From the NCBI RefSeq assembly GCF_988242995.1, contig NZ_OZ547043.1: a stretch of 64,000 nucleotides of DNA; one strand, 5' to 3'. The position numbers and the translations under genes were made by a program. How positions within the stretch are numbered: position 1 is the stretch's first letter; every line of letters starts with the position of its first letter. This document shows positions 1 to 64,000 of the stretch, one piece after another. The notes under the pieces are model-generated. The model made no database searches and was not told the DNA's origin. It saw nothing but the letters and a program-made list of their open reading frames with translations.

Positions 1-9078: not shown

Positions 9079-12000
9079 ATGAGCGGAAAACCGGCGGCGC
9101 GACAGGGCGATATGACCCGCAAGGGACTGGATATTGTGCAGGGTTCAGCGGGGGTGCTGATAGGTGCGCCGACGGGAGTGGCCTGCTCGGTGTGTCCCAA
9201 CAGCCCGGTGGAGGAGCAGAAGGGTAACCCGGTGAACCCGCTACTGGGTGCGAAGGTGCTGCCGGGCGAGACGGATCTTGCGCTGCCCGGCCCGTTGCCG
9301 TTTATTCTTTCCCGCGCCTACAGCAGCTACCGGACCAGGACACCCGCGCCGGTGGGGGTGTTTGGTCCCGGCTGGAAAGCGCCCTTCGATATCCGCTTAC
9401 AGGTTCATGAGCGGGAACTGATACTCAACGACAGTGGCGGCAGGAGCATTCACTTTGAGCCGCTGTTTCCCGGCGAGATAAGCTACAGCCGCAGCGAGTC
9501 GTTCTGGCTGGCAAGGGGCGGGGTGGCGGAGCAGCACAGTTCGCAGCCGCTAAGCGCGCTCTGGCAGGTGCTGCCGGAGAGTCTCCGCTTAAGCCCGCAT
9601 GTGTACCTGGCGACAAACAGCCTTCAGGGGCCGTGGTGGATACTCGGCTGGCCGGAGCGGGTACCGGAGGCGGACGAGGTGCTGCCGCCGGAGCCGCCCG
9701 CATACCGGGTGCTGACGGGCGTGGTGGACGGCTTCGGGCGGACGCTGGCCTTCCACCGGGCGGCAGAGGGGGAAGCGGCGGGCGCGGTGACGGGGGTGAC
9801 GGACGGCGCGGGCCGCCGTTTTCATCTGGCGCTGACCACACAGGCGCAGCGGGCGAAAGCCTTCCGTAAACAGCGCGAGTCTTCTTTATCTTCTCCGGCC
9901 AGTCCCCGTTCTGTTTCCTCTTCTCAGTTTTTCCCCGACACGCTGCCCACCGGTACAGAGTACGGTGCCGATAACGGTATCCGGCTGGAGGCGGTATGGC
10001 TGACACACGACCCGGCATACCCGGATGAACTGCCGACTGCGCCGCTGGCGCGCTACACGTACACGGCCAGCGGAGAACTGCGGGCGGTGTATGACCGCAG
10101 CGGTACGCAGGTGCGCGGGTTTACTTATGATGCGGAGCACGCCGGGCGGATGGTGGCGCACCATTATGCGGGGAGGCCGGAGAGCCGCTACCGGTATGAT
10201 GATACCGGTCGGGTGACGGAGCAGGTCAACCCGGAGGGGCTGGACTACCGCTTTGAGTACGGGCAGGACCGCGTGACCATCACGGACAGCCTGAACCGGC
10301 GGGAGGTGCTGTACACGGAGGGCGAGGGCGGCCTGAAGCGGGTGGTGAAGAAGGAGTATGGGGACGGGAGCATCACCCGCAGCGAGTATGATGAGGCGGG
10401 GAGGCTGAAGGCGCAGACGGATGCGGCGGGACGGCGGACGGAGTACCGGCTGCATATGGCGTCGGGAAAGCTGACTTCAGTGATACTGCCGGACGGCAGG
10501 ACGGTACGGTATGGTTACAACAACCAGTTGCAACTGACGTCAGTGACGTACCCGGACGGGCTGCGCCGCAGCCGGAAATATGACCGTCAGGGCAGGCTGG
10601 CGGAAGAGGTCTCGCGCAACGGTAACATTACGCGCTGGTTTTATGATTCTTCCCGCAGTGGCCTGCCCTGTGCGGTGGAAGACGGAACCGGGGTGAGGCG
10701 GAGAATAACGCGAAACCGGTACGGTCAGCTTCAGGCATTTACGGACTGTTCAGGGTACACGACGCGGTATGAATACGACCGGTACGGTCAGAGGACGGCG
10801 GTTCACCGGGAGGAAGGCATCAGCACTTACAGCAGTTATAACCCGCGTGGTCAACTGGTCAGTCAGAAGGATGCGCAGGGACGTGAAACCCGTTATGAGT
10901 ACAGCGCCGCAGGCGACCTCACCGCTATCATTGCCCCGAACGGCAGCCGGAGTGAGACACAGTATGATGCGTGGGGAAAGGCCGTCAGCACCACGCAGGG
11001 CGGACTGACGCGCAGCATGGAGTATGACGCCGCCGGGAGCATCACCGTGCTGACCAACGAGAACGGCAGCCAGTCCACGTTCCGGTATGACCCGGTGGAC
11101 AGGCTGACGGAGCAGCGCGGCTTTGACGGCAGGACACAGCGTTACCGGTACAGCGCCACAGGGCAGCTCATCCGCAGCGAGGATGAGGGGCAGGTCACGC
11201 AGTGGTACTACGATGACGCCGGGCGCATCACGCACCGGACGGTGAACGGCGACCCGGCGGAGCAGTGGCAGTATGACGACCACGGCTGGCTGACAGAAAT
11301 CAGCCACCTGAGCGAAGGCCACCGTGTGGCGGTCCACTACGGCTATGACGATAAAGGCCGCCTGACGGGCGAACGGCAGACGGTGGAGAACCAGGAGACG
11401 GGGGAGATGCTGTGGGAGCATGAGACGAGGCACGTCTACAGCGAACAGGGGCTGGCGACCCGTCAGGAGCCGGACGGTCTGCCGCCGGTGGAGTGGCTGA
11501 CGTATGGCAGCGGTTATCTTGCGGGGATGAAGCTGGGCGGAACGCCGCTGGTCGAGTACACGCGGGACCGGCTGCACCGTGAGACGGCCCGCAGCTTCGG
11601 CGGGGCGGGCAGTACAGCGGGGTACGAACAGGCCACGGCGTACACCCTCACAGGGCAGCTCCGGAGCAGGCACCTGAACCTTCCGCAGCTTGACCGTGAG
11701 TATACGTGGAACGATAACGGGCAACTGGTGCGCATCAGCGGCCCGCAGGAGAGCCGGAAGTACCGTTACAGCGACACGGGAAGACTGACGGGCGTTCACA
11801 CCACGGCGGCGAACCTGGATATCGATATCCCGTATGCGACGGACCCGGCAGGAAACCGGCTGCCGGACCCGGAACTGCACCCGGACAGCACCTTCACGGC
11901 GTGGCCGGATAACCGCATCACGGAAGATGCGCACTATGTCTACCGCTACGATGAATACGGCAGGCTGGCGGAGAAGACGGACCGTATCCCGGAAGGGGTG

Positions 12001-13290
12001 ATACGGATGCACGACGAGCGGACGCACCACTACCATTACGACAGCCAGCACCGCCTGGTGTTCTACACGCGGATACAGCACGGCGAGCCACAGGTGGAGA
12101 GCCGCTACCTCTATGACCCGCTGGGCCGCCGGACGGGGAAACGGGTGTGGCGGCGGGAGCGTGACCTGACGGGGTGGATGTCGCTGTCGCGTAAACCGGA
12201 GGAGACCTGGTACGGGTGGGACGGTGACAGGCTGACGACGGTACAGACCGGCACCACGCGTATCCAGACGGTATACCAGCCGGGGAGCTTCACGCCGCTC
12301 ATCAGAATCGAAACAGAGAATGGTGAACAGGCGAAGGCGCGGCACCGGAGTCTGGCGGAGGTGTTGCAGGAGGACACGGGGGTGACGCTACCGGCGGAGC
12401 TGTCGGTGATGCTGGGGAGGCTGGAGCGGGAACTGCGCGCGGGTGCGGTGAGTGCGGAGAGTGAGGCATGGCTTCAGCAGTGCGGGCTGACGGCGGAACA
12501 GATGAAAAACCAGATGGAGGCGGAATACATCCCGGAGAGGACACTTCATCTTTACCACTGCGACCACCGGGGGCTGCCGCAGGCGCTCATCAGCCCGGAA
12601 GGGGAAACGGCGTGGCAGGGGGAGTATGACGAGTGGGGAAACCTGCTGGGCGAAACCAGCGCGCAGCAACTGCAACAGCCGTACCGTCTGCCGGGGCAGC
12701 AGTATGATGAGGAGTCGGGGCTGTACTATAACCGCAACCGGTACTATGACCCGTTGCAGGGGCGGTATATCACCCAGGATCCCATTGGGCTAAGAGGTGC
12801 ATGGAACCTGTATCAGTATCCATTGAATCCAACTACTAAGATAGATCCGTTGGGTCTCTCCGGAGAAGATTCCATAGAGCAGTCAGGTCCATCTTGGTTG
12901 ATTGCTGACCCCATGGATAAATACAGACAACAGGCAGTGATGGGTTTAACAAAATTGTGGGATGATACCTTTAGTCAAGAGAAGACTAAATGTTTACCTA
13001 CGACACCTGAAAACATCAGGATGGTTGTGGCCAACAGTCCCTTGTTGACAGTACAACAAAAAGTCTCAGTACCCGTAGTAGCTCACTACGTACAAATGCT
13101 GGAAGATGGTAGTGGAGCACCACCGGTTGATATGGATGGGAATGTGATTGTTAATGGTAATCACAGGATGGTTGCGGGTCTGTTATGTGATAAACTTCCT
13201 CCTGAGCGGCCAGGTACGCGTCCATTATCGGCACCACTATATCCGTTTAGCCAAATTTTTCCGGAGTTAGATGATTGGGGGAATAGATGA
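9079..13290 (+). CDS. rhsE: Rhs-family protein: YD-repeat core with a variable C-terminal toxin domain
   Basis: 1403-aa ORF starting [13 protein letters not shown]…; many YD/RHS repeats (…[12 protein letters not shown]…, …YEYDRYGQ…); core ends with the canonical …[31 protein letters not shown] (DPLGL at 12844-12858), followed by ~143 aa of unrelated AT-rich sequence; RBS aagga upstream. Confidence 0.9.
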
Positions 13291-13772
13291 TAAGAATCGC
13301 GTTTTTAATAACCAATAAATTTCTTGATATAGATAGTACCACTCTTGCTGGATATGATTTTAGCGGGATGGATCTACATCGTGCCATCCTCAATGGTTAT
13401 TGTCTTGATGGGGCGAAATTTGAAAATTCCCATTTAAGAAATGTAATGATTCAACATACATCAACTAGAAATGCTGTCTTTCGCAATGCGGCTCTGATGA
13501 ACGCTATTCTTAATAACTCAGATTTCACTGGAAGTGACTTTAGTAATTCAAGGTCAATAGGTGCAAACTTTGAGGGTGCTATATTAACTAATTCAACCTT
13601 TTGCAATGCAGACGTTAAAGATTCAAATTTTTCTGGTGCTGACTTATGTGGCGCTAATTTATTATGTGATAGATATGGCGATATAAATATAACAGGTGCA
13701 TTATTCGATAAAAACACCTCATGGTTAGAAGGTTTTGATCCTATAGCTCATGGGGCTATATTAAAAATATGA
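13287..13772 (+). CDS. ydcD: Pentapeptide-repeat protein, probable Rhs immunity protein
   Basis: 161-aa ORF whose ATG overlaps the rhsE stop (ATGA at 13287-13290); tandem A(D/N)LXX-type repeats (…[64 protein letters not shown]…); AT-rich like the rhsE tip. Confidence 0.75.
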
Positions 13773-14100
13773 CAAGGATCATAACTCATTATTTTCTGTG
13801 TCAGTAACACTGATGTGGAAAGTAGACTTACTTGCAATAGCCACCGGGATCTGCTGTTGAAAGCCGATCCCAAACAACCCCGGTTGCTGTGGTAAAGAGT
13901 CATAGTAGCGAGCGCAGGGGGAGTGCTCAGATTATATGAGATACAGTGAAATGAATAAACCCGAACCTGTGTTGACGTGTCGTTAGTCCTAAGCGGCATC
14001 AGAACCGGAGGTTTCGTGATACCGCCGTGATAAATTTACGGGTGAATTCCGAATGCTACGTAAAGGGTGTCCGGCGTATAGCAGACATCAGGATAAAAGT

Positions 14101-15494
14101 ATGAAAGCCCACGCCCCACAAGGCTTTACCGGATGATGAGTTTTTAAACTACGACATTACTTTTACAGTAAAATCCATCATGTTGGTATTTTCTCTCGAA
14201 CAATTTGACGATCCACGGAAAGATCACGTAACGCTGCTTTTTTGTACTAGACAATTCGCATTTTATGTTTAACAATTGAGATATTCCTCATTACCTGAAG
14301 CTGTTTTTTATTGCGTATACATGATCAAATACTCCTTACATAATTAAGGAGAACAAAATGGAACTTAAAAAATTGATGGAACATATTTCTATTATCCCCG
14401 ATTACAGACAAGCCTGGAAAGTGGAACATAAATTTTCGGATATTCTACTGTTGACTATTTGTGCCGTTATTTCGGGTGCAGAAGGCTGGGAAGATATAGA
14501 GGATTTTGGGGAAACACATCTCGATTTTTTGAAGCAATATGGTGATTTTGATAATGGTATTCCTGTTCACGATACCATTGCCAGAGTTGTATCCTGTATC
14601 AGTCCTGCAAAATTTCACGAGTGCTTTATTAACTGGATGCGTGACTGCCATTCTTCAGATGATAAAGACGTCATCGCAATTGATGGAAAAACACTCCGGC
14701 ATTCTTATGACAAGAGTCGCCGCAAGGGAGCGATTCATGTCATTAGTGCGTTCTCAACAATGCACAGTCTGGTTATCGGACAGATCAGGACGGATGAGAA
14801 ATCCAATGAGATTACAGCTATTCCAGAACTTCTTAACATGCTGGATATTAAAGGAAAAATCATCACAACTGATGCGATGGGTTGCCAGAAAGATATTGCA
14901 GAGAAGATACAAAAACAGGGCGGTGATTATTTATTCGCTGTAAAAGGAAACCAGGGGCGGCTAAATAAAGCCTTCGAGGAAAAATTTCCGCTGAAAGAAT
15001 TAAATAATCCAGAGCATGACAGTTACGCAATTAGTGAAAAGAGTCACGGCAGAGAAGAAATCCGTCTTCACATTGTTTGCGATGTCCCTGATGAACTTAT
15101 TGATTTCACGTTTGAATGGAAAGGTCTGAAGAAATTATGCGTGGCAGTCTCCTTTCGGTCAATAATAGCAGAACAAAAGAAAGAGCCAGAAATGACGGTC
15201 AGATATTATATCAGTTCTGCTGATTTAACCGCAGAGAAGTTCGCCACAGCAATCCGAAACCACTGGCACGTGGAGAATAAGCTGCACTGGCGTCTGGACG
15301 TGGTAATGAATGAAGACGACTGCAAAATAAGAAGAGGAAATGCAGCAGAATTATTTTCAGGGATACGGCACATGGCTATTAATATTTTAACGAATGATAA
15401 GATATTTAAGGCAGGGTTAAGACGTAAGATGCGAAAAGCAGCCATGGACAGAAACTACCTGGCGTCAGTCCTTGCTGGGTGCGGGCTTTCGTAA
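14101..15494 (+). mobile_element. H-repeat (ISAs1-family) element, copy 2, approximate boundaries
   Basis: Leader 14101-14215 matches the copy-1 leader (atgaaagccc(g/a)cgccccacaag…cgacattacttttа-like block …caatttgac); the 3' end gcgggctttcg at 15481-15491 is inverted relative to the 5' end; contains an intact transposase ORF. Confidence 0.5.
14358..15494 (+). CDS. ydcC: H-repeat-associated protein (ISAs1-family DDE transposase), intact
   Basis: 378-aa ORF; DDE-type transposase features; paralogous to the interrupted ORF at 7521..8657; RBS aaggag upstream. Confidence 0.85.
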
Positions 15495-15539
15495 TCTTGC
15501 CCTGCGCCAAAGATTCCATATAATAATATTAAGGTTGTT

Positions 15540-16175
15540 ATGAATAAAGGTAATAGATTACAACAGTTAGAAGATGCGTGTCGTGATATTATTAAAATTA
15601 ACATGTGGTATGAACTCCCCGATTATGTATTTTTTTCAATATCTGACACCATCGATGGGACGAGTGATGAATTTGCAATAAATGTGTATAAAAATATCGA
15701 TAAAAGTCTTCTTGAAATATTATTGCATCCATCTGTTTTACTGTCAGTTGTTGAGTCCTTACAAAGTAATACTATAGCTGAGTATATCGTGAAATTGTCT
15801 GGAATAGAGATGAATTATGACGACTTGCTAATATCGGATGTTAAGTCATGTCTTTTTATCAACTATGGATTCAATAACAGTGAATCGGTTGCGCTATTTA
15901 ATAAGATTTGCCGCGAATTAAAAGACATTGTAAAATCATCAAGAGTACATATAGATCATGAGAAAGATATTTTTGATGGCCTTAATCAAATCTTGGCTTT
16001 TTCCGATAATAATAAACGTGAGTATTTTTTATATATAAAGGCATATTGGCTCAGTTTATACTTTTGTGAAATTTCACAGAACGTGAGAGAAAGAGATAAG
16101 TTGTCATTTTATTATAATGAATTTTCTGTCCGATTTCCTAATGTTGTCCTATATCCGTCATGCTACAAATTGTAA
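15540..16175 (+). CDS. Hypothetical protein (AT-rich orphan ORF next to the Rhs/H-rpt region)
   Basis: 211-aa ORF with an ATG start and aagg 5 nt upstream; very AT-rich; no family recognisable by eye; lies immediately 3' of the H-rpt element. Confidence 0.5.
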   Translation: MNKGNRLQQLEDACRDIIKINMWYELPDYVFFSISDTIDGTSDEFAINVYKNIDKSLLEILLHPSVLLSVVESLQSNTIAEYIVKLSGIEMNYDDLLISDVKSCLFINYGFNNSESVALFNKICRELKDIVKSSRVHIDHEKDIFDGLNQILAFSDNNKREYFLYIKAYWLSLYFCEISQNVRERDKLSFYYNEFSVRFPNVVLYPSCYKL

Positions 16176-16566
16176 GGCTTGGCACCTGAAATTCATTGTT
16201 AATTCGAGACGCTTGATTGTCCACTATATCAAAACAGTCATACCTCGGAATTTCTCACATTAGTCCATACGGTATTCAATTTTCGCAACTGTGCCCTGAA
16301 ATAAAAAACTGCAAAACTGCTTTTTCTTGACCTGTCCCAATCACGCAAGACTACTTTTAGTAGAGACCTCCAGCCATATCGATTTTAGTGCCGCCCGCGC
16401 ATTTTATACAAAACAGGGCTTTATCAATGAAGCTATAATACGCAATTACTATGATGTTGGTGAGGATAAATTAATCTTCACTAAAAATATGCAATCGTGA
16501 GATAAAATATGCTTTTAACTCATATTGAAACATTGCTTACGCAACTTCGTTGCTGCATATGATTCT

Positions 16567-17136
16567 TTAGCCAGCGGTAATACGCTTGCCGCTGGTAACA
16601 AACGTGCCAGCACCTAAATGATGCAACGTATTGAGTTTGTCATCATCAAACTGCCAGCGGCCTTCGACAAATACTCGTGCGTCTGCCGCTGCTGATACTA
16701 CCTCGCCAAACAGTGTGTCGTATTTTTCTTGCGCAGAAGTCGCAGGTAGCAGGCGACACTCCATCCACGCCAGACATTTTTCCTCGACCAGCGGCAAACC
16801 AAGCACCGGGCCTCTCACTACCGGAATGCCGTAGCAATTAAATTTATCTTCTTCACGCCCCGACACACTTCCCACCGCCCACGTCCAGTTAGTTGCTGCA
16901 ACACCCGGGATAACGATGCCAAACTTACCATTACGTTCAATCAACTCCCTGGTCCATGTCGATTTATCTACCACAATCGCCACGCGTGGCGGTTCAAACT
17001 CCACCGGCATTGACCAGGCTGCTGCCATAATGTTACGCCGCTGGGATTGCTCATCGAAACTGGTGATCATGACAGTTGGGCCATGATTTAACAGACGGCT
17101 GGCATGGTGTAATTCGACGGGAATGAATTGGCTCAC
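16567..17136 (-). CDS. yddH: Flavin reductase-like domain protein
   Basis: 189-aa ORF; apparent GTG start with gagg RBS; flavin-reductase-like fold features (…PTVMITSFDEQSQRRNIMAAAWSMPVEFEPPRVAIVVDK…). Confidence 0.7.
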   Translation of the reverse strand: MSQFIPVELHHASRLLNHGPTVMITSFDEQSQRRNIMAAAWSMPVEFEPPRVAIVVDKSTWTRELIERNGKFGIVIPGVAATNWTWAVGSVSGREEDKFNCYGIPVVRGPVLGLPLVEEKCLAWMECRLLPATSAQEKYDTLFGEVVSAAADARVFVEGRWQFDDDKLNTLHHLGAGTFVTSGKRITAG

Positions 17137-17310
17137 GATATCGCCTCGCTATGAAGGGTGTTTTAAAAGCGTAGCTCGTAACGCAATAAGTAACGAAATT
17201 AACGGGATTGGCGATTTGCGAACGTGATGCATGTCCGCGATCGCACAAAATAGCCGGTGCAGCGTCTATTCCAGGTTATAAGTTGAGAAAACCACTAAGG
17301 GAAACGCCTG

Positions 17311-18156
17311 ATGACGCCCATTCTGAATCACTATTTTGCCCGTATTAACTGGTTGGGAGCTGCTGCGGCCAATATTGATACGCTGCGTGCATTGCACCTG
17401 AAACACAATTGCACCATTCCATTTGAAAACCTCGACGTTTTGCTGCCAAGGGAAATACAGCTTGATGATCAATCGCTGGAAGAGAAACTGGTGACAGCCC
17501 GTCGTGGCGGTTACTGTTTTGAGCAGAATGGCGTGTTTGAGCGGGTGTTACGCGAGCTGGGGTTTAACGTTCGCAGCTTGTTAGGGCGCGTAGTGTTATC
17601 AAATCCGCCAGCATTACCGCCGCGCACCCATCGTTTGTTGTTGGTGGAACTGGAAGGGGAAAAATGGATTGCTGATGTCGGTTTCGGTGGACAGACGCTA
17701 ACCGCGCCGATTCGTTTAGTTCCCGATCTCGTGCAGATCACGCCACACGGAGAGTATCGGTTGTTACAGGAGGGTGATGATTGGGTGTTGCAGTTTAATC
17801 ATCATCAGCACTGGCAGTCGATGTACCGTTTTGATCTCTGCGAGCAGCAACAAAGCGATTATGTAATGGGCAATTTCTGGTCGGCGCACTGGCCGCAGTC
17901 GCATTTTCGCCATCATTTGCTGATGTGCCGCCATTTGCCGGACGGCGGCAAGCTGACACTGACCAATTTTCATTTTACCCATTATGAAAATGGGCACGCG
18001 GTGGAGCAGCGAAATCTACCAGATGTGGCGTCGTTATATGCCGTGATGCAGGAACAGTTTGGTCTGGGCGTGGATGATGTGAAACATGGCTTTACTGTGG
18101 ATGAGTTAGCGCTGGTGATGGCGGCGTTTGATACGCACCCGGAGGCGGGAAAATAA
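17311..18156 (+). CDS. nhoA: Arylamine N-acetyltransferase (N-hydroxyarylamine O-acetyltransferase)
   Basis: 281-aa ORF with the catalytic cysteine motif RGGYCFEQN and a conserved NAT fold; RBS aaggga. Confidence 0.9.
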   Translation: MTPILNHYFARINWLGAAAANIDTLRALHLKHNCTIPFENLDVLLPREIQLDDQSLEEKLVTARRGGYCFEQNGVFERVLRELGFNVRSLLGRVVLSNPPALPPRTHRLLLVELEGEKWIADVGFGGQTLTAPIRLVPDLVQITPHGEYRLLQEGDDWVLQFNHHQHWQSMYRFDLCEQQQSDYVMGNFWSAHWPQSHFRHHLLMCRHLPDGGKLTLTNFHFTHYENGHAVEQRNLPDVASLYAVMQEQFGLGVDDVKHGFTVDELALVMAAFDTHPEAGK

Positions 18157-18164
18157 TTTATGTC

Positions 18165-18236
18165 AGGTTGCCGGATGCGGCGTAAACGCCTTATCCGGCA
18201 TACATAGACCTGATAAGCGAAGCGCATCAGGCAACG
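18165..18236. repeat. REP/BIME-type extragenic palindromic repeats
   Basis: gccggatgcggcgtaaacgccttatccggc followed by ctgataagcgaagcgcatcagg, the classic REP palindromic-unit sequence, between convergent nhoA and yddE. Confidence 0.6.
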
Positions 18237-18239
18237 GTT

Positions 18240-19133
18240 TCAGAATTCAATTGCCCATTCGGCATGAAACAAAATCACCGCTGTGCCAGAAATGGTGACT
18301 TTCTCCGGTTGGTTATCGCGAATTGTCACCGTCACTTCAATCACGCCGTCACGCCCTAATGCGCGCCCCTGATGGCCTTTAACATGCAACACGTTGCCAT
18401 CGTGGGGCAATACGTTGTGATGTACCAACCATGCACCCATCGGGCCATTGGCATTGCCGGTCACCGGATCTTCCACAATACCAATGGCAGGCGAGAACAT
18501 ACGACCGTCGGTTTCGTTTTTGCCTGGGCGGATCTGGAACGGGAAGAAACCATTGCAGCCAATCTGTTTGCTGATAGCGGTCAGCGCAGCAAGATCAGGC
18601 GAAAGGGCGTCGATATCCACTTCTGGTTTCAGTGGGATCATCACTTTTGAGTGTCCTGTGGTTGCCACCTGAATTGGCAAGCCTGGCAGAATATCGTCTT
18701 CAGTGAGATGAAGCGCGTTGATAATTGCCGTGCGAGCTTCACCTTCCAGCGGTGGCTCAAAGCCCGGCGGACCTTGTTCCAGTGAAATACGATAATCATC
18801 ATTGTGATTTTCGATAGTCACGCGATGTTTTCCTGCCAGTGACGTTTGCCAGACCGTGCAATTTCCTAAACCTACCACCTTCGCACGTACATAGTGCGCA
18901 GCTACTGTCGCGTGACCGCAAATAGGCACTTCAACCGTTGGCGTAAAGTAGCGGATGCGCACATCGCTGTCGTCGCTGTGCAGCAGAAAAGCAGTTTCGG
19001 AATGACCTAATTCGCGGGCGATAAGCTGCATTTGCGCTTCACTGAGATTATCGGCGGGGAAAACAACACCGGCAGAATTGCCGCGAAACGGTTGTGAGGT
19101 AAAAGCATCGACGTGGTACACCTGCGGTTTCAT
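18240..19133 (-). CDS. yddE: PhzF-family isomerase-like protein
   Basis: 297-aa ORF; PhzF/DapF-like fold features; position matches synteny. Confidence 0.8.
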   Translation of the reverse strand: MKPQVYHVDAFTSQPFRGNSAGVVFPADNLSEAQMQLIARELGHSETAFLLHSDDSDVRIRYFTPTVEVPICGHATVAAHYVRAKVVGLGNCTVWQTSLAGKHRVTIENHNDDYRISLEQGPPGFEPPLEGEARTAIINALHLTEDDILPGLPIQVATTGHSKVMIPLKPEVDIDALSPDLAALTAISKQIGCNGFFPFQIRPGKNETDGRMFSPAIGIVEDPVTGNANGPMGAWLVHHNVLPHDGNVLHVKGHQGRALGRDGVIEVTVTIRDNQPEKVTISGTAVILFHAEWAIEF

Positions 19134-19211
19134 TAACGTTCTCCTGTGGCTGGAGAACTATCATAGCCTGCAAGTGGCCGGAGAGCGAAGGGCTATCCGG
19201 CCAGGGTGAAA

Positions 19212-19892
19212 TTATCGCCGCGAGCGCACAATCTGATACCGACGAGTAAAGTACTCAAACGGCGCGCTCCACACATGCACCAGTCGGGTGAACGGGAAGA
19301 GCAGGAAGATGGTCATTCCCAACACCAGATGCAGGCGGAAAACGAACGCTACGCCGTTAAGCATTTCTGACGATCCACCACGGAAAGTGACAATGCTTTG
19401 CGCCCAACCCACCAGCTTCATCATTTCGCTACCATCAGGATACTGTGCTGAAAACGGTATGGTACTTAGCCCCAGCAGACACTGAATCAGCAAAATGATC
19501 ATGATGATAATATCCGGCGTAGTGGAAGTGGCACGCACGCGCTGATTTGTCAGCCTGCGCCACAGCAGTCCTGCGCCGCCAATCAGCGTCAATACACCGC
19601 AAATACCACCGAGCACCATCGCCATCTGCTGTTTTACCGCCACCGGCAGAAACCACGCGTACATCCAGTGCGGCGTTAACATGCCGAACAGGTGCCCGAA
19701 GAAAATCCCCAAAATGCCGATATGGAACAGATTCGACCATATCACCATCCCGCGTTTATCGAGCATCTGACTCGAGGAGGCGCGCCAGGTATACTGCCCG
19801 TAGTCGTAGCGCAGCCAGCTGCCGAGGAAAAACACTGTCGCACAAATGTACGGGTAGATATCATAAAAAAAGACGTTCAGATACTGAATCAT
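19212..19892 (-). CDS. narV: Respiratory nitrate reductase Z, gamma (cytochrome b) subunit
   Basis: 226-aa membrane protein with conserved haem-ligand histidines; last gene of narZYWV. Confidence 0.9.
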
Positions 19893-30407: not shown

Positions 30408-31508
30408 TTAGAACTGATAGGTAATGCCCGTTGCGACGATGTTATCGGTGCGAATATCTACGGCACGGGTAAAGTCGCTTTCATCAATCAGGTTGATTTT
30501 ATAATCAACATAGGTCGACATATTTTTGTTGAAGAAATACGTCGCACCAACGTCGATATACTCAATCATGTCCTGGTCGCCGTAGCGGCCCAGATCTCTG
30601 CCTTTCGATTTCAGGTAAGCGAGTGATGGGCGCAAGCCGAAGTCGAATTGATATTGTGCCACTACTTCAAAACTTTGTGCTTTGTTAGAGATATAACCAT
30701 CGCCATAGGTGGTCATGTTTAATGTTTCAGCGTAATTAGCTGCAAAGTAGATGTTGTTGGCATCATATTTTATACCTGTAGCCCACAGTTCTGCATTCTT
30801 ACCGGAGGCATTGAGAGGATTAGCAGCGGCTCTTTCCTGCGCATTTGTCCGATCGGATTTGGTATACACCGCACCGATACCAAAGCCATCATAAACATAA
30901 GTTGAGGAGATACCGAAACCGTCACCATTGGCACGCGTGTAGTCAGCACCATAAAGATGACCATTGTCAGTGCGTTCATTTTTGCCTTGATATTGCGCGG
31001 CAAAGTTCAGACCTTCAATTAAGCCGAAGAAATCGTAGTTGCGATAGGTTGCCACACCGGTAGTACGGTATGTCATGAAGACATCTTTCTGACTCCAGGT
31101 ATCGCCACCAAATTCTGGCAACATATCGGTCCATGAACCAATGTCATAGCCGACACCGTAGTTACGACCATAGTCCAGAGAGCCAAATTCACTAATTTTT
31201 AAACCTGCATAGGCCAGACGGGTCTTGTTACCGCGCGAGCCGTTGGCTTCATCGTTATAGCCTTTAAAATCATATTCCCAGTGACCAAAACCAATCATTT
31301 GATCATTGATTTGCGTTTCTCCTTTAAAGCCGAGACGGGCATAAGTTTTATCACCATCGTCACGCTTATCATCAGTAAAATAACGTAGAGCGGTAACCTT
31401 GCCATAAAGGTCGAGTTTATTACCATCCTTGTTATAGACTTCGGCAGCGTGTGCTACGTTCGCAGCTAACAAACCAGTTACAACCACCGCAACTATTTTT
31501 AATTTCAT
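30408..31508 (-). CDS. yddL: General porin of the OmpC/OmpF/OmpN family, apparently intact
   Basis: 366-aa ORF with signal peptide [21 protein letters not shown], then [17 protein letters not shown]… and the C-terminal …GITYQF typical of enterobacterial 16-strand porins. Confidence 0.8.
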
Positions 31509-31766
31509 TTAACAGAATCCTTTTAATTATCGTTAAACGTATTTTCTAAACGAATTTTAAACGGCGTCATTTATAAATGACATACTGTTTTTAAAATAGA
31601 ATGGTGATTAAAAACAATGAGAAAAATAGATGAAATAATATTATTTATCGATATGTGATCGAAGTCGAAATGAGATATAAGGTGAACTACTGGTATTTGA
31701 AATTTATTTTTTTATATTGTCGGAATTTATCTGATTAACTGCCGGGCCGTAGACCCGACAATTATT

Positions 31767-32648
31767 TTAGCCACGACGTGTCGCCAGCCAGCAGAGCAGG
31801 GAACCGCCGCAGACCATTAGCGCGCCTTGCCAGAACGAGAACGACAGCGGGGCGCTGAGCAGCACGGCTGCAAGCGCTGAGGAAAGGACGGGCGTAAAAT
31901 ACGAACCTACCGCCATAATGGTGACGTTGCCATGTAATATACCGACGTTCCATGCAGCATAAGCAAATCCTAAGGTAAATGCCGCAGAGGTGAGTTTAAT
32001 CATGACGGGCGTGCTAAATACCATTTCTGGTTGTGGCGTGAGAAAATAGTAAACCCACAGACTTGCTCCCGTTAGTAGGACAAAAACGGTAATTCCGTTA
32101 AATCCGCGTGCGTATTTATTCGTTACTGTGCAATAGGCTGCCCAGATAAACGCACCAATAAACGCCAGGAAATAACTCAATGGGCTGGTGGTGATATTAT
32201 TGATGATTTCATCATAATGTAACCCATTGTCACCACCTAACACCCAGCAGACGCCAACCAGGGCTAATAATAATCCTGGTACAATCAGCCAGTTGGTTTT
32301 CTGACCATTAAACAGAATGGCAAAGAGAATTGTCAGGCTGGGCCACAGATAGTTCACCATACCCACTTCAATCGCCTGATGACGGGTCGCCGCATATCCT
32401 AAGGAAAGCGCCAGACAGATTTCATAGCTGACGAATAACAGACACCCGGCGAGTAAATAGCCTTTCGGGATCTGCCGAATACGCGGAAATCCAACCGTGA
32501 AGATTAACAGCAGCCCGCTTAATGAATAGATAGCAGCTGCACCGCCGACCGGGCCGAGCCCCTCACTGACACCGCGAATCAATCCTACCATCGTGCTCCA
32601 CAGGACGATCGCTATTAGCCCTATGAGCGTTGCTTTTTGTCGTGTCAT
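31767..32648 (-). CDS. yddG: Aromatic amino acid exporter (DMT/EamA family)
   Basis: 293-aa ORF with ten predicted transmembrane segments; divergent from fdnG. Confidence 0.85.
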   Translation of the reverse strand: MTRQKATLIGLIAIVLWSTMVGLIRGVSEGLGPVGGAAAIYSLSGLLLIFTVGFPRIRQIPKGYLLAGCLLFVSYEICLALSLGYAATRHQAIEVGMVNYLWPSLTILFAILFNGQKTNWLIVPGLLLALVGVCWVLGGDNGLHYDEIINNITTSPLSYFLAFIGAFIWAAYCTVTNKYARGFNGITVFVLLTGASLWVYYFLTPQPEMVFSTPVMIKLTSAAFTLGFAYAAWNVGILHGNVTIMAVGSYFTPVLSSALAAVLLSAPLSFSFWQGALMVCGGSLLCWLATRRG

Positions 32649-32719
32649 GCTCGCTGTTTTGTCTCTCTTGCCGTTAAAAATTAAGCTGAATTTTATAGCA
32701 TTTTTTTAACTGGCCTGTC

Positions 32720-32875
32720 AGGCAGTGGTGCGTTTTTCTACCGCTATTGAGGTAGGTCAATTTGCGCAGGCGGATTATTTTGTGGCAAACACGTGTTCTT
32801 TTTGATTTCGCGCAAAAAGATTCAGAATTTTACTGTTAGTTTCCTCGCGCAGTAATACCCCTGAAAAAAGAGGAA
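32720..32875 (+). promoter_or_regulatory. fdnG promoter region with candidate NarL heptamers and an FNR-like half-site
   Basis: TACCCCT and TACCGCT heptamers (NarL consensus TACYYMT) and TTGATttcgCGCAA resembling the FNR TTGAT-N4-ATCAA site upstream of the fdnG ATG; assignment rests on known fdnG regulation. Confidence 0.4.
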
Positions 32876-32879
32876 AGCA

Positions 32880-35800
32880 ATGGACGTCAGTCGCAGACAA
32901 TTTTTTAAAATCTGCGCGGGCGGTATGGCTGGAACAACGGTAGCGGCATTGGGCTTTGCCCCGAAGCAAGCACTGGCTCAGGCGCGAAACTATAAATTAT
33001 TACGCGCGAAAGAGATCCGTAACACCTGCACATACTGTTCCGTAGGTTGCGGGCTATTGATGTATAGCCTGGGTGATGGCGCGAAAAACGCCAGAGAAGC
33101 GATTTATCACATTGAAGGTGACCCGGATCATCCGGTAAGCCGTGGTGCGCTGTGCCCGAAAGGGGCCGGTTTGCTGGATTACGTCAACAGCGAAAACCGT
33201 CTGCGCTACCCGGAATATCGTGCGCCAGGTTCTGACAAATGGCAGCGCATTAGCTGGGATGAAGCATTCTCCCGTATTGCGAAGCTGATGAAAGCTGACC
33301 GTGACGCTAACTTTATTGAAAAGAACGAGCAGGGCGTAACGGTAAACCGTTGGCTTTCTACCGGTATGCTGTGTGCCTCCGGTGCCAGCAACGAAACCGG
33401 GATGCTGACTCAAAAATTTGCCCGCTCCCTCGGGATGCTGGCGGTAGACAACCAGGCGCGCGTCTGACACGGACCAACGGTAGCAAGTCTTGCTCCAACA
33501 TTTGGTCGCGGTGCGATGACCAACCACTGGGTGGATATCAAAAACGCTAACGTCGTAATGGTAATGGGCGGTAACGCTGCTGAAGCGCATCCCGTCGGTT
33601 TCCGCTGGGCGATGGAAGCGAAAAACAACAACGATGCAACCTTGATCGTTGTCGATCCCCGTTTTACGCGTACCGCTTCTGTAGCGGATATTTACGCACC
33701 TATTCGTTCCGGTACGGACATTACGTTCCTGTCTGGCGTTTTGCGCTACCTGATCGAAAACAACAAAATCAATGCCGAATACGTTAAGCATTACACCAAT
33801 GCCAGCCTGCTGGTGCGTGATGATTTTGCTTTCGAAGACGGTCTGTTCAGCGGCTACGACGCTGAAAAACGCCAGTACGATAAATCGTCCTGGAACTATC
33901 AGTTCGATGAAAACGGCTATGCGAAACGCGATGAAACACTGACTCATCCGCGCTGTGTGTGGAACTTGCTGAAAGAGCACGTTTCCCGCTACACGCCGGA
34001 CGTCGTTGAAAACATCTGCGGTACGCCAAAAGCAGACTTCCTGAAAGTGTGTGAAGTGCTGGCCTCCACCAGCGCGCCGGATCGCACAACCACCTTCCTG
34101 TACGCGCTGGGCTGGACGCAGCACACCGTGGGTGCGCAGAACATCCGCACCATGGCGATGATCCAATTGCTGCTCGGTAACATGGGTATGGCTGGTGGCG
34201 GCGTGAACGCATTGCGTGGTCACTCCAACATTCAGGGCCTGACCGACTTAGGTCTGCTCTCAACCAGCCTGCCGGGTTATCTGACGCTGCCGTCAGAAAA
34301 ACAGGTTGATTTGCAGTCGTATCTGGAAGCGAATACGCCGAAAGCGACGCTGGCTGATCAGGTGAACTACTGGAGCAACTATCCGAAGTTCTTCGTTAGC
34401 CTGATGAAATCTTTCTACGGTGATGCTGCACAGAAAGAGAACAACTGGGGCTATGACTGGCTGCCGAAGTGGGACCAGACCTACGACGTCATCAAGTATT
34501 TCAACATGATGGATGAAGGCAAAGTCACCGGTTATTTCTGCCAGGGCTTTAACCCGGTTGCGTCCTTCCCGGACAAAAACAAAGTGGTGAGCTGCCTGAG
34601 CAAGCTGAAGTACATGGTGGTTATCGATCCGCTGGTGACTGAAACCTCTACCTTCTGGCAGAACCACGGCGAGTCGAACGATGTCGATCCGGCGTCCATT
34701 CAGACTGAAGTATTCCGTCTGCCTTCGACCTGCTTTGCTGAAGAAGATGGTTCTATTGCTAACTCCGGTCGCTGGTTGCAGTGGCACTGGAAAGGTCAGG
34801 ACGCGCCGGGCGAAGCGCGTAACGACGGCGAAATTCTGGCGGGTATCTACCATCATCTGCGCGAGCTGTACCAGGCCGAAGGTGGTAAAGGCGTAGAACC
34901 GCTGATGAAGATGAGCTGGAACTACAAGCAGCCGCACGAACCGCAATCTGACGAAGTAGCTAAAGAGAACAACGGCTACGCGCTGGAAGATCTCTATGAT
35001 GCCAATGGCGTGCTGATTGCGAAGAAAGGTCAGTTGCTGAGTAGCTTTGCGCATCTGCGTGATGACGGTACAACCGCATCTTCTTGCTGGATCTACACCG
35101 GTAGCTGGACAGAGCAGGGCAACCAGATGGCTAACCGCGATAACTCCGACCCGTCCGGTCTGGGGAATACGCTGGGATGGGCCTGGGCGTGGCCGCTCAA
35201 CCGTCGCGTACTCTACAACCGTGCTTCGGCGGATATCAACGGTAAACCGTGGGATCCGAAACGGATGCTGATCCAGTGGAACGGCAGCAAGTGGACGGGT
35301 AACGATATTCCGGACTTCGGCAATGCCGCGCCAGGTACACCAACCGGACCGTTTATCATGCAGCCGGAAGGGATGGGACGCCTGTTTGCCATCAACAAAA
35401 TGGCGGAAGGTCCGTTCCCGGAACACTACGAGCCAATCGAAACGCCGCTGGGCACTAACCCGCTGCATCCGAACGTGGTGTCTAACCCGGTTGTTCGTCT
35501 GTATGAACAAGACGCGCTGCGGATGGGTAAAAAAGAGCAGTTCCCGTATGTGGGTACGACCTATCGTCTGACCGAGCACTTCCACACCTGGACCAAGCAC
35601 GCGTTGCTCAACGCAATTGCTCAGCCGGAACAGTTTGTGGAAATCAGCGAAACGCTGGCGGCGGCGAAAGGCATTAATAATGGCGATCGTGTCACTGTCT
35701 CAAGCAAGCGTGGCTTTATCCGCGCGGTGGCGGTGGTAACGCGCCGTCTGAAACCGCTGAATGTAAACGGTCAGCAGGTTGAAACGGTGGGTATTCCAAT

Positions 35801-35927
35801 CCACTGGGGCTTTGAGGGTGTCGCGCGTAAAGGTTATATCGCTAACACTCTGACGCCGAATGTCGGTGATGCAAACTCGCAAACGCCGGAATATAAAGCG
35901 TTCTTAGTCAACATCGAGAAGGCGTAA
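32880..35927 (+). CDS. fdnG: Formate dehydrogenase-N alpha subunit (selenocysteine-containing; Tat signal)
   Basis: ORFs 32880..33467 and 33516..35927 are one frame joined through TGA at 33465-33467 (…ARV-U-HGPTVASLAPTFGRGAMTNHW…); twin-arginine signal MDVSRRQFFKICAGG…; total 1015 codons. Confidence 0.9.
33468..33512 (+). other. Putative SECIS stem-loop directing selenocysteine insertion at the fdnG UGA
   Basis: Sequence immediately 3' of the UGA has complementary arms (accaa…ttggt) around a gcaagtcttgc hairpin; position fits a bacterial SECIS. Confidence 0.5.
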
Positions 35928-35939
35928 GGGGGCGAACAG

Positions 35940-36824
35940 ATGGCTATGGAAACGCAGGACATTATCAAAAGGTCCGCAACTAACTCCATCACGCCGCCTT
36001 CTCAGGTGCGTGATTACAAAGCAGAAGTCGCGAAACTTATCGACGTTTCCACCTGTATCGGCTGTAAAGCCTGTCAGGTGGCGTGTTCAGAGTGGAACGA
36101 CATCCGTGATGAAGTGGGGCACTGCGTCGGGGTTTACGATAACCCCGCCGATCTGAGCGCCAAGTCCTGGACGGTGATGCGCTTTAGCGAAACCGAACAG
36201 AACGGCAAGCTGGAGTGGCTGATCCGTAAAGACGGCTGTATGCACTGTGAAGATCCGGGCTGCCTGAAGGCGTGCCCGTCTGCTGGTGCAATCATTCAGT
36301 ACGCTAACGGGATTGTCGATTTCCAGTCGGAAAACTGCATCGGCTGTGGTTACTGCATTGCCGGGTGTCCGTTTAATATTCCGCGCCTCAACAAAGAGGA
36401 TAACCGGGTATATAAATGCACGCTCTGCGTCGATCGCGTCAGCGTCGGCCAGGAACCGGCTTGTGTGAAAACCTGTCCGACCGGGGCTATCCACTTCGGC
36501 ACCAAGAAGGAGATGCTGGAGCTGGCGGAACAGCGCGTGGCGAAACTGAAAGCGCGTGGTTACGAACATGCTGGCGTCTACAACCCGGAAGGGGTCGGTG
36601 GTACGCACGTTATGTACGTGCTGCATCACGCCGATCAGCCGGAGCTGTATCACGGTCTGCCGAAAGATCCGAAGATCGATACCTCGGTAAGCCTGTGGAA
36701 AGGCGCGTTGAAACCGCTGGCAGCGGCTGGCTTTATTGCCACTTTTGCCGGGTTGATTTTCCATTACATCGGTATTGGCCCGAATAAGGAAGTGGACGAT
36801 GACGAGGAGGATCATCATGAGTAA
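35940..36824 (+). CDS. fdnH: Formate dehydrogenase-N beta (Fe-S) subunit
   Basis: 294-aa ORF with four Cys clusters ([45 protein letters not shown]…CVKTCP) and a C-terminal transmembrane anchor. Confidence 0.9.
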
Positions 36825-37470
36825 GTCGAAAATGATTGTGCGCACCAAATTTATTGATCGCGCCTGTCACTGGACCGTGGTGATTTGCTTCTTTCTGGTG
36901 GCGCTGTCCGGGATTTCGTTCTTCTTCCCGACGCTGCAATGGCTGACGCAAACCTTCGGTACGCCGCAGATGGGGCGCATTTTGCACCCGTTCTTCGGCA
37001 TTGCGATTTTCGTCGCGCTGATGTTTATGTTTGTGCGTTTTGTGCATCACAACATCCCGGATAAGAAAGATATTCCGTGGCTGTTGAACATTGTCGAAGT
37101 ATTAAAAGGCAATGAGCACAAAGTGGCGGATGTTGGTAAGTACAACGCCGGGCAAAAGATGATGTTCTGGTCGATCATGAGCATGATTTTCGTGCTGCTG
37201 GTGACCGGGGTGATTATCTGGCGTCCGTACTTTGCGCAGTACTTCCCGATGCAGGTTGTTCGCTACAGCCTGCTGATTCACGCGGCTGCGGGTATCATCC
37301 TGATCCACGCCATCCTGATCCATATGTATATGGCATTCTGGGTGAAAGGATCGATTAAAGGGATGATCGAAGGGAAGGTGAGCCGTCGCTGGGCGAAGAA
37401 ACACCATCCACGCTGGTATCGTGAAATCGAGAAGGCAGAAGCGAAAAAAGAGAGTGAAGAAGGGATATAA
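36817..37470 (+). CDS. fdnI: Formate dehydrogenase-N gamma (cytochrome b556) subunit
   Basis: ATG at 36817 gives [22 protein letters not shown]… (217 aa); overlaps the fdnH stop by 8 nt; membrane protein with haem-ligand histidines. Confidence 0.9.
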
Positions 37471-37488
37471 TCTCTTTTGAACTTTAAG

Positions 37489-37525
37489 CTGAAAATGGCG
37501 CTTTAAGAAGCGCCATTTTTTTTAT
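37489..37525. terminator. Rho-independent terminator after fdnI, shared with convergent yddM
   Basis: Hairpin aaaatggcgc-tttaag-aagcgccatttt followed by a T-run (ttttttttatt). Confidence 0.65.
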
Positions 37526-37806
37526 TGCGTAACCAGACGGCGCAGTCGCGACACATCCACCGTTTTTTCTGCCTCTGCCAGACTCCAGGCGTTTTGCAGA
37601 TTCAGCCACATTTGCGGCGAACTGCCGATCACCACGGAAAGTTTAATCGCCATTTCTGGTGTCAAAGCTGCTTTTCCGGTCAGCAATCGGCTTGCCGTTG
37701 AGGGCGCAATTTCCATTGCTCTGGCAAACTCGCGCAGGCTGACATTAAGTTCGTCCAGTGATTCCTGAATAATGTCCCCCGGGCGGGGATGATTGGCCAT
37801 TTTCAT
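37522..37806 (-). CDS. yddM: HigA-like XRE-family helix-turn-helix protein (antitoxin-like, no adjacent toxin gene)
   Basis: ATG at 37804-37806 gives a 94-aa product [57 protein letters not shown]… with an HTH motif. Confidence 0.7.
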
Positions 37807-37951
37807 TAGTGTCTTTACTCTCAGTAGCGTTCCTTCTCTGGGAACACTATCATTATTGTTCCTTCCTACGCAACAATAATCCATTTAGCCATTTCGTGTT
37901 GGAGAGTGTGCGATGCTGCGACCCGAACATGGCAGTCGCAGCAAAGGATTC

Positions 37952-38962
37952 TTAGCGGCGGAAATCAATCACCATACGGCCACGGATTTTGCCTTCTTCC
38001 ATCTCAGTAAAGATGGTGTTGATGTCCGCTAACGGACGCAGGGCGACTTTCGGCACCACTTTGCCTTCGGCGGCAAACTGGAAGGCTTCGGTGAGATCCT
38101 GGCGCGTGCCGACCAGCGAACCGACCACTTCAATACCATCCAGCACAAGGCGTGGGATGTCCAGGCTCATAGACTCCGGCGGCAGACCGACAGCCACAAC
38201 ACGACCGCCTGCTCGTACAGCATCAACCGCCGAGTTAAACGCAGCTTTAGCTACCGCTGTCACCACCGCAGCGTGAGCGCCACCGGTTTTTTCCTGCACA
38301 ATTTTGGCGGCGTCTTCAGTGCGTGAGTTAATCGCTAAAACAGCGCCCATTTCGGTTGCCAGTTTTAACTGCTCATCATTGACATCAATGGCGATCACTT
38401 TCGCGTTAAAGACATTCTTCGCGTATTGCAGGGCGAGGTTACCCAGACCGCCAAGACCGTAGATAGCAATCCACTGCCCTGGACGAATTTTTGACAGCTT
38501 AACGGCTTTGTAGGTGGTGACCCCCGCACAGGTAATGCTGCTGGCCGCCGCCGAGTCCAGAGCATCTGGCACTTTTACCGCGTAATCGGCGACCACGATG
38601 CACTCTTCCGCCATCCCGCCATCAACGCTGTATCCGGCATTTTTAACAGAACGGCAGAGGGTTTCGTTACCACTATTACAGTATTCGCAATGACCGCATC
38701 CTTCGTAAAACCACGCCACGCTGGCACGATCGCCTGGTTTTAATGAGGTGACACCTGGGCCAACTTCTGCCACCACACCAATACCTTCATGGCCCAGAAT
38801 TACGCCGGTTTTGTCACCAAAATCGCCATTCTTAACATGAAGATCGGTATGACATACACCACAACACTCCATTTTTAGCAGGGCTTCGCCATGTTTCAGT
38901 GAGCGCAGTGTTTTATCCGTAACGTCAACATGATGATCCTTCGTAACAACTGCAGCCTTCAT
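37952..38962 (-). CDS. adhP: Zinc-dependent alcohol dehydrogenase (propanol-preferring)
   Basis: ATG at 38960-38962 gives [14 protein letters not shown]… (336 aa); zinc-ligand motif GHEGIGVV and structural-zinc cysteines ([10 protein letters not shown]…C); Rossmann GLGGLG. Confidence 0.9.
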
Positions 38963-39095
38963 AGTTCCTCCTTTTCGGATGATGTTCTGCATAGCAGGTG
39001 AGGCAAATGAGATTTATTCGCCACTACCCAGTATGGATGAGATCTGAAAAAGAGAGAGGAAAATTGCCCGGCAGCTTTCACCACCGGGCGCAGGC

Positions 39096-40793
39096 TTAGA
39101 TGGAGGTACGGCGGTAGTCGCGGTATTCGGCGTGCCAGAAATTATCATCAATGGCCTGTTGCAGAGCTTCGGCGGAGGTTTTCACCGCCACGCCTTGCTG
39201 CTGCGCCATTTTGCCAACCGCAAAGGCAATTGCGCGGGAGACTTTCTGAATATCTTTCAGTTCCGGTAGTACCAGACCTTCGCCGTTCAGGACCAGCGGC
39301 GAATACTGAGCAAGCGTTTCACTCGCCGACATCAGCATCTCATCGGTGATACGTGACGCGCCGGAAGCAATAACGCCCAGCCCGATGCCCGGGAAAATAA
39401 AGGCGTTGTTACACTGGGCGATAGGGTAGATTTTATCTTTCCATACCACTGGGTTAAACGGACTGCCAGTGGCGACCAGCGCGTTACCTTCGGTCCAGGC
39501 GATAATGTCCTGCGGTGTGGCTTCCACGCGTGACGTCGGGTTAGACAGCGGCATCACGATCGGACGCGGACAGTGTTTATGCATCTCACGGATGATCTCT
39601 TCCGTAAACAGCCCGGTCTGTCCTGAGACGCCAATCAGAATATCTGGTTTTACATTACGCACCACATCCAGCAGTGACAGCACATCGCTGTCGGTATCCC
39701 AGTCACTGAGGTTTTCGCGCTTCTGCACCAGTTTGGTCTGGAAAGGCAGCAGGTTCGGCATCTTGTCGGTCAGCAGGCCAAAGCGATCAACCATAAAGAC
39801 TTTCTGCCGCGCCGCTTCCTCGCTTAATCCTTCACGCTGAGTCTGGGCGATGATCATTTCGGCAATCCCGCACCCCGCAGAGCCTGCGCCGAGGAAGACA
39901 ATCTTTTTCTCGCTCAGTTGACCACCCGCCGCGCGGCTGGCTGCGATCAGTGTGCCGACCGTTACCGCCGCGGTGCCCTGAATGTCATCGTTAAAAGAAC
40001 AAATTTCATTGCGATAGCGGTTAAGTAACGGCATCGCATTTTTTTGTGCGAAGTCTTCAAACTGCAACAGTACGTCCGGCCAGCGTTGTTTCACAGCCTG
40101 GATAAATTCATCAACGAATTCATAGTATTCGTCGTCAGTGATACGCGGATTACGCCAGCCCATATACAGCGGATCGTTAAGCAGCTGTTGGTTGTTCGTC
40201 CCGACATCCAGCACCACCGGAAGGGTATACGCTGGGCTGATGCCGCCACAGGCAGTATAGAGTGACAGTTTACCGATAGGAATGCCCATCCCGCCGATGC
40301 CCTGGTCACCAAGCCCCAGAATACGTTCACCGTCAGTCACCACAATCACTTTAATATTATGGTTCGGCACGTTTTGCAGAATATCGTCCATATTGTGGCG
40401 GTTCTGGTAAGAGATAAACACGCCGCGTGAACGGCGGTAGATCTCAGAAAAACGCTCACAGGCTGCGCCGACGGTTGGGGTATAAATAACAGGCATCATC
40501 TCATCAAGATGATTGTTTACCAGACGGTAGAAGAGGGTTTCGTTAGTGTCCTGGATGTTACGCAGGTAAATGTGTTTGTCGATTTCGGTTTTGAATCCCT
40601 GATACTGGATCCATGCTCGTTCCGCTTGTTCTTCGATGGTTTCGACCACTTCCGGCAGTAACCCCAGCAGGTTGAAGTTACGGCGTTCTTCCATGCTGAA
40701 GGCACTGCCTTTATTCAACAACGGAAATTCCAGCAGTACAGGGCCAGCGTAAGGAATATAAAGCGAACGCTGTTTTTTTGTTTTTGGTTCCAT
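39096..40793 (-). CDS. maeA: NAD-dependent malic enzyme
   Basis: ATG at 40791-40793 gives [33 protein letters not shown]… (565 aa); malic-enzyme signature and NAD-binding GAGSAG motif. Confidence 0.9.
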
Positions 40794-40889
40794 GTCACTC
40801 ACTCTTTTTTGAATATCCATCCCTGGCACGCTTTTATCGTCTTTGCTTTACCGCCAGGGCGTCGGCCCCAAGTATAAAGCAGATAAAAA

Positions 40890-41598
40890 TAAATATCCTC
40901 CGGCATAGCCGGAGGTTTTTCAAATGCGCCTGTAAGGCTCTGTTACCAGCCGCGCCCTAACAGGCGCACACGATCTGACATTTGCATCCAACTTCGTTAC
41001 TTACGGCCCGTAAACGGGCTGCCCGGATAGGGAATCGATAACTGCTCTCCCATTTTATCCTCTTCAAGCTGGTGCTTTATGTAGTCCTGTATCTTCGCCG
41101 TGTTCTTACCCACCGTATCGACATAGTACCCTCGGCACCAGAACTCCCTGTTTCTGTATTTGAATTTCAAATCCCCAAACTGCTCGTAAAGCATCAGACT
41201 GCTTTTCCCTTTCAGATATCCCATAAAGCCGGATACGCTCATTTTGGGTGGGATTTCCACAAGCATATGGATATGATCTGCGCAGCACTCTGCTTCCAGA
41301 ATCCGTACGCTTTTCCACTCACACAGCTTTCTCAAAATACTGCCTATCGCCCTACGCTTCTCTCCGTAAAACGCCAGTCTTCGGTATTTCGGCGCAAAAA
41401 CTATGTGATATTTACAGTTCCAGCGGGTGTGCGCTAAGCTCTTTTCGTCCCCCATTGGGACCCCCTTTTGATTTCTTGTTTGACACTTGCAGTTGCCAGA
41501 CCGCAAGGTGTTTTAACAAATCAAAAGGGGTTTTAATAACTGGCTCAAAGCTGAAAGCTTTCCGGAACCCCCAGCCTAGCTGGGGGTTTTCTGTGCAC
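40890..41598 (-). mobile_element. IS200-family (IS200/IS605) insertion sequence, about 0.71 kb
   Basis: Single Y1 (HUH) transposase ORF flanked by subterminal GC-rich hairpins: cccccagc-cta-gctggggg (41566-41584) and cctccggc-ata-gccggagg (40897-40915), plus a long RBS-sequestering stem (cccccttttgattt…aaatcaaaaggggg) just upstream of tnpA. Boundaries are approximate. Confidence 0.65.
40997..41455 (-). CDS. tnpA: IS200-type transposase TnpA (Y1 HUH family)
   Basis: ATG at 41453-41455 gives a 152-aa product MGDEKSLAHTRWNCKYHIVFAPKYRR…ADHIHMLVEIPPK…; HUH motif (HIH) and catalytic Tyr region (…YIKHQ…). Confidence 0.8.
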   Translation of the reverse strand: MGDEKSLAHTRWNCKYHIVFAPKYRRLAFYGEKRRAIGSILRKLCEWKSVRILEAECCADHIHMLVEIPPKMSVSGFMGYLKGKSSLMLYEQFGDLKFKYRNREFWCRGYYVDTVGKNTAKIQDYIKHQLEEDKMGEQLSIPYPGSPFTGRK

Positions 41599-41602
41599 AA
41601 CA

Positions 41603-41635
41603 AAAACACCATTGCGCAGGCAATGGTGTTTAATC
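41603..41635 (-). terminator. Rho-independent terminator of sra, adjacent to the IS200 end
   Basis: On the minus strand: hairpin caccattgc-ctgc-gcaatggtg followed by tttttgttg, starting about 25 nt after the sra stop. Confidence 0.55.
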
Positions 41636-41660
41636 GTCATTGAGGACTGATGGTTATGAA

Positions 41661-41798
41661 TTACTTTTCAGAGGGGCGTTTTCTGCCGGTTGGGTTATTT
41701 ACCACGCTGGATTTGTCACCTTCGGTAACTATTTTGCGCTGGTTAGAAATTTTATGGTCCAGTCCAAGAATATGACGTGCCTGACGGTTCGATTTCAT
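41661..41798 (-). CDS. sra: Stationary-phase-induced ribosome-associated protein (small, 45 aa)
   Basis: Below the ORF-track threshold; minus-strand translation from the ATG at 41796-41798 gives [45 protein letters not shown]. Confidence 0.75.
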
Positions 41799-41899
41799 TT
41801 TAACTCCTCAATCCTGTTGCTAGTTTTAAGGACAACATCGCCGTAGCGAAGAAACACGTGCTAAACCCCTAAATTAGGTTGCCGATCAAGCATAGCACC

Positions 41900-42115
41900 T
41901 TAAAGCGTAGGGTGCTGGCCACTGACCACATAATTGATCGTTTGCTGGTAGATATCACTGAGGATGTCGTTATCAGAAGCTTCCACCCATTTGGTCAGCT
42001 CCATGAGAATGTCATCTTCAGTGACAACACCGTGCTCTGCCCGAAGGCCTTGCTCAATGGCATTAACCAGAGCGGGTTCTGCTGTTGAATTTTCTGCCTG
42101 ATAATAAGTAAACAT
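41900..42115 (-). CDS. bdm: Biofilm-dependent modulation protein
   Basis: ATG at 42113-42115 gives a 71-aa product MFTYYQAENSTAEPALVNAIEQGLRAEHGVVTEDDILMELTKWVEASDNDILSDIYQQTINYVVSGQHPTL; upstream of osmC, divergent. Confidence 0.8.
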   Translation of the reverse strand: MFTYYQAENSTAEPALVNAIEQGLRAEHGVVTEDDILMELTKWVEASDNDILSDIYQQTINYVVSGQHPTL

Positions 42116-42459
42116 AGCGATTCTCCGTGTCTGTGTATTTTTGGTGTCTGCTACGGATCGCAGATTTATAAAGCACATTCAGCATGGCAAATATTTGCCG
42201 CTTCGTTGTTAAGATTAGTCCTGGTTGATAATTTTTATATTATAACACCATGATATTCATAGGGATTGTAATTTGGGCGATCCGATTAATATTGATACAA
42301 TATCTTTTGGATTATATATTCCCCGTTATCTATTGTGGGAATTTAATTTAAGTACAGAGATAATGTTTTCGCCGGATTTTATTCGGAATATCCTGCTTAT
42401 CCTCGTGCGGTTTCTCACGTAGTCTATAATTTCCTTTTTAAGCCCACAGGAGAGCAACA

Positions 42460-42891
42460 ATGACAATCCATAAGAAAGGTCAGGCACACTGGGAAGGCGA
42501 TATCAAACGCGGGAAGGGAACTGTATCCACCGAGAGCGGCGTGCTGAACCAACAGCCGTATGGATTTAACACGCGTTTTGAAGGCGAAAAAGGAACCAAC
42601 CCTGAAGAACTGATTGGCGCAGCGCATGCCGCATGTTTCTCAATGGCGCTTTCATTAATGCTGGGGGAAGCGGGATTCACGCCAACATCGATTGATACCA
42701 CCGCAGATGTGTCGCTGGATAAAGTGGATGCCGGTTTTGCGATTACTAAAATCGCACTGAAGAGCGAAGTTGCGGTGCCGGGTATTGATGCCTCTACTTT
42801 TGACGGCATTATCCAGAAAGCAAAAGCAGGATGCCCGGTTTCTCAGGTACTGAAAGCTGAAATTACGCTTGATTACCAGTTGAAATCGTAA
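42460..42891 (+). CDS. osmC: Osmotically inducible peroxiredoxin (OsmC/Ohr family)
   Basis: 143-aa ORF with the two conserved cysteines of OsmC-family peroxidases (…AHAACFSM… and …KAGCPVSQ…). Confidence 0.9.
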   Translation: MTIHKKGQAHWEGDIKRGKGTVSTESGVLNQQPYGFNTRFEGEKGTNPEELIGAAHAACFSMALSLMLGEAGFTPTSIDTTADVSLDKVDAGFAITKIALKSEVAVPGIDASTFDGIIQKAKAGCPVSQVLKAEITLDYQLKS

Positions 42892-42946
42892 AGCGTTGCC
42901 GTATGACGCGTCAGGCGCGTGATTGCCTGATGCGTTGTTAGCATCT

Positions 42947-43873
42947 CTACAGCGCCCGCCAGCACCGGATCTCACGTCCGTCCTCCCTTATTGTTAATGA
43001 TTGCCGGACTTCACATCCGTCGGTTGCCAGAGGGCAGCGTTCGCGGAAAAAACAGCCTTGTGGCAACGTGCGGTTTCCTGGTAGATCCGTTTTACGTAAT
43101 GCCCATTCTTCCTCCAGCGGTTTATCAATGGCGGGGAGGGAATCCAGCAATAATCGGGTGTATGGATGTGCCGGAGCTGTCAGCACCTGTTGCGCGTCTC
43201 CTAGTTCCACAATCTGCCCGAGATACATCACCGCCACCCGATCGCTCATATGACGTATCACCGAGACATTGTGTGAAATCAGCACATAAGTCAGCTCGCG
43301 ATTTTCCTGTAGCGTTACCAGTAAATTGAGGATCTGCGCCTGCACGGAGATATCCAGCGCCGAGGTTGGTTCATCAAGCACAATCACGTCAGGCTGCGAA
43401 GAGAGTGCTCTGGCAATGGCGATACGTTGCCGCTGCCCGCCTGAGAACGCATAAGGCAAGCGGTCGAGATACTCCGGACGAATACCCACCTGCACAGCCA
43501 GCTCCTCTGCCAACGCTCGCCGCTGTTGTTCACTACTACGCTTAGCAATCCAGAGCGGTTCCGTGATGATGCGCCACACCGGTAAGCGCGGATTAAGCGA
43601 AGAGAGCGGGTCCTGAAACACCATCTGCATAATGCGTTGTGATCCTGAACGGATGTACTGCCCGTGGCTCGGTTGCAGCATACCCATTAAAAGCTGTGCG
43701 AGGGTGCTTTTGCCGCAGCCTGACTCACCGACGATCCCTAAGGTTTCGCCACGACGGATCTGTAAATCAATACCATTGATGGCATGAACATGTTCCGTAG
43801 TTTTACCAAGCCAGTTTTTTCGGCCCGGGAAATTGATATGGACGTCGCGTAACGTTAATAACGTGTCAGACAC
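42947..43873 (-). CDS. ddpF: D,D-dipeptide ABC transporter ATP-binding protein
   Basis: Likely GTG start at 43871-43873 (VSDTLLTLRDVHINF…), overlapping the ddpD stop; Walker A GESGCGKST, signature LSGGQRQR, Walker B VIVLDEPTSALD; 308 aa. Confidence 0.85.
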   Translation of the reverse strand: MSDTLLTLRDVHINFPGRKNWLGKTTEHVHAINGIDLQIRRGETLGIVGESGCGKSTLAQLLMGMLQPSHGQYIRSGSQRIMQMVFQDPLSSLNPRLPVWRIITEPLWIAKRSSEQQRRALAEELAVQVGIRPEYLDRLPYAFSGGQRQRIAIARALSSQPDVIVLDEPTSALDISVQAQILNLLVTLQENRELTYVLISHNVSVIRHMSDRVAVMYLGQIVELGDAQQVLTAPAHPYTRLLLDSLPAIDKPLEEEWALRKTDLPGNRTLPQGCFFRERCPLATDGCEVRQSLTIREDGREIRCWRAL

Positions 43874-44852
43874 TAATGACCTCCTGCTGAGGATACCAAC
43901 AGGCGCAGCGGTGGTTGTTGTCACTACACGCTGTCAGCGCCGGGACGTTTTCACACTGTGCACCTGCCGCATAGCAACGATCGCGAAAAGCGCAGCCGTC
44001 AGGCAAATGGGTGAGGTTTGGTACCGTCCCCGGAATAGCGGGTAATGGCTGGCGCGGTATTCCATGTTCCGGTGCGCATTGCAGCAAACCAATGGTATAC
44101 GGATGCCGGGGATGATGGATAACGTCTGCCGTCACGCCGCTCTCAATCACGCTTCCGGCATACATCACGTAAACGCTATCGCACAGTTGCGACACCACGG
44201 CCATATCATGGCTGATGAACAGTACCGCAGTTCCACTGGCGCGGGCTTTATGTTTAAGCAGACGCAGTACCTGCAACTGTACCGTGACGTCCAGCGCCGT
44301 AGTCGGTTCGTCGGCAATAATCAATTGCGGCTCGCAGGAGAATGCCAGCGCAATCATTACCCGTTGGCGCATACCACCTGAAAGCTCAAACGGATAGCGC
44401 GACATAACTTCCACGGCATCCGGGATTTGCATCTCTTCCAGCAGGGCAATCGCTTTAGCTCTGGCTTCCCGACGACTTATTGGTTGATGATGGCGGATCA
44501 CGTCCATCATCTGAAGACCTATTCGACGTGTCGGATTAAGGGCGGTCATCGGTTCCTGAAAGATCATCGCCACTCGTGCGCCGCGCCACTGACGAAGCTG
44601 CTTTTCCCGAGCGTTAAGAGCATCTTCTCCCAGCAGTGAAATATGTCCCCGATCTACGCAATAACTGCCCGTCGGTAGCAGACGCATAATCAACATTGCA
44701 GTGACTGATTTACCTGAGCCGGATTCTCCCACCAGACCGACAATTTCACCGCGGTTAATCTGCAAGGACACATTGTTGAGCGCGTGAACATCACCGTTAA
44801 AACCGGGGAAACTCAAATGCAGCTGTTGAATGTCCAGAACGGGTTGGGTCAT
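43866..44852 (-). CDS. ddpD: D,D-dipeptide ABC transporter ATP-binding protein
   Basis: 328-aa ORF; Walker A GESGSGKSV, signature LSGGMRQR, Walker B LIIADEPTTALD. Confidence 0.9.
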   Translation of the reverse strand: MTQPVLDIQQLHLSFPGFNGDVHALNNVSLQINRGEIVGLVGESGSGKSVTAMLIMRLLPTGSYCVDRGHISLLGEDALNAREKQLRQWRGARVAMIFQEPMTALNPTRRIGLQMMDVIRHHQPISRREARAKAIALLEEMQIPDAVEVMSRYPFELSGGMRQRVMIALAFSCEPQLIIADEPTTALDVTVQLQVLRLLKHKARASGTAVLFISHDMAVVSQLCDSVYVMYAGSVIESGVTADVIHHPRHPYTIGLLQCAPEHGIPRQPLPAIPGTVPNLTHLPDGCAFRDRCYAAGAQCENVPALTACSDNNHRCACWYPQQEVISV

Positions 44853-45745
44853 GACTGCTTTCCTCCTGCTTTCGGGTCAAGCAGATCGCGAATACCATCA
44901 CCAAAGAGATTAAACCCGACGGCGGTAAGCAAAATCGCTGCCCCCGGAAATGCGCAATACCACCATTGATCGAGCACATAGTTGCGACCATTCGCCACCA
45001 TCGCTCCCCATTCAGCACTCGGTTGTTGAGCACCCAGGCCAATAAATCCCAACGTGGCGGCCATTAAAATCGCGCTACCAATATCCAGCGATGCCTGCAC
45101 AATCAGCGGCGGCAGCGAGTTACGTAAAATATGCCAGTTGATCAGATGCCAGCGTGACGCACCAAAGGTTTTCGCCGCCTGAACGTAAGTGTACTGGCGG
45201 ACAACTAATGTTTGCCCCCGCGCCAGGCGCACATAAAAGGGAATTCGCACAATAGCAATCGCCAGCATGGCGTTAAACAAACTCGGCCCGAGAGCGGCTG
45301 CCAGTGCCATTGTCAGCACCAGCGAAGGAATCGACAGCATAATGTCCATGATGCGCATGATAATCGCGTCTGCGCGTCCGCCAAGCACACCGGATAGACA
45401 CCCGAGTAGCGACCCCATCATACCTGCAATGGCGACCACCACTAATCCGGCGAGAATTGATTGCTGACTGCCGACCAGTACGCGGCTAAACAGATCGCGT
45501 CCCACTTCATCGGTGCCAAACCAGTGCGCCGCAGAAGGCGGCAAAAGGCGGGCGGTTAAATCAATGGCGTTGGGATCATGCGTCGCCAGCCACGGTGAAA
45601 AAATCATCATCAGTAGCATTAATACAATGATGACTGCGCCGGTCACGGTAAGCGGGCTGCCTTTCAGCATCCATACCAGTTTTGCACCGTTAAATCGCGT
45701 TTGTTTTTGTGGGCGTACGGCGGACGTTTCCTCGCTTAGCATCAT
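44849..45745 (-). CDS. ddpC: D,D-dipeptide ABC transporter permease
   Basis: 298-aa membrane ORF; overlaps ddpD and ddpB by 4 nt each. Confidence 0.9.
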   Translation of the reverse strand: MMLSEETSAVRPQKQTRFNGAKLVWMLKGSPLTVTGAVIIVLMLLMMIFSPWLATHDPNAIDLTARLLPPSAAHWFGTDEVGRDLFSRVLVGSQQSILAGLVVVAIAGMMGSLLGCLSGVLGGRADAIIMRIMDIMLSIPSLVLTMALAAALGPSLFNAMLAIAIVRIPFYVRLARGQTLVVRQYTYVQAAKTFGASRWHLINWHILRNSLPPLIVQASLDIGSAILMAATLGFIGLGAQQPSAEWGAMVANGRNYVLDQWWYCAFPGAAILLTAVGFNLFGDGIRDLLDPKAGGKQS

Positions 45746-46764
45746 TCACCACCTCCACGTCCGATACGCGGATCAATCCACAAATAGAGCAAATCCACCA
45801 CCAGGTTCACCAGCACATAAGCAAACGAAACCACGACGGCAAATCCCATCACCGCAGGGAAGTCGAGCGCCTGTATTGATGTCACTACCCATGCCCCCAT
45901 TCCGGGCCAGGCAAAAACGGTTTCGGTGAGCACTGCGCCATACAACAAATCGCCCAGCGCCAGCCCCAATACGGTAATCGAGGGGATCAACGCATTCGGT
46001 AGCGCATAACATAAAACGATATACCAGCCGGGCAAGCCGCTGGCCCGGGCGGTACGAATGTAATCTTCACTCAATTGTTCCAGCATCGCTGAACGGATCT
46101 GGCGAGCGACAATTCCCAGGTGAACGAACGCCAGCGTTAATGCCGGTAAGATGAGATGTTGCAGCGCATTGAAGAAGACTTCACCGTTGCCTTCAAGCAG
46201 CGCATCGAGCAGATAAAAGCCGGTAACGTGCGTTGGTGGATCCAGCCAGTCATCAAGCCTTCCGCCGCCGGGAAGAATTTGCAGATGACCATAAAACAGC
46301 ACAATGACACCCAGCCCAAGCCAGAACGCAGGTGTGGAGATTCCGGTAATGGCCATTATTCGCACCAGATGATCCAGCCAGCGATTTCGCCAGACTGCAG
46401 AGAGTATGCCCAGCGGGATGCCAATCAGGAGTGCCAGCAGCAGGGCACAAAAAGCCAGTTCCAGCGTCGCCGGGAAAAATATGCGCAACTCTTCCAGCAC
46501 CGGACGCCCGGTACGAATGGATGTTCCCAGGTCACCCTGAAACAGGTCGCTGACGTAGCGGTAAAACTGTACATACAGTGGCTGGTCCAGTCCCAGTTGC
46601 TGGCGAATATTATCCACGATAGCATCGCTGGCGCGGTCACCCGCCAGTAACCGCGCCGGATCGCCGGGGATCAGGTGCGAGATAATAAACGTAATCACAC
46701 AGACGCCCGCCACCACGAGCACCAGCCCCCAGCAGCGTTGGCGTAAAATACTCCAGAAGGTCAC
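45742..46764 (-). CDS. ddpB: D,D-dipeptide ABC transporter permease
   Basis: 340-aa membrane ORF of the DppB/OppB type. Confidence 0.9.
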   Translation of the reverse strand: MTFWSILRQRCWGLVLVVAGVCVITFIISHLIPGDPARLLAGDRASDAIVDNIRQQLGLDQPLYVQFYRYVSDLFQGDLGTSIRTGRPVLEELRIFFPATLELAFCALLLALLIGIPLGILSAVWRNRWLDHLVRIMAITGISTPAFWLGLGVIVLFYGHLQILPGGGRLDDWLDPPTHVTGFYLLDALLEGNGEVFFNALQHLILPALTLAFVHLGIVARQIRSAMLEQLSEDYIRTARASGLPGWYIVLCYALPNALIPSITVLGLALGDLLYGAVLTETVFAWPGMGAWVVTSIQALDFPAVMGFAVVVSFAYVLVNLVVDLLYLWIDPRIGRGGGE

Positions 46765-46765
46765 G

Positions 46766-48316
46766 TTATTTACTCATGGTATTGATATTGAAGACCTGTT
46801 CCAGCATGGGATTGAACACAAAGCCTTTCACCTCTTTGTTCATCGCCAGTTGGTAGTTTTTCTGGAACAGGTACACATAAGCAGCGTCATCAATGACGAT
46901 TTTCTGTGCCTGCTGGTAGTCCCGGGTACGCTGCGTCTGGTCGGTGGTCGCTAGCGCATTGCGCAGTAACTTATCGACCTCACTGTTTTCATAGAACGAG
47001 CGGTTACCCGGCAGACCTTTTTTGTCTGACTCAAACCAGTAATTCATAAACATATACGGGTCGGCAAAATCCGGACTCCAGTTGCCAATCGCAATGTCGT
47101 AATCACCTTTACCCACTCTGTCGCGCATGGTGGCGTTCGCCAGTTTTTCCAGCTTCACATTGATGCCCAGCTTGTTGAGACTGGATTGTGTCGCCAGAGC
47201 GATCGGTTCCCAGTTCGGGTCGTTATCGGAGTAGAGAAACGTCAGGCTGGTGGGTTTGCTCGTCACTTTATCCCATTCGGCTTTGGCTTTCGTTTCGTCA
47301 TGGTTGTATTGCATTGCCGTCGCATCGTATCCCCACATGCCTTCCGGAATCGGGCCGCGCATTTGTTTTCCGTTACCACTCAGAATGCCGTTAACCATAC
47401 CCTGATAATCGGTAGACCAGGAAATGGCCCGACGCAGATCCGCCTGATTAAGCGGCGCTTTGCTGTTATTCAGATACAGATAGGTGACGCGTAGTGACGG
47501 ATACTCTGCCACGTTGACTTTGTTTTCCTGCTTCAGTGCGTTGAGTTGATCCACCGGCAGCGCATCGGCAATGTCAATGTCGCCACGGGAGAGTTGCAGG
47601 CGACGGGAGGCACTTTCACCGATAATTTTTACCGATACCCGTTTAAAGTTCGGTTTATTGCCAGGGTAATGCGGATTTGGCACCAGAACTAATTGCTGAC
47701 CTTTTTGCCAGCTTTTCAGCATAAACGGTCCGGAGCCAGCGGTATTTTGCGCGAGGAAACCACGGGCATCATCGGCCGCATGTTCCTTTAAGACCGCCGG
47801 ATTGATAATGGATGCACCGTCATTCGCCAGCGTATAGAGGAACGGTGCGAATGGCTGGCTAAGGGTAAACCTCACTGTATGTTCGTCGGGAGCATCAATC
47901 TTTAAATCTTTGGGAAATGCTTCTGCTGGCCCCTGGCCGATTTTTAGTAACCGCTCAAAAGAGAGTTTTACTGCTTCGGCAGTGACAGGTGTGCCATCGG
48001 CAAATTTAGCATTGTCCTTCAGGGTGAACGTCCACTCTTTTTGATCGTCAGACGCTTTCCAGCTACTCGCCAGATCGCCTTCAACGTCGGTTGAGCCTTT
48101 ATCACCGTCCGTTTTGTACTGAACCAGTCGCTGATAAGACGGGTAGGTCACTGTCCAGTCGTTATTATCAATTGTCACCGCTGGGTCGAGGGTTTGTGGG
48201 TCGGCAGCTTTACCGATCACCAGCATATCTTTCGGTACGGCGGCGTGCGCAACCGGCATTGTTGTGGCAAGGACGATCGCGAGCAATGTAGGACGAAACG
48301 AAATCGATCTCTTCAT
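46766..48316 (-). CDS. ddpA: D,D-dipeptide periplasmic substrate-binding protein
   Basis: ATG at 48314-48316 gives MKRSISFRPTLLAIVLATTMPVAHA… (516 aa) with a signal peptide; SBP family-5 fold. Confidence 0.9.
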   Translation of the reverse strand: MKRSISFRPTLLAIVLATTMPVAHAAVPKDMLVIGKAADPQTLDPAVTIDNNDWTVTYPSYQRLVQYKTDGDKGSTDVEGDLASSWKASDDQKEWTFTLKDNAKFADGTPVTAEAVKLSFERLLKIGQGPAEAFPKDLKIDAPDEHTVRFTLSQPFAPFLYTLANDGASIINPAVLKEHAADDARGFLAQNTAGSGPFMLKSWQKGQQLVLVPNPHYPGNKPNFKRVSVKIIGESASRRLQLSRGDIDIADALPVDQLNALKQENKVNVAEYPSLRVTYLYLNNSKAPLNQADLRRAISWSTDYQGMVNGILSGNGKQMRGPIPEGMWGYDATAMQYNHDETKAKAEWDKVTSKPTSLTFLYSDNDPNWEPIALATQSSLNKLGINVKLEKLANATMRDRVGKGDYDIAIGNWSPDFADPYMFMNYWFESDKKGLPGNRSFYENSEVDKLLRNALATTDQTQRTRDYQQAQKIVIDDAAYVYLFQKNYQLAMNKEVKGFVFNPMLEQVFNINTMSK

Positions 48317-48329
48317 GACAGTTTCCTGA

Positions 48330-48911
48330 TTAACTGGCGTGCTGTGTGCCAGGGGATATAAAACAGGTGAATTGATCAGCGAGTAGTGGGTAACTCGCTG
48401 CCTGGGGTAATTCGAAGTGCCACCATTCGCTCGGGATACCGACAAAGCCACCGCCAGTCATAATCGCATTCAGCAACAGCCGATTGCGCTGAGCGGCGGG
48501 CGGGACGGAAGGGTGATAAGCATGGGAACGTTCGTGCATTTCATCGAACTCTGCACCCATATCCAGTATGTTCCCGTGCTCATCACGAAGCGTCAGGTCG
48601 ATCGCCGTGCCACGGCTGTGATTAGAACCGACCGTCACATCAACAACATATTGCGGGTCTGGGCAGGCTTGCCACAACATCGCCTGTGCTTGTTGTGGGC
48701 GATACGCATCGTAAATCACCAGTTGTAAGCCTGACAGCTGGGCGATACTGATACTTTTCGCCAGCGCGGTAATCGCATCCTTGTGTAACAGACAACGCGC
48801 TTGCTGATAAATAGCTTTACCTGTGATGTTATCAGCGCAGGCGTATTTCAATTCGATCTCCAGATCAGGGAAGATCACGGCTAAATCAACCAGTTCGGTG
48901 GTATCCGACAT
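48330..48911 (-). CDS. ddpX: D-Ala-D-Ala dipeptidase (VanX homologue)
   Basis: 193-aa ORF; VanX-type zinc-ligand context (…SNHSRGTAIDLTL…, …SEWWHFE…); first gene of the ddp operon. Confidence 0.9.
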   Translation of the reverse strand: MSDTTELVDLAVIFPDLEIELKYACADNITGKAIYQQARCLLHKDAITALAKSISIAQLSGLQLVIYDAYRPQQAQAMLWQACPDPQYVVDVTVGSNHSRGTAIDLTLRDEHGNILDMGAEFDEMHERSHAYHPSVPPAAQRNRLLLNAIMTGGGFVGIPSEWWHFELPQAASYPLLADQFTCFISPGTQHAS

Positions 48912-49168
48912 AAACGGTTCCTGTATAAGACAAAAATTGCTGCGCTTTCCGCTTATGCAGATCTCATGCCATGCCGGGATAAGCGCCAGAATGCTGGCTT
49001 AAAGTTATATTTTTTAACTTTTGATCAACATTTGTGCAGCGTAGTGCAGTTTTGGTGCAAGAGGGGAAGTTAAGGAAGGAATCTCCCGGAATCGTAGCTG
49101 AAATCACAGTATTTAAGTGACAGTGTCACGTTAAAGGAAAACCCGCGAGTGCGGGCGAGAGGAATTTG

Positions 49169-51568
49169 TCAGATTTTCAGCGGTAACACGCTGCTCATCC
49201 AGCCTGGAATTTCTTCGGCGGGTAGGGGGCGGGAAAAGAAATATCCCTGAATAACGCGACAGTGGATCTTGCGTAGCATCTCAAATTGCTCTTTGGTTTC
49301 GACGCCTTCCGCCACGACGGTTAAATTAAGGCTTTGCCCAATGCTGGTAATGGCTTCAAGTAAGGCAAGGATGCGTTTTTCGGTCAGACAACGATCGACA
49401 AAACTTTTGTCAATTTTGATTTCCGTCACCGGAAGACTGACTAAGCGGGATAATCCGGAAAAGCCCGTGCCAAAATCATCTACCGATAAACCCACGCCCA
49501 TATCGCGCAGGATCTGAATGCGCTTAAAGATTTCGGTATCGTGTTCCATCATCATGCTTTCCGTGATTTCCACCGTCAGCTGGTGGCCGTCAATACCCCA
49601 GGCGTGCATTGCATCAGACACCTGATTAGGCAGTTGATTACTGCGAAAGTGCAGCGCCGACAAGTTAACGGATAACGCCGGGATATGAATATTCTGGCTA
49701 CGCCATTCTGCTAACTGACGACAAGCTTCCGCGATGACCCAGCGTCCAATATTTTCGATTTCACCGATCTCTTCTGCGAGAGGAATAAACCGTGAAGGGG
49801 GCACATGACCATGCAGGGGATCGTGCCAGCGAGCAAGGGCTTCGATGCCGTAGAGTTCACCCGTTTCTGCGAAGATTTGCGGCTGGTAAACCAGTTTTAG
49901 TTGGTTATTGCTAATCGCTTCTTTCAGCGCCGCGCCTAAAACCAAACGCTCTTTTACCATTTCGTTCATCGCCGGGCTGAAGAACTGCCAGCCGTTACCG
50001 CCATTCTTGCGAATATAATCCATTGCATTGTGAGCAGTGGAGAGCAGGTAATCGCGGTTTTTACCCACGTCGTAGCTGATGCCAATGCTCAAGGTGAGCG
50101 GGAATGGTTTATCGTCAATCATTATCGGCTTGCTGACCACATTCCGTAGCTCATCGGCGATTTGGGTTATGTTACTGACGTCGTTTTCCAGGCTCACGAG
50201 GACAAACTGCGTACCTTCGATACGACAGAGATACTGATCCGGTTTGAGTTTTTCACGAAAGCGATTGACCACTTCCAGCAATGCCTGATCGGCCCACGCA
50301 TAGCCAAGGCTATCAATCACATCCTGAATATGGTCAACACCGATGAGATACACCACCGGAGAGACGGCTTTGTCGACCAGGTCATCGAGGTAATTGTGCA
50401 GGTTATTGCGATTTGGCAGACCGGTCATCGGATCAAATTGGATGAGTTGTTCAATATGCTGACGGCTTTTTTCCTGTTCCAGCGCCAGCGCGGCCATATG
50501 CTGGCTGATATCTGCCACGCGTTCGATAAAGGCGCTGGTTTCTGCTCCTGACGAGGTTTTAATTTGCAGGATCCCCGCCGGCGCGCCATCACGCTGACGA
50601 ATGGTCGCTGACCAGCTTTGCGCATTTTGAACTTCTGTACCGTGCGAAGATGACGCCCAGTGTATCGGCATCCCGTTGCGCAGCGCGAACAGCGAAACAT
50701 GCGATTCGTTGAGTACAGATTCGATGTTACGACAAATGATTTCCCCCATTTCATGAAATGGCGGGCTGCTGCACATGGCGGCGAGAATATTGCCTTCAAG
50801 CTGGCGGATTTGCCGTTCTTCGGTGATATCCGAGAAAGTCATTACCAGGTTCTGCAGATGCGCGAGCACGTCATAAACCGGGCTGATAGAGGCTTTAATC
50901 CAGATTTTTTCACCGGTGCGCGTCAACAGCAGAAATTCATCCTGATCGCGGGCGGTTTTCCATAGCAACTGTTGTAAACGAATGCGGTTATCGGCAGGGA
51001 ATTCAGGAATGTTCAGGAGTGAATCGGGCTGCATACCGCTGGCTTCGCTAATGCAGTAACCAAACATTTCGGTAAATGCGCGATTGCACTGCACAATATG
51101 GCGTTCCGGATCGAGGACAATCACCGGTCGGTCGAGATGGTCAACGGCAATAATCAATTGTCGGGTCTGTTCTTTTTGCGCCATTTCTACGCTGGCATCC
51201 CGTACCAGCGCCAGGTAATAAACTTTCCCCTCGGCGCTCACTTTCGATAGCGCAAAACGGGTCCAGATTTTACTGCCGTCTTTTTTCTCCAGCTGCAGCT
51301 CCCGACTCATCCCCTCGACGCGCGCTTTACCGCCTTCACGGTTGTGACGGATGTATTCAGGATGCGCAGGACGCAAATCCCGCGGAATCAGCATATCAAT
51401 GTTATTGCCAATGACTTCTTCACGTTTGTACCCCCAGAGCTTCTCTGCGGCTGGGTTGAAAAACATCACTTCATCATTTTCGTTAATTAACACCGCGCCC
51501 ATCATATTTTGCTCAAGGGCGGGGAAAAAAATGCCATCGGCGGCATTATCCGCATCGGTTAGCTTCAT
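49169..51568 (-). CDS. dosP: Oxygen-sensing c-di-GMP phosphodiesterase (haem-PAS, GGDEF-like, EAL)
   Basis: ATG at 51566-51568 gives MKLTDADNAADGIFFPALEQNMMGAVL… (799 aa); PAS domains and a C-terminal EAL domain (…EALARW…, …DDFGTG…). Confidence 0.9.
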   Translation of the reverse strand: MKLTDADNAADGIFFPALEQNMMGAVLINENDEVMFFNPAAEKLWGYKREEVIGNNIDMLIPRDLRPAHPEYIRHNREGGKARVEGMSRELQLEKKDGSKIWTRFALSKVSAEGKVYYLALVRDASVEMAQKEQTRQLIIAVDHLDRPVIVLDPERHIVQCNRAFTEMFGYCISEASGMQPDSLLNIPEFPADNRIRLQQLLWKTARDQDEFLLLTRTGEKIWIKASISPVYDVLAHLQNLVMTFSDITEERQIRQLEGNILAAMCSSPPFHEMGEIICRNIESVLNESHVSLFALRNGMPIHWASSSHGTEVQNAQSWSATIRQRDGAPAGILQIKTSSGAETSAFIERVADISQHMAALALEQEKSRQHIEQLIQFDPMTGLPNRNNLHNYLDDLVDKAVSPVVYLIGVDHIQDVIDSLGYAWADQALLEVVNRFREKLKPDQYLCRIEGTQFVLVSLENDVSNITQIADELRNVVSKPIMIDDKPFPLTLSIGISYDVGKNRDYLLSTAHNAMDYIRKNGGNGWQFFSPAMNEMVKERLVLGAALKEAISNNQLKLVYQPQIFAETGELYGIEALARWHDPLHGHVPPSRFIPLAEEIGEIENIGRWVIAEACRQLAEWRSQNIHIPALSVNLSALHFRSNQLPNQVSDAMHAWGIDGHQLTVEITESMMMEHDTEIFKRIQILRDMGVGLSVDDFGTGFSGLSRLVSLPVTEIKIDKSFVDRCLTEKRILALLEAITSIGQSLNLTVVAEGVETKEQFEMLRKIHCRVIQGYFFSRPLPAEEIPGWMSSVLPLKI

Positions 51569-51592
51569 GATTACCTCTGCATCCTGGCGCAT

Positions 51593-52975
51593 CTAAAGAC
51601 TGGCTTTCCAGAGTTCAACACGGTTTCTACCTCGTCTTTTGGCGATATACAGAGCTTCATCGGCTATTTGAATGAGGCGCTCATAGTCAGGATGACCATT
51701 AAACATGGCGGCACCGATGGAAAGTGAGAGGGCAATATCTTCGCCGTTTGCGGCTTTCAGTTTGGTTTTCTCCACCCGACTGCGAATACGTTCTGCGGTA
51801 CGTAACGTTTCGTTTTCAGAAGCTTCAGTCAAAACAATGATAAATTCATCGCCCCCGTAGCGGAAAACATAATCACTACTGCGGACGTTGTCATAAAAGG
51901 CCTGAGAGACTTTACGCAGAATTTCATCGCCAGTGTTATGGCCCCACGTATCGTTGATCTCTTTGAATTTATCAACGTCAATAATCAGCACTGACAGCGG
52001 TGTACCGGTCCGGTTGGCATGGGCAATTTCGCGTTTGAAGATCGTCGGCAGGAAACGGCGGTTAAGTAATTTCGTCAGTACATCCATACCGACTTCGTGG
52101 CGCGATACTTCTTCAAACAATTCACGCAGCAAGGTAATAATTTGCGATACGGTATTTCTTATCTGTAATAAAAATTTCACCCGTAAACTTCTGTTATTCA
52201 AATTCCTGGTGTTACGCATGGTTTGATTGAAAATACCGTCAAAATCCTGAATCAGACGGGAGATATGGCCCACTTCGGCTATGCCGCTAAAATAATGTCG
52301 ACCTTTATGGTTAAACCACAGGCCAAAATCAGCCTGGCTTAAAGGCAAACTACTGCCTAAATCAGAATCCAGCAGGACTTTATAGATAATATCTATTTCC
52401 CATGAAAGTAATGAGGCTATTTGCCGCTCTTTTTCTTCTTCGGCATTTTCCAGTAACGAGAAGATACGATAGTTTTCATCTTCTTTTGAGGCACTACTGT
52501 CACTAAAGGTAAACGCGCGGGTCATCACTTCCATAGCGATATCAATACTGTTAATAGAGAAATGGTAGACCTGAAGTTTTTCTGCGGCGGAATAATCCGA
52601 AGAGAAGATGACCGGATAGAGGATTTTTTTCAGCACCCGAAACCCCATCTCGACAATTTCTACCGGAATTCCTATGCGGGCATGCACTTCCGCAACGGTA
52701 TGCTGGATTTGTATTAGCCTTTCGACATCGTCAACCTGGGCAGAAAGCACGTTAATAATCCAGCGTTCCATCGCACTTTTCAACTGCCGCTCAACTTGTT
52801 CATTACTCAAGAATTCTTCGGCATGCGGGTCGATACGGACAATTCGGTAAAACTCAATACTCAGATAATGGGCATGCGCAACGGCAATTTCCGCGGCTTT
52901 AGCACGAATGAGCGGATCTGCTTGTTCGACAAGCCCGGTCCACTCATCTTTCATTCTTTTAAAATACATCTCCAT
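51593..52975 (-). CDS. dosC: Oxygen-sensing diguanylate cyclase (globin-coupled sensor, GGDEF)
   Basis: 460-aa ORF; globin-like N-terminus and a C-terminal GGDEF domain (…RYGGDEFIIVL…); directly upstream of dosP on the same strand. Confidence 0.9.
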   Translation of the reverse strand: MEMYFKRMKDEWTGLVEQADPLIRAKAAEIAVAHAHYLSIEFYRIVRIDPHAEEFLSNEQVERQLKSAMERWIINVLSAQVDDVERLIQIQHTVAEVHARIGIPVEIVEMGFRVLKKILYPVIFSSDYSAAEKLQVYHFSINSIDIAMEVMTRAFTFSDSSASKEDENYRIFSLLENAEEEKERQIASLLSWEIDIIYKVLLDSDLGSSLPLSQADFGLWFNHKGRHYFSGIAEVGHISRLIQDFDGIFNQTMRNTRNLNNRSLRVKFLLQIRNTVSQIITLLRELFEEVSRHEVGMDVLTKLLNRRFLPTIFKREIAHANRTGTPLSVLIIDVDKFKEINDTWGHNTGDEILRKVSQAFYDNVRSSDYVFRYGGDEFIIVLTEASENETLRTAERIRSRVEKTKLKAANGEDIALSLSIGAAMFNGHPDYERLIQIADEALYIAKRRGRNRVELWKASL

Positions 52976-53350
52976 AATTCACACCCTTATAAGGCTGGGA
53001 AAGCAGACGGAATCAAAACGAAACGCAACGTGCGAGATCGACTAACTGCACCATATTCTCCTGAAATATGAAGATATACTGAAAAGAAATAAGCGACTTA
53101 GGACAGTTTCAATCTACGCTACTGTTCTTCAGAAGAGTATAGCCCATCGTAATTATTTTTCGGTGACAGCGAATATCGTATGTTTTTTCATATTCATACA
53201 TTTTTATTAGGGGATTTATGACTGTTTAACTAAGTGTGGTTAATTGCGTAGTTAATTTGACTTAAGTAAGCATGATTACTAGTGGGATATTTCAAGAGGG
53301 TAACAAGCCGGGGGGAAAGCACCGGCTTGTTACAAAGTAAGAATGGGAGT

Positions 53351-54670
53351 TTAACTGCCCCAACGACTTTGCAGATAGCTGACCGCTTGTTGAGTCTGTG
53401 GCTTATTCAGATAGTCCTCACGGAACAAGATTGTGCCGCTAATTTCTGGCACGGCATCGTTAAGATCGAGCTGCTTTTTCAGTTCCGGTACGCCGCCGTT
53501 AATCATCCAGTCTGGCTCTATCTTTGAAGGTTCACCCACTTTATAGAAGGCGATACCGATATACAGGCGGGTCCTGGTCGGTTTAACGACATCTGCCCAC
53601 CATTTTGCCAAAACGTCATAACGTGCGGCACTCCGTGAGAACGGCCAGTAAATTTGGGGAGCAATGTAATCCAGCAATCCTTGTTCCACCCATCGACGGG
53701 TGTCAGCGTAGGATTCGTCATAGGCTGCCGCGCCTCGGGTATCGGAACCGAGCGGATCGTGTGATCGGTTACGCCACACGCCTGCCGGGCTAACGCCAAA
53801 TTCGACTTCCGGCTTAATGCTTTTAATGGTGTGCGATACCTTCGCAATTAACTGCTGAGTATTGTTGCGCCGCCAGTCTGCTTTTGACGCAAATGCGCCT
53901 CCGTATTTGCGGTACGTTTCGTTATCATTTAGCCGTGAACCCGGTGACTCAGTATAGAAATAGTCGTCAAACTGCACGCCATCTACCGGATAGCGGGAAA
54001 CCACTTCCGCGACTATTGATGTGATCCAGTCCTGAACTTCAGGGATGCCCGGGTCGAGGACAAAGCGATCGCCGGACGTTCTGATCCAGTCGCGGTGTTG
54101 CACATAGACGCTCGCTGGTTGTTGAGCCAGAGTGCTATTCAGTTCCCTGATAGTACCGGGCTTCGTATTAACCGATACGCGATAGGGGTTAAACCAGGCG
54201 TGTACTTTCATCCCACGCTTGTGGGCTTCGTCGAGCATAAATTGCAGCGGATCGTAACCTGGATTTTCACCAATCTTTCCGGTCATAAGATCGGACCACG
54301 GCAAAATTTTTGATGGCCACAGGGCGGTACCGTCCGGCTTGACCTGGAAAAAGACCGTGTTGATGCCGAGACGTTGCAGATGATCCAGTTTGTCGACCAT
54401 CGCCTGTTGTTGTACACGGGCCCGGCTGGTGGGGTTACTAATGTTAACCGAGGAAACCGGTGGCCAGTCGAGGCGAGACACTGTGGCCAGCCAGATGCCA
54501 CGCATCGGTTGTGACGATTGTTGCGTCGTAGCTGGTGGCTTCGAACCTGTTGGTGGTGTCACCATTGACTCTGGAGGCGTGCTTTTGCAACTACACAGTA
54601 AAAGTGCCAGTGCAACCAGTACCGCTGGTCTTCTAATCGCTAATTTCTCGTTTCGGGAGCAGATATCCAT
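53351..54670 (-). CDS. yddW: Lipoprotein, glycoside-hydrolase-like
   Basis: 439-aa ORF with a lipoprotein signal (…LALLLCSCKS…). Confidence 0.8.
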   Translation of the reverse strand: MDICSRNEKLAIRRPAVLVALALLLCSCKSTPPESMVTPPTGSKPPATTQQSSQPMRGIWLATVSRLDWPPVSSVNISNPTSRARVQQQAMVDKLDHLQRLGINTVFFQVKPDGTALWPSKILPWSDLMTGKIGENPGYDPLQFMLDEAHKRGMKVHAWFNPYRVSVNTKPGTIRELNSTLAQQPASVYVQHRDWIRTSGDRFVLDPGIPEVQDWITSIVAEVVSRYPVDGVQFDDYFYTESPGSRLNDNETYRKYGGAFASKADWRRNNTQQLIAKVSHTIKSIKPEVEFGVSPAGVWRNRSHDPLGSDTRGAAAYDESYADTRRWVEQGLLDYIAPQIYWPFSRSAARYDVLAKWWADVVKPTRTRLYIGIAFYKVGEPSKIEPDWMINGGVPELKKQLDLNDAVPEISGTILFREDYLNKPQTQQAVSYLQSRWGS

Positions 54671-54800
54671 ATATGCTGGTTTCCGGTAAACAGATGTGCG
54701 CTCATTCTCGTACTTATCCCGGTTAAGTCAATACGACAGCGAGCACGAAAAAGGGAGCGATGAATTATCGCTCCCTTATCTTATAACCATTCATACATGG

Positions 54801-56336
54801 TTAGTGTTTCTTGTCATTCATCACAATATAGTGTGGTGAACGTGCACGCGGGTGCAGGAAGAAGTGACCTTTTGGTGCGTTCTGACTGTTGATTGGCTCC
54901 AGAGTGACGCCGGTATTCCCTTTGCCTTTACGATCATGAACAGCATAGAGAATAAAGGGCAGGGCAAGTACCACCAGGAAACTCACGACCAGTAATTCAA
55001 CATACATATCGGTAGAGTCACCCTGGATGTTATCCGGCGGCAGGAAGGAAACAATAAACGCCATAATTGAAGTCAGCAGACCGACAACAGCCACGACCAG
55101 TTTCACCCCTTTACCACCAGGGATATTAAATGTGCGTTTTAAGTCAGGATGTTTAAGAACCAACACAATGTAGCCAATAAACAGCATGAAATAAGCACAC
55201 AGATAAATCACCACCGTCAGCGCCAGTGCGATCAGGAAGGACATGTTGTTACCGCCACCGGTATTGGTGAGGATGATCAACGCGATAGAAGTAATCACCA
55301 ACTGCGAAATGACCAGCGTTACCGGTACGCCATTTTTGTTCATTTTAGCGAATGCTGCTGGCAGCAGGTTTTTCTGCGCTGTGACATACATCCCGCGAGA
55401 AGGACCAACAATCCAGGAGGCGATTTCCGCCAGAACACCCAGCAACAGCAGTGCGGAGATCACGCGAACCGTCCACTCAATTTCCGGTGCCACATGGGAC
55501 ATCAGAACGGTAAAGGTTTGCATTACCCCTGCGGAGAGGTTGATTTCATTACCCGGAATGACCATCGCAATAGACAAACCGCCAACAGAGCTTAAGCAGA
55601 TTGCCGCCACCATCAGCAGTAACATAGCCAGTGGATAGTCGCGCCCTGGATTGCTCATTTCATTGACGTGGGTTGCGGAAGCTTCAACGCCCATATAACT
55701 CAAAATGAAGGCAACAAATACAACCAGGGTGCCCACTTTAGAGAAGTCAGGGAAGAAGGTCTTCGAATCCATTTCGATAGCAACGGGGGCACCGGAGTGC
55801 AGATAAATAGCCGCTAATGCGATCAAAATAAATGCAGGTAACAGGATACCGGCGAAGAAGCCAACTTTAGCAATTCGCGCCGTGTATTTCGTGCCACCAA
55901 ACTGCGTTAATGCCAGCGCCCAAAGAATGATGAGTGCTGCAATAGTTTTGGTAATAGGGTCTTCATTCAGCGCTGGCCATTTCAGGATGTAGGAGAGTGC
56001 CCCTAACACGAAATAGAGCATCGGAATAAAACCAATGGCGATTTGCAGATAGCCAAATGAGATCGCTGCAAATCCCCATCTCGGCCCCAGAGTATTTGAT
56101 ACCCAGGCGAAGACACCACCTTCTTCCCAGCCGTCGACGGTAGCCATTTCCGCAGCACAAAGTCCCACGGGAATAAACCATAAAATCCCGCCTAATAGCA
56201 GGAAGAAGACTAATGAAAAGCCCGATGTTGCGAAGGTAGGGTATTCATAAACAGCCATTACCATCGATGCCGTTATGGCAAAAAATCCGAGTAATGTGAG
56301 CTGCTTAGCTTTACCTGTCTGTACTGATGTAGCCAT
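54801..56336 (-). CDS. gadC: Glutamate:GABA antiporter
   Basis: 511-aa APC-family transporter; immediately downstream of the glutamate decarboxylase gene. Confidence 0.9.
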
Positions 56337-56491
56337 ATTATCCCCCTAAAACGGTATTCCTGTCGGAACCGCACCTGTTTTGTTCTGTAGCGTATTCAGA
56401 ACAATATTTTCCGTTGCTAATGCCAGTGAACAGACTTTAGAAATTGTCCCGAAACGGGTGCGTTTCGGGACACCGTTACCGTTAAACGTTA

Positions 56492-57892
56492 TCAGGTATG
56501 TTTAAAGCTGTTCTGCTGGGCAATACCCTGCAGTTTCGGGTGATCGCTGAGATATTTCAGGGAGGCTTTGTAGTCTTCCAGCAACAGTTCAGCAAAGTCC
56601 ATTTCGAAGCCGCGACGACACATAATGCGCATCACCACGATGTCGGTGGCTTCACCGCCGAGAGTGAAGGCCGGAACCTGCCAGCCGCGCAGACGCAGAC
56701 GTTCAGAGAGGTCGTAGAGGGTGTATCCCGGGTCTTCACCATCTTTCAGTTTGAAGCAAACCGCCGGGATGCCTTCGTCCGGGCGACCGGTACAGATGAA
56801 CTCATACGGCCCCAGTTTGGCGATTTCATCCGCCAGATAAGCGGCAACCTGGTAAGAGGCGTTCTGTACTTTGGTATAGCCTTCACGACCGAGGCGCAGG
56901 AATTCATAGTACTGTGCAATTACCTGACCCGCCGGGCGGGAGAAGTTGATGGCGAAAGTACCAATCTGACCACCGAGATAGTCAACGTTGAACACCAGTT
57001 CCTGCGGCAGCGCTTCTTCATCACGCCAGATAACCCAGCCGCAGCCCAGCGGAGCCAGACCGAATTTATGGCCTGAAGCACTGATCGATTTCACACGCGG
57101 CAGGCGGAAGTCCCAGACGATATCCGGGGCGACGAACGGTGCCAGGAAGCCACCGCTGGCGGCGTCGATGTGCATGTCGATGTCGATACCGGTGTCGGCC
57201 TGGAATTTATCCAGCGCATCGTGCAGCGGTTGCGGGAACTCATAGTTACCGGTGTAGGTCACGCCGAAAGTCGGCACCACGCCGATGGTGTTTTCGTCGC
57301 AGGCTTCAATCATGCGTTTCGGGTCCATAAACAACTGACCGGGGCGCATAGGGATCTCACGCAGCTCCACATCCCAGTAGCGGGCGAATTTATGCCAGCA
57401 GATTTGCACCGGACCGCACACCAGGTTTGGTTTATCCGTTGGTTTGCCTGCAGCTTCCATACGCTTGCGCCAACGCCATTTCATCGCCATCCCGCCGAGC
57501 ATACAGGCCTCGGAAGAACCAATGGTGTTGGTGCCAACGGCCTGACCATTTTTCGGCGCAGGCGCATGCCACAGATCGGCAACCATGTTTACGCAACGCA
57601 GGTCGATTGCTGCAGATTGCGGATATTCTTCTTTGTCGATCCAGTTTTTGTTAATGGATAAATCCATCAACTTATGGACATTTTCGTCGTCCCAGGTCTG
57701 GCAGAAAGTGGCCAGGTTCTGACGAGCGTTGCCATCAAGATATAATTCGTCATTGATAATCTGGAATGCGACATCATCGCGCATTTCGTGCAGCGGAAAT
57801 CGTTTTGATTCTGCGATAGTGGAAATAGACTTCGCACCAAAACGTGAATCGAGTAGTTCCGACCTTAAATCCGTTACTTGCTTCTTATCCAT
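56492..57892 (-). CDS. gadB: Glutamate decarboxylase (PLP-dependent)
   Basis: ATG at 57890-57892 gives [37 protein letters not shown]… (466 aa); PLP-lysine motif …[15 protein letters not shown]…; called gadB rather than gadA because gadC follows. Confidence 0.9.
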
Positions 57893-57971
57893 TTTAAACT
57901 CCTTAAAATGATTGGATCGCATTAAAAAAGTAGGATTTATCGATAAAGTAAGCAAGTGCAAAGGACTCTGG

Positions 57972-57991
57972 TTTAAATAACAAAATCCTAA
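57972..57991 (-). promoter_or_regulatory. GAD box (GadE binding site) in the gadB promoter
   Basis: The minus strand reads TTAGGATTTTGTTATTTAAA, the 20-bp GAD-box consensus, about 80 nt upstream of the gadB ATG. Confidence 0.7.
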
Positions 57992-58253
57992 TGTTATTTA
58001 TCGTGAAATATTACGAGAATAATGTTTTTTCATTAAAAAACAATACAATAGAGAATTGCTTGGTGGTAGTAAGGTGTTTTATGTTGTTATTTTTATGCGC
58101 TTTCTATGTCTCCTGAATTATCGCGTAAAAATCAGACATTAAAATATCATTATTAGCACTCGACTATTATTTTGAACGCATTTATAAAATTATTACATAA
58201 AAATGTCGAATATTGCTAAAATCCCCGCCAACGAGGTGTTGACGGGGCTGTTA

Positions 58254-61049
58254 TTATTTTGGCAATAATACTCCGGTATAGGTATTCACCGGATGAGAAA
58301 GATATTGTTTAACGGCAGTGTTAACATTCTCTACCGTCATTTGTTTCAATAATTGCTCCTGCTCAGTCCATGCTGCAGGATCGTCATATTGAATAAGACT
58401 ATTTACAATGGTGTTCGCTAATTGTTGAACGCTACGCTGTTGGATATCGAGGCTGCGCTGAACGTTTTGCTGGTATTCGTTCAGTTCTTGCTCACTGATC
58501 CCTTTAGCCAGACGCTTAACCATCACTTCATTCGCTAACGTTAACAGTTCATCATGTCGTTCTGGTTGACAAGTAAAAGCCAGCAAATGACTGATATCTT
58601 TGGCCTGAGGATCAACCGAGAGGCGAGAAGAAACGCTGTATGCCCCAGAGGCCTGTTCACGAATATTAACGCGTAGATCTTTTGCCAGTGCGACGTTAAA
58701 AGCATCGAGCGCCATACGCGTCTCCAGATTTACAGGTGTCCGGGAATCATAACGCTTCCACTGTGAAACCTGTGCCACAGGTTCATTTTGTTCTTTTACA
58801 GTAACCGATGCGTTGTCCGTCGCGCGAGTTAATGGTTTACCTGCGGCTAATGGCGAATCAGAGTGTTTGATTGATCCTAAGTAACGCGTAATTAACGGCA
58901 GGAGTTTGTCTTCTGCGACATTACCGACAATGACAAACGTGATATCCGCTGGAGATGAAAACAACTGGCGATCGGCAGCCAGCGCATCTGCGGCAGTAAA
59001 CTGTGCAATCTGATTTTCTTGCAGTAATTTCGTGCGGTCATCAGCATAGCGCGTCTCATACATCTGCTGGGCGAATTTCTCCGCTGGACGCTGGTCGAGC
59101 GTTTTCAACGCCTGAATTTGAGCATTTTGTAGCGATGCCCAAATATTATCATTAATCGTGCTGTGAGTGATTCGCTGGTTAATCAACTGGAAACCAGGTT
59201 CAGGGTTATTAGTCCGCGCGCTAACAGAGAGCAATGTATTCATGCCACTGACTTTACTGCTCATGGTTACCGAGTTTTCCGCACTCCAGCGTTTCAGGCT
59301 GGAAGAGGAGAGTTCACCAACGCCGCTTCCGCTTACTGCTTTATTTGCCAGCGCGATAAGTGATTTTTGCTGCGCAGGGAAACTTAAATCGCCTTTATTA
59401 GATACGGCAGTAATTTGTAGCTTTTGCTCTTCACCCGCGGATTTTGCCAGAATAACCCTGGCACCATTGGAAAGTGTTAATGATGTCAGATTCTCAGCCA
59501 GCGTTTCTTTGCTGCTAATTTCCGCCTGTGGGTCAACGTCTACTGTTAACGATAAATTTCTGCCTGGGAAGATGTAAGCCGCCAGCTTTTTGTTGGCGTA
59601 CTCTTTTTCCAGCGCCAGGATAGCCGCAGGAGACAATGCTTTTTTGGCGGCAACCTCATTGTTTACCATTTGCTCCCAAAATGCGTCCTGGTTCTTTCTT
59701 AACTGCTGCCATTTTTCCGCCAGACTTTGCACGGTAATTTGCTGCCACAGACGTTTCGAAAGTTGATATGTCTCTTCCGGCGACAAGAACGGCGTATTAT
59801 TTAATGAGCTGGATGCCAGGCGACTGGTCAGCATACGTAAATCACGTTCAGCTTGCTGATCAACCGCATTTTTCAGCCAGGTGAGACGGGTAGATTTGAC
59901 ATCATCGAGTTCTTCAGCAGAAAAACCATGCTGATCAATAGTTGCCAACTCTGCCATTAATGCATTCGCAGCATCCTGCATATTATCGTCTCGTGCATTT
60001 ACACGGAAAAACAGCGATTGATAATCGGGTGCAATTCTAACGCTGCGCGCAGTGCCGCCAGAAATAGTCTTCAACTCGCCCGACTGTATACGTTCCTGCA
60101 GACGTTGATTGAACAGCTGAACTAACATGCTCCATTCAGCTTGTTCGATAAAGCTTTGCTCATCGCTCACTTGCACCATTGGCAGGCGATAATAGAGTGC
60201 GATGCCGTTCACCCGGTTTTCTTTATCATTAATGATATTAAAGCGCAGGTGGTTTTCGGCTTTTGTCGGCCAGACGCGATTTTCAGCTGCTTTGTTAGCC
60301 GGAAGCTTACTTAAATTGTCCTTTATCAGCGCCAGCGCTTCTTTACTGTCGATATCGCCGACCACGATAAAGGTCATATTATTTGGTTGATACCAGCGTT
60401 GATAAAATTGGCGCAATTGTGCCGGTGTGACCGTGGCGACAGTATCCATCAGGCCGATAGGTTCACGGTCTAAATTACGGGTATTTGCCAGCAGGAAAGG
60501 GCGGCGCGCCTGAGAGGTGCGCCATTTCACATCCTGATGGGCACGCCATTCCTCAGTAATTACGCCGCGTTCAGCGTCTACTTCGAGTTTATCAAAGGTC
60601 GCGGCATTACCCCATTCACTGAATATTGCCATCACTTGTTGCAGATTTTGTTTCTGCGTAGTCGGCAAACTTACCTGATACACCGTTTCGTCATAGCTGG
60701 TATAGGCATTAACATCGCGACCAAAGCGCAGACCCATCGACTCAAATGTTTCGATGACTTTATTACCCGGCCATGTTTTTGTGCCGTTAAACATCATATG
60801 TTCTACAAAATGAGCCACGCCGCGCTCATTGTCCTCTTCCTGCAATGAACCGGTATGAATTTGCAGCCATAAATTTACCTGATCCTTTGGTTGAGCATGC
60901 GGATAAATCATATATCGCAAGCCATTGTCCAGTTGCCCGGTAATTAACTTTTCATCCTGCGGTAAGGCGGCGGCAATCAGTCGCCCGGGGAGCAACAGAG
61001 TTACCACTAACGTCAGTAAGAAACAGAGGTTTCTCATAATTATCTCCAT
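58254..61049 (-). CDS. pqqL: Periplasmic M16-family zinc metallopeptidase
   Basis: ATG at 61047-61049 gives a 931-aa product with a signal peptide (…LLLPGRLIAAALP) and the inverted zinc-binding motif HFVEH; an alternative start at 61037 cannot be excluded. Confidence 0.85.
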   Translation of the reverse strand: MEIIMRNLCFLLTLVVTLLLPGRLIAAALPQDEKLITGQLDNGLRYMIYPHAQPKDQVNLWLQIHTGSLQEEDNERGVAHFVEHMMFNGTKTWPGNKVIETFESMGLRFGRDVNAYTSYDETVYQVSLPTTQKQNLQQVMAIFSEWGNAATFDKLEVDAERGVITEEWRAHQDVKWRTSQARRPFLLANTRNLDREPIGLMDTVATVTPAQLRQFYQRWYQPNNMTFIVVGDIDSKEALALIKDNLSKLPANKAAENRVWPTKAENHLRFNIINDKENRVNGIALYYRLPMVQVSDEQSFIEQAEWSMLVQLFNQRLQERIQSGELKTISGGTARSVRIAPDYQSLFFRVNARDDNMQDAANALMAELATIDQHGFSAEELDDVKSTRLTWLKNAVDQQAERDLRMLTSRLASSSLNNTPFLSPEETYQLSKRLWQQITVQSLAEKWQQLRKNQDAFWEQMVNNEVAAKKALSPAAILALEKEYANKKLAAYIFPGRNLSLTVDVDPQAEISSKETLAENLTSLTLSNGARVILAKSAGEEQKLQITAVSNKGDLSFPAQQKSLIALANKAVSGSGVGELSSSSLKRWSAENSVTMSSKVSGMNTLLSVSARTNNPEPGFQLINQRITHSTINDNIWASLQNAQIQALKTLDQRPAEKFAQQMYETRYADDRTKLLQENQIAQFTAADALAADRQLFSSPADITFVIVGNVAEDKLLPLITRYLGSIKHSDSPLAAGKPLTRATDNASVTVKEQNEPVAQVSQWKRYDSRTPVNLETRMALDAFNVALAKDLRVNIREQASGAYSVSSRLSVDPQAKDISHLLAFTCQPERHDELLTLANEVMVKRLAKGISEQELNEYQQNVQRSLDIQQRSVQQLANTIVNSLIQYDDPAAWTEQEQLLKQMTVENVNTAVKQYLSHPVNTYTGVLLPK

Positions 61050-61093
61050 GCGAAAACCGGGCAAATTTACCCGGTTAAGTAAAATCCGAACTA

Positions 61094-63466
61094 TTAAAAT
61101 TTCATGCTGACATCAAGCCAGAAAGTACGGCCACTGGCGTAGGTCGCCACACCGGTATTCGTTGTATCAACCGCGGTTTTGCTATCCAGTACATTGAGAA
61201 TATCGGCACTGATCGTCAGGTTTTGTTGTTTCAGAAATTGTGGCGTCCAGGACAAGCGGGTGTCCCAGGTCAGGCTGCTATCCAGTTTTTCGTCAACATA
61301 CTGCTTGTAATCTGAATATTCGCTGATGTATTGCGCATTCGTCTTACCCAGGATAATGCGAGCTTTACGCGCTTCTTGCCAGGCTAGCGTATTCGCCCAC
61401 ACCAACCCGCTCGGTTGATGCGTGAAATCCATGTTTAAGGAGATCTTTAATGGGTTATTAAAATCTGCCACTGGAACGCTATCGTAAGAGACCAGATTAC
61501 GGTTATAAACCACCTGGTTATCACCGGTATTGCTTTCCTCATAACCATTGTTTAACGACAAGTTGCCCTTGCTCTTGATATAGCTAAAGACAATTTGCGG
61601 GTTAATATCTACCTGGCTGATATGCAGGGGTTCGGCCAGTTCAAAACTGAGGTTGAACGAATGCGTTTTAGTTTTGCCGTCGTTGTTATATTCAGTAATG
61701 GTGGTTTTAGTCGCGCTGTCGGTACGACTGCTTTTACTGATTTGATCATGCGCTTCACGATAAACATAGTTTGCACGCGCAATAACGTTCTTACCGATTT
61801 TCTGCTGCAACCCCATTGCCAGTTCATCGTTATAAGGCGTTTTCAAATCCTGATAACGCGTCAGGGTTTTATTGCCTGATACCGATTCCGTCCAGCTATT
61901 GCGGATATCACGTAATCCCATATCAAGAATATTACCGCCATAGTAACGGTTATAACCTGCGGTAATCATTGAGGTTTGATCAGCAAAAATATCCCATTCC
62001 GTCATAAAGCGCGGGGAGATATTGTGGTTTGACAGATAGTTGTCATAGTCATACCGCACGCCGGGCATTAATGACACATTACGCCAGCTAATGCGATCCG
62101 CCATATACAGCGTGTAGTTGTCAATTCCCAGGCTGCCTTTACCTTTATGGTAAATGGTATGGTTAGTTTTCTTTCCGGCAGCATTAATCACATAGGATTC
62201 TGACTGGTTATGGCGTTCAGTCCATGCATCGGAATAGATGTATTCCGCGCCGAAGTAGGGTTGATGAGAAACATTACCCACGGTGAATTTTTGCCAGTCC
62301 AGGCGTGTTTTGAAGGTGTAATTATCTACAGCCTGGGAAATGTGTCCTAATCCGCCACGGGTGCAACGCCCTATAATATCACCATATGTACATGAAAGTT
62401 CGGTGTACCAGATGTCATGATCGTGACGGGTATAATCACTAATATGATCCCAACCAACGGTGGTACGTAGTTTGGCCCATGCGAGCTGCGTATCCATATC
62501 CCATGCCAGACCGTAGGATTTATTACCCATTTCACGATCAGACTGCGGGAAGGTGCTGGTATTATAATCACGACTGGAGCCGGTATATTTTAATGTTAAA
62601 TCGTGGGTAAAGCGGTCGCTGGCAAACCAGGTAAATTTGCTCACTGCGGTATCGATAACGTTTTTATACTGTGCCCGACCGGCGACAATGCCGTCATTCG
62701 AAACATAATCCGCGCGGGTGATATCAGACTGGCGGCGCGATAAACCGGCGGTAACGCCGAAGTTATCAGCGAGTTCCTGATTCAACGCCAAAGTATAAAA
62801 GTTCTTTTTAAAATCTGGAGAGTAATAAGTACTTCCTGAAGAACCTTGATTAAATGCGCTCTTGTTATTCTCATCGATATGCGATGTTAACCAGTCCGAA
62901 CGCGTAGTGCGATAACCCAGTTTCACGCTGCTATCATCAGCATTGAAGCGTTTGATCTTTGCATCAATTACCCCGCCATTGAAGCGACCAAATTCAACCG
63001 GCACAAAACTGTCATAAAGCGTCACATTGTCAAGTAAGCTGACATCTAGATAATACCCCTGTGACATCCCGCTAATATTGGTTGCACTACTGGCATCGGA
63101 CTCATTCGCTGGGTTCAGGTTATTAGTTGCACTAATACCATCAATCAAATAGGCATTCTGGTAGGGCGACGCACCGTGAATAGAGATTTTCTCCGGGCGA
63201 ATATCTCCCTGGTTCAACGAGGTACTTTGCGTTGAATCCATGCGCACAGCAGGGTTGGTTCTCAGCAGATCGCTGATATTGCCATTCCCGGTCGGTAAAC
63301 GCTCGATGCTTTCACTGGTGTAATGCGTGTTGCCGTTTACGGGTACAGGGACAGGAGCATAGACCGTCATCTCTTCAAAAACATGCATGTACATATTTTT
63401 GTCATCGACGGCCTGCGCCACATCAGCGCCACATAAAATGACGCCAGGAATAAGAACTCGCTTCAT
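61094..63466 (-). CDS. yddB: TonB-dependent-receptor-like outer membrane protein
   Basis: 790-aa ORF with signal peptide MKRVLIPGVILCGADVAQA, a beta-barrel and the C-terminal …DVSMKF. Confidence 0.85.
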   Translation of the reverse strand: MKRVLIPGVILCGADVAQAVDDKNMYMHVFEEMTVYAPVPVPVNGNTHYTSESIERLPTGNGNISDLLRTNPAVRMDSTQSTSLNQGDIRPEKISIHGASPYQNAYLIDGISATNNLNPANESDASSATNISGMSQGYYLDVSLLDNVTLYDSFVPVEFGRFNGGVIDAKIKRFNADDSSVKLGYRTTRSDWLTSHIDENNKSAFNQGSSGSTYYSPDFKKNFYTLALNQELADNFGVTAGLSRRQSDITRADYVSNDGIVAGRAQYKNVIDTAVSKFTWFASDRFTHDLTLKYTGSSRDYNTSTFPQSDREMGNKSYGLAWDMDTQLAWAKLRTTVGWDHISDYTRHDHDIWYTELSCTYGDIIGRCTRGGLGHISQAVDNYTFKTRLDWQKFTVGNVSHQPYFGAEYIYSDAWTERHNQSESYVINAAGKKTNHTIYHKGKGSLGIDNYTLYMADRISWRNVSLMPGVRYDYDNYLSNHNISPRFMTEWDIFADQTSMITAGYNRYYGGNILDMGLRDIRNSWTESVSGNKTLTRYQDLKTPYNDELAMGLQQKIGKNVIARANYVYREAHDQISKSSRTDSATKTTITEYNNDGKTKTHSFNLSFELAEPLHISQVDINPQIVFSYIKSKGNLSLNNGYEESNTGDNQVVYNRNLVSYDSVPVADFNNPLKISLNMDFTHQPSGLVWANTLAWQEARKARIILGKTNAQYISEYSDYKQYVDEKLDSSLTWDTRLSWTPQFLKQQNLTISADILNVLDSKTAVDTTNTGVATYASGRTFWLDVSMKF

Positions 63467-63503
63467 TTATTTTTATCTCCGTACAGCAGGGCTTTTATTG
63501 TTT

Positions 63504-64000: not shown

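Follow-up and report, generated by a model that had tools for sequence, protein, structure and literature searches.

The ddpF gene of Escherichia coli starts at a GTG codon 8 nt inside ddpD, and a synonymous ddpD change accounts for the longer reading frame of one lineage

Gene order and layout of the ddpD/ddpF junction

The window analysed here is a stretch of 64,000 nucleotides of contig NZ_OZ547043.1 (assembly GCF_988242995.1). In it, ddpF closes the ddpXABCDF operon and lies between ddpD and osmC, in the same order as in K-12 and AF39. Both ddpF (42947..43873, minus strand; 927 nt, 308 aa plus stop) and ddpD (43866..44852, minus strand; 987 nt, 328 aa plus stop, ATG start) encode ABC-transporter ATPases.

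On the minus strand the junction reads 5'-...CCTCAGCAGGAGGTCATTA GTG TC TGA CACG...-3', with cagcAGGAGGtcatta as the bases before GTG. The ddpF start codon is GTG (43871..43873, minus strand), decoded as fMet according to the sequence, the annotation and the peptide MSDTLLTLR. Two bases (TC) separate it from the ddpD stop codon TGA read from the sequence (43866..43868, minus strand), which begins 5 nt after the first base of the GTG. The overlap of the two ORFs, GTGTCTGA (43866..43873, minus strand), is thus 8 nt long and has the form NTGNNTGA of the "−8 nt" spacing class. A preliminary description of this DNA had the GTG overlapping the ddpD TGA; the ORFs do overlap by 8 nt, but the two codons share no bases. 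The Shine-Dalgarno (SD) sequence of ddpF, AGGAGG (43880..43885, minus strand), lies within the ddpD coding sequence, 6 nt 5' of the GTG. The triplet that abuts the GTG in the ddpF frame is TTA (43874..43876, minus strand), where K-12 has the stop codon TAA.

According to the ORF listing of the window, the longest ddpF ORF spans 42947..43924 on the minus strand (325 aa, GTG start). It therefore extends 17 codons into ddpD beyond the GTG at 43873, as the preliminary description had stated. The codon that opens it (43922..43924, minus strand; no SD), given there as ATG, reads GTG in the sequence and lies 51 nt (17 codons) 5' of the inner GTG. The 17 codons added in this way, VTTTTAAPVGILSRRSL (43874..43924, minus strand), are the 3' end of ddpD. 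Two positions for the ddpF start have accordingly to be compared, the inner GTG and the outer GTG at 43924-43922; the latter would give a 325-aa protein with a 17-residue extension and the N-terminus (M)TTTTAAPVGILSR.

Tight junctions are found elsewhere in the two operons. ATGA motifs form 4-nt overlaps at the ddpC stop/ddpD start (44849..44852, minus strand), the ddpB stop/ddpC start (45742..45745, minus strand) and the narW stop/narV start (19889..19892, minus strand), and the sequence shows a further one at narZ/narY (22125-22128). The narY and narW genes overlap by 1 nt in TAATG (20584), and ddpA and ddpB are separated by a 1-nt gap in TAAC GTG (46762-46768, minus strand), where ddpB starts with GTG. 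The ddpC/ddpB, ddpD/ddpC and narV/narW overlaps, to which the ddpF junction had been likened, are real. However, the other ddp and nar junctions belong to the commoner −4 (ATGA) or −1 class, and the ddpF junction, unlike ATGA, involves no sharing of bases between start and stop codons. The ddpB gene has the second non-ATG start in the ddp operon, with a near-absent SD (−2.2 kcal/mol). The longest narZ ORF (22125-25988, minus strand) encodes 1287 aa, compared to 3741 nt (1246 aa) in the K-12 annotation, and is therefore another longest ORF that exceeds the annotated gene.

Annotation and family assignment

In RefSeq K-12 MG1655, ddpF (b1483) is annotated as a 927-nt gene with an 8-nt overlap with ddpD (b1484). 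PGAP places the start at the same inner GTG, with the same length and overlap, in 10 strains, among them AF39 (99.4% identical to the window) and eight further strains spread across the identity range. Three of the PGAP strains carry the open-frame allele of the window and are still annotated with the short ddpF, which counts against the outer GTG. NCBI and UniRef contain the exact 308-aa DdpF, from 232 contigs, while the 325-aa form is absent from a collection of 15 billion proteins. The window gene was identified as ddpF by its 308-aa product, beginning MSDTLLTLR and read from a GTG 8 nt inside ddpD. A full-text literature search for "ddpF" yielded no text on where the gene starts; most of its hits were acronyms with another meaning.

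The K-12 gene (b1483, yddO; UniProt P77622, 308 aa; NC_000913.3) resembles that of the window in operon position, GTG start, 8-nt overlap and N-terminus MSDTLLTLRDVHINF. Residue 17 of DdpF is G in the window and A in K-12. The two also differ directly before the GTG, with TAA in K-12 and TTA in the window, so the longer ORF exists in the window lineage only.

DdpF scored above the gathering cut-offs for both ABC_tran (PF00005; 101.8 bits, cut-off 25) and oligo_HPY (PF08352; 73.4 bits, cut-off 27.1), and DdpD carries the same two domains. This two-ATPase architecture, ABC_tran with a C-terminal oligo_HPY domain, is common to DppD/DppF and OppD/OppF. The best NCBIfam matches of DdpD and DdpF were OppD/OppF/DppF-type models (for DdpF, PRK11308, OppF and DppF), all below the curated cut-offs. 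DdpF reached 264.8 against a cut-off of 660 for the DppF equivalog NF043071 and 315.6 against 408 for PRK11308. On these scores both DdpD and DdpF are paralogues of those transporters, and DdpF is neither DppF nor OppF. Counted on the 325-aa translation, alignments to the family profiles PRK11308, DppF, GsiA and YejF open at residue 19, equivalent to residue 2 in the 308-aa form; the 17 extra N-terminal residues therefore match nothing. The annotated length and the onset of profile homology thus bear out the earlier statement that product length and conserved N-terminus fit the inner GTG, and they argue against the outer one.

The 90% cluster that contains the window DdpF also includes a 327-aa protein (WP_265167288.1), a ddpF variant in which an unrelated 24-residue N-terminus is joined at residue 6 (…TKSHP/LTLRDVHINF). 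A few E. coli strains presumably carry it as an allele formed by deletion or fusion.

Start-site signals

Pairing of the 3' end of 16S rRNA with the 20 nt that precede the inner GTG (AGGAGG, 6-nt spacer) has a predicted energy of −11.0 kcal/mol, compared to −1.7 kcal/mol at the outer GTG, which thus has no SD. Values for other genes of the window were similar to that of the inner GTG: −10.3 for ddpD, −10.6 for ddpC, −11.6 for narV, −10.0 for narW and −10.3 kcal/mol for narY. Since just 2% of 20-nt windows across ddpD and ddpF reach −9 kcal/mol or better, the ddpF signal exceeds chance.

No in-frame ATG, GTG or TTG follows the inner GTG before codon 63, which lies beyond the Walker A motif, and a start further downstream was rejected on this ground. 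Dual-frame initiation at AUGUG/GUGUG (PMC9841429) is inapplicable, as the ddpF site reads GUGUC.

Junction alleles in E. coli

Of 5426 complete E. coli genomes, 5409 match positions 42800-45000 of the window, and the genes annotated beneath the match are ddpF, ddpD, ddpC and osmC. DNA identity to typical E. coli, including BL21, is about 96.5%. Only one complete genome, AF39 (99.4%), reaches ≥99% identity, most falling between 95 and 99%; the ddp alleles of the window represent a minority lineage, and its junction allele is common to 650 genomes.

Coverage of this segment was uneven. Only 4275 of the 5409 matching genomes cover ≥80% of it, and the weakest matches listed reach just the 136-nt osmC end; consequently, about one in five complete E. 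coli genomes appears to lack the ddpD-ddpF region or to have lost it by deletion. A shortened ATPase gene adjoins dosC in O157:H7 FRIK804, and the ddpD of OkiPb01717 is a pseudogene with a frameshift.

An alignment of 11 junctions separated two states. In seven of them (K-12, BL21, S3, O111:H8, O55:H7, OkiPb01717 and 572) the sequence reads ...ATAA GTG, with an in-frame TAA before the ddpF GTG, whereas the window, AF39, PRO_A-1401 and HS-02 read ...ATTA GTG, with no in-frame stop. The difference corresponds to ATA versus ATT at Ile-326 of ddpD and is synonymous in that gene.

The junction alleles were then typed across the complete E. coli genomes using allele-specific 36-nt megablast queries, in which each 28-nt seed spans variable bases. 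The window type (TTA) was found in 650 genomes, TCATAA in 1997 and the K-12 type TTATAA in 1270. TAA thus directly precedes the ddpF GTG in at least 3267 of 3917 typed genomes, K-12 among them, and at least 83% of those typed cannot use any upstream ddpF start. An open frame upstream of the GTG, as seen in the window and about 650 E. coli genomes, favours the outer GTG, as does the fact that this codon begins the longest ddpF ORF of the window. The longer ORF in the window lineage (about 17% of typed genomes) results from the use of ATT for Ile-326 of ddpD, which turns TAA into TTA.

Over the 51-nt extension, the window differs from K-12 at five positions. Read in the ddpD frame, four of these leave the amino acid unchanged; read in the ddpF frame, each of the five alters a residue or creates a stop, a pattern that points to selection on the ddpD frame only. 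Judged from these sequences, the 17-codon extension is non-coding in the ddpF frame and is simply the 3' end of ddpD.

The start codon was GTG among the E. coli ddpF alleles found. A GTDB representative labelled E. coli (NZ_JAATUR010000023.1; 93% protein identity) has an ATG start. None of the 5426 complete E. coli genomes has its junction allele, and this representative therefore probably belongs to a divergent Escherichia lineage.

Orthologues in other genera

A scan of GTDB species representatives for orthologues returned 80 loci. The closest ddpF orthologues came from divergent Escherichia, three Citrobacter, Enterobacter cloacae, Tatumella morbirosei, Pluralibacter gergoviae and two more distant proteobacterial MAGs. 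These carry ATG at the codon homologous to the window GTG, in the motif ATG[T/A]CTGA with the same 8-nt overlap, and their N-terminus is M-[S/T]-[D/E]. In Citrobacter sp. FP75, C. werkmanii and E. cloacae the homologous ATG is the sole ATG, GTG or TTG between an in-frame stop and the conserved N-terminus. The occurrence of ATG[T/A]CTGA in other genera indicates that the 8-nt overlap is a conserved feature of the ATPase pair of this transporter. In contrast to the overlap, the 17-residue extension was conserved in none of the closest orthologues examined, a further point against the outer GTG.

Published experimental data

The TRAINSPOTTER study (PMC13245402, NAR 2026) applied deformylation-assisted N-terminomics to the K-12-derived strain CAG12184, in NC_000913 coordinates. 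It lists the b1483 start as database-annotated, a GTG at 1558038, with the peptide MSDTLLTLR (residues 1-9). Reading of a GTG codon as Met marks it as an initiation codon, since an internal GTG, as the inner codon would be in the 325-aa form, would read Val. The N-terminomic evidence for this GTG consists of one 9-residue peptide from a K-12-derived strain, which differs from the window strain. The N-terminal proteomics that the preliminary description had named as a check is thus already in print. For ribosome profiling, its other check, the study gives Ribo-seq elongation support (REPARATION) for ddpF at the inner GTG, with no Ribo-RET evidence listed for this start in Table S1 (PMC13245402).

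Taken together, annotation, comparative genomics and the published N-terminal peptide show where ddpF starts. The GTG at 43871-43873, proposed as the start in the preliminary description, is supported by five independent kinds of evidence, namely annotation, alleles, orthologues, profiles and N-terminomics. The outer GTG was rejected as a start: it has no SD, is blocked by TAA in most strains, is unconserved and gives a product not in the databases, and we consider it extremely improbable that ddpF begins there. A trace of initiation at GTG 43924 may still occur, at low probability, in the window lineage, where the upstream frame is open.

Table S2 of the same study reports a second initiator-Met peptide of K-12 ddpF, MLRDVHINFPAR (residues 7-18), assigned to a near-cognate ACG at 1558020 (PMC13245402). 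The corresponding ACG in the window is ddpF codon 7 (43853..43855, minus strand). Two starts, the GTG and a minor one at this ACG, would yield an additional proteoform lacking six residues, and the peptide speaks for such an arrangement. It is one peptide-level call, however; ACG is a very weak initiator, and no SD lies at a suitable spacing, the AGGAGG being 24 nt off. We therefore regard a second start as quite unlikely, and it would supplement, not replace, initiation at the inner GTG.

INRI-seq profiles initiation in vitro on synthetic transcripts that begin 30 nt 5' of each start codon (PMC9825163). The ddpF start gave 0 CPM in all five replicates, compared to 77-120 CPM for ddpD, 26-42 for ddpB and ≥59 for ddpA in the replicates shown; according to the authors, starts left undetected tend toward more structure (PMC9825163). 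In the same assay the annotated start of K-12 ddpB was detected, and a further peak fell on an ATG at −13 that is out of frame. The silence of the ddpF GTG in vitro and its missing Ribo-RET entry count against the inner start. The ddp operon was probably poorly expressed under the conditions of the published studies. Its inducing conditions are stationary phase or nitrogen limitation.

Spacing class, RNA structure and coupling to ddpD

The overlap GTGTCTGA fits exactly the motif of −8 nt NTGNNTGA pairs (Huber et al. 2023, PMC10666635; Brown & Wade 2025, PMC12548453). This class is one of three overlap classes enriched among co-directional pairs, alongside −4 and −1, and has been discussed in the context of coupling via RNA unfolding and/or ribosome re-initiation (PMC12548453). 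The ddpD/ddpF pair has the defining features of the class, as the genes are co-directional and the start codon lies 5 nt before the TGA of the upstream gene. Like other −8 nt pairs, ddpD and ddpF encode two subunits of one complex. The ddpF SD (AGGAGG, −11.0 kcal/mol) likewise lies within the coding sequence of the upstream gene, as expected of a translationally coupled pair.

The segment from −30 to +15 of ddpF has a predicted fold of −12.8 kcal/mol (−12 to −13 across E. coli), compared to −2 to −10 kcal/mol for the other ddp starts. A hairpin of 8 bp is predicted, CCUGUUGG/UCAGCAGG (43883..43903, minus strand), whose 3' arm lies over the first half of the ddpF SD and pairs the first AGG. The fold was not significant against shuffled sequences (z = −0.52), and 25% of coding-background windows fold as well. 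The hairpin is Escherichia-specific, being absent in Citrobacter, Enterobacter, Tatumella and Pluralibacter. A conserved regulatory RNA at the junction was therefore rejected, with neither significance against shuffles nor retention in other genera. The predicted hairpin may contribute in Escherichia; since it is neither statistically unusual nor conserved outside this genus, its role may also be incidental.

Two routes could connect the genes. A ribosome ending ddpD at the TGA would cover both the GTG and the SD of ddpF, and could re-initiate at the GTG 5 nt back. Alternatively, a ribosome translating ddpD could open the hairpin in which half of the SD is buried. In both cases the production of DdpF would be linked to that of DdpD, an arrangement that would suit two ATPase subunits of one transporter. 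The silence of the ddpF start in INRI-seq and the predicted structure fit such a dependence on ddpD translation.

The alternative is that 30S subunits initiate de novo at the inner GTG on the strong SD, with the 8-nt overlap reflecting genome compaction and no coupling. An AGGAGG at optimal spacing would normally be enough for a de novo start, and the hairpin is neither significant nor conserved. However, the isolated ddpF start was silent in INRI-seq despite its strong SD, and the −8 overlap is kept across genera, in a spacing class enriched in coupled pairs. In addition, termination at the TGA leaves the ribosome physically over the GTG and SD, which means that ddpD termination and ddpF initiation cannot be independent in time. 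Initiation free of ddpD translation thus appears rather unlikely. Translational coupling of ddpF to ddpD, which we infer from these features, is likely but unproven, and fits the known −4/−8 spacing classes (PMC12548453). A stricter form, in which ddpF initiation is silent alone and obligate on ddpD ribosomes through the hairpin and/or re-initiation, with the minor codon-7 ACG adding a proteoform, is put forward only tentatively as a possibility that we doubt.

With high confidence, then, ddpF is translated from the GTG at 43873-43871 into a 308-aa protein, the 17-codon extension being a non-coding product of the ATT allele, and with coupling to ddpD as the inferred relationship between the two genes. 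This protein of the D,D-dipeptide transport operon ddpXABCDF begins fMet-Ser-Asp-Thr-Leu-Leu.

Implications

The inner-GTG start of ddpF is already known, as it coincides with the reference annotation and with published proteomics. What the present analysis adds is limited to why the window shows a longer ORF, namely a synonymous substitution in ddpD that is specific to its lineage. Since this change removes the in-frame stop abutting the true start, choosing the longest ORF would wrongly make ddpF a 325-aa protein in about one sixth of E. coli genomes. The case matters as annotation hygiene only, and the reference annotation, PGAP and the 2026 N-terminomics set are already right. It illustrates that a polymorphism between sister strains, here TAA versus TTA, can decide which of two candidate starts is used, and that the ATPase pairs of peptide transporters retain a conserved −8 overlap.

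Follow-up and report, generated by a model that had tools for sequence, protein, structure and literature searches.

The closest described systems are the gadA and gadBC promoters of Escherichia coli, both of which carry a GAD box of 20 bp whose centre lies 63 bp before the transcription start and which is situated 16 bp upstream of the -35 hexamer (PMC2887963). In the activation of both promoters the central role is played by GadE, a regulator of the LuxR family (PMC2887963), with an effect of more than 50-fold compared to less than 2-fold in case of GadX (PMC4918353). Purified GadE alone does not bind the box; binding is observed for the RcsB/GadE heterodimer with an apparent constant of approximately 10 nM, and the footprint of RcsB plus GadE extends from -50 to -76 and covers the box (PMC2887963). 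A G-to-C change in the conserved left half of the box abolishes both binding and GadE-dependent activation (PMC2887963). Furthermore, activated RcsB represses through a separate RcsB box at the -10 region, located directly upstream of the -10 hexamer, the gadB copy of which is conserved save for a C in place of a G at its left end (PMC2887963). Footprinting, EMSA, and mutagenesis were carried out on gadA, and the case for gadB was argued from the sequence identity of the two boxes (PMC2887963). H-NS represses gadA and gadBC (PMC2887963, PMC4918353), and according to a secondary statement GadX and GadW can act as competitors at the gad box in some conditions (PMC6128205). Induction by acid and in stationary phase acts via the abundance of GadE and via GadX/GadW, RpoS, and H-NS (PMC2887963, PMC4918353, PMC6128205).

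The window, i.e., the whole stretch of 64 kb analysed here, belongs to the E. coli chromosome and shows the annotated neighbourhood yddA-yddB-pqqL-gadB-gadC-digH-dosC-dosP, followed by ddp genes. An 801-bp query taken around the motif found a match in 5,425 of the 5,426 complete E. coli genomes, in two of them at 100% identity. In all of the best matches the underlying features are annotated as pqqL and gadB, and the genomes identical over all 801 bases have gadB annotated at this place, between pqqL and gadC. The two genes of the operon are located as follows.

56492..57892, minus strand: gadB, glutamate decarboxylase, 466 aa, with its ATG at 57892; the equivalog model TIGR01788 matched with 692.7 bits (cutoff 380.4)
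54801..56336, minus strand: gadC, the second operon gene, encoding a glutamate/GABA antiporter of 511 aa; the equivalog model TIGR00910 matched with 1027.3 bits (cutoff 673.5), in agreement with the RefSeq annotation

We assign the first gene to gadB and not to gadA because pqqL is situated upstream and gadC downstream, and because the N-terminus reads MDKKQV. The sequence-only reading had taken the GAD box as support for the gadB assignment. The box does mark a gad promoter, but it cannot tell gadB from gadA, due to the fact that all 20 of its positions are identical at gadA. Neither gadE nor rcsB occurs in the 64 kb window, as judged from the annotation of the syntenic region. Downstream of gadC, the digH (yddW) ORF occupies 53351-54670 on the minus strand; it is annotated in RefSeq as a family 10 glycosylhydrolase, and no NCBIfam model matched it at an E-value of at most 0.001.

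A pattern search placed the 20-mer TTAGGATTTTGTTATTTAAA exactly at 57991..57972 on the minus strand, with the coordinates and the strand that had been claimed for a GAD box, and PMC4918353 quotes the same 20 bases as a published GadE site. It lies upstream of the glutamate decarboxylase gene, which in turn is followed by the antiporter gene gadC. The box is orthologous to the characterised K-12 site, given the shared synteny yddA-yddB-pqqL-gadB-gadC-digH and an intergenic region that aligns collinearly with K-12 over its full length. With a probability of roughly 95%, the 20-mer serves the E. coli gadBC promoter as its GAD box, an activator site for RcsB/GadE with its centre about 63 bp ahead of the transcription start. 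Judged by its sequence, the element is already known, being none other than the GAD box of gadBC at the locus where K-12 carries it, and it shows all features that define the box at this level.

The promoter was read by alignment of the window with K-12 gadB (NC_000913 1571700-1572700) and K-12 gadA (3667200-3668200). The start site, the -35 hexamer, and the -10 hexamer were placed by the published geometry and by identity with K-12, which gives the following order from the box to the start codon of gadB.

57972..57991, minus strand: GAD box TTAGGATTTTGTTATTTAAA, exact and unique in the window, identical at 20 of 20 positions to K-12 gadB, K-12 gadA, and 8 other Escherichia gad promoters
57956..57971, minus strand: 16-bp spacer between box and -35 hexamer, starting with CCAGAG, from the alignment
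57950..57955, minus strand: putative -35 hexamer TTGCTT, agreeing with TTGACA at 3 of 6 positions and separated from the box by 16 bp
57931..57942, minus strand: RcsB box CGATAAATCCTA, identical to K-12 gadB, abutting and overlapping the -10 hexamer
57927..57932, minus strand: inferred -10 hexamer TACTTT, preceded by a C at -13, at 17-bp spacing from the -35 hexamer and invariant in 11 of 11 promoters
57919, minus strand: inferred transcription start, a C, from the published geometry and 7 nt after the -10 hexamer
57899..57904, minus strand: Shine-Dalgarno sequence AAGGAG of gadB, read from the sequence

Counted from the start site placed at 57919, the GAD box spans -72 to -53 with its centre at -62.5, and the leader comprises 27 nt. 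Between the box and the ATG at 57892 lie 79 nt, the same spacing as in K-12 gadB and K-12 gadA. The expected distance from the gadB start is hence borne out at three places, by 79 nt to the ATG, 16 bp to the -35 hexamer, and a centre at about -63, as published. The proposed comparison with the gadA promoter gave the same picture, with a box identical at 20 of 20 positions, the same 16-bp distance to the -35 hexamer, and 79 nt to the ATG.

Over the segment that runs from the box through the start codon, window and K-12 gadB agree at every base but two; these are adjacent, lie just 3' of the box at 57970 and 57969, and give CCAGAG in the window versus CACGAG in K-12. These bases correspond to about -51/-50 and are situated at the edge of the published -50 to -76 footprint. 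Further upstream of the box, scattered SNPs relative to K-12 gadB were observed.

The placement of the -35 hexamer agrees with the gadA geometry stated in PMC2887963, and its TTGC is invariant in the 11 promoters compared below. CGATAAATCCTA forms the 3' part of the 17-bp spacer between TTGCTT and TACTTT; the RcsB box in the form GAT(A/T)AATCCTAC is kept in 11 of 11 promoters, as is the Shine-Dalgarno region TAAGGAGTT. A consensus scan for sigma-70 promoters missed that of gadB and returned only an unrelated weak site at 58176..58149. The missed call fits a weak, activator-dependent core promoter rather than the absence of a promoter.

Further upstream, a stem-loop follows just past the pqqL stop codon (58254-58256).

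58223..58247, minus strand: stem-loop with a 10-bp stem and a 5-nt loop, followed by AUUUU

The RNA fold reaches -18.6 kcal/mol with a z-score of -4.7, and none of 200 shuffles folds as well. Most probably this is the terminator of pqqL, which would insulate the gadB promoter from upstream transcription. Because of its short T-run, the structure escaped a consensus terminator scan.

In the 64 kb window, TTAGGATTTTGTTATTTAAA is the single match on both strands, even if up to 3 mismatches are allowed, and dinucleotide-preserving shuffles contain on average 0.01 matches per window at this threshold. Beyond the window, an exact-match scan of about 298 Gb, with one genome per species for 100,044 species, returned 11 matches, of which 8 are Escherichia gad promoters, in E. 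albertii, E. whittamii, Escherichia sp. E1V33, and two divergent genomes labelled E. coli. None of these Escherichia matches has K-12-like upstream flanks, and for conservation within E. coli the collection of 5,426 complete genomes was used instead. The other three are located in MAGs of Lentisphaeria and Bacteroidales and have no gad context. Such matches in other phyla are what a functionless AT-rich 20-mer arising by chance would produce, and three is about the number that chance predicts for one AT-rich 20-mer in about 298 Gb. For the window itself, the expectation of 0.01 even with 3 mismatches, together with the orthologous position and the fixed spacing from the gad start codons in all Escherichia matches, speaks against chance, which we consider a practically negligible explanation here.

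Together with the window and the two K-12 copies, the 8 Escherichia matches form a set of 11 promoters that divides into 5 gadB-type and 6 gadA-type members. Each of the 11 has its ATG 79 or 80 nt away from the box. Since the set was assembled by exact matching, the box appears invariant in the comparison below partly by construction, which applies neither to the contrast with the flanks nor to the spacer between box and -35 hexamer of exactly 16 bp in all 11 promoters. An ungapped comparison of the segments, anchored on the box, gave the following values.

40 bp upstream of the box: 0 of 40 columns invariant, gadA-versus-gadB identity 27%, 11 versions
GAD box: 20 of 20 columns invariant, gadA-versus-gadB identity 100%, 1 version
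Spacer to the -35 hexamer: 1 of 16 columns invariant, gadA-versus-gadB identity 21%, 9 versions
-35 hexamer: 4 of 6 columns invariant, gadA-versus-gadB identity 83%, 4 versions
-10 hexamer: 6 of 6 columns invariant, gadA-versus-gadB identity 100%, 1 version

According to the alignments, the similarity of gadA and gadB upstream of the genes starts at the 5' edge of the box. This sharp boundary, as well as the near-identical coding regions of both genes, which fit ongoing gene conversion, could suggest that the 20-mer is conserved only as part of a duplicated or gene-converted segment and not as a protein-binding site. Against this, the 16-bp spacer inside the shared segment is only 21% identical and occurs in 9 versions next to a box that is kept at 20 of 20 positions in 11 promoters. 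Moreover, the published point mutation in the box abolishes RcsB/GadE binding and activation (PMC2887963). Gene conversion as the sole cause of the conservation is therefore extremely unlikely, and the reading as an activator site is retained. The possibility that the motif belongs to a different upstream element, raised beforehand as a point that could overturn the assignment, was followed up in the same alignments; the box appears as a discrete invariant block, and the assignment holds.

As a population figure, a 40-base blastn probe centred on the box is less biased than the set found by exact match. Of the 5,426 E. coli genomes, 5,425 gave matches to this probe, at 10,804 places altogether and at a median of two in each genome, compared to 10,852 gad loci for the 801-bp probe, which also detects gadA through the similarity of the coding sequences. 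Roughly 48 gad loci thus gave no match to the box probe. With the 40-base probe, the second place per genome is detectable only via a near-perfect 20-bp box, as in hit H55, which covers query positions 11-30 with 100% identity. Due to this requirement, both copies of the box must be essentially fixed in E. coli. The 40-mer allele of the window was found at an identity of at least 99% in only 155 of 5,431 records, and the two-base variant beside the box is thus a minority allele. Six of the approximately 10,800 gad promoter matches in the E. coli collection lie on records classed as plasmids.

Regulators other than RcsB/GadE were considered as the main readers of the box, i.e., the AraC-type regulators GadX/GadW or H-NS, the latter with the box as a nucleation tract. 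The A+T content of the box is 80%, GadX and GadW can compete for it in some conditions (PMC6128205), H-NS represses both promoters, and the total invariance over 20 bp exceeds that of a typical site of a single regulator, which hints at overlapping readers. The ChIP-exo GadX/W motif AKGKCTGWTWTTWWYMYVAK (PMC4918353) nevertheless has no match at the GAD box within 2 mismatches and instead matches about 140 bp further upstream.

58120..58139, minus strand: GadX/GadW-like motif ATGTCTGATTTTTACGCGAT, at about -201 to -220, with 1 mismatch to AKGKCTGWTWTTWWYMYVAK

This is the single match to AKGKCTGWTWTTWWYMYVAK in the window, with 0.28 expected per 64 kb, and likely represents a candidate site for an AraC-type activator upstream of the GAD box. 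Considering also the far stronger activation by GadE than by GadX (PMC4918353) and the RcsB plus GadE footprint that covers the box (PMC2887963), a box serving mainly GadX/GadW or H-NS is very unlikely, and RcsB/GadE remains the preferred reading. The ChIP-exo GadE motif TTARGAWWWWAAATA (PMC4918353) did not recover the gadB box within 2 mismatches and gave 3 matches elsewhere in the window, which is at chance level; it is not useful as a detector of the archetypal box.

For the mode of action, we rely on the literature with respect to the binding proteins and the mechanisms of activation and repression, and on the present analysis with respect to sequence identity, position, spacing, gene identity, and conservation versus diverged flanks. 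By analogy, a LuxR/FixJ-type RcsB/GadE heterodimer would bind the GAD box about 63 bp upstream of the start and 16 bp from a weak -35 hexamer, and would from there activate RNA polymerase at the gadBC promoter. The core, TTGCTT and TACTTT at a distance of 17 bp, is presumably too poor to fire well unaided, and expression of gadB and gadC would therefore follow the abundance of GadE, which itself would be set by acid, stationary phase, and other signals. The second RcsB site beside the -10 hexamer may allow repression once the Rcs system is activated. Seen from this side, two statements of the sequence-only reading need to be reworded. The box was described as GadE-dependent, which is right as far as dependence is concerned, but GadE alone does not bind, and it is the RcsB/GadE heterodimer that does (PMC2887963). 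It was also taken to indicate acid-inducible regulation of gadBC; the box accounts for dependence on GadE/RcsB, but the acid induction as such, according to the literature, arises upstream via the abundance of GadE.

It is tempting to speculate on two points beyond this, both of which we regard as rather unlikely. First, the 20-bp invariance could reflect several regulators (RcsB/GadE, GadX/GadW, and H-NS) reading the same bases; it holds in several Escherichia lineages and at the promoters of both paralogues, next to flanks of almost random identity, and exceeds the usual need of one heterodimer site. Second, the minority change of CA-to-AC type at -51/-50 might tune the output of gadBC in this lineage.

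Several observations concern other parts of the window. At 13840-13948 on the plus strand, the Rfam family group-II-D1D4-2 was matched with 48 bits (gathering score 36; E-value 1.2e-6), covering the whole 118-position model. The match sits between a pentapeptide-repeat ORF (13287-13772), which is preceded by an Rhs core ORF (9079-13290), and an ISAs1-type transposase ORF (14358-15494). No ORF of at least 90 aa is present between 13772 and 14358, and no reverse-transcriptase domain was found in the four ORFs scanned around the match; because of both, 13840-13948 looks like an intron fragment, inside an Rhs/H-repeat element. Positions 9000-14910 of the window match, at 99.2%, an RHS element with pentapeptide-repeat and ISAs1 genes in other strains. 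Positions 1-16566, especially 14910-16566, gave no alignment with a strain whose gadB promoter is identical to that of the window, none of the complete E. coli genomes covers at least 80% of 9000-16600, and the ORF at 15540-16175 (211 aa) has no Pfam match.

In case of 37515-41605, the surroundings of an IS200C copy and a RelE/HigA-type toxin-antitoxin pair are arranged differently from those in strain JNEC-KY178; BLAST gave overlapping pieces with a changed order and orientation. An Rfam STnc490 match with 146 bits is located at 41465-41588 on the minus strand. At 33462-33520 on the plus strand, a SECIS_3 selenocysteine insertion element (Rfam, 84 bits) was found at fdnG, encoding formate dehydrogenase-N alpha, as expected for a selenoprotein gene.

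Taken as a whole, the gadBC promoter annotation of this strain is anchored by the box, the -35 hexamer, the RcsB box, the -10 hexamer, and the leader, and the strain appears to retain the canonical wiring by which its main acid-resistance operon is regulated. This is the ordinary annotation of a textbook regulatory site and adds nothing new to biology. Mildly useful by-products are the quantified sharpness of the 20-bp conservation relative to the flanks and the minority two-base allele beside the box.

Compared with the known systems, the nearest relative is the gadBC GAD box of K-12 (Castanie-Cornet & Foster 2001; Castanie-Cornet et al. 2010, PMC2887963), which occurs at the same locus, pqqL-gadB-gadC. 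The 20-mer, the -35 hexamer, the RcsB box, the -10 hexamer, the leader, and the start codon are identical, with 79 nt from box to ATG in both, and the differences consist of CACGAG in K-12 versus CCAGAG in the window at +2/+3 after the box, and of the scattered SNPs further upstream. The gadA promoter resembles the gadB promoter of the window in all 20 positions of the box, in TTGCTT at 16 bp, in TACTTT, and in the 79 nt to the ATG. It differs in its chromosomal locus, the acid fitness island beside gadX, in an unrelated sequence upstream of the box, and in a 16-bp spacer that is only about 21% identical to that of gadB. Degenerate GadE sites of the type TTARGAWWWWAAATA (PMC4918353), which belong to other members of the regulon, have the left-half core TTAGGA and a run of A/T in common with the gadB box, whereas their right half is unlike it; the boxes of gadA and gadBC represent the full 20-bp archetype. 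What links the GAD box to the RcsAB/RcsB boxes of the Rcs regulon is its left half, which is similar to an RcsB half-site, together with the strict need for RcsB as a partner (PMC2887963). At the GAD box, however, RcsB pairs with GadE and not with RcsA or a second RcsB, and the GAD box is asymmetric. Unlike the GAD box, the separate RcsB-only box at the -10 region mediates repression.
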